A stretch of 64,000 bases of DNA, from assembly GCA_000146045.2 (NCBI GenBank), contig BK006942.2:256001-320000 (forward strand), given 5' to 3'. Shown in pieces: positions 1 to 64,000 of the stretch (position 1 is its first letter; the number at the start of each line of letters is the position of its first letter). This DNA is from TPA_inf: Saccharomyces. Lineage: Eukaryota. The translations under genes were made by a program, and so were the position numbers. The notes beneath the pieces were generated by a model, which made no database searches, was not told where the DNA came from, and worked only from the letters and a program-made list of their open reading frames with translations.

Positions 1-225
1 CGAATAGAAAAATTTAAACCGATGTAATGCATCCTTTTCTTTGTCGTCTTCGGATGATCTGCCGTGACAGGTGGTTCGCGCAAATCAAGCTGGTTTAGAG
101 AATTTAACACAGAAATAAAAAAGGAAGATTCAATCTTCGTTTTTGTTTTATATCTTACTATAAAAGTGTTTTTTTTTAGTACGACGAGAAGTTAGAGTAA
201 TTATAAAAGGAATGCTTATTTAAAT

Positions 226-554
226 TTATTTCTTAGACTTCTTTTCAGACTTCTTAGCAGCCTCAGTTTGTTCCTTAACGACCTTCTTAACAATCTTTTG
301 TTCTTCAATCAAGAAAGCTCTGACGATTCTTTCCTTGACACAGTTGGCACATCTGGAACCACCGTAAGCTCTGGAAACAGTCTTGTGGGTCTTGGAGACA
401 GTAGCGTATTGTCTTGGTCTCAAAGTGGAAATACCTTGTAGAGCACTACCACAGTCACCACACTTTGGTCTAGTAGCCAACTTCTTAACGTGTTGGGCAC
501 GCAAGATACCACCTGGGGTCTTAACAACCTTGATTTTGTTAGAACGGGTGTTGT
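226..554 (-). CDS. RPL34B: 60S ribosomal protein L34, exon 2 of 2 (codons YNTRSNKIKVV... to stop)
   Basis: Translation ...NTRSNKIKVVKTPGGILRAQHVKKLATRPKCGDCGSALQGISTLRPRQYATVSKTHKTVSRAYGGSRCANCVKERIVRAFLIEEQKIVKK... is recognisable L34e. The ORF-track N-terminus (MITNINGKIFSLLRTD) is intron read-through. Exon 1 is found upstream. Neighbour MMF1 argues for the B paralog (YIL052C). Confidence 0.92.
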
Positions 555-1026
555 CTGTACGTAGTAAAGAGAAAATTTTCCCATTAATGTTAGTAATCAC
601 TTCTTTATTATCCTATGATTTAAGAACTTGAGTGGGATTGCTCCATATGAAAAGTATTTCGGCGTTGCTGAATGAATATTATCTCATTTCAATCTTTCAA
701 CAGCGGAGAAAAATTCATTTTCCATTTGGGTCGACCAAGGTCTTCCACTTAGAAACTGAAGTCAACTTATTGCTGTCCACATTACTGGATACTGTTCGTT
801 CATGCTGTCTAATGTTTTAATGTCATGCCAATATATTTGAAAGTTCTTGCATAGTTGATTCCCCTATCGATGATCTGGTTCTTCCTATTTCTAAGTGGTA
901 CGCTTCTCTAAATAGCACTCGTTCGCCTTTTAACCTCATTTTCCCACAATGAAAGTTCAAAATAAGTTCATAATAAGTTCATAATAAGTTTTCATGAAAA
1001 CTCAAAAAAATAGTTCAGTAACATAC
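555..1026 (-). other. RPL34B: Spliceosomal intron of RPL34B (472 nt)
   Basis: On the minus strand the 5' splice site GTATGT is the revcomp of acatac at 1021-1026. The TACTAAC branch point is the revcomp of gttagta at 589-595. The 3' splice site CAG is the revcomp of ctg at 555-557. The joined exons give a 121-aa protein in frame. Confidence 0.85.
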
Positions 1027-1063
1027 ATGGATTTCTTCTTCTGAAAGTAACACGTTGAGCCAT
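1027..1063 (-). CDS. RPL34B: RPL34B exon 1 (ATGGCTCAACGTGTTACTTTCAGAAGAAGAAATCCAT = MAQRVTFRRRNP plus the first base of Tyr)
   Basis: The revcomp of 1027-1063 reads ATG GCT CAA CGT GTT ACT TTC AGA AGA AGA AAT CCA T and is followed directly by GTATGT. Confidence 0.88.
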
Positions 1064-1504
1064 TTTTAGGGTTGTTCGTTGCTAATCTATTCTCAGTTTC
1101 AATCAAAGTAAATTGAATCAAAAGAATATAACAAGTGCCAAATACTATGTACTACCCGTTATTTACTACTTACAACTAATAAGTTCATCAACTTTTACGT
1201 AGAATGCTATTGAAACATTCCAAACTTACCCACCAGCTGCGATGAAACGGCTCCTGAGAGCCCGTTACCATACCGTCTGAACGGGTGCTGGGGCCACTGA
1301 CAGGAAGAGGAAGAGTTAGAATTGTTACTGGCTCCTCCCCCAGGCGTCAATTCCATCTCCTCCCAGAAGGACGGTCTCTCTGCCCAAAGGAATGAACTTT
1401 CATGGGAAGGGACAAATGAAGCGGACTATTGTCGGAAGCGGGACCTCCGAAAGCAAATGAAAGTAAAAATTCAAAAATTCAAAAAAAAAAAAGCTGAAAG
1501 GAAA

Positions 1505-1517
1505 ACACCCAAACAAC
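1505..1517 (+). promoter_or_regulatory. Rap1-like site (ACACCCAAACAAC) in the RPL34B upstream region
   Basis: Partial match to the Rap1 consensus ACACCCRYACAYM, about 450 bp upstream of the RPL34B ATG. Ribosomal protein promoters are typically Rap1-driven. The match has two mismatches. Confidence 0.3.
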
Positions 1518-1842
1518 ACACGGTATGTGACGACATCTGTACACCGCAAAGTTGTGACGAAAACACAGTCACAGTTTTTTAGAATTTATGATTAGAGTGT
1601 TCAAGAAAATAAGTTCCAACACGTAATAGGTTTCTACCCCTGTCTTGTAACATTGATACAAGTAGAGGGAAACTCCCCTCACATTTTCTACAACGGCAAG
1701 AAACTGATTCTGAAACTCCGTAAATTCGTTTCTTTTCTTAGTTAAAATCTTATATACGCTAAAGAATGCTACTAAAATGTTTATAAATGTACACTCCTCG
1801 GTATCGCAAGTGGAAAAAAGGCAGTAAAGAAGTTTCAATCCT

Positions 1843-2280
1843 TCAATTCTTTTCAACAGCGATAACTTCCATTTCTAAATCAACATTCAAAGGTAAGGAA
1901 GCAACACCAACACAGGATCTTGCAGGCTTATGGGTGTGGAAGTGTTTGGCGTATACAGAGTTGAATTCGGCAAAGTTTTTCATGTCAGCCAAGAATACGT
2001 TGACTTTGACTATATTGTCTAAAGAAGAATTACTTTCTGCTAAGATATTCTTAACGTTTTGAAAAACTTGTTCGGCCTTCTCAGAGATAGAACCTTGAAC
2101 AGGCTTGTTATCTGGAGTATAAGGGATTTGACCAGACACGTACACAAAATTGTTGGCCTTCATAGCTTGGGAGTAAGAGGCGGCAGCGGGTGGGGCCAAC
2201 TTGGTGCTGACCGGGGTCAATGTTGTTATACCCCTCCTCAAGACTGGAGCTGTTCTCAAAACGGAATTTCTTAAAAACAT
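1843..2280 (-). CDS. MMF1: Mitochondrial YjgF/RidA-family protein Mmf1 (145 aa)
   Basis: ATG confirmed (cat at 2278-2280). There is an N-terminal R/T-rich presequence followed by a RidA core (...VYVSGQIPY...VASLPLNVDLEMEVIAV). The 145-aa length fits YIL051C. It is adjacent to RPL34B as on chrIX. Confidence 0.92.
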   Translation of the reverse strand: MFLRNSVLRTAPVLRRGITTLTPVSTKLAPPAAASYSQAMKANNFVYVSGQIPYTPDNKPVQGSISEKAEQVFQNVKNILAESNSSLDNIVKVNVFLADMKNFAEFNSVYAKHFHTHKPARSCVGVASLPLNVDLEMEVIAVEKN

Positions 2281-2912
2281 TATTGGTAATATATTTGTGT
2301 GTATGTGTTGTCCTTTTTACCTGTAAATCTCACACAATTTACTAGCTAACCTAATTCTTATGCATGTGTAAGACCCATTTAGTCATATGTATTTATATAT
2401 ATCAGGGGATCCATACGGTGTGTTTTTCGCTGGATGAGCGACAGAGGCGGAATCGCATCTCCGCAAATGAGAGCGTACACAGGAGCAAAGTGAATAACGT
2501 CCTTCAATGATAGAGACTTATCCAATAAGCAGCACTGGTCTTCTAAGATCACCGCCTGTGCACTTTTCTACGGGCTCTTTTAATTGTATAACATGGACAG
2601 TGATCATTGCATTTTGCATCCATAGGCATACTATGGCTTAAGGTATTACTATCTATCGCGCCTAATCTCTGGGAGTTTTGAGGCCGGTTTCGGAATCTCG
2701 GTATCTTGCGATGGGTCCAAAACGGTGTAAACAAAGCAGGGGATAGCAGCGCAGGCTTCAACATCTCAAACCTTTATATATACAAAAAGTATATCTATAT
2801 ATTCATCTACGGTTCTTAAAATAGTACAACAAAAGTTAACAGACATTAATTACTGTAATCAGACTAAAGCAAACCGAGCTAGAACGAACGACTGCTTACA
2901 CTAGAGAAAAAT

Positions 2913-3770
2913 ATGGAGCTAAGTTCACCATCAAAAAAAACCACAACATCGCCAATAAATATACCAGGGGGGAATAGAGATAACCTAATAATCGGACCAC
3001 ATTCTCACAGCTTCAAGACCGATCCATTTTCAAGTAACAATAGTAGTTTGCTGTCCAAAATATCTACTAACCCCAGTTTGGAAAGCCCTTTCTCTTCGAA
3101 ATCTTTACTAGATTGTTCTCCTGTACAAGCTGTAAAGAAGTCTTTAGAGTCGGAAGCAAAAACGCATAGCCTGGACGAGGAGACAAATGAACAGACTGAT
3201 GTAAAGATCTTAAACATAGCAGACTTTCCCACAGATGAACTCATACTAATGATAAGTGCGCTACTCAACAGAATTATAACAGCAAACGATGAAACTACAG
3301 ATGTCTCACAACAAGTGTCGGATGAGACCGAAGACGAACTCTTAACTCCAATCCTTGCTTTCTATGGAAAGAATGTTCCAGAGATAGCTGTTGTTCAGTA
3401 CTTAGAGAGAATTCAAAAGTACTGTCCCACCACAAATGATATTTTTCTTTCTCTCCTTGTATATTTCGATAGAATCTCCAAAAATTATGGGCATTCTTCT
3501 GAGCGTAATGGTTGCGCAAAGCAATTATTCGTCATGGACTCCGGGAACATTCATAGATTGCTCATAACAGGTGTCACAATTTGCACGAAGTTCTTGAGTG
3601 ATTTTTTTTACAGTAACTCTCGATACGCCAAGGTTGGAGGTATTTCTTTGCAAGAGTTAAACCATTTAGAATTACAATTCCTGATACTATGTGATTTCAA
3701 GTTATTGGTTTCAGTCGAAGAAATGCAGAAATATGCAAACTTGTTATATAAATTCTGGAACGACCAGTAG
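2913..3770 (+). CDS. PCL7: Pho85 cyclin Pcl7 (285 aa)
   Basis: ATG at 2913. The 285-aa length matches. A cyclin box is present in the C-terminal half (...MISALLNRIITAND...IQKYCPTTNDIFLSLLVYFDRI...). Position matches YIL050W. Confidence 0.9.
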   Translation: MELSSPSKKTTTSPINIPGGNRDNLIIGPHSHSFKTDPFSSNNSSLLSKISTNPSLESPFSSKSLLDCSPVQAVKKSLESEAKTHSLDEETNEQTDVKILNIADFPTDELILMISALLNRIITANDETTDVSQQVSDETEDELLTPILAFYGKNVPEIAVVQYLERIQKYCPTTNDIFLSLLVYFDRISKNYGHSSERNGCAKQLFVMDSGNIHRLLITGVTICTKFLSDFFYSNSRYAKVGGISLQELNHLELQFLILCDFKLLVSVEEMQKYANLLYKFWNDQ

Positions 3771-4157
3771 AATGCTGTCCTGCATATTATTCATGCCCTT
3801 CCCTTACCGTTACTCGTATTATACATATCAATTTCTGATTTACGTAACGCGTACATATCGGTTATATTTAAATAATTTAATATTCCTTTTAAATCAGTGG
3901 TTTTTCATATTAGTAGCATTTCTCCTGAAATGATAGCTATTGCAATAGAATGAAAAAAAAAACTTTTTGCCCAAATAAATCATAATCTACCGGTAAAGAG
4001 AAATTCGGTCCTTGTTCTATTCAGTATTATGCTTTCTCTTTTTTTTCCAAAATGAGAATTAAGGACGTTTCGAAAAAGTAAAAATATACCAAATGTGGAA
4101 TATAAATAGGTTTATCGGCGGACCGATCTGGCTTAAAACGTAGAATCTACCAGTCCA

Positions 4158-4919
4158 ATGTACTTTGATGAAGAACAATTGCTAAAATATACTATATATG
4201 CCTATAGATTATCCTTTTTTGTAGGCATTTGCTCACTTTTCATAGCAAAAAGTTGTCTACCAGAATTTCTTCAATATGGTAAAACCTACCGGCCCAAAGA
4301 GAATTCAAAGTACTCAAGCATTTTAGAACGAATCAAGAAGTTCACAGTTCCAAAGGCGTATTTTTCCCATTTTTACTATTTGGCTACCTTTCTATCCTTA
4401 GTCACCTTATATTTCTATCCTAAATTCCCCATCGTTTGGATCATATTTGGACACTCATTGCGCCGACTTTATGAAACGCTTTATGTACTACATTATACAA
4501 GCAATTCTAGGATGAATTGGTCCCATTATCTAGTCGGTATATGGTTCTATTCCGTACTCTTGTTAATTCTTAATATATCACTGTACAAGAACTCCATTCC
4601 AAATACGTTAAACATGAATGCTTTCATCATATTCTGCATAGCATCTTGGGATCAGTACAAAAATCATGTTATTCTGGCCAATCTGGTTAAATATTCGCTG
4701 CCAACAGGAAGGCTTTTCAGGTTGGTATGCTGTCCTCATTATCTCGATGAAATAATCATTTATTCTACTCTGTTGCCCTATGAACAAGAATTTTACCTAA
4801 CACTAGTTTGGGTAATCACAAGTTTGACTATATCCGCATTGGAAACAAAAAATTATTACAGGCACAAATTTAAAGACAATCACGTAGCCCCCTACGCCAT
4901 AATACCTTTTATAATCTAG
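4158..4919 (+). CDS. DFG10: Polyprenol reductase Dfg10, steroid 5-alpha-reductase family (253 aa)
   Basis: ATG at 4158. A multi-TM protein with the 5-alpha-reductase C-terminal motif (...CCPHYLDEIIIY...). The 253-aa length fits YIL049W. Confidence 0.9.
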   Translation: MYFDEEQLLKYTIYAYRLSFFVGICSLFIAKSCLPEFLQYGKTYRPKENSKYSSILERIKKFTVPKAYFSHFYYLATFLSLVTLYFYPKFPIVWIIFGHSLRRLYETLYVLHYTSNSRMNWSHYLVGIWFYSVLLLILNISLYKNSIPNTLNMNAFIIFCIASWDQYKNHVILANLVKYSLPTGRLFRLVCCPHYLDEIIIYSTLLPYEQEFYLTLVWVITSLTISALETKNYYRHKFKDNHVAPYAIIPFII

Positions 4920-5436
4920 TAATGTGCACACTAGGGCATTCATATACATATATATATAGACGCGGTAAAGAACCACTTTACTTTCACTATTATCACTTTA
5001 CCACTAATTAGACAGCAAAGGCTCGTATACGTGTCATTAAAAACGAAGGTAAGGCCATACCTTTTTGAGGCAGTTGGAAAGAGTAAATACTGGCACAGTG
5101 GCTAAGACCTATCACTGCCAAACAAAAGGTTAGACATCTTGGGAATTTCGGACACATTCGTTACTTAAAACGAGGACCAAAATTACTCAATACCTATTTT
5201 TTATTTAATATTTTAGGCATTGTTTCACCTGAATTTGCTGCTATTAGAAGCCTGATCTACGCAATAAAAGATTTCATCTGGATTTTTGAAGCTTATACAG
5301 TACTCAACAATCAGCTTATTAACAGCAATATACCGTTAAGCAATTGAGAAAAAGTAACAATCAGAGCACTTGTGTGGCATAACGTTAATCTGAAAAAGAA
5401 AGGGGTATCAGTGTGCACGGAAAACTTCAGAGACAA

Positions 5437-8400
5437 ATGCCTAACCCTCCTTCATTTAAGTCACATAAGCAGAATTTATTCAACTCCAACAATAATCAAC
5501 ACGCAAACAGTGTAGATTCTTTTGACTTACATCTCGACGATTCATTTGACGCTGCTTTAGACAGTTTACAAATTAATAATAACCCAGAACCACTTAGTAA
5601 GCATAACACTGTTGGAGATAGGGAAAGTTTTGAAATGAGAACAGTAGATGATTTAGACAATTTTTCTAACCATTCTTCGGATTCGCATCGTAAGTCTTCA
5701 AACACAGATACCCATCCTTTGATGTATGATAATCGCCTCTCGCAGGATGATAATTTCAAATTTACTAATATTGCTTCGTCACCACCGTCGTCTTCAAACA
5801 ATATTTTTTCAAAAGCCCTCTCATATTTAAAAGTATCTAACACAAAAAACTGGTCCAAGTTTGGTTCACCCATAGAACTCAGTGATCAACACATCGAAAG
5901 AGAAATACATCCAGACACGACTCCTGTGTACGATAGGAATAGATACGTTTCGAATGAACTATCTAATGCCAAATATAATGCCGTTACTTTTGTGCCAACC
6001 CTATTATATGAACAGTTCAAATTCTTTTACAATTTATACTTTTTAGTAGTTGCATTATCGCAGGCCGTTCCTGCACTAAGAATAGGGTATTTATCATCGT
6101 ATATTGTACCTTTAGCATTTGTGCTGACAGTAACCATGGCAAAGGAAGCTATAGATGATATTCAGAGAAGGAGACGTGATAGAGAGTCAAACAATGAACT
6201 GTATCATGTAATAACGAGAAATCGTTCCATACCAAGCAAAGACTTAAAAGTTGGAGATCTCATAAAAGTCCATAAAGGTGATCGTATTCCCGCTGATTTG
6301 GTTCTTTTACAATCAAGTGAACCATCAGGCGAGTCATTTATCAAAACTGACCAACTAGATGGGGAGACTGACTGGAAACTACGTGTTGCCTGTCCCTTGA
6401 CCCAAAATCTATCTGAAAATGACTTAATTAACAGAATTAGTATAACAGCCTCTGCTCCTGAGAAATCTATTCATAAATTTTTAGGTAAAGTTACCTATAA
6501 GGATTCCACTTCAAACCCTTTGTCTGTAGATAATACTCTATGGGCGAATACTGTTCTAGCTTCCAGTGGATTTTGTATTGCTTGTGTCGTCTACACTGGC
6601 AGAGATACTAGGCAAGCTATGAATACAACTACAGCTAAGGTTAAAACTGGCTTATTAGAGCTAGAAATTAACAGTATTTCCAAGATTCTTTGTGCATGTG
6701 TTTTTGCCCTGTCAATTCTTTTAGTTGCATTTGCCGGTTTCCACAATGACGACTGGTACATTGACATTTTGAGGTATCTGATATTGTTTTCTACCATCAT
6801 CCCTGTCTCTTTAAGAGTTAATTTAGATTTAGCCAAAAGTGTTTATGCACATCAGATCGAACACGATAAAACCATTCCTGAAACAATTGTTAGAACGAGT
6901 ACAATTCCAGAGGATTTAGGCCGTATTGAATACCTTCTAAGCGACAAAACAGGGACGCTTACTCAGAATGATATGCAATTGAAGAAAATACACTTGGGTA
7001 CTGTATCATACACGTCGGAAACATTAGACATTGTATCCGACTATGTACAATCTCTGGTGAGCTCTAAAAATGACTCTTTGAACAATTCTAAAGTTGCCTT
7101 ATCAACAACAAGAAAGGATATGTCTTTTCGTGTACGTGATATGATTTTAACTCTAGCAATTTGCCATAACGTTACTCCCACTTTTGAGGATGACGAACTT
7201 ACATATCAAGCGGCATCACCTGATGAAATTGCTATTGTTAAATTTACCGAGTCGGTTGGCTTATCTCTTTTCAAAAGAGATCGCCATTCAATTTCTTTAT
7301 TACACGAACATTCTGGTAAGACTTTAAATTACGAAATTTTACAAGTATTCCCATTTAATTCTGATTCTAAGCGTATGGGTATCATTGTTCGTGATGAGCA
7401 ATTGGATGAATATTGGTTTATGCAAAAAGGGGCCGATACTGTCATGTCAAAAATTGTGGAAAGCAATGATTGGCTAGAGGAAGAAACAGGTAATATGGCT
7501 CGTGAAGGTCTACGTACTTTGGTTATCGGTCGTAAAAAATTAAACAAGAAAATTTACGAGCAATTTCAAAAAGAATACAACGATGCCTCTTTGTCAATGC
7601 TAAATCGTGATCAACAGATGAGTCAAGTTATCACCAAGTATTTAGAGCATGATCTTGAATTATTGGGTCTAACTGGTGTAGAAGATAAGTTACAGAAGGA
7701 TGTGAAGTCCTCTATCGAGTTATTAAGAAACGCAGGTATCAAGATTTGGATGCTGACAGGTGATAAAGTTGAAACTGCTCGTTGTGTTTCCATAAGTGCA
7801 AAATTAATATCTCGTGGCCAATATGTTCATACGATAACAAAAGTCACAAGACCGGAAGGTGCATTCAATCAGCTGGAGTATCTAAAAATCAATAGAAATG
7901 CTTGTCTTTTAATAGATGGTGAATCCCTGGGAATGTTTTTGAAACATTACGAACAGGAATTTTTTGATGTCGTGGTTCATTTACCCACTGTTATTGCTTG
8001 CCGTTGTACACCTCAACAGAAGGCAGACGTTGCTTTGGTAATTCGTAAAATGACGGGCAAAAGGGTATGCTGTATTGGTGATGGAGGTAACGATGTTAGT
8101 ATGATTCAATGTGCAGATGTTGGCGTAGGGATTGTGGGTAAAGAAGGTAAACAAGCTTCTTTAGCTGCTGATTTTTCTATAACGCAATTTTGTCACCTCA
8201 CCGAATTACTATTATGGCATGGTAGGAACTCTTACAAAAGATCTGCTAAATTGGCTCAATTTGTCATGCATAGAGGTTTAATCATTGCAATTTGCCAAGC
8301 GGTATATTCCATCTGTTCGTTGTTCGAACCTATTGCTCTTTATCAAGGTTGGTTAATGGTCGGTTATGCTACCTGCTATACAATGGCTCCAGTCTTTTCA

Positions 8401-8892
8401 TTAACTCTTGATCACGATATCGAAGAGTCATTGACTAAAATATACCCAGAATTGTACAAAGAATTGACTGAAGGTAAGAGCTTATCATATAAGACGTTCT
8501 TTGTTTGGGTTCTATTATCGCTATTCCAAGGTTCTGTAATTCAATTATTTTCTCAGGCCTTTACGAGTTTATTAGATACTGATTTCACAAGGATGGTTGC
8601 TATCAGCTTCACTGCTTTGGTTGTAAATGAATTAATAATGGTTGCCTTAGAAATCTACACATGGAATAAAACAATGCTCGTCACTGAAATTGCTACTTTA
8701 CTATTTTACATTGTATCGGTTCCATTTCTTGGCGATTATTTTGATTTAGGTTATATGACTACCGTAAATTACTATGCTGGACTTTTAGTTATATTACTCA
8801 TCTCGATCTTTCCTGTCTGGACGGCAAAGGCAATTTATAGAAGGCTACATCCTCCAAGTTATGCAAAAGTGCAAGAGTTTGCCACTCCATAA
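5437..8892 (+). CDS. NEO1: P4-type ATPase (phospholipid flippase) Neo1, 1151 aa
   Basis: P-type ATPase motifs are present: DKTGTLT, TGDK, GDGGND. The track ORF starts at a GTG (5413). The first ATG at 5437 gives the known 1151-aa protein MPNPPSFKSHKQN... Confidence 0.93.
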   Translation: MPNPPSFKSHKQNLFNSNNNQHANSVDSFDLHLDDSFDAALDSLQINNNPEPLSKHNTVGDRESFEMRTVDDLDNFSNHSSDSHRKSSNTDTHPLMYDNRLSQDDNFKFTNIASSPPSSSNNIFSKALSYLKVSNTKNWSKFGSPIELSDQHIEREIHPDTTPVYDRNRYVSNELSNAKYNAVTFVPTLLYEQFKFFYNLYFLVVALSQAVPALRIGYLSSYIVPLAFVLTVTMAKEAIDDIQRRRRDRESNNELYHVITRNRSIPSKDLKVGDLIKVHKGDRIPADLVLLQSSEPSGESFIKTDQLDGETDWKLRVACPLTQNLSENDLINRISITASAPEKSIHKFLGKVTYKDSTSNPLSVDNTLWANTVLASSGFCIACVVYTGRDTRQAMNTTTAKVKTGLLELEINSISKILCACVFALSILLVAFAGFHNDDWYIDILRYLILFSTIIPVSLRVNLDLAKSVYAHQIEHDKTIPETIVRTSTIPEDLGRIEYLLSDKTGTLTQNDMQLKKIHLGTVSYTSETLDIVSDYVQSLVSSKNDSLNNSKVALSTTRKDMSFRVRDMILTLAICHNVTPTFEDDELTYQAASPDEIAIVKFTESVGLSLFKRDRHSISLLHEHSGKTLNYEILQVFPFNSDSKRMGIIVRDEQLDEYWFMQKGADTVMSKIVESNDWLEEETGNMAREGLRTLVIGRKKLNKKIYEQFQKEYNDASLSMLNRDQQMSQVITKYLEHDLELLGLTGVEDKLQKDVKSSIELLRNAGIKIWMLTGDKVETARCVSISAKLISRGQYVHTITKVTRPEGAFNQLEYLKINRNACLLIDGESLGMFLKHYEQEFFDVVVHLPTVIACRCTPQQKADVALVIRKMTGKRVCCIGDGGNDVSMIQCADVGVGIVGKEGKQASLAADFSITQFCHLTELLLWHGRNSYKRSAKLAQFVMHRGLIIAICQAVYSICSLFEPIALYQGWLMVGYATCYTMAPVFSLTLDHDIEESLTKIYPELYKELTEGKSLSYKTFFVWVLLSLFQGSVIQLFSQAFTSLLDTDFTRMVAISFTALVVNELIMVALEIYTWNKTMLVTEIATLLFYIVSVPFLGDYFDLGYMTTVNYYAGLLVILLISIFPVWTAKAIYRRLHPPSYAKVQEFATP

Positions 8893-9114
8893 TTCAATTG
8901 GTTTGGATTTTTCTTGTTGCTTCAACGGATTATCTTAAAAAAATCTATCATATTTCAAAATATAAATTCTTATTTTTACAAAGAAGATATAGATTATGCA
9001 TAATATTATTTTGTTACATTTTTTTTCTTTTACTTTTTATTTTCTTTTCTTTGTACTTCCTCAAATAAGCATCTTTAGCAGGTTAACAATAGCAAATATC
9101 ATGTCCAGCCCAAA

Positions 9115-11823
9115 TCACATAATACTTTCCACTTCACTTTCACTATCTGTTTCGGGAGACCTATCATCCACGGTATTGACAGTTGGTCTTTGGAAATCAG
9201 TTGCATGTGCCCAAGGAATGGATCTCGAAATGTTCTCAAACACGGAGGACCTTCTTCTGAAAGTCCCACGGTAAGCGGGCATAGGTTCGGCAAAACTGTG
9301 AGGATTATTGTCATGTGAAGGCGTGATAGGTATGTCGTTAAGTGATGAAAAGGCTTTTGAACCCAAATCACTACTATCCATAGAATCATCACCGACCTGC
9401 GCAATTGGATAAGGCAGAGGAGCGTCACCGGTAACCCTGAATAGGTGAACATTGGCAACATGTTCATTTTCGACTCTGAAGATGATCCAAACGAATCTTC
9501 TTAAAACCTCCAAAAGGGCCAATATAAACGACGTCACAGCACTCTGCTGAATTGTTTGAGGAGCAATTGCGTATACAATCCACTCAAATCTAATGAGGAT
9601 ATCCCAAATCATAGCAAAGTAATAAACTAACTTCCTACTGAATGAATAACTGCCGTTTTCCCAATTTTTTTTACCAGCTAAATACAAGTCGTCTCTTAGC
9701 AACCAATTGTAAGAAGTAGTATTGTGAGCAAAGGACCAATCCATAACTAAATCCCAGGCGGAAGTAAGGATCGAATTCAACGTAGCGCACACGATAAAAG
9801 GGGTTCTCCTTTGTTCAGAACGGTCTGACAATCTGTAAGCACAAAGTGTGGCATTATACGCTATACCCAAAGTGTATTTCGCCGCGTTCAAAAGATGAGG
9901 GAACCAATCACCGGAATCAGCAAATCTTCGTAAACATTGCATGAATCTCCAATAACTTGGTAAACATGATAAAACACCCATTGCTCTGGAATGTGAAGAG
10001 CCACATAGATTGTTGGGCGTATGAGAGTAAACACAGAAGAACATGGCAATATCGGCAATAGAATACGTCAACGAACAAATAATATCTCCCAAAAAGAAAT
10101 CACCAAACTCAACAGGGAAAAAACCAGACATCATCAGTCTAATAAGAGTAACCACCAGCCATTTTCTAGTGTGTACAACTTTGTCCCAATATGGAATTAG
10201 ACCAGAGGGACATAAAAATAAGAAAGACACAATACCAATATATAAAAAGCCTAAGGGTGTGAGCTTCTCCAAAGCGAAACTTAACATGGAACAGACCGCA
10301 CAAGGTACTATGAAGAATGTCAAGAAATACAACTTGAGCGGAATTTTACTCGTGGCAAAATCATTGTTGAAAAATTGCGTACCATTCTTGGATTGAATCT
10401 CACCCAGCATAATAAATCTATAATTAATCCCGGTTCTATGCCAGATAAAACAATTAACAAGAAAGAGAAACGCGATCAACAAAACCATGTACCAACCACC
10501 CCACAGTGGGAACAGAATCTTGTGCGTAAATGACGTTTCTTCAGAGCTAATGCCCAAATACAAAGTGTAAGTGATCAAAGTCATTGACACACCTATGCCC
10601 AGCCCGACAACCAGCATCTGCACAATCGATCTGTTGTTTCTATGAACCATTTGTTCGGAGATAGAGTACTGAATGGTCAATTTCTTCAACTTATGGGTAT
10701 TGTGCTTCCTGTCCTTAGGCGAATTGGTCAACGCAGTGGTGAACCACTCGGTGATCTGCGTTTCCAACCAAGTGATGGGCTCTTTGTCTCTTTGGGCGGA
10801 AGAGAGCTCCGAAGTGGGTGTTGGTTGCGAACTGGTTATTTGTTGCATCTTCTGTGCCACCAACTGCACGTTGGCATCCGCGTGCTTGAAAAGGGTGTAG
10901 TGGGTCCTGGCGTACGACATGAACGTGGTCAGCTCTCTTGTGTGACACGTTTTGTCGAATTTCTTGACCATTTTACGGAACCCGGTGACGTTGATATCCC
11001 GGAACGATTTGACCAATTGCAAGTACAGATAGTACTCGATTATAGCGTTGCTTAACAAGTTTCTAGCCTGGGTTGTCGTCATAGTCTCCAGAAAAGAAGC
11101 GCCAAAAGCAAACGTCTCGCGGCCTCTTGAGGACGCATCCTGTCTCAAGTCCTGTAGCAGAGAAAATCCACGTTTGGGCCACGATGGCAGCAGCCTATTG
11201 TCCTTAAGAACTTTCTGACAGTACGCTAGCAGCGACAAACGCGGCTTCTTGGCCTCTTTGGTGCAGGGCATTGACCCATACATAACAGACCGGCTATCGC
11301 TGTCGATGCTATTGACCCTGGAGTCAGAACGACCAGCAAGCCCTGCCGCATATAGACTCGTGGACATGTCAACATTCGAACTAGACCGGTTCAAGTTGTC
11401 GCGCTCATAATTCTTCTGCAGCGAGTAATAGTGCAGTTGCGACTGTAAAACCTCAAACTTCTTGTCGCACTCCTTTAGCAACCAAAGGTAAAACTCGTTA
11501 CACTTACTCAACTGGAACGAGATCAACCAGTCTTCAATGAAGTCAGCAACGAACTCCCTCTGCAAAGCAGAATAGTCCTTCTTGAACGCAGGTCCGGAGC
11601 GATAGTCTCCGTCGCTGCGACTTTTGCCGGGCTCTCTCTGCTGAAATGCAGTCTGGTATACCGACACAGAGGGCATCCAGCTCCGGTAGGAGCTGGATTG
11701 CTCTTCTTCGGCATCCAGCTTCTCCTTGTAGCGGCGAAGCTTCTTCTTGCCGACCTTATAATCAATATATTTGTCCCTCCATTCCGGGATGGCAGACTCG
11801 GTTAGATGGTCAGCAAACTTCAT
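9115..11823 (-). CDS. SYG1: SPX/EXS-domain membrane protein Syg1 (902 aa)
   Basis: ATG (cat at 11821-11823). N-terminus MKFADHLTESAIPEWRDKYIDYKVGKKKL is an SPX domain. The C-terminal half is multi-TM EXS. The 902-aa length fits YIL047C. Confidence 0.92.
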   Translation of the reverse strand: MKFADHLTESAIPEWRDKYIDYKVGKKKLRRYKEKLDAEEEQSSSYRSWMPSVSVYQTAFQQREPGKSRSDGDYRSGPAFKKDYSALQREFVADFIEDWLISFQLSKCNEFYLWLLKECDKKFEVLQSQLHYYSLQKNYERDNLNRSSSNVDMSTSLYAAGLAGRSDSRVNSIDSDSRSVMYGSMPCTKEAKKPRLSLLAYCQKVLKDNRLLPSWPKRGFSLLQDLRQDASSRGRETFAFGASFLETMTTTQARNLLSNAIIEYYLYLQLVKSFRDINVTGFRKMVKKFDKTCHTRELTTFMSYARTHYTLFKHADANVQLVAQKMQQITSSQPTPTSELSSAQRDKEPITWLETQITEWFTTALTNSPKDRKHNTHKLKKLTIQYSISEQMVHRNNRSIVQMLVVGLGIGVSMTLITYTLYLGISSEETSFTHKILFPLWGGWYMVLLIAFLFLVNCFIWHRTGINYRFIMLGEIQSKNGTQFFNNDFATSKIPLKLYFLTFFIVPCAVCSMLSFALEKLTPLGFLYIGIVSFLFLCPSGLIPYWDKVVHTRKWLVVTLIRLMMSGFFPVEFGDFFLGDIICSLTYSIADIAMFFCVYSHTPNNLCGSSHSRAMGVLSCLPSYWRFMQCLRRFADSGDWFPHLLNAAKYTLGIAYNATLCAYRLSDRSEQRRTPFIVCATLNSILTSAWDLVMDWSFAHNTTSYNWLLRDDLYLAGKKNWENGSYSFSRKLVYYFAMIWDILIRFEWIVYAIAPQTIQQSAVTSFILALLEVLRRFVWIIFRVENEHVANVHLFRVTGDAPLPYPIAQVGDDSMDSSDLGSKAFSSLNDIPITPSHDNNPHSFAEPMPAYRGTFRRRSSVFENISRSIPWAHATDFQRPTVNTVDDRSPETDSESEVESIM

Positions 11824-11870
11824 CTGATACGGTGCTATGGTAAAGCCCTTCCATTGCTGCCAACTGAATT

Positions 11871-11886
11871 AAAAAAAAAAAAAAAA
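11871..11886 (+). repeat. Poly(dA:dT) tract (A16) in the SYG1-MET30 divergent promoter
   Basis: An uninterrupted A run, the classic nucleosome-excluding promoter element in yeast. Confidence 0.8.
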
Positions 11887-12364
11887 TAACTACCAACCAT
11901 CAAATCAAACAAAACAAAACAAAAAAGCAAAGGAGAAAACCCATCTTGTACATGTACAGTCCCAAACTGTTGCGAAACCGTGCGATGATGTTCATGGAAC
12001 TTGCGTCAAATAAAACCGCATCCCGTCCCACGTGACAAACGGCACCCAAAATCCGTTCTAGAAATGCCTCACACCCACACCGATGATGGGCTTCCGACTC
12101 GATGACTACCAACACATAGCCAGCCGCAGCGGCTGGCAGCATGTGCATGATAATGATAAGTGATGATGAATGATGGTGATAACGATTTTGAACAAATGGC
12201 TGCAGCGATAGCAACTAAGGGGATGGAAAGACAGATCTGGGAGAGATAACTGCAGGGTGTGGCACGGCAACACAAGGCTATTGTATTGCACTAAACGGGC
12301 AAGAAGCCATGATGTGCGTCTGTATCCCAAAAAAAAAACTAATGGATTGGCGCGTGTACTATAT

Positions 12365-12450
12365 ATATTCATATGTCGTGTGTTTGTATATGTGTGGGAG
12401 TGATTGTGCGTGTATATGTGTGTTGGCGTGTGTGGTACAATGTGTGTGTT
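12365..12450 (+). repeat. Irregular TG-rich tract (TG1-3-like, ...GTGTGGGAGTG...GTGTGTTGGCGTGTGTGG...)
   Basis: About 85 bp of almost pure T/G on the plus strand, 200-290 bp upstream of the MET30 ATG. Confidence 0.7.
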
Positions 12451-12472
12451 TTAATGTAGAAATGAGGTTGTA

Positions 12473-12496
12473 GCACGTGATCGGGAAGCCACAGTT
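12473..12496 (-). promoter_or_regulatory. Cbf1 site (ATCACGTG, 12473-12480 on the minus strand) plus Met31/Met32 site (AAACTGTGG, revcomp of ccacagttt 12488-12496): the Met4-dependent sulfur-regulon UAS
   Basis: Exact matches to both consensus elements, 9 bp apart and about 155 bp upstream of the MET30 ATG. This architecture is canonical for MET genes, and MET30 is a known Met4 target. Confidence 0.75.
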
Positions 12497-12650
12497 TGCG
12501 CGGAGATATTTTATTTTTTTTCATCAGCGTAAGAAGAAAGCAACCTTGCAGTCTGTATCGTAAGAGAAGACTGCAGTTAAAGAAGTTTAGAGAAGAGGCT
12601 TGAGTATCGGTAAAGGGGTGTGTGTTTGGTGATTTATAAAGGAGAAGGGC

Positions 12651-14573
12651 ATGAGGAGAGAGAGGCAAAGGATGATGAGTTTCGAGGACAAGGACAAGGA
12701 CGACCTTGACAATAGTAATAGTAATAACAGCAGTGAAATGACAGATACGGCGATGATGCCACCATTAAAGAGATTGCTTATTACGGGCAGTAGCGATGAT
12801 TTGGCACAAGGATCATCGGGTAAGAAGAAGATGACGATGGCGACGAGGTCGCCATCGTCATCACCCGATTTGGCGACAAACGACAGCGGCACTAGGGTAC
12901 AGCCATTGCCAGAATATAACTTCACCAAGTTCTGCTATCGGCATAACCCGGACATTCAGTTCTCACCAACTCATACAGCGTGCTACAAGCAGGATTTGAA
13001 ACGAACGCAAGAGATTAATGCTAATATCGCGAAGCTACCCCTGCAGGAGCAATCCGACATCCACCACATTATCTCGAAGTACAGCAATTCCAATGACAAG
13101 ATACGGAAGCTGATTCTGGATGGGATCCTATCGACGAGTTGCTTCCCACAGCTTTCCTACATTTCGTCACTCGTTACACACATGATCAAGATCGACTTCA
13201 TCAGCATTCTGCCGCAGGAGCTGTCGCTGAAGATCTTGAGTTATCTGGATTGCCAATCTCTTTGCAACGCCACGAGAGTGTGCCGCAAGTGGCAGAAGCT
13301 CGCGGATGACGACAGGGTATGGTACCACATGTGCGAGCAGCACATAGACAGGAAATGTCCCAACTGTGGCTGGGGGCTGCCTCTTTTGCACATGAAACGT
13401 GCGCGGATACAACAGAATAGTACAGGATCTAGCAGCAACGCAGATATCCAGACGCAAACTACGCGACCTTGGAAAGTCATCTACAGAGAACGGTTCAAAG
13501 TGGAGTCAAACTGGAGAAAGGGCCACTGCAGGATTCAGGAATTCAAGGGCCACATGGATGGTGTGTTAACGCTCCAGTTTAACTACAGGCTTTTGTTCAC
13601 AGGCTCGTACGACTCCACCATAGGTATATGGGACTTATTCACGGGGAAGCTAATACGAAGGCTCAGCGGCCATTCGGACGGCGTCAAGACATTATATTTT
13701 GACGATAGAAAGCTGATTACGGGCTCGCTCGACAAGACGATCCGTGTTTGGAACTACATAACCGGTGAATGCATTTCCACGTATCGAGGCCACTCGGATA
13801 GCGTTCTGAGCGTAGATTCATACCAGAAGGTTATCGTTTCCGGCAGTGCTGACAAGACGGTCAAGGTATGGCACGTGGAGTCCAGGACATGCTACACCTT
13901 GAGAGGCCACACGGAATGGGTTAATTGCGTCAAATTGCATCCGAAAAGCTTTTCATGTTTTAGTTGCAGTGACGATACCACAATCCGAATGTGGGATATC
14001 AGGACCAATTCATGCCTAAAAGTGTTCAGGGGTCATGTAGGGCAGGTGCAAAAGATCATACCGCTTACCATTAAGGATGTAGAGAATCTAGCCACCGACA
14101 ACACTTCTGATGGCAGCTCTCCGCAGGATGACCCAACAATGACTGATGGTGCAGACGAATCAGACACACCGTCGAACGAGCAAGAAACTGTCTTAGATGA
14201 AAACATACCTTATCCAACACATCTACTATCTTGCGGACTGGATAACACAATCAAACTATGGGACGTCAAAACCGGTAAATGCATAAGAACACAGTTTGGG
14301 CACGTGGAAGGTGTTTGGGACATCGCCGCTGACAACTTCAGAATTATAAGTGGTTCTCACGACGGAAGCATTAAGGTCTGGGACTTGCAAAGCGGGAAGT
14401 GTATGCACACGTTCAACGGTCGAAGACTACAAAGAGAAACTCAGCACACACAAACACAATCCTTGGGTGATAAAGTCGCCCCTATCGCTTGTGTTTGTAT
14501 TGGAGATTCAGAATGCTTTAGTGGTGATGAATTTGGGTGCGTAAAAATGTACAAATTCGATCTCAATGATTAG
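12651..14573 (+). CDS. MET30: F-box/WD40 protein Met30 (SCF-Met30 substrate adaptor), 640 aa
   Basis: ATG at 12651. F-box (...LPQELSLKILSYLDCQSLCNATRVCRKWQKL...) followed by WD40 repeats (GH...WD motifs). The 640-aa length fits YIL046W. Confidence 0.93.
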   Translation: MRRERQRMMSFEDKDKDDLDNSNSNNSSEMTDTAMMPPLKRLLITGSSDDLAQGSSGKKKMTMATRSPSSSPDLATNDSGTRVQPLPEYNFTKFCYRHNPDIQFSPTHTACYKQDLKRTQEINANIAKLPLQEQSDIHHIISKYSNSNDKIRKLILDGILSTSCFPQLSYISSLVTHMIKIDFISILPQELSLKILSYLDCQSLCNATRVCRKWQKLADDDRVWYHMCEQHIDRKCPNCGWGLPLLHMKRARIQQNSTGSSSNADIQTQTTRPWKVIYRERFKVESNWRKGHCRIQEFKGHMDGVLTLQFNYRLLFTGSYDSTIGIWDLFTGKLIRRLSGHSDGVKTLYFDDRKLITGSLDKTIRVWNYITGECISTYRGHSDSVLSVDSYQKVIVSGSADKTVKVWHVESRTCYTLRGHTEWVNCVKLHPKSFSCFSCSDDTTIRMWDIRTNSCLKVFRGHVGQVQKIIPLTIKDVENLATDNTSDGSSPQDDPTMTDGADESDTPSNEQETVLDENIPYPTHLLSCGLDNTIKLWDVKTGKCIRTQFGHVEGVWDIAADNFRIISGSHDGSIKVWDLQSGKCMHTFNGRRLQRETQHTQTQSLGDKVAPIACVCIGDSECFSGDEFGCVKMYKFDLND

Positions 14574-15160
14574 GACCTGTGTGTGGTCTTTTCTTGGTCA
14601 AAAACATCCGTAGTACCTCGAATATATATGCTTACATATATAATGAAAAATACATAATAGCATTTTACATTTATTTTATTTCCAGGAAAAAAATAAATCG
14701 CTAGCGTATCACTAGCCTTTTCCATCTTCAGTTTTTTTCCTTCCTCTTTTTCGTCTCGATAAAACTCTTGACCATTAGATGCTATTACTCCCCCACGGAG
14801 CCCTTCCCACGCTAAGGGGGATGTCAAGGGGGGGACTGAAGATAAAGCTTATTATATTGACGGCGATGATGAAGAGGGCGTACGCATAAAATGTCGTACA
14901 AGATCCATAATCTGCAATATTGTTCCCTCAACAGTACTAATAAATCCAAAGGGCGAAGGTACTTTATTATATAAACGCGCACGGCCATTGTATATAAAGG
15001 CGATTACATAATAGAATACTTATCGATTCCGTAATCCTTGAAATATAGAATATACATAAAATAGACAAGAACCCAACAGTTGAGGCGCCAGCTTTGGTAA
15101 TAGCTTAATAATAAATAAAAAAAGATAATATAGCTAGCTAGTATTATTGCTTTTATCCGT

Positions 15161-16777
15161 ATGGCCACCACCACGCAACCACAAAATATACTGATGGATG
15201 AACCTTTAAATCTTCCTAATAACAGTGCCCACAACAATAACTATGGAAACATAAATGCGAATATAAGAACTTTTGCTGGTATGAGCATGCACATGCACCC
15301 TGCCAGGCTGAACTCTCTGGAGTTTTTGCACAAGCCCAGGAGACTATCTAATGTAAAACTGCACAGATTACCTCAGGACGAGCTTCAAAGAAATACGGAC
15401 ATGAATAAGGGAATGTATTTTAATGGGAAACAAGTTCATGCCCATCACCCGTTTATAAATTCTGGAGCGAACTTTAACGCACATCATCAAGACGTCAGTA
15501 AATTAGGCGAGGAGGAAGACGAAATCTCTCCTCTATCACATGATAATTTCCAGTATGAATCCGAGGAAAATGGTAATCCTTCACCTCCCATTTACAAGAA
15601 ATCTGGAGAACTGGTTAAGAGTTCATTAAAAAGAAGATCCAAGTCCCTACCCATTACTCCCAAATCTATATTCAACAAAACTGGCTCTAAGAGTAAACAT
15701 GTCAATTTAGATCATGTAGATACTAGGCTATTGCAAAGAAGTAAAAGTGTCCATTTCGATCGTGTTTTACCAATAAAGCTGTTCAATGAAAATGAGAAAC
15801 CCATAGATGTTGGCAAACAAATGGTTCAACAAGATGTTCTGAATTTCAAGCATAAGCCTTTGACGAGACTAAGTGCCCTTAATGGCGGTAGTGATAGCGT
15901 ACCTATAGAAGATTTACTATCTGAAAACAACCAAAACGAATATGGAGATACATGGCTACAAAACCCGAAGGGTGTATTCCTATTTGGTACAAATTCTAAT
16001 AATCGTAGAAATAAAAAAAAGAAGTTTAAACTAAGTGACGATGACAGTGATATTGAAAATGACAATGATAGTGACGACGCTATAAACCGTTTAGTAAGGC
16101 AACAAGACAAAGACCAAGCTCATCTTGCGCACGGGTTGAAGAATTTGTTAATAAACGATGACGACGATTATTTAGAAACAAGAACAAATTCTGCTAAATC
16201 AGGAGCCAACTTGTTTATTGGAAACTCTAAAAGAATTGTTGGTCTTTACAACAAGAACTTTCCAATATTAAGTGACAGGAACCGTAAGAGTTTAAAACTT
16301 AACATATTTCTGAATCTTTCCCGTGGAAGGCCCGTTTTTTTGCAAGAAATTACGCTACTAACTGGCTTCCACAACATGGTTATAATTGGCAAAGTCTTTG
16401 TGAAAAACATATACTTTGATAAGAAGATTATCGTAAGATATACATGGGATGCATGGAGAACTTTTCATGAATCAGAATGCGTGTATTTTTCTAATGCCAA
16501 TGGCATCTTACCAGGAAGCAATATGGATATTTTTAAGTTCTCCATTGATGATATACACAATCCAAATGATAAAGATAGCAATATATCACAATTGGAGTTT
16601 TGTATTCAATACTTAACTTGGGGCGTTGATCGTTCTAGGAAGGAATATTGGGACAATAATGATTCGGCAAACTATAAAATTGACGTGGTAACGAATGAAA
16701 CGAGGACAGGGCCCACAACAGACGTCAATGATAACTACGAGATGAAACATAGTCTTTTCAGAAACCCATTCCATTAA
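15161..16777 (+). CDS. PIG2: PP1 (Glc7) glycogen-targeting regulatory subunit Pig2 (538 aa), CBM21 domain
   Basis: ATG at 15161. The 538-aa length matches. The C-terminal CBM21-type starch/glycogen-binding region (...KVFVKNIYFDKKIIVRYTWDAWRTFHE...) is present. Position matches YIL045W. Confidence 0.88.
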   Translation: MATTTQPQNILMDEPLNLPNNSAHNNNYGNINANIRTFAGMSMHMHPARLNSLEFLHKPRRLSNVKLHRLPQDELQRNTDMNKGMYFNGKQVHAHHPFINSGANFNAHHQDVSKLGEEEDEISPLSHDNFQYESEENGNPSPPIYKKSGELVKSSLKRRSKSLPITPKSIFNKTGSKSKHVNLDHVDTRLLQRSKSVHFDRVLPIKLFNENEKPIDVGKQMVQQDVLNFKHKPLTRLSALNGGSDSVPIEDLLSENNQNEYGDTWLQNPKGVFLFGTNSNNRRNKKKKFKLSDDDSDIENDNDSDDAINRLVRQQDKDQAHLAHGLKNLLINDDDDYLETRTNSAKSGANLFIGNSKRIVGLYNKNFPILSDRNRKSLKLNIFLNLSRGRPVFLQEITLLTGFHNMVIIGKVFVKNIYFDKKIIVRYTWDAWRTFHESECVYFSNANGILPGSNMDIFKFSIDDIHNPNDKDSNISQLEFCIQYLTWGVDRSRKEYWDNNDSANYKIDVVTNETRTGPTTDVNDNYEMKHSLFRNPFH

Positions 16778-16949
16778 AGAAAAAAACAAAAACTAATAGT
16801 ATTGTTTTACATATACAAAAGAAAAAAAAAAGATAAGAATACGTACTTTCTATTTTTATTTGAAGGTCATTTTCTTTATATAAAATAATATACTGGAATG
16901 ATGTTCTTTTTGTTGCTTTCTATATTTGCTTTCTTTTTTTACTTTTTAT

Positions 16950-17846
16950 TCAACTCCAGACGTTCTTAAATAACTCGTTATCATCCAATGAAATGTTAGA
17001 ACTGGAATTTGAATTCATACTATTATTATTTGTAGCGGTAATTCCAGTGTTCACGAATGGTGACGGAGTATTACAAGGCTGAGGTGTCGTGGAAGTGAAA
17101 AATGAGTTCTGGCTTTGAGTCTGGGCAGAAGGTTTTGAGTATAAAGATAAAATGGATTTTTTCAAATCGTTCCTTTGCCCAAATTCACCGACTCTGTTGC
17201 CAGTCTTGGTATTAGCAGCACCTATGCTTGTTGCAGAACTAGTTACACTTGTATTAGATGTAGTCTTAGAAAGCGATGAAACCTGTAGGTTTAATAAGCT
17301 CGTATTACTCCTTGAGGTGCTTAATAAGTGGGAAGGTGGTTGTGTTTGCGTCTTTTGTAATGAATTTGAGCTCTGGTCCAATCTTGCATTCGAAGCAGGC
17401 AACGAATGATTCGCAGACGGCTTATGCAGAACTGGTTCAGTAGAATCATTTAACCCTTCAATACTGGAGAGGTCACCAATCCACTTCTTATATTCATATT
17501 TATTCTTGATGAAATTTTGTAAACTGCTCGTATCAGTGATTTTCCTCTGTTTCAATTCATCAGCCAAAGTAGCTTCGTAGTATGAGTTAGCTCTTAAATT
17601 GTTTTTGAACTGTATCAGTTTCACCAAATGTTCTTCCTTCCATGTATCCAGATCAACAGATTTCACTTTCGAAATGTGCGTTCCCAATGATCTATGTATA
17701 CCAGCACATTTAATGCAAATGAAAACACCAAGTGACCAGGAAGCCCAGCGTGGATGTAGTTGCGCCTTACAGTCGGCACAATGACTGTTTCCTGGATCGC
17801 GTAAAAGAGCACTTAATGCCTTCTTGACTGGGACTGACGTCGACAT
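16950..17846 (-). CDS. AGE2: ADP-ribosylation factor GTPase-activating protein Age2 (298 aa)
   Basis: ArfGAP C4 zinc finger CADCKAQLHPRWASWSLGVFICIKCAGIHRSLG. The track ORF is extended upstream to a non-ATG start. The first ATG (cat at 17844-17846) gives the 298-aa MSTSVPVKKALSALL... Confidence 0.9.
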   Translation of the reverse strand: MSTSVPVKKALSALLRDPGNSHCADCKAQLHPRWASWSLGVFICIKCAGIHRSLGTHISKVKSVDLDTWKEEHLVKLIQFKNNLRANSYYEATLADELKQRKITDTSSLQNFIKNKYEYKKWIGDLSSIEGLNDSTEPVLHKPSANHSLPASNARLDQSSNSLQKTQTQPPSHLLSTSRSNTSLLNLQVSSLSKTTSNTSVTSSATSIGAANTKTGNRVGEFGQRNDLKKSILSLYSKPSAQTQSQNSFFTSTTPQPCNTPSPFVNTGITATNNNSMNSNSSSNISLDDNELFKNVWS

Positions 17847-18071
17847 CGCTTGTAAATTGCCCCACGTTCTATGCTCCTTTGTACAGTTGAAGCAAGTATT
17901 ACCTTTACTTTTGTTACTATTAGTACCGATCTTATACGTATTATCGAGTCGAAAATCGTCCAGCACGAAATATGGAAACGGTGCGTTTAGGTGACTAAAC
18001 TAAATAGCGTATATATTATATATGTTCCAATCTATATATATATATATGGCACTCTGTTACAGTTCCTTATC

Positions 18072-20292
<2,221 letters not shown>

Positions 20293-20524
20293 ACTACCGT
20301 GAAGGCGTCTTGATACCACGTCTTCCAGTTATGGTCTTGACTCACCAATGTTCTCAGTTTAATGTTGTTTGCTTCATACTGGCAGACATTTTCCCTTATT
20401 ACCGTGAGAAGCGAGCGGTGGATTAATCGGGATGTCAAAAACAAGAAAATTGCAACCTTCTTCACCTATAACCTATATGATTTGTAGGCAGAGGAGTGGA
20501 ATAAGCAACAAATCATAGTCATCA

Positions 20525-21505
20525 ATGTCGTTTAATGCCTTCGCCAGCTCTTTGAGCAAGAAATTACAGGAAATATCCACAAGTGTTTCCGAAAAAACCC
20601 AGGAATTGCCCAGTTTGGCGCAATCCACCCAAAGAATGGTCCAGGAACGTTTGGGCCAGGTGACGGACATCTCCCAATTGCCAAGAGAGTACACAGAGCT
20701 GGAAGATAAGGTTGACACCATCAAACTGATTTACAACCACTTCTTGGGTGTAACTGCTATCTACGAAAACGGATCGTACGATTACCCTAAATACATCAAC
20801 GAATCCGTCAACGAGTTTTCAAGAAGCGTGGCTTCCAAGTTGACAGAGTTGACTCATGCTACATCTGCGTCTGAGGCACAAAACATCTTAGTTGCTCCAG
20901 GCCCCATCAAAGAACCCAAGACGTTGAACTACGCCCTCAGTAAAGTGGCTTTGAACTCCAGTGAATGTTTGAACAAGATGTTCCCCACCGAGGAACAACC
21001 CTTGGCTTCGGCACTCTTGCAATTCAGTGATGTGCAGGCTAAGATTGCTCAAGCTAGAATTCAACAAGATACCTTGATTCAAACCAAATTCAATAAAAAT
21101 TTGAGGGAAAGGCTCTCTTTTGAGATCGGTAAGGCCGATAAGTGCCGCAAGGATGTCCATTCCATGAGATTAAGATATGACGTGGCAAGAACTAACTTGG
21201 CAAACAACAAGAAGCCAGAAAAGGAAGCTTCCTTGAGAGTCCAAATGGAGACTTTGGAAGACCAGTTTGCTCAAGTCACTGAAGACGCTACTGTGTGCTT
21301 GCAGGAGGTTATTTCTCACGCTAACTTCAGTGAAGATTTGAAGGAATTGGCCAAGGCTCAAGCTGAGTATTTTGAAACCTCGGCTGGCCTAATGAAAGAG
21401 TTCCTATCCAACTCATTTGCGGAAGAGCCGGAAGCAAAGCCTGAGGTTGCAGAAGAAGAAAAGCCACAGACAGCTATCTCTATGAATGACGAAGACGACG
21501 CTTAA
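20525..21505 (+). CDS. GVP36: BAR-domain Golgi vesicle protein Gvp36 (326 aa)
   Basis: ATG at 20525. The 326-aa length matches. The sequence is coiled-coil/BAR-like. Position matches YIL041W. Confidence 0.88.
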   Translation: MSFNAFASSLSKKLQEISTSVSEKTQELPSLAQSTQRMVQERLGQVTDISQLPREYTELEDKVDTIKLIYNHFLGVTAIYENGSYDYPKYINESVNEFSRSVASKLTELTHATSASEAQNILVAPGPIKEPKTLNYALSKVALNSSECLNKMFPTEEQPLASALLQFSDVQAKIAQARIQQDTLIQTKFNKNLRERLSFEIGKADKCRKDVHSMRLRYDVARTNLANNKKPEKEASLRVQMETLEDQFAQVTEDATVCLQEVISHANFSEDLKELAKAQAEYFETSAGLMKEFLSNSFAEEPEAKPEVAEEEKPQTAISMNDEDDA

Positions 21506-21722
21506 TAGCCGCCCTGTTCTTGTCTTTCTCTCTCCTTCTCTATATATATATATTTACTTAATACAATATCATATTCTCTAGTGTCGTACGAATATTATCA
21601 TTTATTTGCTGGCTTTTGTAGTGAGTATATTTTTTGTAGAGAAAATATAATTACTGGAAGAGAAAAAGCTACTGAAAAAAATTTCGTAACAGTCACCAAA
21701 GGGCAAAGTGAGCAACCCAAAA

Positions 21723-22139
21723 ATGGACGCTACTCAACCGCAATACGAACTATCCGTAGTAACACAATGCCTAAAGTCTGCCATTGACGTCATCCAATGG
21801 TTGATTCCTACTATTACTAAGTTCAGCCAATCACACCCGTTAGTTTTCCAACTATTGTTTATTTTCTTCACATTTTATGTCTTTTACAAGTTGTTGATGA
21901 ACTTCATTACTCTGGTCAAAAGATTCCTGTATTTGACGTTGGTAGTAACATGTATCGGTATTTATATGCGTGGTTCGCAGCAGTTTTTGACTGTGGACCT
22001 GTTGAATTTCTACAATTTCGTCATGTCAAATAGATACTACGCATTTAAAATTTATACTCTGTTTATTAATGCCCTGGAAAGAGAAATCAACACTGTTTAT
22101 CATTTGGCGCAGATGAAAATGGAACAGTTGCTTAAATAG
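21723..22139 (+). CDS. APQ12: Nuclear envelope/ER membrane protein Apq12 (138 aa)
   Basis: The first ATG at 21723 gives MDATQPQYELSVV... with two hydrophobic helices. The track start at 21708 is GTG. The 138-aa length fits YIL040W. Confidence 0.85.
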   Translation: MDATQPQYELSVVTQCLKSAIDVIQWLIPTITKFSQSHPLVFQLLFIFFTFYVFYKLLMNFITLVKRFLYLTLVVTCIGIYMRGSQQFLTVDLLNFYNFVMSNRYYAFKIYTLFINALEREINTVYHLAQMKMEQLLK

Positions 22140-22425
22140 AGCGAAACGCCTCTGCTTACTCGGAACATCTTAAAGTAATTACATATCTTAATTTCTAAAT
22201 ATTCATATAGATAAAGAACGTTTTTTTTGCTAGATTCCTCCCCTAGTCACTATCAAATATTGAGCTATTTTTGGTGACTTGTGTTTTCCAAATTATTCAT
22301 TACAATTGTGACTTGATTTCTGAAGTTTTAAGAAAAATTGCAAACTAAGTTATTACAAGCGATTTATCCGGTCGCGATTGAAGAACTGAAAACAACAGCA
22401 GCAGCATTGTACCAAGAATCCCAAG

Positions 22426-23847
22426 ATGCTCAGGTGTGCGGTCAAGAAGTTTGCATATTTTGCCACCTTCCTCACTATCGTCGCTAATATTTACATCTAT
22501 ACTTATCCATCTTTCCATCCAGAACAGTGTTCATGGAACTGCTCTAACAAGAACGCACCACTACAGAAAGATTTGACTTTTGTGGACAAAGTGAAGAATT
22601 ACTTCAGTGATGTTCGAGAGCAATGGCATGGTAGCCATGCCTCTGCAGGTAACGATGAGGATATTCATATTTTGGCCTTCGGTGATCCTCAGATTAAAGG
22701 CATCTGGCCAAAGACGCCATATGTGTCCCGATTAGATACATACGGTAATGACTACTATCTTGGTCACATCTATGATATGATGCAGCAGAGACTGAAGCCT
22801 CAGGTGGTGACTGTTATGGGTGATCTTTTCTCCAGTCAATGGATCGGTGATTCCGAATTCCATAATAGAACGAAAAGGTATATTAGCAGAATTTTCAAAA
22901 GAGACCCAACTTCTATTGAAAATATCAAACAACAGAACCTCGATGAGAAAGGTCAATATAAGGCGAATTGGCCTGAATGGGGAGACCGTTTTAATGAGAT
23001 TTTAGACAATGTCAAGGAAAACGAGGCTGATAATCAAGAACTTTCTTTTGGGTTTGGTTATGAAAATATCCACTCATGGAATCCAGACTTGGAAGACTTT
23101 TTAATCATCAACATCACAGGTAATCATGATGTAGGTTACTCAGGCGACGCGACTTATCAACATATGACAAGGTTCCACGACCTTTTCGGTAAGGACAACT
23201 ATTGGATTGAATACGAAACCAACACTACCCATCCTTGGAGAATTGTAGTGTTGAATGATCTTTTACTAGAAGGTCCCGCTTTACAACCAGAATTTGTTGA
23301 AGCTACTTGGATCTTTTTAAACCAACTAAATGAACGTAAATTCAATGGTAGTACTGTTTTGTTGACGCATGTTCCATTTTACAAGCGTGAAGGGTTATGC
23401 GTTGATGGCCCAGACACTAGGTATTATCCAGATGCCCATGCCCCAGAATCATATAAATCTGGGCTTTTGAGATCCCAAAATCATTTGAGTGAATCCGTTT
23501 CAAATCAAGTTTTGAATATGATATTTGAAAATGGGAAGCCAGGTATCATATTAACTGGTCATGACCATGAGGGCTGTGAAACAGTTTATAATAAAAAATC
23601 TACATCTACTTGGGAAGCGACTAAAAATATCGAAAGTGACGTTTTCGTTAAAGAAATCACAGTTAAGTCTATGATGGGTGAATTTAATGGGAATACTGGT
23701 TTGGTTACAGGACACTTCAACACAGATTCAATGACTTGGGAGTGGACTTTCAGTTTATGCCCATTCGCTATTCAACATGTTTGGTGGTTCGCTAAAGTGT
23801 CCCTGCTCGTCACCATATTCACTTGGTCCTCGCTACTATTTGTCTAA
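22426..23847 (+). CDS. TED1: ER metallophosphoesterase-domain protein Ted1 (473 aa)
   Basis: ATG at 22426. Calcineurin-like phosphoesterase motifs (GDPQ..., GNHD, GHDHEGC) and a C-terminal TM segment are present. The 473-aa length fits YIL039W. Confidence 0.88.
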   Translation: MLRCAVKKFAYFATFLTIVANIYIYTYPSFHPEQCSWNCSNKNAPLQKDLTFVDKVKNYFSDVREQWHGSHASAGNDEDIHILAFGDPQIKGIWPKTPYVSRLDTYGNDYYLGHIYDMMQQRLKPQVVTVMGDLFSSQWIGDSEFHNRTKRYISRIFKRDPTSIENIKQQNLDEKGQYKANWPEWGDRFNEILDNVKENEADNQELSFGFGYENIHSWNPDLEDFLIINITGNHDVGYSGDATYQHMTRFHDLFGKDNYWIEYETNTTHPWRIVVLNDLLLEGPALQPEFVEATWIFLNQLNERKFNGSTVLLTHVPFYKREGLCVDGPDTRYYPDAHAPESYKSGLLRSQNHLSESVSNQVLNMIFENGKPGIILTGHDHEGCETVYNKKSTSTWEATKNIESDVFVKEITVKSMMGEFNGNTGLVTGHFNTDSMTWEWTFSLCPFAIQHVWWFAKVSLLVTIFTWSSLLFV

Positions 23848-24141
23848 ACAAAAAAGAGTAAAGAAGATAAAACTCCTGTATAGAGATTTATATTAAATGT
23901 ATGTATATATATGCATATACTGCTCTTCAAATTGCTTATGTTTTATAAACATTGACATCGGGGTTCCACACATCAAGATAATCATTATAATACCTTAGAT
24001 TGTAAAATGTTTACTTACTACTTTAAAATAACTATAAATAAAATTAAAAATCAAATTAAAAATCAAATTATACTGCCATTAGCACTGATTTTTGTTGTTT
24101 TTGTTTTAAAGGGATGCACATTTTTTTTTTTTATGTTATTA

Positions 24142-26652
24142 TCATACACTAATTTTTCCCTGTTTCAATTGTTTCAAGAGCTGCTTGCCGTGAGAAATTT
24201 CTTGTTTTTGTTGTTCTAAAGTTACATTACTCTGATCATTAACATTGTTATTGTCAACACTCACATCACGGACCTCAGACGCTGTATCTACCGGTGGCTG
24301 CAAAAATGAATAATCCAGTCTGAAGTTAATTTTATCAATTACTGTCCAATCGTCCAGTTTAAAAATTTTGTAATCACCAACTTCGCAAATTTCATTAAAA
24401 AACTTGACCTCACCTTGTCTTAAAAACCACATTGTACCATCCTTTGAAACTTTCCAATCCCTCTCATTTAGAATCTTGTATGCAATCTCCCTTTCTAAAG
24501 GAGTAATAGCAAAATAATAGTTATAAAATAACGAAAACATTTCTAAAGTTCTGAAATTTTCTAGAATTTTGGCATAAATTGACGATGAATCTTCTTTCAG
24601 CCTTTCGGAGCCTATAATAATATCACGCAACGAACAACGCATAACGTCCCACTGTTGAGTAGATCTGAATGCATCCAAGGGAGATGGTGGATTAACTCCT
24701 TGCGGTACTTCGACCAGCCTGGAAATTTCACACATATCACGAGACCTTTTGTACGTTATTTTCGATTCAATTTGACTATTATAGAGTTCAGAACTCATTA
24801 TGAATTCTTGCACACCACTTGGTAGAAGTAAAGTTTCAAAATCACTTACAAATTCTTTTTTGATTTCATTTGTCTTAGCTTCTCTTTGTTCCAAGCTTAA
24901 ATATTTCGGTGTGCTTGGTTGTTCTTCTTCCTCTGGCTCCGTCTCTGAATCCCTATCCGATTCAAAATCGTCATCGAATACTCCAAAAGTTGGCACTTGC
25001 AATTTATTTCTTTCTTCTGGTGACTCTTCCTCCTTCTGCTCCATAACCTTCTTAGTTGTGTTCTCAGGCCCATTTTGGTTTACCGTAGTTGCAACTTCAT
25101 GTTCAGACTTTGGATTTGTCGCCAAGGAAACTAAAGGATGATGTGAGGAGCTCATATTTCTATAGAAGGCCTGATTGTTTTGATGCACAGCAGCCGCCCC
25201 AGCAGCCAAAACAGCAGCGGCCGTTGCTGCTGAAGATGATGCGCCGGTATTGTCAGGTTGTAAAGACAAAGATGAAGTAGATAACTTAGGTGTATTCAAC
25301 GCACTACCAATCCTGCTGTTAGCGTTGGATGATGTTGTAGTAGCAGCAGCAGTTGTTGGAGTCTTTGTTGAGGTATTGGATATGGTGGACGATGCAGAAG
25401 TGACTTTTCTATCCTTTTCTACCGCTTGTGATGCAGCAACGGCCCATTTTAATTCACCAGCAGGTTTTGCTGGAAGAGTAGCAGGTTTCAATGTAGTGGC
25501 ACCAGTAATACCGTTTGGAGTTTGATGAATATGTGTATGTACATTTGTTGGAGTTTCTGGTGTAGCTGAACTTGGTGATTTTTGCAATGACGGAAGCAAA
25601 TTATCAGCACTGCTCCTGGGACTCTTTATAGAAGTTTTAACAGCCTCTTCAGGCTTTGTTGCATTATGGATAGGGGAAGATGAAGGACTTCTTTCCGTTT
25701 CTTTTGAAGCATCAGCAACGGGAATGACAGGTGACGGCGTAGAAGAGGGACCAGCAACGGGTATAGCTGCACCTGTTGCATTTTTTGCCGCAAGTTTAGC
25801 AGCCTTTTTGGCTTCTCTTTCCAATTTTCTTTGCTCCTTTTTAGAAAGTTTTGATATGTCCTGCAGAGATTCATTAGCATCCGATGTATTGTTATCTTCA
25901 GCATTTTGTGAAGCAAAATACTGGGCCACCTCATGAGCAATGGCTTCGTTACTCTGTAAATTCAAACCGTCATAAATAGTTTCATCCTCTACGAAATCTG
26001 GATCCTGATTTGACTCCACGAAGTAATTTATATCGTCCTGCACGTTTTTAACATCTTGGGGGTCCAATTCCTCATTGGCTAACAATCTCAAGGCTAACTC
26101 CATCTGCTGTTGATGCCACCTATACCTCGCTTGAAAACGCTTATATTGTTCCTTTTTTTCATCATTTGTCGTAGATGACGTTTTCTTCTTTTTATTAAGA
26201 AGTAAAAGCTTGTCAATTTCCACTTGTAGGGAATCGTATTGCCTTTCCAGCTCATCGATCATTTGGGAAAGGTACTCAGATATATCTCTCCTTTCCCTTT
26301 CTTGCGGGTCTAAAGTCTCTGATTTTTTCAGGCTAATATTAGAGTATGCTTTTTCTTTGGACGCCTTCTCTACAGCCTTATACTTTTCCATCGCTATTTC
26401 TACAGACCTTCTGTAATCTAGAAGAGAATCTTTATCTTTAATATCGGGTGAGCTTTGCCATGATTTTATCTGTTCCCTTAGCCTTTGCAGCTTTTTGACT
26501 TCTCTTTTTAAATCCGACTCTAGCTTGTCCTTTTGGGAAGGATTGTTTGTGCATGATTCATGTCTTTCGTAATAGCTATTGAAGATTTCTAAACCTTCGT
26601 TAATTTTTTTAAAGACCCTATCGACCTCCTGCTGTAATTTTCTATGAGCCAT
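24142..26652 (-). CDS. NOT3: CCR4-NOT complex subunit Not3 (836 aa)
   Basis: ATG (cat at 26650-26652). The N-terminal Not3/5 coiled-coil region is MAHRKLQQEVDRVFKKINEGLEIFNSYYE... It is followed by a long S/T/A-rich low-complexity middle and a C-terminal NOT-box. Length matches YIL038C. Confidence 0.93.
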   Translation of the reverse strand: MAHRKLQQEVDRVFKKINEGLEIFNSYYERHESCTNNPSQKDKLESDLKREVKKLQRLREQIKSWQSSPDIKDKDSLLDYRRSVEIAMEKYKAVEKASKEKAYSNISLKKSETLDPQERERRDISEYLSQMIDELERQYDSLQVEIDKLLLLNKKKKTSSTTNDEKKEQYKRFQARYRWHQQQMELALRLLANEELDPQDVKNVQDDINYFVESNQDPDFVEDETIYDGLNLQSNEAIAHEVAQYFASQNAEDNNTSDANESLQDISKLSKKEQRKLEREAKKAAKLAAKNATGAAIPVAGPSSTPSPVIPVADASKETERSPSSSPIHNATKPEEAVKTSIKSPRSSADNLLPSLQKSPSSATPETPTNVHTHIHQTPNGITGATTLKPATLPAKPAGELKWAVAASQAVEKDRKVTSASSTISNTSTKTPTTAAATTTSSNANSRIGSALNTPKLSTSSLSLQPDNTGASSSAATAAAVLAAGAAAVHQNNQAFYRNMSSSHHPLVSLATNPKSEHEVATTVNQNGPENTTKKVMEQKEEESPEERNKLQVPTFGVFDDDFESDRDSETEPEEEEQPSTPKYLSLEQREAKTNEIKKEFVSDFETLLLPSGVQEFIMSSELYNSQIESKITYKRSRDMCEISRLVEVPQGVNPPSPLDAFRSTQQWDVMRCSLRDIIIGSERLKEDSSSIYAKILENFRTLEMFSLFYNYYFAITPLEREIAYKILNERDWKVSKDGTMWFLRQGEVKFFNEICEVGDYKIFKLDDWTVIDKINFRLDYSFLQPPVDTASEVRDVSVDNNNVNDQSNVTLEQQKQEISHGKQLLKQLKQGKISV

Positions 26653-27028
26653 GTCGATCGACTAAACATACAATGAATCTTCAAAAATCTAAATTTGAAA
26701 ATGAATAAATAAATGTGCTGTAGATAATAGCTTTTGATTTTTTGTCTTGACACAATGAGACTTCTCGTTAAAGTCAAACCAAAAGGAGATGAACAAAAGA
26801 AAGTTCGAAATATCAACAAAATGCTTTAAAAAATGTAGAAGCAAAGTTATTAATAACTTTACAAGCGCCTTAGTCAGTTTATTGATCTGTAGGTCAGTAG
26901 GTTTTAGAGATTACGCACAGATGAAAGTGAATTAAGCTACTATTACATAAAATCAAGGTATCTTTCACAAGTTTTTCACTCAGCGAAAATTGCGAGACCG
27001 CTCGTGGAAGGTGACGATAATACGATAC

Positions 27029-28999
27029 TTACAACTTTAATATTATAAATATAAGCATGTGGTGGAACAATATAGTCAGGCAAACTGCTAAAAGTCCCCA
27101 CTTATAAACAGTGTGTAAAAAGTACGTTTGTTTTTGCTCCTTATCCTTTATTTGGCGTTTTGACAGTGAAGACAATGCCGCTACCGATGCGTTGGTTATA
27201 TTAATTCCTCGATTAATTATACCATATTTTTGAATGTCCAGTGCAAATGAAGAATTTGTATTCGTAACTTCGTATGTCGGTAGGAAATACTGACCCAGGA
27301 ACTCATTAATTGAATCGCTGCCTAACAGAGGCTCAACCTGCAGGTCTATCCCCTGCCAATTTTGAGAACTCTCATTAAGATATTTTTCAAACTGAGTGTT
27401 TGTGTCGTTAACCCAAAGATTTAGGATGTCCGTTGATTGCACTTTCAAATTGGGGTCAGTTTGAAGGCTTAAATTTGCTGTAATGAACTTTTCATTCACT
27501 TCCATTTGGAAATTTTCACACAATAATGATACGCTGTCATTAATGAAACCCTCTATCGTAGTTGTTATATTTCCATCTGTCCAAACTTCCCTTTTGTATA
27601 GCGAAGGTCCCGCTCTTTTGTGGAATGTAGGCAAACTGGGTACTTCAAAGTTTGTTAATCGCGTCACTATCTGCCAATGAATTAATAACATCAAAAAACC
27701 AAACAGCCACAGGTGAGCCCCATTTGAGATTATCCACCAGTTACAGTAAAATAGTTTTGATTTTTTGACTTTTTTGTCATCGATTTTTTCTGGTTCTCTT
27801 TTAAATATTTTTTGATTGATAAGCTTTGTTAATTGGTAGGGAATTGGATAAAGTGTACTGAGATTCAGAGTAGTAATTAAGCTTTTCAAAACTTTGTTGT
27901 ATTTAGTAAAATTGGTTTGTCCTGTCAGGCCATTAATTTGGGACATAACCAGGTTTACTTGCTGATTTTCCAGCTGAAACAGAATTCTTTCGATTGCCAT
28001 GAGCAAAATCACAAATGCAAAGTACATGACTGTGAAAATTATTGTCATTCTCTTACATTTACGGAAAACGTGATTTTTTACTGCACTTAGTACACTGTTT
28101 TCCTCGCTATTTGTTTTCAGAGACCGTTTAATTATTGAAGTAGACGATGTAACCTCGGTACTCCCCCCAGATAAAATGGAAATTTCATTCTGTAAGTTTG
28201 CAGTAAAGTTCCTTTTCAACTGAAGCCAGTCAGTGGAATTTCGTAGAAAATTCAAACTTAAGGTACTAGAGGTATCTAATTGAGTAGAAAAGTCAGTGAT
28301 AGTGCCATTGAAGTTCTGCAATGATTTCAATTTCCTTGAGTAGTTCCCAAAAATACTGTCAAACATGGAGTAATTTAACAGTAGGTTTGATGCCATTTGT
28401 GAAATGGAATCCTTATCAATGGTCATTGCGTCTTCTGATATTTCATTCCATGTGTCATTTATCAGCTGTGATTTAGTGAGTAGTTCGTTAAAAATTGTAT
28501 TGTTTACCTCAAGAACTTCCTTAATCAATTCAGTTTCCAAACTTATTTGGTCGTTGATAAGTTTTTGTTTATTATCCAGTATGTCGTCTGTGTATGACTT
28601 GAATTTTTCTTGCATATCCGTACCTACCGTAGATTCAATACTCCGTAGTTTGCTTTCGAAATACTGATCAATTGTATTATCAATGAATGTTTTATTTAAA
28701 GAGTAACTGTTGGCAGAATATATGGCATGCTGTGTTGTGACTGCTGTCATTGTGGCCGTTGTTGTGGCCGTTGTTGTGGCTGTCGCTGTAGCAGTTGAAA
28801 TAGATGCAAAGGTTGAGACGGTATCATTTCGTTTGACCTGTGCGTGAGACATTTTTGCCATTGTAATGTCAATGACTGAAAAGGAACCCCAAATAGTTAA
28901 AATAACAGAAGTAAAGAATATCAGTAATAGAGGATGGAAAATACAACTAAAAAACCTCTGTGGAAGTGATAAAGGTTTAATTATGTGTACATTGTTCAT
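27029..28999 (-). CDS. PRM2: Pheromone-regulated multi-TM membrane protein Prm2 (656 aa)
   Basis: ATG (cat at 28997-28999). The 656-aa length and position match YIL037C. It has multiple TM segments and many N-glycosylation sequons. Confidence 0.85.
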   Translation of the reverse strand: MNNVHIIKPLSLPQRFFSCIFHPLLLIFFTSVILTIWGSFSVIDITMAKMSHAQVKRNDTVSTFASISTATATATTTATTTATMTAVTTQHAIYSANSYSLNKTFIDNTIDQYFESKLRSIESTVGTDMQEKFKSYTDDILDNKQKLINDQISLETELIKEVLEVNNTIFNELLTKSQLINDTWNEISEDAMTIDKDSISQMASNLLLNYSMFDSIFGNYSRKLKSLQNFNGTITDFSTQLDTSSTLSLNFLRNSTDWLQLKRNFTANLQNEISILSGGSTEVTSSTSIIKRSLKTNSEENSVLSAVKNHVFRKCKRMTIIFTVMYFAFVILLMAIERILFQLENQQVNLVMSQINGLTGQTNFTKYNKVLKSLITTLNLSTLYPIPYQLTKLINQKIFKREPEKIDDKKVKKSKLFYCNWWIISNGAHLWLFGFLMLLIHWQIVTRLTNFEVPSLPTFHKRAGPSLYKREVWTDGNITTTIEGFINDSVSLLCENFQMEVNEKFITANLSLQTDPNLKVQSTDILNLWVNDTNTQFEKYLNESSQNWQGIDLQVEPLLGSDSINEFLGQYFLPTYEVTNTNSSFALDIQKYGIINRGINITNASVAALSSLSKRQIKDKEQKQTYFLHTVYKWGLLAVCLTILFHHMLIFIILKL

Positions 29000-29134
29000 C
29001 TTTGCCGTACTCTTAGTTTTATCGAAAAGTGGTGTAGATTTTCAGCTACTTAAGCCATGTTAGTGTTCTAGTTTTTTGCTTTACATGTTATATAAAGGGC
29101 CAAGATAGCATATGTAAATGTTTTATTACTGGGC

Positions 29135-29141
29135 TGAAACA
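29135..29141 (+). promoter_or_regulatory. Pheromone response element (Ste12 site, TGAAACA) upstream of PRM2
   Basis: An exact PRE consensus about 140 bp upstream of the PRM2 ATG. PRM genes are Ste12/pheromone-induced. A single 7-mer can occur by chance. Confidence 0.45.
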
Positions 29142-29665
29142 TTTTTAAAACATTTTTCAATAATGTGCTGTTATAACCGTACAAGGACGGTTATAATTCT
29201 GAATTAAAATGCTGCACCGAATGAAAATACCAATGTTCTTCCAAACCTATTGGCGAAAATTAAGATAAGCTGTCGCCTCTATAATCAAGAATAATCTCAA
29301 CTATTATAAATATTATTCCCAGAAGTTGAAATTGTGACACATTTGAGTAATATCACCTTACACGGAACATAGTTGCCCCCTTCTCCGAAATTGCTGACAA
29401 TGATAATCGGGGATTCAATGACAATGACAATGAAGGCAAAAGATTTTCATATTGTACTCTTGTTTTTTGAGTTATCACTTTCAAGTACCTTCTTGTTAAC
29501 AGAAATAGAACCGCTATAGAGGTTATCGTGTATACGTATCTGTTGGTGTTTCTAAATCAAAAACTCGCTTTTAAAGCAGTCTTTCAATTGGAAGATTCAA
29601 AAGGATCTAAAAAGATCTAAAGTAGTAAAGAAAAAAGTATAAGCCCACACCTTTTTGGTAGGATA

Positions 29666-31429
29666 ATGTTTACTGGTCAGGAGTATCATTCCGTAGACTC
29701 TAATTCCAACAAGCAAAAAGACAACAATAAACGTGGTATTGATGACACATCAAAGATCTTGAATAATAAGATACCGCACTCTGTTAGTGATACTTCTGCC
29801 GCCGCCACCACCACTTCTACTATGAACAATTCTGCTTTAAGTAGATCCTTAGATCCTACTGACATAAACTATAGCACAAATATGGCTGGTGTGGTTGACC
29901 AAATACATGATTATACTACTTCCAATAGAAATTCTTTAACCCCACAATATTCTATTGCAGCTGGAAACGTCAATTCGCATGATCGGGTTGTTAAACCCAG
30001 CGCCAATTCAAACTATCAGCAGGCTGCATACCTTCGACAACAGCAACAGCAGGATCAGCGACAACAGTCACCCTCTATGAAAACTGAAGAGGAATCCCAA
30101 CTCTACGGTGATATTCTGATGAATTCTGGTGTCGTACAGGATATGCATCAGAATCTGGCCACTCATACAAATCTGAGCCAACTGTCGTCTACCCGTAAGT
30201 CCGCTCCGAATGATTCTACTACAGCCCCGACTAATGCGTCCAACATCGCCAATACGGCTTCTGTGAACAAGCAGATGTATTTCATGAACATGAATATGAA
30301 TAACAACCCACATGCCTTGAACGATCCATCCATCCTGGAAACATTGTCGCCATTTTTTCAACCTTTTGGTGTTGATGTAGCACATTTACCTATGACGAAT
30401 CCACCAATTTTCCAAAGTTCTTTGCCTGGATGCGATGAGCCAATTAGAAGAAGAAGAATATCAATCTCTAACGGTCAAATAAGCCAGCTAGGCGAAGATA
30501 TTGAAACTTTGGAAAACCTGCACAACACACAGCCGCCCCCGATGCCCAATTTTCACAATTATAATGGTCTGAGCCAAACTAGGAATGTATCAAACAAGCC
30601 GGTCTTCAACCAAGCAGTGCCGGTTAGTAGTATTCCACAATACAATGCAAAAAAAGTTATTAATCCCACGAAGGACTCCGCATTGGGTGATCAGAGCGTT
30701 ATTTACTCGAAAAGTCAGCAGCGAAATTTTGTAAACGCGCCATCAAAGAATACTCCAGCGGAGAGTATAAGTGATTTGGAAGGCATGACGACGTTTGCGC
30801 CAACTACTGGAGGTGAAAATAGGGGCAAATCTGCACTTAGGGAATCTCACTCTAATCCTAGCTTCACTCCAAAATCTCAAGGATCTCATTTAAATTTAGC
30901 GGCGAACACACAGGGAAATCCAATCCCTGGTACTACGGCATGGAAGAGAGCAAGATTGTTAGAAAGAAATCGAATTGCAGCTTCGAAATGTAGACAAAGG
31001 AAAAAGGTTGCGCAGCTGCAGCTCCAAAAGGAATTTAACGAAATTAAAGACGAGAATAGAATTTTACTGAAAAAGTTAAATTACTATGAAAAACTAATCT
31101 CTAAATTCAAGAAATTCTCCAAAATTCATTTACGTGAACATGAAAAACTAAATAAAGACTCAGATAATAATGTTAATGGCACTAATAGTAGCAACAAAAA
31201 TGAAAGCATGACTGTGGATTCATTAAAGATCATTGAAGAACTTTTAATGATCGATTCAGACGTTACAGAAGTGGATAAAGATACTGGTAAGATCATAGCC
31301 ATCAAGCACGAGCCATACTCTCAACGTTTCGGAAGCGATACTGACGATGACGATATAGATCTCAAGCCCGTAGAAGGTGGTAAGGATCCAGACAACCAAT
31401 CATTACCCAATTCTGAAAAGATAAAATAA
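29666..31429 (+). CDS. CST6: ATF/CREB-family bZIP transcription factor Cst6 (587 aa)
   Basis: ATG at 29666. A basic region-leucine zipper lies near the C-terminus (...RNRIAASKCRQRKKVAQLQLQKEFNEIKDENRILLKKL...). The N-terminal half is Q/N-rich. The 587-aa length fits YIL036W. Confidence 0.9.
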   Translation: MFTGQEYHSVDSNSNKQKDNNKRGIDDTSKILNNKIPHSVSDTSAAATTTSTMNNSALSRSLDPTDINYSTNMAGVVDQIHDYTTSNRNSLTPQYSIAAGNVNSHDRVVKPSANSNYQQAAYLRQQQQQDQRQQSPSMKTEEESQLYGDILMNSGVVQDMHQNLATHTNLSQLSSTRKSAPNDSTTAPTNASNIANTASVNKQMYFMNMNMNNNPHALNDPSILETLSPFFQPFGVDVAHLPMTNPPIFQSSLPGCDEPIRRRRISISNGQISQLGEDIETLENLHNTQPPPMPNFHNYNGLSQTRNVSNKPVFNQAVPVSSIPQYNAKKVINPTKDSALGDQSVIYSKSQQRNFVNAPSKNTPAESISDLEGMTTFAPTTGGENRGKSALRESHSNPSFTPKSQGSHLNLAANTQGNPIPGTTAWKRARLLERNRIAASKCRQRKKVAQLQLQKEFNEIKDENRILLKKLNYYEKLISKFKKFSKIHLREHEKLNKDSDNNVNGTNSSNKNESMTVDSLKIIEELLMIDSDVTEVDKDTGKIIAIKHEPYSQRFGSDTDDDDIDLKPVEGGKDPDNQSLPNSEKIK

Positions 31430-31789
31430 CAAAGTTTTGGTGAGCACAACGGTGTTTCATTCAAGAATGATAAGGACAACTATATATGTAATATACGTGT
31501 ATAAATACTCGAGCTGCATCCTTTCTTTTCTGCCGTTATTATTTCGTTTAGTTACTACATTTATGGTATAAATTACCTTTAAGACATTATTATTTTGCAT
31601 GTATGAAATTTGCTCGTGTCAACCCCTTAGTCCTCCTTGCCTCTGTTGTATGGAGGAAGCCCTTTAAACCTGTATTTAGTTTTTTAAATCTATTAGAATT
31701 AAGTACAATTGTACAGATGGTAAAAAAAAGTAATCGTTATATCGTTTGTCAGTGATTTTTTTTTTTTTATTTCATTCATTATTTATTTC

Positions 31790-32908
31790 TTATTTTTCAA
31801 TTTGTTCCCTTATTGGGGCAAACCACGGGTGTCCCATCGCTTCCTTAGCAGTTAATCTTTCTTGATGATCATATCTCAAAAGATTGTCAATAAGGTCAAT
31901 AATTTCATCGTTGCCGCTTAAATGTTTATTACCATCATTGATGAATCTATGCCAAGGCTTTCTGATGTATTGGTCCATATCGTAAAATTCTCTCGGTAAG
32001 GTAATTTCATACTTCAACAGGTATTTCTCAAAATCGCTTGTACCAAGTACTTTGACGATCTTGACAAGCTGGTCTGTGTTACTCGTTCCATGGAAAAATG
32101 GCTCTCTTTTAAAGATCATAGAAGCCAACATTGTCCCAAACGACCACAAGTCTAAAGAATAATCATACATTCTGTAGTCAACTAGTAGTTCAGGACCCTT
32201 AAAAAACCTCGACGCAACACGAACATTGTATTCCATATTAACATGATAAAATTCAGCAAGCCCCCAATCTATCAATCGCAATTTTTTATTCTTATGATCA
32301 ATCATTACGTTATGAGGTTTAACATCTCTATGCATTATTCCCATTGAATGACAATAGTCTAAGGCCTTTAATAACTCAAACATATAAAACCTAATTTCGA
32401 GATCGGTTAATTTAGGGTAAAGAATACGGAAGTCCACATTATCTACGTATTCGAAGACCAAAGCCGGAGTTTTTGAGATGGGATCCTTTATTATATCAAA
32501 TAGATGAATTATGTTTGCATGACCATTGTGTGGCTGATCAAAGATATAGGGCCTGATGAATTTTAAAACGTCCTCCTTTTGATTTGTGTAATATTGATCT
32601 TTTTGAAATGGCAAAGTCGTTGGAGGCACTTTTTCGTTAGACAAATCCGTTAAGATTTTGATTTCTCTCTTGATCTTCTTCTTTTTAACTGGTTTCAACA
32701 TCTTAATAACAATTTTAACTTTAGAGTCTAATTTGACACCTTGGAAAACCTCGGAGTATTTTCCTCGCCCAACTTTATTTTCAATTTCATAGTCCTTTGT
32801 ATTTGTGGACCAATCAATTACAGTATTTTCATAATCCCAATATTCCTCGGTTCTTTGTTTATTGATATTCGTATAAACACGAGCCTCTGACCATACCCTG
32901 CATTTCAT
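31790..32908 (-). CDS. CKA1: Casein kinase II catalytic alpha subunit Cka1 (372 aa)
   Basis: The ATG (cat at 32906-32908) gives [27 protein letters not shown]... Protein kinase subdomains are present ([24 protein letters not shown]). The track start is 4 codons upstream and non-ATG. Confidence 0.93.
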
Positions 32909-33225
32909 AGTTCGAATCAAATATTCCTTCTACAACCCCCTATTTTTGTCTGTATATTTGACTTCTTAAGTCCCTATTCAGAAAACTCCTAGTAGGTAAT
33001 TGCAATACACCGAGTATCAACAGTATATGAAGTCCCTTAATCCGTTTTACTACAGGACTGCGAGGTTCGTCTAATTGCTACTGAAATTTTCCAAGCGTTG
33101 GTCATATTTTTGATTTTTCGCTTTTTCTTCAGTGTTCGTTCCGAGTGATTTTTGATAGCGCTTTTCTACCACTTAGTGCTGCTGTATGTATTTATATGAT
33201 ATACCAGCGATACATGTAAATATTT

Positions 33226-34089
33226 CTATAAAGACTGTAAACCTCTGATTACCTCTGCCTGTGCGTCTTTATTCGCTTCCTCAGCAGAGGAAGCAATGGC
33301 TGCGTTCTTTGTTTGGTGGAAGATATCTCTTGTCTTTTCGAAATAAACAGTTTCCAATAGATTTCTCATCTGAGACTCAATGTCCTCAATTAAGGAACCC
33401 AAATTAGCGACATGTGATGTGAAAATAACATCTAATGGACGGGACATATCAATAGCGATGTCCTTTTCGGTCTGTCTTGTCAGGTTCCCGGATAACATCA
33501 TATGAGAATTCTGGTCAGTTTTTGTTTTGTCCAAGTGCAGAATGATTGTAGTGGTGACTCTATAGTTGAAACTGTCGGGAGAAGAAGGAGATGTTGTAAC
33601 TTCAAAAACATGGATACTGTCCCAATTACTGTGATCTGATTGGTTTTTTTTGAAAAGCACTACCCCTGCAAAATCGTGCCCATTGAAATCTTCTTCATTG
33701 AGGTCCCAGAGGTACACGCTGGAGATACCGCCTTCATAATAGAGATCTCTGTAAACGTCGAAAGAGTCATTGGCTAAGATCTCCAATTTTCTTAAAGGGG
33801 CTGAGGGAAAGGGGCTGTCTTGTAGATCCTTTGGGGATAGTTCTGGGTAATAAGTGTTCGACCAAGGCGATCTGAACGAATCAATATCACGATTATAGTC
33901 GCAGCATAAGTACTCCCGGTTTGAATCGGCGGAATCTTTCTGTGTGGATAGGGGAACGTCTACTGAAGATAGTAAATCTTGTGCCAAATTTGGTTGTAAT
34001 TCGATCAAGTTGTTTAGATTCTCCTGTAACGTGGTAGGATTTAGCCTCCTAAGAAGATCTAAAGCAGCATCGAATTGAGCATCAGACAT
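33226..34089 (-). CDS. CAP2: F-actin capping protein beta subunit Cap2 (287 aa)
   Basis: ATG (cat at 34087-34089). The translation MSDAQFDAALDLLRRLNP... is recognisable CapZ-beta. The 287-aa length fits YIL034C. Confidence 0.92.
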   Translation of the reverse strand: MSDAQFDAALDLLRRLNPTTLQENLNNLIELQPNLAQDLLSSVDVPLSTQKDSADSNREYLCCDYNRDIDSFRSPWSNTYYPELSPKDLQDSPFPSAPLRKLEILANDSFDVYRDLYYEGGISSVYLWDLNEEDFNGHDFAGVVLFKKNQSDHSNWDSIHVFEVTTSPSSPDSFNYRVTTTIILHLDKTKTDQNSHMMLSGNLTRQTEKDIAIDMSRPLDVIFTSHVANLGSLIEDIESQMRNLLETVYFEKTRDIFHQTKNAAIASSAEEANKDAQAEVIRGLQSL

Positions 34090-34193
34090 TACGGTGGTGA
34101 TTGTAGAGTTGGAGAGAGTTTTTGTATGTCACTTGATTGAACAGTTCTCCTTTATTTGTTACAAATGCTCTCATTTTTACGTTTTCCGTGGTG

Positions 34194-34210
34194 AAAAAAA
34201 AAAAAAAAAA
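34194..34210 (+). repeat. Poly(dA:dT) tract (A17) in the CAP2 promoter region
   Basis: An uninterrupted A run about 105 bp upstream of the CAP2 ATG. Confidence 0.8.
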
Positions 34211-34418
34211 TGAACATATATACATGTAGTAACAGCAGTAGTAGATGAAGAATTTAGAGTTTAAACAGGTAACATAACGCTATAAGGGAAAGGAAAGTGG
34301 AGATGTTATACATTATATTTACGTAGACGTTGAAGGAAGAAGAAAGAAAAAGGGAACAGAAGAAGAAGAAAAAGAGAAAGGAAATTCATGTGGATTTAAG
34401 ATCGCTTCCCCTTTTTAC

Positions 34419-35669
34419 TTAATGTCTTGTAGGATCATTGAGCTTTAATACGTCTACTGCAGGACCCAGTAAACGTTGAAAACCACTTTTCCCCAATGTG
34501 GCAACTTTGGTTCTCTTTGTAGCAGTCACAGTGGCCTGTCTGGGCAAATCGTTTAGCAAGGCCACTTCACCGAAATAATCATGGTCTTTCAGTTTATTTA
34601 TGACACCTTGGCCCTTCTTAGAGACGTCCACAGCTCCGTACTCAATTAAATAAAAGTTCTCCCCTTGATCACCCTCGCGAATGATTGTTTCACCCGGCTG
34701 GTAGATCTTGGTATCCAGTGCATCGGCAAGTTTGGCACGGTCGTACGTAGTCAAACTCTTCAAAACTGGCATGCTCTTCAAAAGATCGTCATACATGAGT
34801 CTCTTCTTGAAAGAGCTGCCCAAAAGTATTTTTCTGAAGGTGAGCCTGTCTAGAGCCCACAACAAACAGTCGGAGGTTGCTACAACGGTGGCAGCACGAG
34901 GGCTGTTGTACATAAGAGCAAGTTCCCCGAAACTGGAGCCTGGCCCGGAAGAGTTGACCTTGTTGTCGTTGACGTAGAAGTCAACAGTACCCTTTTCGAC
35001 GACATAGAAGTAGTCCCCTTGGTCACCTTGCTTGATTATCGTAGCACCTTTGGGGACGGACTTCTCCTCCAGACAATTTATGACCAGCCTTTTTGAGTCG
35101 GAATCCAGCTTGTTGAACAGAAAGTTATTACGGATCGATTTTTCCAGTCTTTGCAATTGCTGCTCGGACTTTTCCTTATAGTGATCTGGAGTCCAATCGT
35201 CAAAATTGTTTGGTTGTAAGGTCTCACCACTAACAGAAGTACGCCTTTGGGCGTTGAAGTGCATTGGGAGTGGAGGAGTTGATGTCTTTTCTCTAGTATG
35301 CTGTTGTTCTTCCTGTGCTTGCTGGTGAGTGTCCTGTTCGTGCGGGTCTAAATTAAACCCACTTTTAAACACGTTGGAGTGTGGGTCCTCGTTCACAAAG
35401 GGGGATTTGAACATAACACTCGATCTGGATCTTGATTGAGATTGAGCTGATTGAGGTCTGGAAAATGACTCCTCTGGTTCCGGAAATAGAACAATGTTCT
35501 TTGCCTTAAATTCAGGCTCCCTGGCCTTGAGGAACGCTCTCTGTTGTTCCAGCCTTTTATTGAAATAGTTGGCGGAGAACTGAAGAAAGTCGGACGGATT
35601 AGCGGCGTTGATTTCGTTCTGGAACAGTTGCAATTCGGCTTGCGATTCCTTGGGCAAAGAAGATACCAT
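34419..35669 (-). CDS. BCY1: cAMP-dependent protein kinase regulatory subunit Bcy1 (416 aa)
   Basis: ATG (cat at 35667-35669). The pseudosubstrate RRTSV and two cNMP-binding domains (FGELAL...PRAATV; FGEVALL...PRQATV) are present. The 416-aa length fits YIL033C. Confidence 0.94.
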
Positions 35670-35960
35670 CGTTTATTCTTACTGTTGTCTTTTGAAAATA
35701 ATCTGCTTGTTGTAAATGATCTTCCTATTTATGTATGCGTGAAATGCGTGTAATGGATGTGATGATAGCGATCGCTTGACTTAGTCGAGGAAAGCGTAAA
35801 GTGTCCCTTTTTCTCTTTCCCTTTTCCCTGTTTGTTCAAATTTTCTCTTTTCTACCTTCCTCTTCGTTTTGCTCCTTGCCAGCAAAACGAGGAAGGACAA
35901 GAATTTTGGAGAGCGGCGGCGCGGCGCCATAATAAATGCACTTGAGCAAATGCAATAAGT

Positions 35961-36317
35961 TCAGCTTATGGCTTCTGCAACAAAGAAGAGGTCGGAATCC
36001 GAGCACAGTATAATCAATATATTATCAGGCAGAACAAAAGTGGCGGGTATAACACGAAGAAAGAAGGAAGGGTGGTGATTGGGTGCTTTGTTTTTTTCCG
36101 CTCGTCGTGGTGGCATGCGCTTTTTTTTTCTTGGGTGAAGATTAGCCGCCGAAGTCGTATGCTCCTCTTTTGAGCGTTTTGAAAGATAGAAAAAAGCTGA
36201 GTAAGTAAAATCGTCGGCGGCTAATCTGAAAAGTATATAAAGTCCTTTATATTTTCCACTCGTATTCTTTTCCCTCCTCCTTTTTTTTTTTACTTTCTCA
36301 CGTATGGCTTGTTTCAT
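35961..36317 (-). CDS. Small ORF (118 aa) in the BCY1-ULP2 intergenic region, probably non-coding (position of dubious YIL032C)
   Basis: ATG-initiated but of low complexity (KKKRRREK..., poly-K/R). It lies in a promoter region and has no recognisable domain. Confidence 0.15.
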   Translation of the reverse strand: MKQAIREKVKKKRRREKNTSGKYKGLYILFRLAADDFTYSAFFYLSKRSKEEHTTSAANLHPRKKKRMPPRRAEKNKAPNHHPSFFLRVIPATFVLPDNILIILCSDSDLFFVAEAIS

Positions 36318-36632
36318 TTATTATCAGATCAGTAATCACGTGCCGTGTCGTTAGAAATGACATTTGGTTCTTTGCCTTCTTTGTCCTTTTTCTATCTTCC
36401 TACTAAGAGAAACTATTATACAATACAATAAGAGAACATCGTGAAACAACATAAAAGATATCACGTCATCAGAGAGAGATAAAACATCACAACCAATTAC
36501 ATTACAGTGTATTCGTTTCTTCTTAGAGAGAGAAATAAAGAGCGGGATAAAAGGACACTACACAGTATACCCCATACCCAGGTGCAATAATACACGTATA
36601 TCTATGTTTATTGCACATCAAACCCCACATAT

Positions 36633-39600
36633 ATGTCTGCCAGAAAACGCAAGTTTAATAGTCTCAAACCGCTAGACACCTTGAACAGCTCTCGTGCCAG
36701 CTCTCCAAGGTCCTCTGCTTCTCTACCGCCCAAAAGATATAACACTTTTCGTAAGGATCCGAAAATCGTTGATCATCTAAACAATGCTTCTACAAAGGAT
36801 TTCTTACCAGTTTTGAGTATGAACAGCGAGAGTAAGAGGCAGATCGAATTGTCGGATAATGATGTTGATAATAATGATGAAGGTGAAGGCGTCAACAGTG
36901 GCTGTTCAGATCAAGATTTTGAACCTTTGCAAAGCTCTCCTTTGAAAAGACACTCATCACTCAAAAGCACTTCCAATGGTCTTTTGTTCCAAATGTCTAA
37001 TAATCTGGGGAATGGTTCACCGGAACCGGCAGTAGCGAGCACTTCTCCAAATGGCTCAATTATTTCCACTAAACTAAATTTGAACGGCCAATTTTCTTGC
37101 GTTGATTCGAAAACATTGCGAATTTATCGGCATAAAGCACCATGCATAATGACTTTTGTCTCAGATCATAATCATCCGAAATTTTCATTGTATTTTCAAC
37201 AATCGGTGATCTACAATTCACAAGTTAATCTGCTTGATGATGTTGAATTGATAATTTTAGATAAGAAGAACTCTTTTATGGCTATAATTTTAAAAGATCT
37301 GAAAAAGGTCAAGATGATACTAGACGTGAATAACTCTTCAATCAACATTAACACGAACATCTTGATATGGTCCACTGCAAGCTCCGCTTCAAATAAAAAA
37401 ATAAAGTCTATTAAAAGATTCCTGTTGATGTCATATTCTTCGTCGATAAAAGTCGAAATTTTAGATCATAAAGAGCAGATTTTGGAAAGACTAAAACATC
37501 TGATTCATCCTATTTCTTCGTCATCACCTTCATTGAACATGGAAAGGGCAATAAACTCCACTAAAAATGCATTCGACTCTTTAAGACTTAAAAAAACTAA
37601 ACTTTCTACTAATGATGATGAAAGTCCGCAAATTCATACTCATTTCTTATCAAACAAACCTCATGGTTTGCAATCCTTAACAAAAAGGACTCGTATTGCC
37701 AGCCTTGGGAAAAAAGAGCATTCAATATCTGTTCCAAAATCGAATATTTCACCCTCAGATTTCTACAACACTAACGGGACAGAAACTTTACAATCCCACG
37801 CAGTTTCACAACTAAGACGTTCAAATAGATTTAAAGATGTTTCGGATCCAGCAAACTCAAATTCAAATTCAGAATTTGATGATGCAACTACGGAATTTGA
37901 AACACCAGAACTGTTTAAACCTAGCCTCTGTTACAAATTCAACGATGGTTCAAGCTATACTATAACAAATCAAGATTTCAAGTGTCTTTTCAATAAGGAT
38001 TGGGTTAATGATAGCATTTTGGATTTTTTTACAAAATTTTACATTGAATCATCTATTGAAAAGTCAATTATCAAAAGAGAGCAAGTTCACTTAATGTCCT
38101 CTTTTTTTTACACGAAACTAATTAGTAATCCAGCAGATTATTATTCTAATGTAAAAAAGTGGGTTAACAATACTGATTTGTTTTCTAAAAAGTACGTTGT
38201 TATACCAATTAACATAAGTTATCATTGGTTTAGTTGCATTATAACAAACTTGGATGCGATCTTGGATTTTCATCAAAACAAAGATAAAAACGATGCCATC
38301 AACTCCGATGAGATTTCTATAAATAATCCTCTGGTTAATATTTTGACTTTCGACTCGTTGAGGCAAACTCATTCAAGAGAAATTGATCCAATAAAAGAAT
38401 TTCTCATATCCTATGCACTTGATAAATATTCAATTCAACTGGATAAAACACAAATCAAAATGAAAACGTGTCCAGTTCCACAACAACCTAATATGAGCGA
38501 TTGTGGTGTTCATGTTATTTTGAATATTAGAAAATTTTTTGAAAATCCGGTGGAAACAATTGATGTATGGAAGAATTCTAAGATTAAAAGTAAGCACTTC
38601 ACCGCAAAAATGATTAATAAATATTTTGATAAAAATGAAAGAAATAGTGCGAGAAAGAATTTAAGGCATACTCTAAAACTCTTACAACTCAATTACATCA
38701 GCTATCTGAAAAAAGAAAATTTATATGAAGAAGTTATGCAAATGGAGGAGAAAAAAAGCACCAATATCAACAATAATGAAAATTACGACGATGACGATGA
38801 AGAAATTCAAATCATTGAAAATATAGATCAAAGCAGTAAAGATAATAACGCGCAGTTAACCTCGGAACCTCCCTGCTCACGATCATCCAGTATTTCAACA
38901 ACAGAAAGAGAGCCGACAGAGTTGCATAATTCCGTAGTACGACAGCCCACCGGTGAAATAATAACTGATAATGAAGATCCCGTTCGCGCTGCTTCTCCAG
39001 AAACAGCATCCGTTTCTCCTCCCATACGTCACAATATTTTAAAGAGTTCATCTCCTTTCATATCAGAAAGTGCGAATGAAACTGAACAAGAAGAATTTAC
39101 GTCACCATACTTTGGAAGGCCGTCTTTAAAGACGAGGGCTAAGCAGTTTGAAGGCGTTTCGTCACCAATAAAAAACGATCAAGCCCTGTCATCCACCCAT
39201 GATATTATGATGCCGTCGCCTAAACCTAAAAGGATTTACCCAAGCAAAAAAATCCCACAACTTTCCTCGCATGTTCAATCTCTATCGACTGATTCTATGG
39301 AACGCCAATCTAGTCCCAATAATACCAACATTGTAATTTCAGATACAGAACAAGATTCGAGGTTAGGAGTGAATTCTGAAAGTAAAAATACTAGTGGTAT
39401 TGTTAACAGGGATGACTCGGACGTCAATTTAATTGGTAGTTCACTACCTAATGTAGCGGAAAAAAATCATGACAACACTCAGGAAAGTAATGGTAATAAT
39501 GACAGTCTTGGTAAAATACTTCAAAATGTTGACAAAGAACTGAACGAAAAGTTGGTTGATATTGATGATGTGGCATTTAGTAGTCCAACTAGGGGTATTC

Positions 39601-39737
39601 CAAGAACCAGCGCGACAAGCAAGGGATCAAATGCACAACTTCTCTCTAATTATGGAGATGAAAATAACCAGTCTCAAGATTCTGTTTGGGATGAGGGCAG
39701 AGATAATCCTATACTCTTGGAAGATGAAGACCCTTGA
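36633..39737 (+). CDS. ULP2: SUMO-specific protease Ulp2/Smt4 (1034 aa), C48 peptidase
   Basis: ATG at 36633. The Ulp catalytic core has His (...ISYHWFSCIIT...), Asp and Cys (...NMSDCGVHVI...). Long S/N-rich tails are present. The 1034-aa length fits YIL031W. Confidence 0.92.
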   Translation: MSARKRKFNSLKPLDTLNSSRASSPRSSASLPPKRYNTFRKDPKIVDHLNNASTKDFLPVLSMNSESKRQIELSDNDVDNNDEGEGVNSGCSDQDFEPLQSSPLKRHSSLKSTSNGLLFQMSNNLGNGSPEPAVASTSPNGSIISTKLNLNGQFSCVDSKTLRIYRHKAPCIMTFVSDHNHPKFSLYFQQSVIYNSQVNLLDDVELIILDKKNSFMAIILKDLKKVKMILDVNNSSININTNILIWSTASSASNKKIKSIKRFLLMSYSSSIKVEILDHKEQILERLKHLIHPISSSSPSLNMERAINSTKNAFDSLRLKKTKLSTNDDESPQIHTHFLSNKPHGLQSLTKRTRIASLGKKEHSISVPKSNISPSDFYNTNGTETLQSHAVSQLRRSNRFKDVSDPANSNSNSEFDDATTEFETPELFKPSLCYKFNDGSSYTITNQDFKCLFNKDWVNDSILDFFTKFYIESSIEKSIIKREQVHLMSSFFYTKLISNPADYYSNVKKWVNNTDLFSKKYVVIPINISYHWFSCIITNLDAILDFHQNKDKNDAINSDEISINNPLVNILTFDSLRQTHSREIDPIKEFLISYALDKYSIQLDKTQIKMKTCPVPQQPNMSDCGVHVILNIRKFFENPVETIDVWKNSKIKSKHFTAKMINKYFDKNERNSARKNLRHTLKLLQLNYISYLKKENLYEEVMQMEEKKSTNINNNENYDDDDEEIQIIENIDQSSKDNNAQLTSEPPCSRSSSISTTEREPTELHNSVVRQPTGEIITDNEDPVRAASPETASVSPPIRHNILKSSSPFISESANETEQEEFTSPYFGRPSLKTRAKQFEGVSSPIKNDQALSSTHDIMMPSPKPKRIYPSKKIPQLSSHVQSLSTDSMERQSSPNNTNIVISDTEQDSRLGVNSESKNTSGIVNRDDSDVNLIGSSLPNVAEKNHDNTQESNGNNDSLGKILQNVDKELNEKLVDIDDVAFSSPTRGIPRTSATSKGSNAQLLSNYGDENNQSQDSVWDEGRDNPILLEDEDP

Positions 39738-40049
39738 AAGCACTCGCACGCATAGTTTTATATTTTTTATTCTTTTCCTCTTTATTTTTATTTTTTTAAC
39801 ATTCTCGCATAATAATAGTAACAGCAATAAAATAACTAGTAATATACATACTCACATAAATAGGCATATTTTTTATTTTGTTCTTTCGTATTCAGAATGG
39901 TAAATTTTTCTAATGAAATGTTTTACAAAAATTTTTTTTCTATAATTCTAACAATAAGAAATAAAACAGTGGAAAAACATATAACTTAATGTAGATATAT
40001 ATATGTAAATATGCTAGCATTCATTTTAAATGTAAGGAAGAAAACGCCT

Positions 40050-43000
40050 TTAACTTTCATCTGGTAAATTTTCTAAAGCTCTACCCTTAGTGTAAACCTC
40101 GTCTTTTACATTCTGTACAGTACTTTTGAACCATTGAATGAACAGCACAGTTGCTTGGAAAAAGAACGTAAATGACTCTAATGCTATCAGTAGTCCGAAA
40201 TAAATATCTTGCATCCTTGTCCATGTTGGGAATGATTCGTTAAGCGATAAAGTGAAACTCCTGGATCCATGGCTAATATCGATAATCTGCTTTGTAGAAA
40301 CATCACGTAAAAATACTAAGGATAAAATAATAATCGGCAAGACGTAAATTACCATGTGCAGGAAACCTTGTTTAAACAGTTCCAAAGCCATTGTTTTCAA
40401 GAAGTTCAATTTACTAGTATTTCTGTTTCTGAAAAATAGTTTCAATGACTTATATCCGGTTCCGAAATTGACCATTGACGAAATGATCCAAACGACGAAT
40501 AACAAACTCTCGTCATATTTAAACCATTTGGAATTACCAATAGTGTATGAAGAATTGCCAAACACTCTGATGGTGAGATAATTGTAACAGGCTAGTATAC
40601 CATCGGTTAAGACGACCCACGAAACCATAGTTCTAATAACCGCAATCATGATAGCTATAAACACCATCAGGTTATACTTCACCAACATACTATCAAATAT
40701 ACTGTTAAAGATGGCCATGAAAATTCCTTGACCCTCTTCCACATTATTGATATTATTAACAGGGGCATTGTTGATATCTCTCTCTGGTATATCGTGTTCC
40801 ACTTCCTCTACTTCGTTTTCGTCAACGGCATGTTCATCGAGAGTGTTTTGGCCTTCTGTAAAATGAAGAATATCCTTAGCAATCTTGGATAAACAAACAG
40901 ATCCGACACAGACATAATAAATGTTCAAATAGGAGTAGCTAATGTCAGAGAGTTCCTTCCATGCAACATAGACCTTATTTCTTTCACCTAACAATAGCTT
41001 TACGACTGGAAGAAAGCCGAAACTACAAACAAAGTTTATTAAAGCTTGACTAATAAATGTAACACCAAGCATTAAAATGGAAGCAAATAACCAAACCAGG
41101 CCAAGCAATGTCATATAGCGTAAACGGAAATCTGGAGGGACGTAAACGATATAATATTGATCATATTCCGTGTTTTGTTCGTCTAAATAACCAAATTCAC
41201 CAGCAGCACGTTTGTTTCTCTCTTTAATTCTTTCCAAATCTAATGGTTTCAACAGCTTATCATCCTTTGTAACGGGGACAAACATTGTTTGTACATAATT
41301 TCTGGATACTATATCAGAAGAAGGAACACGCATTAAAACGCCATCGGGGACAAAATAAGCATGAACGTCACGAACTTGCCCAAACAATTCTTCTGCTTGT
41401 TCTAGAGTCTTTGGTTTAGTGAAAAGTTCTTGGTTTGACCATTCTGCATTCTTGGCAGCAATGTACTTGTAAAACAAATTGCGGTAAACAATATGGCCTC
41501 TCTCTGTTGGGGTATCTTTACCTAAGATAAAGGATGATAAACGTAATTTTCTTGAACATAACTTAAAAATTGTTTTCCAATACCTTTCCAATAAGGGTTT
41601 AACGTAAGAGCTAGACTCCAGGATCCTCTTCGTAAAATATAAAGTTAGCAAAATTGTATTGAACTTCCATGAAATAATTGATGTTGGTTTATAAGCTTCA
41701 GGAACGGATAATAAGTTCGATTTGAGCATGAATGGGAAAAAAATTCTAGTATGGAAGCCAAAACCTAAGACAATAAAAATCGCATAAATAAACATGGATA
41801 AGCAAAGCCTTGATAATTGAATACTCATCGGATGAATTAAACTATCATGCAAGATCTTAATATTAGGATCTTCTGGAGATCTGATAAAGAATAGAACACC
41901 TGGTCTAATGATATTTTTCCTAATCATTCCGATATATTTGGCAAACCAATACATGTAGAGAGTACCAATCGTCCAGTATACGAAAAGGGAAAATGGAGGC
42001 CATATTGCGCATATTGAAGGAACCCAAAGCATCCGACTATTGGATGCCAGGATTGGGCAAAATAATGAGAAATCTAGCATTACACCAGCTAGAATGGGGA
42101 ATCCAGCCAATTCGATGAAAAATAAAGTGAACACCTTGAAAGTGCATTTGAGTGCAAATAAAATCTGGAAAATCAGCCTTCTAGTAGGGTTGCTCATTCC
42201 GTTCTCACGGCCATAACCCCTCGAGACAAGATTGGATGAAGCACAAACGATACTGACTGAGGTTAGATACGTCGTTAAAGCAGGTAAAGCTCTGATGAAA
42301 ATTGAGTGCTTCATGGTGTTTTCAGTGTAGCCGTTGTAAAGATAAATGATGTCATGAATTAAGTGGTCTGAAATCCAACTCATCGCGACATCTACTTTAG
42401 GGACCAGTTTCGTCAGCCCATTGTAAGCTATATGAGCGCCAGACAAGTAGTAAAGATGGCACAACCCACGCAAAATAACCTTAAATATACCAAAATAAAT
42501 TTTCAACAAACCGAACCCAATAAAAGTTGGAAACAAATAGGAAATTGCCAGGTATATTGCGGTGAAAACTACGGCAATTATGAAATAAGCAATGACATTC
42601 AACAATTTCAATTTGAGATTTATCACTAGAGGGCCTTGTCCTTGATCGTCTGGGTTAGCCTGTGCTGGTGGCACACCAACAGCTGCGCCAAAGTCTTGTT
42701 CGTCTTGATCGACATTTCCAGCTCTGTTTTGGGCAGGTGGTGGGATGAAAACCGGAGCGTTGGGCCTGTTTATTGCGTTCTGTTGAGCAGCGATTAGGTC
42801 ATCAAATTCATTTTGCGCACGACGATTTGCCCACATGTCAATCGGATTGGGCTCTATATGATCACGGTAATCTGCCTCTTCTTCTGGTTGCTGCTGTTGC
42901 TGTTGCCCCTCTGCTTCTTCATCTTCTTCGTTGTCACTTGAAGACCCCGGTAAAATTCGTGACGAATCATCACCTGATGGTAAACTATTGTCAGAGTCGT

Positions 43001-44009
43001 TGTTCTCGTGCTCTTCCGTAGCCTCATCATGATCTAATTCGTCTACGTGGCGAAGGTTTTCAAAATTCCGATGGTCATTAGGATCCTGAGGTGGAACGTT
43101 ATCGTTTCTGGGATTAATAACATTATTATTATTATCTGCTGCTGCGGCTGGCATGTTCAGTCTATCATGACCTTGCTCTTGACGATTTTCGTCATGAGCT
43201 CTCATTTCCCTCGCTAAATATTCAACCATTCTATCATCCATCATGGGGAATCTTTCCTTCAAACGTGATTTCAAGTCCTTGGGAGATAATCTTGGACCTA
43301 TCTTGTGGAAAACCATTTTACTGAAAACATCCTCTCTTACTATCATATCGTATTGAAAGTACAATGCTATATGTAGTATCACTATCATAATAAATTGTAA
43401 AGACGTAAACGAATGGTTTTGTAAAAGTTGGTAAAAAATTGCTCTCGTGGTTAATTCTGGAGTTGCTGACTGATCATAACCATAAATCAAACTCTTTAGG
43501 AAATCACCAGGATAAGGGGATGATCCATCTAGCATCATGGTGTATAATTTTCCAAACATGTTCCATACCAAAGGAACACCGATAATATATAGTACAGCGG
43601 CCAAACCAATCGTTAAAGCCAAACGAGCTTTTTCGAAAAATGTCAAGATGCTCTTGGATAGTAGTAAAGAAAAAGGTATCTTTTCGGGCATGTTTTCCGC
43701 ATATATCGTTTTGAATTGAATGGGATAGTGACAGATGTCACATTTAACATCCGCGCCTGGTTTTGAAATGTCTATATTTTTTGAAGCTACCCATTCCAAC
43801 AGACAGGATTCATGCATGTATTTAATTGAGCCCCTGCATTTACAAGGATGGAAAAGAGGATTGTCCTCAGTAGCTTCTCCACGACAAATACGGCAGGTGG
43901 CGCCGGATGGCGCATCATCATTGAAAGTGGCGGTATCTGTTTCCTCGTTTGCCACCTTATGCAGTTCATCTCTTAACCTGGAGACATTAACGTCAGAATC
44001 AACATCCAT
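40050..44009 (-). CDS. SSM4: ER/nuclear-envelope RING-CH E3 ubiquitin ligase Doa10/Ssm4 (1319 aa)
   Basis: The ATG (cat at 44007-44009) gives MDVDSDVNVSRLRDELHK... The N-terminal RING-CH is present (CRICRGEATEDNPLFHPCKCRGSIKYMHESCLLEWV...CDICH). About 14 TM segments follow. The track start is 3 codons upstream and non-ATG. Confidence 0.93.
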   Translation of the reverse strand: MDVDSDVNVSRLRDELHKVANEETDTATFNDDAPSGATCRICRGEATEDNPLFHPCKCRGSIKYMHESCLLEWVASKNIDISKPGADVKCDICHYPIQFKTIYAENMPEKIPFSLLLSKSILTFFEKARLALTIGLAAVLYIIGVPLVWNMFGKLYTMMLDGSSPYPGDFLKSLIYGYDQSATPELTTRAIFYQLLQNHSFTSLQFIMIVILHIALYFQYDMIVREDVFSKMVFHKIGPRLSPKDLKSRLKERFPMMDDRMVEYLAREMRAHDENRQEQGHDRLNMPAAAADNNNNVINPRNDNVPPQDPNDHRNFENLRHVDELDHDEATEEHENNDSDNSLPSGDDSSRILPGSSSDNEEDEEAEGQQQQQQPEEEADYRDHIEPNPIDMWANRRAQNEFDDLIAAQQNAINRPNAPVFIPPPAQNRAGNVDQDEQDFGAAVGVPPAQANPDDQGQGPLVINLKLKLLNVIAYFIIAVVFTAIYLAISYLFPTFIGFGLLKIYFGIFKVILRGLCHLYYLSGAHIAYNGLTKLVPKVDVAMSWISDHLIHDIIYLYNGYTENTMKHSIFIRALPALTTYLTSVSIVCASSNLVSRGYGRENGMSNPTRRLIFQILFALKCTFKVFTLFFIELAGFPILAGVMLDFSLFCPILASNSRMLWVPSICAIWPPFSLFVYWTIGTLYMYWFAKYIGMIRKNIIRPGVLFFIRSPEDPNIKILHDSLIHPMSIQLSRLCLSMFIYAIFIVLGFGFHTRIFFPFMLKSNLLSVPEAYKPTSIISWKFNTILLTLYFTKRILESSSYVKPLLERYWKTIFKLCSRKLRLSSFILGKDTPTERGHIVYRNLFYKYIAAKNAEWSNQELFTKPKTLEQAEELFGQVRDVHAYFVPDGVLMRVPSSDIVSRNYVQTMFVPVTKDDKLLKPLDLERIKERNKRAAGEFGYLDEQNTEYDQYYIVYVPPDFRLRYMTLLGLVWLFASILMLGVTFISQALINFVCSFGFLPVVKLLLGERNKVYVAWKELSDISYSYLNIYYVCVGSVCLSKIAKDILHFTEGQNTLDEHAVDENEVEEVEHDIPERDINNAPVNNINNVEEGQGIFMAIFNSIFDSMLVKYNLMVFIAIMIAVIRTMVSWVVLTDGILACYNYLTIRVFGNSSYTIGNSKWFKYDESLLFVVWIISSMVNFGTGYKSLKLFFRNRNTSKLNFLKTMALELFKQGFLHMVIYVLPIIILSLVFLRDVSTKQIIDISHGSRSFTLSLNESFPTWTRMQDIYFGLLIALESFTFFFQATVLFIQWFKSTVQNVKDEVYTKGRALENLPDES

Positions 44010-44227
44010 GACTTTCACACTTCTAGTCTCTTTGATTCAATTAGTGGTACTCTTGGCTAAAAAAACAGTTTTTGAAATCAGTAACAAAGAACTATTCTTA
44101 ACGTAATCTTATGGCTTCATAGATCGGTCATAATCATCTTTTCAATGTCCTCAATCGATGCGTTTTCAACCAGTTTTCCGTCTCTAATGATTTAATTTTT
44201 CTATTGAATTGAAAATGGTAAAAAGAT

Positions 44228-44300
44228 AGCCCTGTAGGGGGCTCGAACCCCTAACCTTATGATTAAGAGTCATACGCGCTACCGATTGCGCCAACAAGGC
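44228..44300 (-). tRNA. tRNA-Lys (anticodon CUU), 73 nt, no intron
   Basis: The revcomp reads GCCTTGTTGGCGCAATCGGTAGCGCGTATGACTCTTAATCATAAGGTTAGGGGTTCGAGCCCCCTACAGGGCT. This is the canonical yeast tK(CUU) with an A box (TGGCGCAATCGG) and a B box (GGTTCGAGCCC). The anticodon CTT sits in the loop ACTCTTAATC. Confidence 0.95.
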
Positions 44301-44354
44301 TATTTCGTTGGAAAAACTACTTATTTTAGGAAGTAATAGCACATTTAAGATGCT

Positions 44355-44408
44355 TGTTGGAATGAAACTTTAAAATATCATCTGTTTAGTACTATTCATG
44401 TTACTAAT
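44355..44408 (+). mobile_element. Truncated Ty1/Ty2 delta LTR fragment (5' terminus TGTTGGAAT..., about 54 bp)
   Basis: tgttggaatgaaactttaaaatatcatctgtttagtactatt aligns loosely with the delta 5' end TGTTGGAATAGAAATCAACTATCATCTACTAACTAGTATT. It is diverged and the boundaries are approximate. Confidence 0.5.
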
Positions 44409-44727
44409 TAAGATATGGGTGAATTTTGAGATAATTGTTGGGGGTTCCATTGTTGATAAAGGCTTATAATATTATGTATACGGAATATACTAGAAGTTCT
44501 CCTCGAGGATCTAGGAATCCTCATAATGGAATCTATATTTCTATATACTAATATTACGATTATTCCTCATTCCGTTTTATATGTTTCATTCTCCTATTAC
44601 ATTATCAATTTTTGTATTTCAGCTTCCTCTAACCTCGATGACAGCTTCTCATAATTTACGCCATCCTCTTACACCGCATGTGATGCTATTACTACTAAAT
44701 AGATAACATTAGAATTTCATTCCAACA
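44409..44727 (-). mobile_element. Solo delta LTR (Ty1/Ty2 family), near full length, inverted relative to the adjacent fragment
   Basis: The plus strand shows the revcomp of the delta 3' end (tAAGAtATGGGTGAATtTTGAGATAATTGTTGGG). It then shows the revcomp of the conserved core (ATATACTAGAAGTTCTCCTCGAGGATcTAGGAATCCTCAtAATGGAATCTATATTTCTAtATACTAATATTACGATTATTCCTCATTCCGTTTTATATGTTT). It ends in ...TTCCAACA, the revcomp of TGTTGGAA. It lies 108-500 bp upstream of the tRNA 5' end, the typical Ty1 target window. Confidence 0.8.
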
Positions 44728-44828
44728 GCTTTAGTCTGTTTTAATAAACGCAACAGCACCATAATGTTATTAATTTTAATAAAGCCAAATTATGGCCTGC
44801 TGATTTCTTTTCATTGGTAAAAGTTCTA

Positions 44829-45257
44829 TCACCCGTTCCCCATTAGTATGATAACCGATAAATAAACTCTATTACCTGGTTTCTTCGTTCCAGGAACGTT
44901 TATACCCTGACTACACATTTCTTTTGAAAAATAGGCCAATTGAACAATTAAGTTAGAAGCGGTTAGAAAAAGGTATAATAGGAAAAAATGCATCCAATTT
45001 TTACAGTTGAACCACTTGGGGGATTTTATTCTCGTATTGTAGCGGGAGCATTTTATCTTCGTACATCTTGGAAGCTGTAGATTAATCTTATTCCTATATG
45101 CTCCTTCAATCCACACAGCAAACCCCCAAATGGAAACGATCACTGAGTATGTTATAAACCAGCTTACGCTTATACTATTATCAAAATTCAAAAGATTGAA
45201 CGGGGAAAATGGTAGAAATGAATATTGAAGCATTTTCGCAATGAAAATTAACCGCAT
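44829..45257 (-). CDS. Small membrane protein of unknown function (142 aa), position of YIL029C
   Basis: ATG-initiated (cat at 45255-45257). It has 3-4 hydrophobic helices. The length and position match YIL029C, which has a paralog on chrXVI next to NOT5. Confidence 0.6.
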   Translation of the reverse strand: MRLIFIAKMLQYSFLPFSPFNLLNFDNSISVSWFITYSVIVSIWGFAVWIEGAYRNKINLQLPRCTKIKCSRYNTRIKSPKWFNCKNWMHFFLLYLFLTASNLIVQLAYFSKEMCSQGINVPGTKKPGNRVYLSVIILMGNG

Positions 45258-46099
45258 TGTTTTTATAGTAATTCTGATGGCTAACGGCGGTAATACAGCA
45301 TCCTTACGAAGAGCGGGAATAGTTCATTTGCCCTCTTTGATGGTTTGCATAACTGCGTTGTTGATTGTCTTAGGAATGGAAATATTTAACAAATATACCT
45401 ATAATGAAAAAAGGGTCCTTCTTTTTAATTATTATTGGCAGCGAAAAAGTTGTCCCAGCTTCTACTTTTTTTCCCGTTAAAAAAGGAAGCGGCGGAAGCT
45501 GATCTACTCTCTAATAATAGACTACTCACTCGCATCTTGGTAACGAGTCCCTTTAAGATCTTGGTACATAAAGTTTGCTGCAGCAAAAAGGGCTTATTTG
45601 CGCATTCATGATATTAAACAACACCCTGTTTAGCGTGTTAATGATCCTTGTTTTATGCCAGTATATTCTGTATACCTTATAATAGAGTCAACAGTTAAAT
45701 CCTAATCATTACCTCAGGACTTACCTATTTCTGAATATCATGGTCCACCATTCTACCTCAGTGAATTGATTGAACCGCACCATTGGAATTGTCATGGTGA
45801 GCCAGCGTGCTACAACTTCATGATTTTACGAGCTGAAAAAACACGCCCTTAGGCATAAAAACTCAATGGAAATCTGTAAAACAAAATAAATTTCGCTTTT
45901 TAACTTGGCCTAATGGGAATACTTTAACAATTGAACCTGTCACTAAATCAGAGGAAGTACATGCCTAATTACTCAAAGCTGTATTTAACTAATTTACCTA
46001 TACTATCGCCAGGCATTCAAGGATGAAGACATGCGTCAATGCAAATAGTGACGGCTGCTGCATTAAAGAGGTGCTGCGTGGTGTAGAAAAGGCAATAAC

Positions 46100-46498
46100 A
46101 TGGACGATGCAAGGTTATTCAGACGCGTTGTTTGTATGCCATTTCCAATGATAATGTTGGTTGCGTTATATAGAAATGTGTTAGGAAGAGATTCTACAGT
46201 TGATTGCAGCTTTGACGTTATACTTACACCTTGGATAATGGCCAGTATGTTTTCCAAACGTATGGTGAATTGGTCTAATCCACGTCAAGCTGTTTTAAAA
46301 GTATGCAGCGCAGCCGTGACCTCCCGGATAGTTGCCAATTGGTTGTTTACGATGAACATATTATATACCAGTGGTGAAAAGGGTTTTTACTCGCTAGCAA
46401 CAGCTGTGGTAATTAAAACGGTCACTGATGGGTTTACGGTGATACGGGTTTTCTCTATTCACCTGAACGAGTCAGTATATAGCAAGCCATTACCATAA
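46100..46498 (+). CDS. ATG-initiated 132-codon ORF, probably non-functional (position of dubious YIL028W)
   Basis: ATG at 46100. It has no recognisable domain. It is followed in another frame by a 140-codon ATG-less open frame. See findings. Confidence 0.2.
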   Translation: MDDARLFRRVVCMPFPMIMLVALYRNVLGRDSTVDCSFDVILTPWIMASMFSKRMVNWSNPRQAVLKVCSAAVTSRIVANWLFTMNILYTSGEKGFYSLATAVVIKTVTDGFTVIRVFSIHLNESVYSKPLP

Positions 46499-47678
46499 CA
46501 TTGGGTAACGTCGCACGCAACACAGCTGCGGGTGTGTGTGGTGATTGGTTAGTCAATTGGTCATTTGGGCTGGTAATAGGGCATGTTCCCCTTACAGCTT
46601 GTACTGTCTCATTGGGGTTTGCTCTTATTGCTGGAATAATAAATGGAAAGGTTAACGACGACACAAATGGTTTTCGACGACCAAAACAAATTAGCAAATG
46701 GCAACCTTTTGTATTAGGGCTAATTAATGTAAGCGATGTTACCATTTTGTCTATTTCTGGCGGTGGACTGGTAGCTTCTTCATGTGGAGGTGCAATAGGC
46801 TATGCTACTGTCATTAAAACTGTTGCTACCACAAATGCACGTTTCGCGATTACTGAGGTGATCAAGGAAATAGTTATTCGTTATTCATCACAATTAAATG
46901 CAGAAAAAGTTTGTGAAGAATAAAAAACTCGAGCCGGGTGGTAAATTGTTTTAGTACGGTTAGCATCGGTTTAGTACCTGTACCAATATGTGTCACTTTT
47001 GTTATTTCTGCAGGCGATAATACTTATAATAAACGCATACATGATATCATAACTGCCTTTATACGGCACCTTACAACTAGCATGGGCGTTCAAGTGGTGG
47101 AGAACTATTACCTGTTCCTGAAATAACAGAATGAATCATCAATAAGGGCTTGTCTGTACCTCAGGATGATTTGAACAAGTTCCACTTACGCTAACATGAG
47201 GATGAATATCGTACTTATACTATGTAAACTGGAATAGAAATATTCCGAACGGTTATCCATTAGAGTGTTAGCCCTCAAACCGAGACTCTCGATAATATTG
47301 AATAGAAGATTTTACCACTAAATTTAGTGTGTATTTATGTATCTTAATAACAAACTATCCAACGAAGACGCAAAAGATACTATCCGCCCCGTAATCCTTT
47401 TGAAACCACTCAAGCTTATGGTTCACGTTATAGAACACAGGAGACGCTTGCATTATTGGTGATTCTAATATAGCTTTCTATTCCTCTATGAAAGGCGTCT
47501 GTGTTGGTGTAAATAGAAGAGGTGCCTGGTCACCTGACGCCTTATTTTGTGCAGTTACGATGTTCGAGTAGATTCGCTATCGAATTTATGCTCAAAATCT
47601 AGCTAATCCTCTTATTAGATCTTGATATGTATATATGTATGAAATTATAAGTTCTAGCTCTAGTTTTCAGTATCTTAT

Positions 47679-48104
47679 TTATTTTTCTTTTTTTACAGTG
47701 TTAGAGGCCCATTCCCTGCAAATTTTTCTCTTCATATGAACGTCAACAAAGCTTGGAGTAAATATGATCTCACCATTAGGGTTACTTCCTATCAAGTTAT
47801 CCACGTTGGTGGCTTTATTTAATGCGATTTCTTTTAGATAGTTTCCTTGGGATATTATCTTCCCATCGTTACTCTCAATTGGTAAATATTGTAATTTCTC
47901 GAACGAAGTGAACACTGCAAGAACAAAGAGTATCAATCCTGCATACGTTTCATACATGATATCTTTAGGTAACTTGCTGATTGCACCTTGTGCATTATTA
48001 AGCGAGTTAAGTTTTAATAAGTGATGAAACTCATAGCTTGAGAAACCAGAATGAAATAACACCAATGCAGAGACTGTATAGAGAAGCTTGGAAACAAACG
48101 ACAT
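47679..48104 (-). CDS. EMC5: ER membrane protein complex subunit Emc5/Kre27 (141 aa)
   Basis: ATG (cat at 48102-48104). MSFVSKLLYTVSALVLFHSGFSSYEFHHLL... has two TM helices. The 141-aa length fits YIL027C. Confidence 0.88.
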   Translation of the reverse strand: MSFVSKLLYTVSALVLFHSGFSSYEFHHLLKLNSLNNAQGAISKLPKDIMYETYAGLILFVLAVFTSFEKLQYLPIESNDGKIISQGNYLKEIALNKATNVDNLIGSNPNGEIIFTPSFVDVHMKRKICREWASNTVKKEK

Positions 48105-48476
48105 CTCTTGATAATTGCTTTTTTGTATCTCGGTAGGGCTTAATTACGATCGCTTTTTAGATGCTACAATTAACATGCATAACAACTATCTGAGTTGACT
48201 TTATTTTATATTCAAAAGTAGATTTTTCTGCGCTGCGTTTACATCGCGAGTTTTCGAAGAAGCAAAGGGCGCTTTGATGACGATTGAATGGGCTTGGAAA
48301 ATACATAGCCGAATATCATCCAGCGAGTATAGTCTAATGCGAAGGGATATTTGAAGTATTTATGATTAATCAAAAACTGCTAACGAAGCTATGTATGTTC
48401 AAAAGAAAGATGTGATATATATTATAGATCTTATTGTTTTACAAAAGAGCAATAAGTCTGACGTATATCTTTTCCC

Positions 48477-51400
48477 TTAATCTTGTGTGATTTCGTCGCT
48501 GTTGTCTATAGCATCTACCACGGTTGGGTGTTCCTCAATTGGTGCTAACTCTGAATTATTTTGCGAACTTTCTTCAATAGGTTCTAGATCGATTGTCATG
48601 GGAATATCTGGATCATTATTTTCAGTATTTGCATGGTCGGTTTCTCGTTCACTGTTGGGTTGTAAAGGCGCTTTTTCCCTCTGTGTTTGATTTGATTTTG
48701 CTTTCTGTATGTTCTTTTTATTAGGTTCTGGATTTTCCATTATGGTATCATCTACGATTTTTTTGAACAGCGGGCCAAGCTTTTCTTTGTTTAGTGCCAC
48801 ACGGGAAGCAAATCGTTCATCTAAAATATTCAGTTTCATTAGTCCCTTCAATTTAACTGTGAATAAAAGGAATTCAGTTTCAATATTCTCGAAAAACCCG
48901 GTTTCCGGCAAATCATTTAGGTTGGCGTCTTCATCTGCTACCCTTTCTAATTGGACGTCAACTTGCTTAGCGAAAAGACTCTCCAAATATAAAAATATTT
49001 TCAAAAGCACTTTGGAAGCATTATCGTGAAGGTAAAATGGAAATTGTTCACTCATACTATATCTCCATGTTGTAGCGTCTGCAGGCAATTTGAGCTCAAA
49101 TATTTTTATTGCAACGATTATATCCATTAATGAAGTGCAAGCTGACCATTTTAAGTAAAACAAGCTGTTTATGTTTTCAAATGTTTCGTTTGTAGCCGCC
49201 AATGAAATAACGAGTGTGTTTAGACGACCTATTATAGCGGCAATTGGTTTCCAAACTGATCTAAGATCTTTTGAAATAGAATTCTCGTAATCCCTTACTT
49301 TCTCTATTATTTCTCTCCATTTTTCCAGATTCCATGTGGCTAATAACACTAGCATTTTAAAGTTTATTTCTTGAGCGGTACTATCATCAAAATCTTGAAA
49401 CATTATAGGGATACGGGAAACAAAATTGTTCAAAAACAGTTGCAACAACTCTTCATCAACCTCGATTGGGTAATCCCTGCCAAGAATTGTCAGTTTATTG
49501 ATGTAGAGCTCGTACAAAGAACAAGTTAAATCTTTGTAGTCGTCCCTAGAATTATTTGGATCCATTTTTTCCTGTAGAAATTTTTTTAAATGAATTTTCA
49601 ATGTAGCTATCTGGTTTAAAAATTTTTCCTGCAGTTCCTTTTTTTCAAAATGATGGATATGGTGAATGAATTTAGCAAATATATCGTACTTCATGTCAAC
49701 TTTTGAATTCCCGATTGTAGAATCCATAAATGCTTTAATAGTTTTGTCGGTAATTTTTTTTAATTCAGTTTCATATCCAATAGATATCCAATCATCCAGA
49801 GAAAATGTGATAAAGCTCTCTAGGAGAGGACACAGAATATCAGCAGATTCGATGGATGCGGCATTCAACAAATCGTAGAATAAAGGCAAAACTATTTCCT
49901 TAACGCTGTCCTTAGTTTGGATTTTGGGGTTGTTGGCACCTGCACACAGACCGTGGAATACGTTCAGATATAAAATAGTGCTATTTCTGTCAATGGGAAA
50001 CAATGGAGTGATGTCCAATTCCTCATCGTCAACATCCTCGTCATCGCTGTTATTATTGGCCGAGTTTTGTAACTTTTGGATCAGTTCATTTGATTCAGTG
50101 TCAGAGATCAGCAGATTGCAAATAGTTTTCAAGTGAGTGGAAATGTAAGGAGACAAAAACTCTGCTGCTTGTGTTAGCATACGGATCTTTGTCCTTGAAT
50201 CAACTTCAGCGCAATCCTTCAAGTGATAAATTAAAGAGTCATTCAGAATCTTGATAAATATACCGACTTGAACAACGGGTCCAACTTCTAACCCGTCGAC
50301 TTCTTTGGGCAAGTCTTCATGCGTCTTGATGAATTCGTCAAATTTCTCTTTTATTACTCTTGCTAAGAATTTGGCCACCGTGGATAGAAATTTGGATCTT
50401 TTATTGAATGAGGATGTTTTAAATGGGTCGAACTCTTCATCGAACATTAAACTAGAAATGATAAGAATCTCAGAATCATCTAAATAGCCCAATGATGACG
50501 CCTCCGTTAGAACTTGGATACTATGGATCCTTACATCAAGATTAACGTCACGGATTGCCACTTCCAGGATCTTAGTTTTGAAGCGTTCAAATACTTGGCG
50601 TATAGCGGAATTATCAGTGGATTTACTGTTATGATTTTGGATTATTAAATGCGGTAAAATCTTCGTAACTTGTAATCTGACTGATACAGAGTTATCGCTC
50701 AGCAGCCAGCCAAAATATTTTAAAAATGTAACCTTGAGGAAATATTCGGGATAGTTTTTAATCCAGATGGATAGATGCAACATGGATTCTGAACGAATCA
50801 AATCAGACACGTCCTTATACCTATGCACAAAACATAGTTTGACGATGTTATCGATAATGCTATCAATAACGACTTTGCTGCCTTGAGTTTCGGCGATAGT
50901 GCTCTCTAGCTTTTCTAAAGTCTTGTTATTGGGCCTTTTTTTCTTCTCTTCTAGTGATAACTGCTTGGATAACTTCGCCAAATAATTCTTTTCTAAATTA
51001 ACAGCCTGTTGGGTCAAATAGTCCTGGAAAAGATATAGCGTTAGCGTAGAAATGTATCTGAAGCATCTGATTTTGCAAACTGAAAAAGAAGACAGCCAAG
51101 TCAACAAATCCAACACAAGATTACCAGTAACTATTTGGGTATCATCTTCGTCCGATTCCACGTATAGTAATTGTAAGTCATTTGCCACTTCCAACAATTT
51201 AGTCATGAATTCCGCGAAATTTTGATAAAGGGGACCCATTTTAAAGTTTTTTCTCTTTTTGTTTTCCTTGCTAATCAAGAGGTAAAATTCGTGCAGTTTC
51301 TGTCTTTGAAATAGCAACTGAATTTCACCAATCGTTTCGTTAGAAGATTCATTGCTGTGAACGTCGTGGTCTTCGACGCGAGCGACGGAGCCACAACAAT

Positions 51401-51929
51401 TCAATAGCAAATTGATAAATTCTTGTAAAAATTTATCTCTATTTTCAGAATAGGTTTCTAACCATTCTCGCAATAGTTCTTCAATAGAAACATCTTCTGA
51501 AGTGGATAATATATCAAACAATTCTGTAGGTTGGAAATCCTTCGCAATTTCTAAGTATTGATCCTGATCTTTTTTAGAGCGGTGATAAGCAGGCGCATGA
51601 GATACCGCCGACTTCTGGGCAGAAGTAGGTTTTTTCTTCTGCCTTTTACTACTGGTATTTGATGCTGATTTGGGCTTTCTCTTTCTAGACTTTCTCTTTG
51701 CCGTAGCGGTATCTACGTAGTCATCATCATCCTGGTCTTCATAGTCATCCTCACTACTACTTTCTTCACTTTCACCAGTATCTTGCTCTTCTTCTTCTTC
51801 ATGTTGCGTTTTGGCAGTGATCTTATCAGATTCTACGTGTTGTGCGCTGGTGTTTTGCTCGTCATCGTAATCTTCCTCAATAACTTGAGATTTAGTCCTT
51901 ATTCTAGTTGAGCGACGCACAGCAGTCAT
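48477..51929 (-). CDS. IRR1: Cohesin subunit Irr1/Scc3 (1150 aa)
   Basis: ATG (cat at 51927-51929). It has an acidic N-terminus, an SA/STAG-like HEAT-repeat protein body and an acidic/S-rich C-terminus. The exact 1150-aa length fits YIL026C. Confidence 0.92.
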   Translation of the reverse strand: MTAVRRSTRIRTKSQVIEEDYDDEQNTSAQHVESDKITAKTQHEEEEEQDTGESEESSSEDDYEDQDDDDYVDTATAKRKSRKRKPKSASNTSSKRQKKKPTSAQKSAVSHAPAYHRSKKDQDQYLEIAKDFQPTELFDILSTSEDVSIEELLREWLETYSENRDKFLQEFINLLLNCCGSVARVEDHDVHSNESSNETIGEIQLLFQRQKLHEFYLLISKENKKRKNFKMGPLYQNFAEFMTKLLEVANDLQLLYVESDEDDTQIVTGNLVLDLLTWLSSFSVCKIRCFRYISTLTLYLFQDYLTQQAVNLEKNYLAKLSKQLSLEEKKKRPNNKTLEKLESTIAETQGSKVVIDSIIDNIVKLCFVHRYKDVSDLIRSESMLHLSIWIKNYPEYFLKVTFLKYFGWLLSDNSVSVRLQVTKILPHLIIQNHNSKSTDNSAIRQVFERFKTKILEVAIRDVNLDVRIHSIQVLTEASSLGYLDDSEILIISSLMFDEEFDPFKTSSFNKRSKFLSTVAKFLARVIKEKFDEFIKTHEDLPKEVDGLEVGPVVQVGIFIKILNDSLIYHLKDCAEVDSRTKIRMLTQAAEFLSPYISTHLKTICNLLISDTESNELIQKLQNSANNNSDDEDVDDEELDITPLFPIDRNSTILYLNVFHGLCAGANNPKIQTKDSVKEIVLPLFYDLLNAASIESADILCPLLESFITFSLDDWISIGYETELKKITDKTIKAFMDSTIGNSKVDMKYDIFAKFIHHIHHFEKKELQEKFLNQIATLKIHLKKFLQEKMDPNNSRDDYKDLTCSLYELYINKLTILGRDYPIEVDEELLQLFLNNFVSRIPIMFQDFDDSTAQEINFKMLVLLATWNLEKWREIIEKVRDYENSISKDLRSVWKPIAAIIGRLNTLVISLAATNETFENINSLFYLKWSACTSLMDIIVAIKIFELKLPADATTWRYSMSEQFPFYLHDNASKVLLKIFLYLESLFAKQVDVQLERVADEDANLNDLPETGFFENIETEFLLFTVKLKGLMKLNILDERFASRVALNKEKLGPLFKKIVDDTIMENPEPNKKNIQKAKSNQTQREKAPLQPNSERETDHANTENNDPDIPMTIDLEPIEESSQNNSELAPIEEHPTVVDAIDNSDEITQD

Positions 51930-52200
51930 GTTACCTTCGTCCGAGCTCTTGTTCTCAGGTCAATCGCCTTTCTTTATTATTTTTGTTTACTTGAAGCTTT
52001 GTTCTCTTTAATCAATATAGAGGAAAGGAAACAAAAGAATCATCTTATCTTACGCGTCACGCGTCGCGTTGCCGTCAGAGATGAGAGTAATAGAATAAGT
52101 TCTAGGCAGGATAAGTACGAGCTTTACTTCATGCTGTGCTGGATAAAGCACAACTATCTAACTTGTGTGCTAATCGTCTAGCTGACCTTAATTTACTCTC

Positions 52201-52575
52201 CTATCGGTAGCAGGCTGCTTTTTTTTTCGTTACGAAACTTTGCTTTGATGAGGATAGACAATAAATGCTTAAAAACAGAGCTTCGTAGGATGAGTCGATT
52301 AGACGTTTAGTTGCTTGCAATGTACCAATACGCAAACCCCTTCCTTTTCCTTTTTTAAATTGATCTTCCTCTTTTACATAAGCAGTAATAATGCCAGATC
52401 TTTTGCCGTTGTCTGTTGGAGCCTGTGTACCTCGGCGGCTAACAGCGATGATTATTCCACGAAATGAGATGCTCACCTTGTGATATAAGTGAAAAGGAAT
52501 AAATCTATTAAAAATATGTATATCTAAACCATAGCTAGATAGAAAAGAGAAAATTGAAATATATATATTTGTCAT
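52201..52575 (-). CDS. Short ORF (124 aa from the first ATG), likely non-coding (position of dubious YIL025C)
   Basis: It contains an internal ATG (MTNIYISIF...). There is no domain and it is AT-rich. It lies immediately downstream of YIL024C. Confidence 0.12.
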   Translation of the reverse strand: MTNIYISIFSFLSSYGLDIHIFNRFIPFHLYHKVSISFRGIIIAVSRRGTQAPTDNGKRSGIITAYVKEEDQFKKGKGRGLRIGTLQATKRLIDSSYEALFLSIYCLSSSKQSFVTKKKAACYR

Positions 52576-52601
52576 AAAAGAAACATGTTTGAAAAAGTTG
52601 T

Positions 52602-53171
52602 CTATTTGTTCCAGTACGTCTTGACTTTCTTGGCAATGCACATTAGCCCATTTAGAGACTCTTTCCTGCTATTGAACGCCTGATGGAAATCACACTGGAT
52701 GGTTGCATCCATGTTTTCGTCCTCCATATCAGAATTCCAGCACACTATCTCCTCTGTGCTGCTTAGGTCACTATGTGACGACAAGTTGACATAATCATTT
52801 AAAGAGTCGTCTTCCGGTTTCCCTTTTGCGGTGTTGGACCGTGTATGTGGTGATAGAGGTATATCCATGAGTTGACTGGCCTCATTGTCCTTAAAGTGGA
52901 GAATATTGTTGGTGTAACCTGACTTGTCTGTGACAGTGTCGAAGTAGTTGAGAGTGACCCATTTTTTGTCGTTTATCACCACTTTGAACATGGTGCTACG
53001 TTGGCCCTTTCTTCTGGGAATTTGCACCCTGTAGTTCTGTGTGCTGCCGTCATACTGCAGAACATAATCGGAATGTCTCCAGTTATCGAATTCTCCTGTA
53101 ACAACTAGTTTATCTGCCTTGGAGCAGCCCTTGATCACGTCTTCAGGGATCACAAGTAAAAAATTGGACAT
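52602..53171 (-). CDS. Protein with an AMPK-beta-like glycogen-binding (CBM48-type) domain, 189 aa, YIL024C
   Basis: The first ATG gives MSNFLLVIPEDVIKGCSKADKLVVTGEFDNWRHSDYVLQYDGSTQNYRVQIPRR... This resembles the AMPK1 carbohydrate-binding module fold. The track start is 12 codons upstream and non-ATG. Confidence 0.75.
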   Translation of the reverse strand: MSNFLLVIPEDVIKGCSKADKLVVTGEFDNWRHSDYVLQYDGSTQNYRVQIPRRKGQRSTMFKVVINDKKWVTLNYFDTVTDKSGYTNNILHFKDNEASQLMDIPLSPHTRSNTAKGKPEDDSLNDYVNLSSHSDLSSTEEIVCWNSDMEDENMDATIQCDFHQAFNSRKESLNGLMCIAKKVKTYWNK

Positions 53172-53385
53172 CTTTAAAACAGTTGTGCACGCCTTTAAAC
53201 CGATCAATACTGTTCTTGTTTGTGTTTCTTTTTTGTATTAGGTCAGAGATAAATGTTTGATCTGATCTGATTATCGCCTGTTTTTGCCTTAATTGAAATC
53301 CGGGGAAGCGTCGGTACCATATAAGGCAACAAGGATATTTACTATAAAGGTACGTATATTGCACGCCAAGTAATACAAAGCTGAA

Positions 53386-54426
53386 TCAATGCTCATCCAT
53401 GAGCGCCATAACGGCAAATCCTACAAAAATGAAGACTAGCTGCAAGGCCCACTTCTTAAACTCTCGAAGCTTGCTATCGGGTGCGGAGCTATGTAAGATC
53501 TGCGGTACAACGCTAGTAGTGGCTATGTATATGAGGCCGCCCGCCGTGAACGGCAGCATAAGTTCAGATGCGTTCGCGGATGAAGACGTTGCTTTATGGC
53601 TGTTGTTCCCGATTTCGTTCATCCAGCAGCCAATGGACGTTCCAACGACGGCGCCGAAAGCTGTCACCGCTTGGGCTCTTATCGCTTGTGGGAACGTAAA
53701 CCCACTGGAAAGCAGAATGGCGAAGTCACCTAGCTCATGAGGGATCTCATGGAAAGTGACAGCTATGCTGGTCATTATGCCAACTTGTGTGGAACTATAG
53801 AATGACGTAGCCAGCGCTATGCCATCCGTGATGTGATGAGCAATGCCGGATATGACATTCAGATACGCAGACATGTTAAAGCCCGCTTTCTTCTCTGCAG
53901 TTTGTTGTGGAGTATGACTATGAGAATGAGAATGTATGCTGCCGTCATCGTTGGACGTCCCTGACAGAATACGCATCGTTTTATCCAGAGTCAAGAAGCT
54001 TATAAACCCCAGAAATATGGCTCCTCCAACCATTGTGACATCAGTTACGCCGCTGAGACTTTCAGGTATCACGTGTAATAAAATATCACCCAGGAGTGTT
54101 CCTAGAGAAAAGGAAACTAGTAAGGACAGTGTCAAGCTGGCACGATCGTTCTTGCGCAGTCCAGGAACAAACAGTACGAAAAGACACGGCATAAGTTGTA
54201 TGATTAGGATAGCCACAATCGCATTGTAACGGGGTCCCAGGACAAAGAGGTGGTTCTGCAGAAAGCAAACTAGAGAGTAAAAAATGGATTCTTGCTTCAA
54301 AATCAAGAAACTTTGCTTGGACTCATGGTTTGCCTCGTGGCCATGATCTCGATTATGATGTACTCCATGGGACACCACTAGGGGTGCAATGCTTAGCAAA
54401 TAAGAGCAAATGTGCGACGCCTTCAT
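53386..54426 (-). CDS. YKE4: ZIP-family zinc transporter Yke4 (346 aa), ER
   Basis: ATG (cat at 54424-54426). An N-terminal signal/His-rich segment is followed by ZIP TM domains, a His-rich loop (HSHSHSHT) and the HEIPHELGDF metal-binding motif. The 346-aa length fits YIL023C. Confidence 0.92.
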   Translation of the reverse strand: MKASHICSYLLSIAPLVVSHGVHHNRDHGHEANHESKQSFLILKQESIFYSLVCFLQNHLFVLGPRYNAIVAILIIQLMPCLFVLFVPGLRKNDRASLTLSLLVSFSLGTLLGDILLHVIPESLSGVTDVTMVGGAIFLGFISFLTLDKTMRILSGTSNDDGSIHSHSHSHTPQQTAEKKAGFNMSAYLNVISGIAHHITDGIALATSFYSSTQVGIMTSIAVTFHEIPHELGDFAILLSSGFTFPQAIRAQAVTAFGAVVGTSIGCWMNEIGNNSHKATSSSANASELMLPFTAGGLIYIATTSVVPQILHSSAPDSKLREFKKWALQLVFIFVGFAVMALMDEH

Positions 54427-55164
54427 GCTTTTTCTGCTTCTGTTCTCCTTCTATTTCATTCTTATTTTCTTCTTTCCTTTTCCACCTTTTTCCTAAGACG
54501 TTTTTTTTTTTCAGTTTACTGTTCTATGGAAAGGGAATGAATAATAATCCGGAAAACTATATATTGGAAGAACTGGCACAGTTTGGTTCTCCGCAGAAAT
54601 TCTACTAAATTACGTATAAATTGTGTATTAGAAGAAATTCAGAAACGAAATATCTGAACAGACCTACTTTAGTATTTTTATATGATAACTTTTTGAGTTG
54701 TATCCTTTTCTTCATTTATTTTTAGAAACTTTCTTTTTTTGGCCATAACATAAAATTTAAATAACGACGCTGAAACAAAAAGAAAAGAACACCACGACTA
54801 ATAAAACAAAATTAGAACATTATGATTAGGTACTTCTTCAGTACGCTTTTCAAGCTACTTCTTACGATAAGTAAACTTCTCACCTGTAAATACTAGTAAC
54901 GGTAGCAACCATACGGAAAACCATGTTCAGTTACCCGGCCGGGTGTTTTTTTCTCTTTCTTTTTCGCCCACTGGAGAGCCTCAGTCATATATGTCAAAGA
55001 AGACTGGTTGAGTAGCATGGGCTTCGGAACCAGGTTTGAAAGTACCAAGTATAATAAGCCCGCAAGTAAGCAAAAGTTGGGATAAGAGGGCAGGACCGAG
55101 CTTATAGTGTTTCGTTTTTTTATTCCTGAATTTTTCACTACCGCAGCAATTGCTATTTCAGTTC

Positions 55165-56460
55165 ATGCACAGATCCACTTTTATCAGGACGTCCGGCACG
55201 AGCTCTAGGACACTAACCGCAAGGTACAGATCGCAGTACACAGGATTACTCGTTGCCCGAGTATTATTCTCCACCTCTACGACCCGTGCGCAAGGTGGAA
55301 ACCCTCGATCACCACTCCAGATTTTCCGCGATACATTCAAGAAGGAATGGGAGAAGTCTCAGGAACTGCAGGAGAACATAAAGACGCTGCAAGATGCTTC
55401 GGGAAAGTTAGGCGAGTCTGAGGCCTACAAAAAGGCTAGGGAAGCATATTTGAAAGCTCAGAGAGGCTCCACAATTGTGGGTAAAACTCTGAAAAAGACC
55501 GGTGAGACCATGGAACATATAGCCACTAAGGCCTGGGAGTCCGAACTCGGTAAGAACACAAGAAAGGCGGCTGCCGCCACGGCGAAGAAGCTGGATGAGA
55601 GTTTTGAGCCAGTGAGACAGACGAAGATTTACAAGGAAGTCTCAGAAGTCATTGACGATGGGGAGAGTTCCCGATACGGTGGGTTTATCACGAAAGAGCA
55701 AAGGAGACTTAAACGTGAGAGAGACCTGGCCTCTGGGAAAAGACACAGGGCAGTAAAGAGCAATGAAGATGCAGGAACAGCAGTGGTTGCGACAAATATC
55801 GAGTCTAAAGAATCGTTTGGTAAGAAAGTGGAGGATTTCAAGGAGAAAACCGTGGTTGGCCGTTCTATACAATCTTTAAAGAACAAATTGTGGGATGAAA
55901 GTGAAAACCCCTTAATTGTTGTCATGAGGAAAATAACCAACAAAGTGGGCGGTTTCTTTGCAGAAACAGAATCCTCCCGTGTTTACAGTCAATTTAAGCT
56001 AATGGACCCAACCTTTTCGAACGAAAGCTTCACCAGACACTTAAGAGAATACATTGTTCCCGAGATTCTCGAAGCGTATGTGAAAGGCGATGTCAAAGTT
56101 CTCAAAAAATGGTTCAGCGAGGCGCCATTCAATGTTTACGCCGCCCAACAGAAAATCTTCAAAGAACAGGATGTTTACGCCGATGGCCGTATCCTAGATA
56201 TCAGGGGCGTTGAAATAGTGAGTGCAAAGTTATTGGCTCCCCAAGACATCCCAGTCTTGGTGGTCGGGTGTAGAGCACAAGAAATCAACCTTTACAGGAA
56301 AAAGAAAACTGGCGAGATTGCGGCTGGTGACGAAGCTAATATCTTGATGAGCTCTTATGCCATGGTTTTCACCAGAGACCCAGAGCAAATCGACGATGAC
56401 GAAACAGAAGGGTGGAAGATCTTGGAGTTTGTGCGCGGGGGTTCTAGACAATTCACCTGA
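55165..56460 (+). CDS. TIM44: Mitochondrial inner-membrane translocase subunit Tim44 (431 aa)
   Basis: The first ATG at 55165 gives MHRSTFIRTSGTSSRTL... (a mitochondrial presequence). The Tim44 C-terminal domain is present. The track start at 55150 is TTG. Confidence 0.92.
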   Translation: MHRSTFIRTSGTSSRTLTARYRSQYTGLLVARVLFSTSTTRAQGGNPRSPLQIFRDTFKKEWEKSQELQENIKTLQDASGKLGESEAYKKAREAYLKAQRGSTIVGKTLKKTGETMEHIATKAWESELGKNTRKAAAATAKKLDESFEPVRQTKIYKEVSEVIDDGESSRYGGFITKEQRRLKRERDLASGKRHRAVKSNEDAGTAVVATNIESKESFGKKVEDFKEKTVVGRSIQSLKNKLWDESENPLIVVMRKITNKVGGFFAETESSRVYSQFKLMDPTFSNESFTRHLREYIVPEILEAYVKGDVKVLKKWFSEAPFNVYAAQQKIFKEQDVYADGRILDIRGVEIVSAKLLAPQDIPVLVVGCRAQEINLYRKKKTGEIAAGDEANILMSSYAMVFTRDPEQIDDDETEGWKILEFVRGGSRQFT

Positions 56461-56901
56461 TTGGTTTCGATGTACTCTTTTGTTTTCTTTTCCTTTTCCT
56501 TCCTATTCCGCTTGTAAATAACTCCGTTATGTCTCACCTTCGATCCCCACTTTTTCTTTTGGAATACTGCATCAAATAGGAAGAGAGAAAAAAGGAAATC
56601 ATATCCCAATATATTTGAACATACGACACGATATACCTTATATAGTATCATCTGTACTAATAGTACTATAACTAATACTTCTTGACGGACAAGCTTCGCA
56701 ACTCGTTCGCAATGACCAAGTTTGGCTTTCGGGAAGCAAAGTGGAAAAAAATGAAAAATAAACTAATTGAAGTGGTAAAAAATAAGCTGTGTGTGTGCAT
56801 ATACATCGTAAGTGCGTTGGCTGTTCTGTGGAAAAGGGAGACACTTTTTATATCAGGTGCAAAGGCTTCGTACCAGCGTTGAAAAACTAAAACAATATTG
56901 A

Positions 56902-57861
<960 letters not shown>

Positions 57862-58034
57862 TTCTCAAGTGGGCGTAATAGAGGAAAAAAAACAAGTGAA
57901 CGAACCGAAAATAATAAGAGAAAAAAAGCTTTATATGCATGTATGTATCATTATGATTAGTATTATAAGTATTATAATCTAAAGTACGAAGCAAACAAAA
58001 AAGAAAAAAGAAAATGAAAAAATGAAAGGAAGGG

Positions 58035-58820
58035 CTAACCTTGCTTTTCATTCCATCTACAGCAGTCTTCAAACTTAACTAGGTTACCACCAAATATATC
58101 TAAGGAACTACCGAATGTCAAATCTACTTTTCCGTGACTTAGTTCGTCTACTAATTTCAAATCATCAACACTTTTGGCCCCACCAGCATAAACGATTTTC
58201 AAATCATCGTAATCTTTGGTCCATTCGAAAAGCTTAGAAACCAATAATTCATCGATACCACCACACAAACCTTCAACGTCTGCAGCGTGAATTAGAAACT
58301 CATTTGTATATTTCCTCAATTCTCTGAAAGTGTCAGCATTAAGCTCAAGATCAGTTAGAGTTTGCCATTTGTTCATGGCCACAATCCAACGACCGTCCTG
58401 GGTTTTTCTACAGCTTAAGTCTACAACAATGCGGTCTTTCCCACATAGTTCTGTCAGTCTTTCTAACCTTTTTAATTGAAAATGACCCTCTTTTGTAAAT
58501 AGCCAACTCGTAACAATTACTTTACTGGCCCATTTTAACCATTCCAAACAGTTCGTATCATTAATTCCTCCGCCCACTTGTAGAAATTGTGGTGACTCCT
58601 GGAGTGCCTCGCGTGCAGCGTCGTCATTGTTAGGTCCCAACTTAATAACATGACATCCTTGGACATCTCTGTCTTTGTAAAGTTTAGCGTAATATGAAGA
58701 AGGATGTTGTGATACAAAGTTAGTTTTTGGAACGTCCTCCTTTTTGCTCGTTAACGTTCCACCTACAATCTGTTTAACCTCTCCATTATGCAGGTCTATA
58801 CAACCAATAAACTTCGTCAT
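58035..58820 (-). CDS. HIS6: ProFAR isomerase (HisA homolog) His6, 261 aa
   Basis: ATG (cat at 58818-58820). [21 protein letters not shown]... is a HisA-family (beta/alpha)8 barrel. The 261-aa length fits YIL020C. Confidence 0.92.
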
Positions 58821-58908
58821 TTTTTTCTAGTATATACCCCCAGCCTTCTTATGCGCAGTTTCGAAGATATTGTGAATTTGCAGGCGAGGATTCTCAAATT
58901 ATTCCGTA

Positions 58909-58914
58909 TGACTC
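58909..58914 (+). promoter_or_regulatory. Gcn4 response element core (aTGACTCt) in the HIS6/FAF1 divergent promoter
   Basis: A TGACTC core about 90 bp upstream of the HIS6 ATG. HIS biosynthetic genes are general amino acid control targets. A single hexamer supports only a weak call. Confidence 0.35.
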
Positions 58915-59092
58915 TGCACACTAGACATGGCTCAATCTTGGCAATGGACCCTGTGCTGAATTTTCGTCATTCGTCTCATGCGACCGTTCCGTTCCTAGAA
59001 AAATTTTGAGCGATGAGATGAGTATACATTAACGATGGCAGGAACAGTTATAACAATATTGAGAGTACAAATGACCCAAAAGCCATAAAAAG

Positions 59093-60133
59093 ATGACCCT
59101 TGATGATGACGACTATATAAAACAAATGGAGCTTCAAAGAAAAGCTTTTGAAAGTCAGTTCGGATCTTTAGAGTCCATGGGGTTCGAAGATAAAACAAAA
59201 AATATACGAACTGAAGTAGATACCAGAGACAGTTCAGGTGATGAAATTGACAATTCCGATCATGGTAGTGATTTCAAGGATGGTACTATAGAAAGTTCTA
59301 ATTCTTCTGATGAAGATAGCGGTAACGAAACCGCGGAAGAAAATAATCAAGATTCCAAACCGAAAACTCAACCAAAGGTCATTAGATTCAACGGGCCTAG
59401 TGACGTTTATGTTCCTCCAAGTAAGAAGACACAGAAACTTTTGAGAAGCGGCAAAACTTTAACTCAAATAAACAAAAAATTGGAGAGTACTGAAGCCAAG
59501 GAAGAAAAAGAAGATGAGACTTTGGAGGCGGAAAATTTACAAAACGACCTGGAGTTGCAGCAATTTCTGAGAGAGTCTCACTTATTGAGCGCTTTCAATA
59601 ACGGTGGAAGTGGTTCTACAAACAGTGGTGTATCGTTGACTCTACAGAGTATGGGTGGTGGAAATGATGATGGCATAGTATACCAGGATGATCAAGTTAT
59701 TGGGAAGGCCAGATCGCGTACACTCGAAATGAGACTGAATAGACTCTCAAGGGTGAATGGTCATCAGGACAAAATAAATAAGCTGGAAAAAGTACCCATG
59801 CATATTAGAAGAGGAATGATCGACAAGCACGTCAAGAGAATCAAAAAATACGAACAAGAAGCTGCAGAAGGTGGAATTGTTCTATCCAAAGTGAAAAAGG
59901 GACAATTCAGAAAAATTGAATCTACATACAAGAAAGATATCGAGAGGCGTATCGGGGGAAGCATTAAGGCCAGGGATAAAGAAAAAGCTACCAAAAGGGA
60001 ACGTGGTTTGAAGATCAGTAGTGTAGGCAGATCGACGAGGAATGGACTGATTGTATCCAAAAGAGATATTGCTCGTATCAGTGGAGGCGAGAGGAGTGGT
60101 AAATTTAATGGCAAAAAGAAATCCCGTCGCTAG
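59093..60133 (+). CDS. FAF1: Nucleolar 40S ribosomal subunit assembly factor Faf1 (346 aa)
   Basis: ATG at 59093. It is a charged K/E/D-rich protein. The 346-aa length and position match YIL019W. Confidence 0.85.
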   Translation: MTLDDDDYIKQMELQRKAFESQFGSLESMGFEDKTKNIRTEVDTRDSSGDEIDNSDHGSDFKDGTIESSNSSDEDSGNETAEENNQDSKPKTQPKVIRFNGPSDVYVPPSKKTQKLLRSGKTLTQINKKLESTEAKEEKEDETLEAENLQNDLELQQFLRESHLLSAFNNGGSGSTNSGVSLTLQSMGGGNDDGIVYQDDQVIGKARSRTLEMRLNRLSRVNGHQDKINKLEKVPMHIRRGMIDKHVKRIKKYEQEAAEGGIVLSKVKKGQFRKIESTYKKDIERRIGGSIKARDKEKATKRERGLKISSVGRSTRNGLIVSKRDIARISGGERSGKFNGKKKSRR

Positions 60134-60352
60134 ATCAATTGTGATTCCATGAACTCACAAACAACTCGCCTAAGAAACTGTCTAAATTTTTATGCACTAA
60201 ATAGACCACAAATGAGAACGTAAAGAGAAGCTTTTATCATTTTATTTCTCTTCTCCTTAGGAGGAAATACAAATATCTTTTCTACATTTAATTCAATCTG
60301 ACAGTCAAAGTTATACATATACATTATACCGATTACCAAGTTTTCAGACTAG

Positions 60353-60384
60353 AACCCATACATTATTTTACAAACCCAGACAGT
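60353..60384 (+). promoter_or_regulatory. Tandem Rap1-like sites (AACCCATACATT at 60353-60364; AAACCCAGACAGT at 60372-60384) upstream of RPL2B
   Basis: Two close matches to the Rap1 consensus ACACCCRYACAYM, spaced about 8 bp apart and about 400 bp upstream of the RPL2B ATG. This is the typical ribosomal protein promoter architecture. T-rich sequence follows. Confidence 0.55.
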
Positions 60385-60767
60385 ACACTATACAAAAACC
60401 CAAGCAATTGCAATCAATTTTTTTGCACGAAAATTTTATTCGAAATCGCCAACCCGCTAGGGAGAAAAAGAAGGAATTCTCAAAGGAGAGGCTGGACAGA
60501 GAGGTCGTCCCAGTCTACCGCCTACGAGTAATGTTGGATACTAAGCAGTTCCCAGCCTGAACGCTCTGCTGGATGGGTGGAGATTTCCCTCCAGGCGGGA
60601 ACACTCCTGGTGGATTCTGCTCTGGAAACTATGCTGTGCATGCTACAGGTTTCAATAATCTTTCATACTTGACAAAAGTAGATATACATATTTTAAAAGA
60701 TTGAGTTACTATTGATAAATCTACTATTTGTCATAAACTCACCAAGAAACCACAAAGTTATTGAACA

Positions 60768-60771
60768 ATGG
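60768..60771 (+). CDS. RPL2B: RPL2B exon 1 (ATGG: Met plus the first base of the Gly codon)
   Basis: ATGG is followed directly by GTATGTT (5' splice site) at 60772. Joining it to exon 2 restores [16 protein letters not shown]... Confidence 0.85.
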
Positions 60772-61171
60772 GTATGTTTTTATTATATCGCATAATTATG
60801 GCAAATGTTATGAAGGATTCCTCTATGACTTAGATGTTTTGAATCGGTACATTTTATTTTCAGTATCCTTCTGCATATTACAAGGCAACATAGCAGCGGA
60901 CAAGAAAGCTTTTTTGATGTTCGTCTTCGAAACGATTACTATCAGGGTCTTTTAAATGCTATATCGGGACTTATTGAAATTGACATATTACACTTATGAA
61001 TGACGTTGGCTATCAAAGTATGAGAATAAGCCTTTCCTACTATTTTGTATCATGACAACAGGGTTCTGTCGCTTTGAATGCGGCCTTTTACTTTGCCATA
61101 TTTTGATAATGAAAAAACTTTCGAGAAATATTTACTAACAGGATCGAGAATTTTTTTCCTCATTTAAACAG
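60772..61171 (+). other. RPL2B: Spliceosomal intron of RPL2B (400 nt)
   Basis: 5' splice site GTATGT at 60772-60777. Branch point TACTAAC at 61133-61139. 3' splice site AAACAG ending at 61171. Confidence 0.88.
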
Positions 61172-61932
61172 GTAGAGTTATTCGTAACCAAAGAAAGGGT
61201 GCTGGTTCTATCTTCACCTCTCACACCAGATTAAGACAAGGTGCTGCCAAGTTGAGAACTTTGGACTATGCTGAACGTCATGGTTACATCCGTGGTATCG
61301 TTAAGCAAATTGTCCACGACTCCGGTAGAGGTGCTCCATTGGCCAAGGTTGTTTTCCGTGACCCATACAAGTACAGATTACGTGAAGAAATCTTCATTGC
61401 TAACGAAGGTGTTCACACTGGTCAATTCATTTACGCTGGTAAAAAGGCTTCTTTGAACGTCGGTAACGTCTTGCCATTGGGTTCTGTCCCAGAAGGTACC
61501 ATTGTCTCCAACGTTGAAGAAAAGCCAGGTGACAGAGGTGCCCTAGCCAGAGCTTCTGGTAACTACGTTATCATCATTGGTCACAACCCAGATGAAAACA
61601 AAACCAGAGTCAGATTACCATCCGGTGCCAAGAAGGTTATCTCTTCTGACGCCAGAGGTGTCATCGGTGTCATTGCCGGTGGTGGTAGAGTTGACAAACC
61701 ATTGTTGAAGGCTGGTCGTGCTTTCCACAAGTACAGATTGAAGAGAAACTCTTGGCCAAAGACCCGTGGTGTTGCCATGAATCCAGTTGATCACCCTCAC
61801 GGTGGTGGTAACCATCAACATATTGGTAAGGCTTCTACTATCTCTAGAGGTGCCGTTTCTGGTCAAAAGGCTGGTTTGATTGCTGCCAGAAGAACCGGTT
61901 TACTACGTGGTTCTCAAAAGACCCAAGATTAA
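61172..61932 (+). CDS. RPL2B: 60S ribosomal protein L2 (uL2), exon 2; full protein 254 aa
   Basis: The translation [86 protein letters not shown]...[43 protein letters not shown] is recognisable uL2. Flanking FAF1 and VID28 indicate the B copy (YIL018W). Confidence 0.94.
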
Positions 61933-62199
61933 TCTTTTTAATTTTGGTTTCTTCCTTCTGTCATATTATTTTATCAATTTTCTTAAATATTATATAATTT
62001 AATCCGAAACGTTCCTTATAAAGTGATATTTCTATGCATACTTTTTTTTCTTTGACATGAGAATAAATTCAGCCAGCTACTTCCTATCACAGAAATTTTA
62101 GTTAAACGTAAGCTTGCAGTTATGGATTCTTCTGCGAAAATACTATTTAAAAAACTATAGCATAAATTAATTGTAGGAAATACTACGAGTTCTGTGCAT

Positions 62200-64000
62200 T
62201 CATTTAACTTTCAAAAGCAGGTCCATGTGATATAGTAACGTTCTGGCCTTTTCCCTGACAGATAATGATTCGTCTGTAATATTTTTTCTAACCAGATCGT
62301 ATAATCCTACCTCCACGAGTTTTCTACATCTTTCCACCGTGGCACGTGTTACTTGTACATTTGATGTACTACCTTTTGCAGCCGGGGTGCGAACGAACTC
62401 ATCGCCTTCATCATCACCCTCATCATTATCGTCATCTTCATCATCATTCGCATTGCTACTGCTATCATCGCCATCTGGCTCATCGTAGTATTTCCCCCTA
62501 GAATATCCACCAGCCACTGATTCATTATACCCGATTGTCACCGTAGATTGAGGGTTTTCTGAATCACTTGGTGAATGCCCTGGTTCCAGACCATTTTCAA
62601 TTGCATATTGGGTATAATGTGAAACTGATGAATTCCAAAGTAAGTTATTGAGTACCCAGAGGCATGCCAATTTCAGATTGCTGTCATTACCATTACTTGA
62701 ACTATCAGTCGTTGTTTCTACCAATATTTCACTCATAATGTTCAATATTTCGTCTTGTTCGATGACTAGCTGCTTTTTATTCTCATTGACTGCCGCTAGA
62801 TTCACGATAATATATAGGATGCCTTCCATTGCTTTCTTTTGTTGAGTGTCTAATGGATTTAAAAGCCTCATCTTCTTTGCAAGAAATTCGAAAAGATACG
62901 TTGAGCCGATGCTAATTTTATTACCTGTTTGAGGATCGATCTTGTATTCTACATCTTTAAATTTTTCCAAAAGAATATTTACAATTTTCCTTGAATTACA
63001 AGTCAAATTTCTGAGCAACTGAAAACATTGGGCTTGTACTGCCCAACATGGATCATTAATAAAATCCAAAATTAAATTCATCGGGATTTTGGCCAAAAGC
63101 TGAAACTTCTCTTCATTCTGGCAATTGTACATTAGATGCCTTAGTACCCATAAAGAGTTTGCCTTCACTTCATGCACAGGTATGCCTTGCAATGCAATCC
63201 TTCTTTCATCTTCATTATCGTCCCAGGCTTTTTTTGAGTTAAACAATGGATCTGTTAACATCTTTTCAATTATATCGATTATACCGTTTCTCAGCATAAA
63301 TGACTGTAAATTAGAGAACTCCACCACGAAGTTACAAATACTACCCAGAGTAATGCCCATAATCATAATTTCCGGTTTCATAAAATCTTGTCCAGCAAAA
63401 TAGCATTCCTTGGTCAACGTATATGTTTTACTTAGTATCTGTAAAAGCAGCTGTGCAATTTTATTTCTCTTCAACGTCGTCCTAAGCGCTGAAACACTTC
63501 TCGAGAATGATTTCAACAATAGTAACCAAGCTGCCACGAAATCGTGATCATATATTGGGGGTAAACACATAGAATGACTTTCCGTAGTTGTTTCCTTTAT
63601 CTCATCTTTCAAAGATATAAAATCCTGTATCAAAGTAATGTGGGATTCCAACCCGTATTCTAAATGATTCAACAACAATGTGTCATTCAACAGTAAAAGA
63701 CGGTATTTTTCGTCCGATGCTGCAAATGACGCACATATTTTAATGAATTTTGTAGTTGTTTTCAAAGTAGCTTCATTGTGTTGTGGTAGAGAAAGACACT
63801 GCGCAAAACGGGATAGAATGCAAAATATAACGTTTGTATGAGCTAGCGTGGTGAGCACAGGATTATTCATTGGAGTAATTTCATTATACAACACAATCAA
63901 TGAATCCAGCATATCGAATGGATCAAACCACCAAGGCAACGGGTCATAATTAAATGACTTAACTAAATAGGGTAGTATTTTCTCGAGTGTACGCGTATCT
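62200..64000 (-). CDS. VID28: GID complex subunit Vid28/Gid5, armadillo-repeat protein; only the C-terminal ~600 aa are in the window (the N-terminal part lies beyond coordinate 64000)
   Basis: The open frame runs off the window edge, so this is a partial gene. ARM-like helical repeats and an acidic D/E stretch (DDEDDDNDEGDDEGDE) are present. Its position after RPL2B fits YIL017C (921 aa full length). Confidence 0.72.
   Translation of the reverse strand, partial: DTRTLEKILPYLVKSFNYDPLPWWFDPFDMLDSLIVLYNEITPMNNPVLTTLAHTNVIFCILSRFAQCLSLPQHNEATLKTTTKFIKICASFAASDEKYRLLLLNDTLLLNHLEYGLESHITLIQDFISLKDEIKETTTESHSMCLPPIYDHDFVAAWLLLLKSFSRSVSALRTTLKRNKIAQLLLQILSKTYTLTKECYFAGQDFMKPEIMIMGITLGSICNFVVEFSNLQSFMLRNGIIDIIEKMLTDPLFNSKKAWDDNEDERRIALQGIPVHEVKANSLWVLRHLMYNCQNEEKFQLLAKIPMNLILDFINDPCWAVQAQCFQLLRNLTCNSRKIVNILLEKFKDVEYKIDPQTGNKISIGSTYLFEFLAKKMRLLNPLDTQQKKAMEGILYIIVNLAAVNENKKQLVIEQDEILNIMSEILVETTTDSSSNGNDSNLKLACLWVLNNLLWNSSVSHYTQYAIENGLEPGHSPSDSENPQSTVTIGYNESVAGGYSRGKYYDEPDGDDSSSNANDDEDDDNDEGDDEGDEFVRTPAAKGSTSNVQVTRATVERCRKLVEVGLYDLVRKNITDESLSVREKARTLLYHMDLLLKVK

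Follow-up and report, generated by a model that had tools for sequence, protein, structure and literature searches.

The unusually long gap between YIL029C and EMC5 on yeast chromosome IX is very probably accounted for by a decayed protein-coding gene restricted to Saccharomyces, which is the best explanation we have for it. Positions 46023-46923 of the 64,000-nucleotide stretch analysed here (the window) are a unitary pseudogene, with an intact syntenic homolog, disabling lesions and a neutral pattern of substitution. Homology, synteny, lesions, substitution pattern and restriction to Saccharomyces are all documented here. The pseudogene is apparently undescribed for the YIL029C-EMC5 locus and is of an ordinary kind.

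The interval and its features

The gap between the two minus-strand genes covers positions 45258-47678, or 2,421 bp. When gaps were computed between the 34 non-overlapping ATG-initiated ORFs of at least 100 codons in the window, their median was 316 bp and their mean 483 bp, and the YIL029C-EMC5 gap was the largest; the second largest (2,066 bp, 60134-62199) is accounted for by an intron-containing ribosomal protein gene. An earlier, sequence-only reading had pointed out the length of this interval, with the same coordinates, and had noted a single ATG-initiated ORF of more than 100 codons, no tRNA or snoRNA signature and no good ARS consensus, and all of these observations held. Indeed, the ORF list gives 46100-46498 (plus strand, 132 aa) as the sole such ORF in the interval, tRNA and Rfam covariance models returned nothing there at gathering score (in a lenient Rfam scan every match lay more than 20 bits under threshold, the best at 22 versus 43 bits), and the window's four 11/11 matches to the ACS, WTTTAYRTTTW, all lie outside 45258-47678. 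What that reading overlooked is that the plus strand carries three successive open stretches in three different frames (46023-46151, 46100-46498 and 46483-46923), which is the signature of a frameshifted gene. The frame at 46501-46923 (140 aa), which adjoins YIL028W, starts with TTG and lacks a methionine. The features of the interval and its surroundings are as follows.

44227-44301, minus strand: tRNA-Lys(CUU), outside the interval
44355-44727, minus strand: solo delta LTR with terminal inverted repeat, outside the interval
44829-45257, minus strand: YIL029C, left neighbour of the interval
45258-45350, minus strand: N-terminal extension of YIL029C, disabled (MQTIKEGK*TIPALRKDAVLPPLAIRITIKT); the in-frame TGA lies at 45324-45326
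45351-46022, no strand: 672-bp spacer that separates the ancestral, divergently oriented starts of YIL029C and the pseudogene
45660-45736, minus strand: Ty1/2 delta LTR-like fragment of about 77 bp, weak (66% match, E 5e-4)
46023-46923, plus strand: pseudogene of about 300 codons for a putative, Saccharomyces-restricted membrane protein, placed by colinear ortholog alignment
46100-46498, plus strand: YIL028W, a 'dubious ORF' of 132 aa, the middle fragment of the pseudogene read from a fortuitous ATG
46122-46123, plus strand: lesion 1, a 1-bp deletion specific to S. cerevisiae, placed by alignment with S. paradoxus
46426-46427, plus strand: lesion 2, a second S. cerevisiae-specific 1-bp deletion, placed in the same way
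46480-46482, plus strand: lesion 3, an in-frame TAG common to S. cerevisiae and S. paradoxus
46483-46920, plus strand: C-terminal fragment, a 146-codon stop-to-stop frame (UniRef E9PAE4)
46924-47678, no strand: 755-bp spacer separating the 3′ ends of the pseudogene and EMC5, which converge on it
47679-48104, minus strand: EMC5, right neighbour of the interval

The 2.4 kb thus consist of four components, a YIL029C remnant of 93 bp, the 672-bp spacer, the 901-bp pseudogene and the 755-bp spacer, and we are confident that the interval is long because of the dead gene inside it.

Intact orthologs and disabling lesions

A syntenic comparison with other Saccharomyces species, which the sequence-only reading had proposed, brought out an intact ORF in two genomes, in each case at the same position and in the same orientation, between EMC5 and tRNA-Lys/SSM4: SKDZ_09G1340 of S. 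kudriavzevii ZP591 encodes 330 aa, and the S. pastorianus copy, on the S. eubayanus subgenome, has 353 open codons and, counted from its ATG, 328 aa. The S. kudriavzevii ORF and those of S. eubayanus and S. uvarum align colinearly with the three successive frames of 46023-46923, with tblastn E values from 7e-8 to 3e-17, and the relatives' ORFs have no match in the 64-kb window outside the pseudogene. Null alleles are found in the same species as intact ones: the S. kudriavzevii VIN7 allele carries a TGG to TGA change at codon 201 and a 1-bp deletion, and that of S. eubayanus FM1318 a TGG to TAG change at codon 259. S. paradoxus has a broken copy, as do S. uvarum, S. mikatae and S. arboricola, where the copies are fragmented.

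One point against the decayed-gene explanation is that amino acid identity to S. cerevisiae is 27% for S. kudriavzevii versus 40% for S. eubayanus, which is unexpected under simple orthology.

When the two 1-base deletions are restored, a single frame of 300 codons is regained, running from the ancestral ATG (46023-46025) to the TAA at 46921-46923 and interrupted by a single internal TAG. The first deletion moves the ATG frame into that of YIL028W, at a point where S. paradoxus stays in the start frame, and the second moves the YIL028W frame into the third one, while S. paradoxus keeps one frame throughout. Since the TAG is common to S. paradoxus, it predates the split of the two species. The C-terminal fragment that follows carries the best-conserved core (TA.GVC.GW...VSL..AL.A..N..VN). 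All 11 of the other S. cerevisiae strains checked retain the lesions and have broken copies. In these alignments, YIL028W is the middle fragment of a decayed gene of about 300 codons.

We propose the following history. The common ancestor of Saccharomyces would have had a hydrophobic plus-strand ORF of some 300-330 codons between EMC5 and tRNA-Lys/SSM4. The premature TAG would have come first, in the lineage of S. cerevisiae and S. paradoxus, and S. cerevisiae would next have suffered the two 1-bp deletions, after which the sequence would have drifted neutrally.

Past coding constraint and present drift

That the interval never held a gene and is neutral spacer in which ORFs arose by chance, the relatives' ORFs being gene-calling artefacts, strikes us as very improbable, even though a dN/dS near 1, the lack of homologs, a poor structure prediction and polymorphic nonsense alleles are what one would expect of it. 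The open frames of the two relatives reach 353-354 codons, whereas the maximum in 2,000 shuffles was 194; the analytic chance of such a frame is about 1e-9 for each, and the two species have it in a homologous frame although they have diverged to saturation (dS about 1.3). Between the S. eubayanus-type sequence and S. uvarum, indels in multiples of three make up 6 of the 9 in the ORF and 2 of the 13 flanking ones (Fisher p = 0.022), an enrichment that appears to be the mark of past coding constraint. Moreover, three repairs suffice to regain the S. cerevisiae frame. All this argues for a former gene.

As for the present, the protein shows no sign of being under purifying selection, and the ORF is conserved no better than its flanks. 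The dN/dS of S. eubayanus-type versus S. uvarum sequences is 0.88 in the C-terminal half and 1.2 in the N-terminal half, as against 0.06-0.13 for EMC5. The three codon positions account for 45/47/36 of the sites at which S. cerevisiae and S. paradoxus differ, and SNPs within S. cerevisiae YIL028W are just as even (6/8/5); these flat counts indicate that YIL028W and the S. cerevisiae and S. paradoxus copies are no longer constrained. Since the split, S. paradoxus has gained one new stop and S. cerevisiae none, where 2.4 per lineage are expected (P(0) = 0.11). Identity between the two species is 83% in the pseudogene, 80-87% in the flanks and 91% in EMC5.

The family is hydrophobic, evolves near neutrally and is predicted to have about five transmembrane-like segments. 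A word-indexed search and a full profile (HMM) search of 1.84 billion representatives both found family members in Saccharomyces only, together with two long proteins with weak multi-stretch matches (E 6e-6 and 3e-4). Pfam searches of the six frames of the interval and of the relatives' ORFs gave only sub-threshold matches (MreD, DUF2062, holin) that are typical of hydrophobic segments, and a profile search of the PDB with the family found no relative. The AlphaFold2 model is unconfident, with a mean pLDDT of 38, so that any fold matches to it would be meaningless. We infer that the ancestral ORF encoded a functional membrane protein. However, given the dN/dS near 1, the lack of a homolog outside the genus and the unconfident model, the intact alleles might themselves encode nothing useful.

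Flanking DNA and the transposon hotspot

The flanks can be assigned in outline. YIL029C orthologs and paralogs of 211-216 aa begin within the 45258-45350 extension. The spacer at 45351-46022, from its geometry, would be a promoter region shared by YIL029C and the pseudogene; it shares about 80% identity with S. paradoxus and 50-70% with S. mikatae, and no stretch of it stands out as conserved. The spacer at 46924-47678 presumably holds terminators and 3′ UTRs, and is 87% identical to S. paradoxus, while S. mikatae is without about 300 bp of it (roughly 47300-47600) and genus-wide alignment is limited to 47543-47654, beside the EMC5 stop.

Long intergenic regions of yeast are well known to be pervasively transcribed, and the promoter of the dead gene may still fire, which would be compatible with a pseudogene as well. 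We nevertheless think it improbable that the interval is mainly a transcription unit of the SUT/CUT/XUT class, or an extended regulatory region of YIL029C or EMC5, with the ORF fragments incidental to it. No Rfam family matches, and among S. cerevisiae, S. paradoxus and S. mikatae no block rises above neutral conservation, whereas EMC5 clearly stands out; the 300 bp missing from S. mikatae argue the same way. The long regulatory region that the sequence-only reading had listed among its candidates would call for a strongly conserved non-coding block, which was not found. YIL028W has also been employed as an inert control ORF by two laboratories (PMC8266792, PMC1609136), which speaks against this reading and, indirectly, against a functional product in S. 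cerevisiae.

Mobile elements are close by. The tRNA-Lys(CUU) gene and the solo delta mark a transposon hotspot, and it is at this place that KHR1 sits in 66 of 93 strains (PMC12157680). The delta-like fragment at 45660-45736 matches the solo delta at 44355-44727 (internal 77 bp), with a 25-nt inverted match as well, and the match recurs in the homologs of S. paradoxus, S. mikatae and S. kudriavzevii VIN7. The neighbouring YIL029C belongs to the YPR071W / DUF4668 (PF15701) family, for which a mobile-element origin has been proposed. We also tried the dead ORF as a member of this family and rejected it (hhalign probability 0.2%). Such surroundings might suggest that a mobile element inserted beside tRNA-Lys once carried the ORF or gave rise to it, a view to which the hotspot with its tRNA, solo delta, putative LTR scrap and presence/absence of KHR1 lends something, as does an apparent 3.6-kb block polymorphism between S. 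kudriavzevii strains with tRNA repeats at its bounds (PMC12157680; bioRxiv 10.64898/2026.08.24.746667). We hold it to be distinctly improbable, however, because all the Saccharomyces species examined have the ORF as a single, syntenic copy, and it has no paralogs, shows no similarity to the YIL029C family and contains no transposon domain.

The CDC26 slot and the whole-genome duplication

The sequence-only reading had proposed, among its candidates, that a gene lost in the wake of the whole-genome duplication had left a relic here, and saw this as fitting because the block is syntenic with the NOT5 region of chromosome XVI. The relic itself stands, as a pseudogene of about 900 bp with intact orthologs, but the post-duplication loss and the chromosome XVI rationale are not supported. 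The dead gene was not lost soon after the duplication, since it is an orphan that still coded for protein within Saccharomyces and of which some S. kudriavzevii and S. eubayanus-type genomes keep an intact copy. By gene name, the CDC26 that non-duplicated yeasts have in this slot and its RSC8- and IRC5-like neighbours point to chromosome VI (YFR036W-YFR038W), which we take to be the sister region, and not to the NOT5 region. The link to chromosome XVI, namely YIL029C and YPR071W, is membership of a post-duplication orphan family beside tRNA genes and not duplication synteny (PMC2675101).

Yeasts that diverged before the duplication, which the same reading had proposed to inspect, do have an intact gene in the slot, but one unlike the dead ORF. 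In three non-duplicated yeasts, including Z. bailii, CDC26 lies between EMC5 and tRNA-Lys/SSM4, beside RSC8- and IRC5-like genes, and converges on EMC5 in the orientation of the dead ORF; the Z. bailii neighbour matches PF10471 (ANAPC_CDC26) at 2e-9. A relic of post-duplication loss, be it of a second CDC26 copy or of a partner of the chromosome XVI gene, is nonetheless highly unlikely: the position and orientation agree exactly, down to the tRNA-Lys and SSM4 that follow, but tblastn of CDC26 against nine Saccharomyces intervals found no residual similarity (best E 0.36), PF10471 matched neither the Saccharomyces ORFs nor any of the interval's six frames, and the dead ORF, 2.5 times the length of CDC26, is hydrophobic where CDC26 is acidic. 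A chromosome XVI partner meets the orphan-family objection raised above.

The decayed Saccharomyces gene may nevertheless have a history tied to this slot. In one scenario, which we advance as a speculation with a small chance of being right, the ORF arose de novo, or diverged unrecognisably, in the transcription unit vacated by the chromosome IX copy of CDC26, came to encode a membrane protein of 330 residues in the ancestor of Saccharomyces, and persists across species as a functional/null polymorphism, either under diversifying selection or dying. On this view its place beside KHR1, a polymorphic killer-toxin gene, would leave room for a role related to toxins.

Significance and comparison with known systems

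A 'dubious ORF' and 2.4 kb of supposedly empty DNA become a defined pseudogene with three lesions, and YIL028W could be re-labelled. The pseudogene also accounts for the spliced genes of 193-213 aa that are predicted here by automated pipelines in dozens of S. cerevisiae assemblies, and users of YIL028W as a control should know that its over-expression yields a hydrophobic piece of a former membrane protein. For the study of orphan genes, the locus offers a large ORF, confined to one genus, of which some strains of two species have intact and others null alleles; its dN/dS is near 1, and it occupies the slot of a lost duplicate inside a tRNA/Ty hotspot.

Several known systems bear comparison. 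The dead ORF resembles CDC26, the APC/C subunit (PF10471), in slot and orientation relative to EMC5, tRNA-Lys and SSM4, but differs from it in length and composition and has no detectable similarity to it. With the YPR071W/YIL029C/YLR036C family (Gordon, Byrne and Wolfe 2009, PMC2675101), it shares restriction to Saccharomyces, hydrophobicity and strong divergence. It likewise lies beside a tRNA gene and LTRs, and its immediate neighbour YIL029C is a member; however, the two have no sequence relation, and the dead ORF is single-copy and syntenic, not dispersed. In the proto-gene model, young or de novo membrane-protein ORFs emerge from T-rich intergenic DNA. The dead ORF fits it in the T-richness of its sense strand (28-31% T), its predicted transmembrane helices, a dN/dS near 1, frequent loss and the lack of homologs, but at 300-330 codons it is far longer than proto-genes typically are, and it was already present in the genus ancestor. 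The outgroups compared, all non-duplicated yeasts, have CDC26 in the slot and show no non-genic precursor. Finally, like the unitary pseudogenes ('gene relics') of S. cerevisiae, it is intact in sister species, carries nonsense and frameshift lesions, evolves neutrally and has one fragment annotated as a dubious ORF; unlike them, its parent is a single-genus orphan of no known family, and the locus decays independently in at least five lineages, with null alleles segregating where the gene survives.

An ORF-poor interval on chromosome IX

By its ORF content the window belongs to S. cerevisiae chromosome IX, and the S288C protein is 100% identical to that of the EMC5 gene found here. As the sequence-only reading had claimed, the interval 45258-47678 is exceptionally long: at 2,421 bp it is the largest gap in the window (median 316 bp, mean 483 bp) when gaps are ranked window-wide between non-overlapping ATG-initiated ORFs of at least 100 codons. 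The same reading had reported a single ATG-initiated ORF of more than 100 codons, no tRNA-like signatures and no good ARS consensus within the interval, and we found likewise that YIL028W alone qualifies, that the interval holds no tRNA and no Rfam match at the gathering score, and that it contains zero exact ARS consensus matches. The runner-up gap (60134-62199), upstream of a 226-aa ribosomal protein L2-like exon (61252-61932), fits the intron-containing RPL2B gene and is no anomaly.

Features of the interval and its neighbours
40050-44018, minus strand: SSM4 ORF
44227-44301: tRNA-Lys(CUU)
44355-44727: solo delta LTR with terminal inverted repeats
44829-45257, minus strand: YIL029C ORF
45258-45350, minus strand: family N-terminal extension of YIL029C, interrupted by TGA 45324-45326
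45660-45736: delta-like fragment, weak match of 77 bp
46100-46498, plus strand: YIL028W ORF
47679-48104, minus strand: EMC5 ORF
48477-51929, minus strand: IRR1 ORF

A frameshifted gene within the interval

The plus strand carries successive open stretches at 46023-46151, 46100-46498 and 46483-46923, each in a different frame, as expected where a gene has been broken by frameshifts; over 46.0-47.0 kb, both G+C content and GC skew are elevated. This succession had been overlooked in the sequence-only reading. The S. kudriavzevii protein is colinear with three stretches of the window, namely 46023-46097, where the match includes MKTCVNANSDGCCIKEVLRGVEKAI against MEPLINANGEHRCIQETLGAVSKSI, 46124-46423 in the frame of YIL028W, and 46468-46911 in the third frame, which shows 36-40% identity to the S. 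eubayanus-type and S. uvarum proteins. The ORF family matches a single place in the 64-kb window (E 7e-8 to 3e-17, composition-corrected statistics).

We located the lesions by base-level alignment of S. cerevisiae with S. paradoxus. Relative to the latter, S. cerevisiae is a base short at two points, after 46122 and after 46426, and an in-frame TAG (46480-46482) is common to both species. Insertion of two bases gives a 903-nt frame running from the ATG at 46023 to TAA 46921-46923, with that TAG as its sole internal stop. The S. paradoxus copy has four frameshifts of its own and one extra stop. Each of 11 further S. cerevisiae strains in the sample keeps the lesions; an additional 1-bp indel, polymorphic among them, restores nothing.

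Copies in other Saccharomyces species

An alignment of the interval with syntenic regions had been proposed in the sequence-only reading. We fetched the loci of six relatives via their EMC5 orthologs (S. kudriavzevii ZP591, the S. kudriavzevii subgenome of VIN7, the S. eubayanus subgenome of S. pastorianus, S. eubayanus FM1318, S. arboricola and an S. uvarum-like genome that is 92% identical to S. eubayanus over IRR1-EMC5), that of S. mikatae via its YIL029C ortholog and that of S. paradoxus via a fragment of the dead ORF. Every species compared has a homologous ORF or its broken remains between EMC5 and tRNA-Lys/SSM4, on the strand opposite to EMC5.

State of the ORF in other Saccharomyces genomes
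S. kudriavzevii ZP591: an intact ORF of 330 aa, which carries the annotation hypothetical protein SKDZ_09G1340
S. pastorianus, S. eubayanus subgenome: an open frame of 353 codons, giving 328 aa when counted from the ATG
S. eubayanus FM1318: 10 substitutions relative to the S. pastorianus allele, including TGG>TAG at codon 259
VIN7, S. kudriavzevii copy: TGG>TGA at codon 201 together with a single-base deletion
S. uvarum-like copy: frameshifted by 2-bp indels around nt 86 and 395 of the ORF alignment and by a 1-bp indel close to the 3' end; also interrupted by stop codons
S. mikatae and S. arboricola: fragments only

The open frames of 353-354 codons in relatives are far beyond chance, the longest in 2,000 shuffles being 194 codons and the analytic probability about 1e-9. 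With GRAVY values of 0.4-0.5 the intact proteins are hydrophobic; they have about five transmembrane-like segments and a conserved core, TA.GVC.GW...VSL..AL.A..N..VN. Neither a Pfam family for the ORF nor a PDB relative of its protein was found, a profile search of 1.84 billion cluster representatives returned zero homologs beyond Saccharomyces, and AlphaFold2 gave an all-helical model with a mean pLDDT of 38. Our best inference is a putative non-essential multi-pass membrane protein.

Amino acid identity to S. cerevisiae is 27% for the S. kudriavzevii protein and 40% for that of S. eubayanus (alignments A1/A3), the reverse of the species tree. This order could reflect faster evolution on the S. 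kudriavzevii side, or unrecognised paralogy connected with an extra 3.6-kb block in VIN7 (12824-16449 of its locus), absent from ZP591 and bounded by a 55-bp tRNA-Lys repeat. The block contains the N half of the pseudogene and its upstream spacer a second time, in an S. cerevisiae-like version, as well as a YIL029C-like ORF with a frameshift, a delta-like LTR and, at the KHR1 position, an ORF of 150 aa. It may have been lost from ZP591 by a tRNA-mediated deletion, have been inserted, or be an assembly artefact.

Mode of evolution

Between S. cerevisiae and S. paradoxus, the pseudogene shows 128 substitutions, distributed 45/47/36 over codon positions 1/2/3, and new stops near the neutral expectation. 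Its identity is 83%, compared with 80-87% in the flanking spacers and 91% in EMC5. Between the S. eubayanus-type and S. uvarum ORFs, dN/dS is 0.88 in the C half and 1.2 in the N half (0.06-0.13 for EMC5), and identity is 76% in the ORF, about 80% in well-aligned flanks and 92% in the neighbouring IRR1-EMC5 stretch. In the same comparison, 6 of the 9 indels in the ORF have lengths divisible by three, whereas in the flanks 2 of 13 do (one-sided Fisher p = 0.022), which leaves one trace of past coding constraint. Together these results indicate that selection held the ORF open in the ancestor of the genus and for a while thereafter, that its protein sequence has been very weakly constrained, and that the gene is now undergoing repeated loss.

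The slot before the genome duplication

It had also been suggested to look for an intact gene in pre-duplication yeasts, and there is one: three non-duplicated yeasts carry CDC26 next to EMC5. In Zygosaccharomyces bailii and the two others the order is IRC5-like, RSC8-like, YKE4, YIL024C, IRR1, EMC5, CDC26, followed in Z. bailii by tRNA-Lys, SSM4 and ULP2 (the contigs of the other two stop soon after CDC26). There CDC26 converges on EMC5, matching the dead ORF exactly in slot and orientation. CDC26, RSC8 and IRC5 are YFR036W-YFR038W on chromosome VI, and the duplicated partner of the slot would therefore be chromosome VI; the NOT5 region of chromosome XVI, previously put forward for this role, is not borne out by this gene order. 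The idea of a relic was thus right in kind, but it concerns another gene and another history than proposed. No remnant of CDC26 similarity occurs in any Saccharomyces interval compared. The orphan ORF may have originated within the vacated CDC26 unit, by divergence from CDC26, or have arrived otherwise.

The remainder of the interval

YIL029C is a member of the YPR071W orphan family, to which the dead ORF, when compared, proved unrelated. In S288C it is truncated (142 aa against 211-216 aa in the S. mikatae ortholog and YPR071W-type paralogs), and, over 44829-45350, looks like a decaying copy; one S. cerevisiae sequence cluster (P0043, 174 aa) reads through the TGA. At this locus YIL029C is present in S. 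mikatae and absent in S. kudriavzevii ZP591, S. arboricola and S. eubayanus, and the short contig of the S. uvarum-like locus gave no match.

The other spacers, one divergent (672 bp) and one convergent (755 bp), contain no block whose conservation exceeds the neutral level, and S. mikatae lacks about 300 bp of the convergent one. Most 60-bp windows of 47238-47600 show 89-95% identity between S. cerevisiae and S. paradoxus (one shows 82%), above the interval average, yet this segment is wholly absent from S. mikatae. A 41-codon ORF (47337-47462) is open in both former species at about 78% amino acid identity, as expected from neutral drift.

Some S. cerevisiae strains (L013:9061-9951; also loci L010, L012 and L015) have about 0.8 kb extra between YIL029C and tRNA-Lys/SSM4, including in L013 a 296-aa ORF at the literature position of the killer-toxin gene KHR1, where S288C has a solo delta LTR instead. 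KHR1 is present in 66 of 93 strains (PMC12157680).

Annotation and comparison with known features

In the literature searched, YIL028W appears solely as a presumed inert control ORF (PMC8266792, PMC1609136), and no description of it as a pseudogene fragment was found. Many S. cerevisiae assemblies place automated spliced models of 193-213 aa here that jump the lesions; over 46100-46923 (proteins P0013, P0014 and P0040) those from population assemblies, a cluster of 82 sequences, bridge the lesions with invented introns. UniRef E9PAE4 corresponds to the stop-to-stop frame 46483-46920. These models and E9PAE4 are annotation artefacts of the pseudogene.

The YPR071W family has five members gained after the duplication, all beside tRNA genes (PMC2675101; bioRxiv 10.64898/2026.08.24.746667). 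The dead ORF itself is moderately interesting as an orphan gene, and the locus, a unitary pseudogene that lies in a transposon hotspot, is of an ordinary kind.
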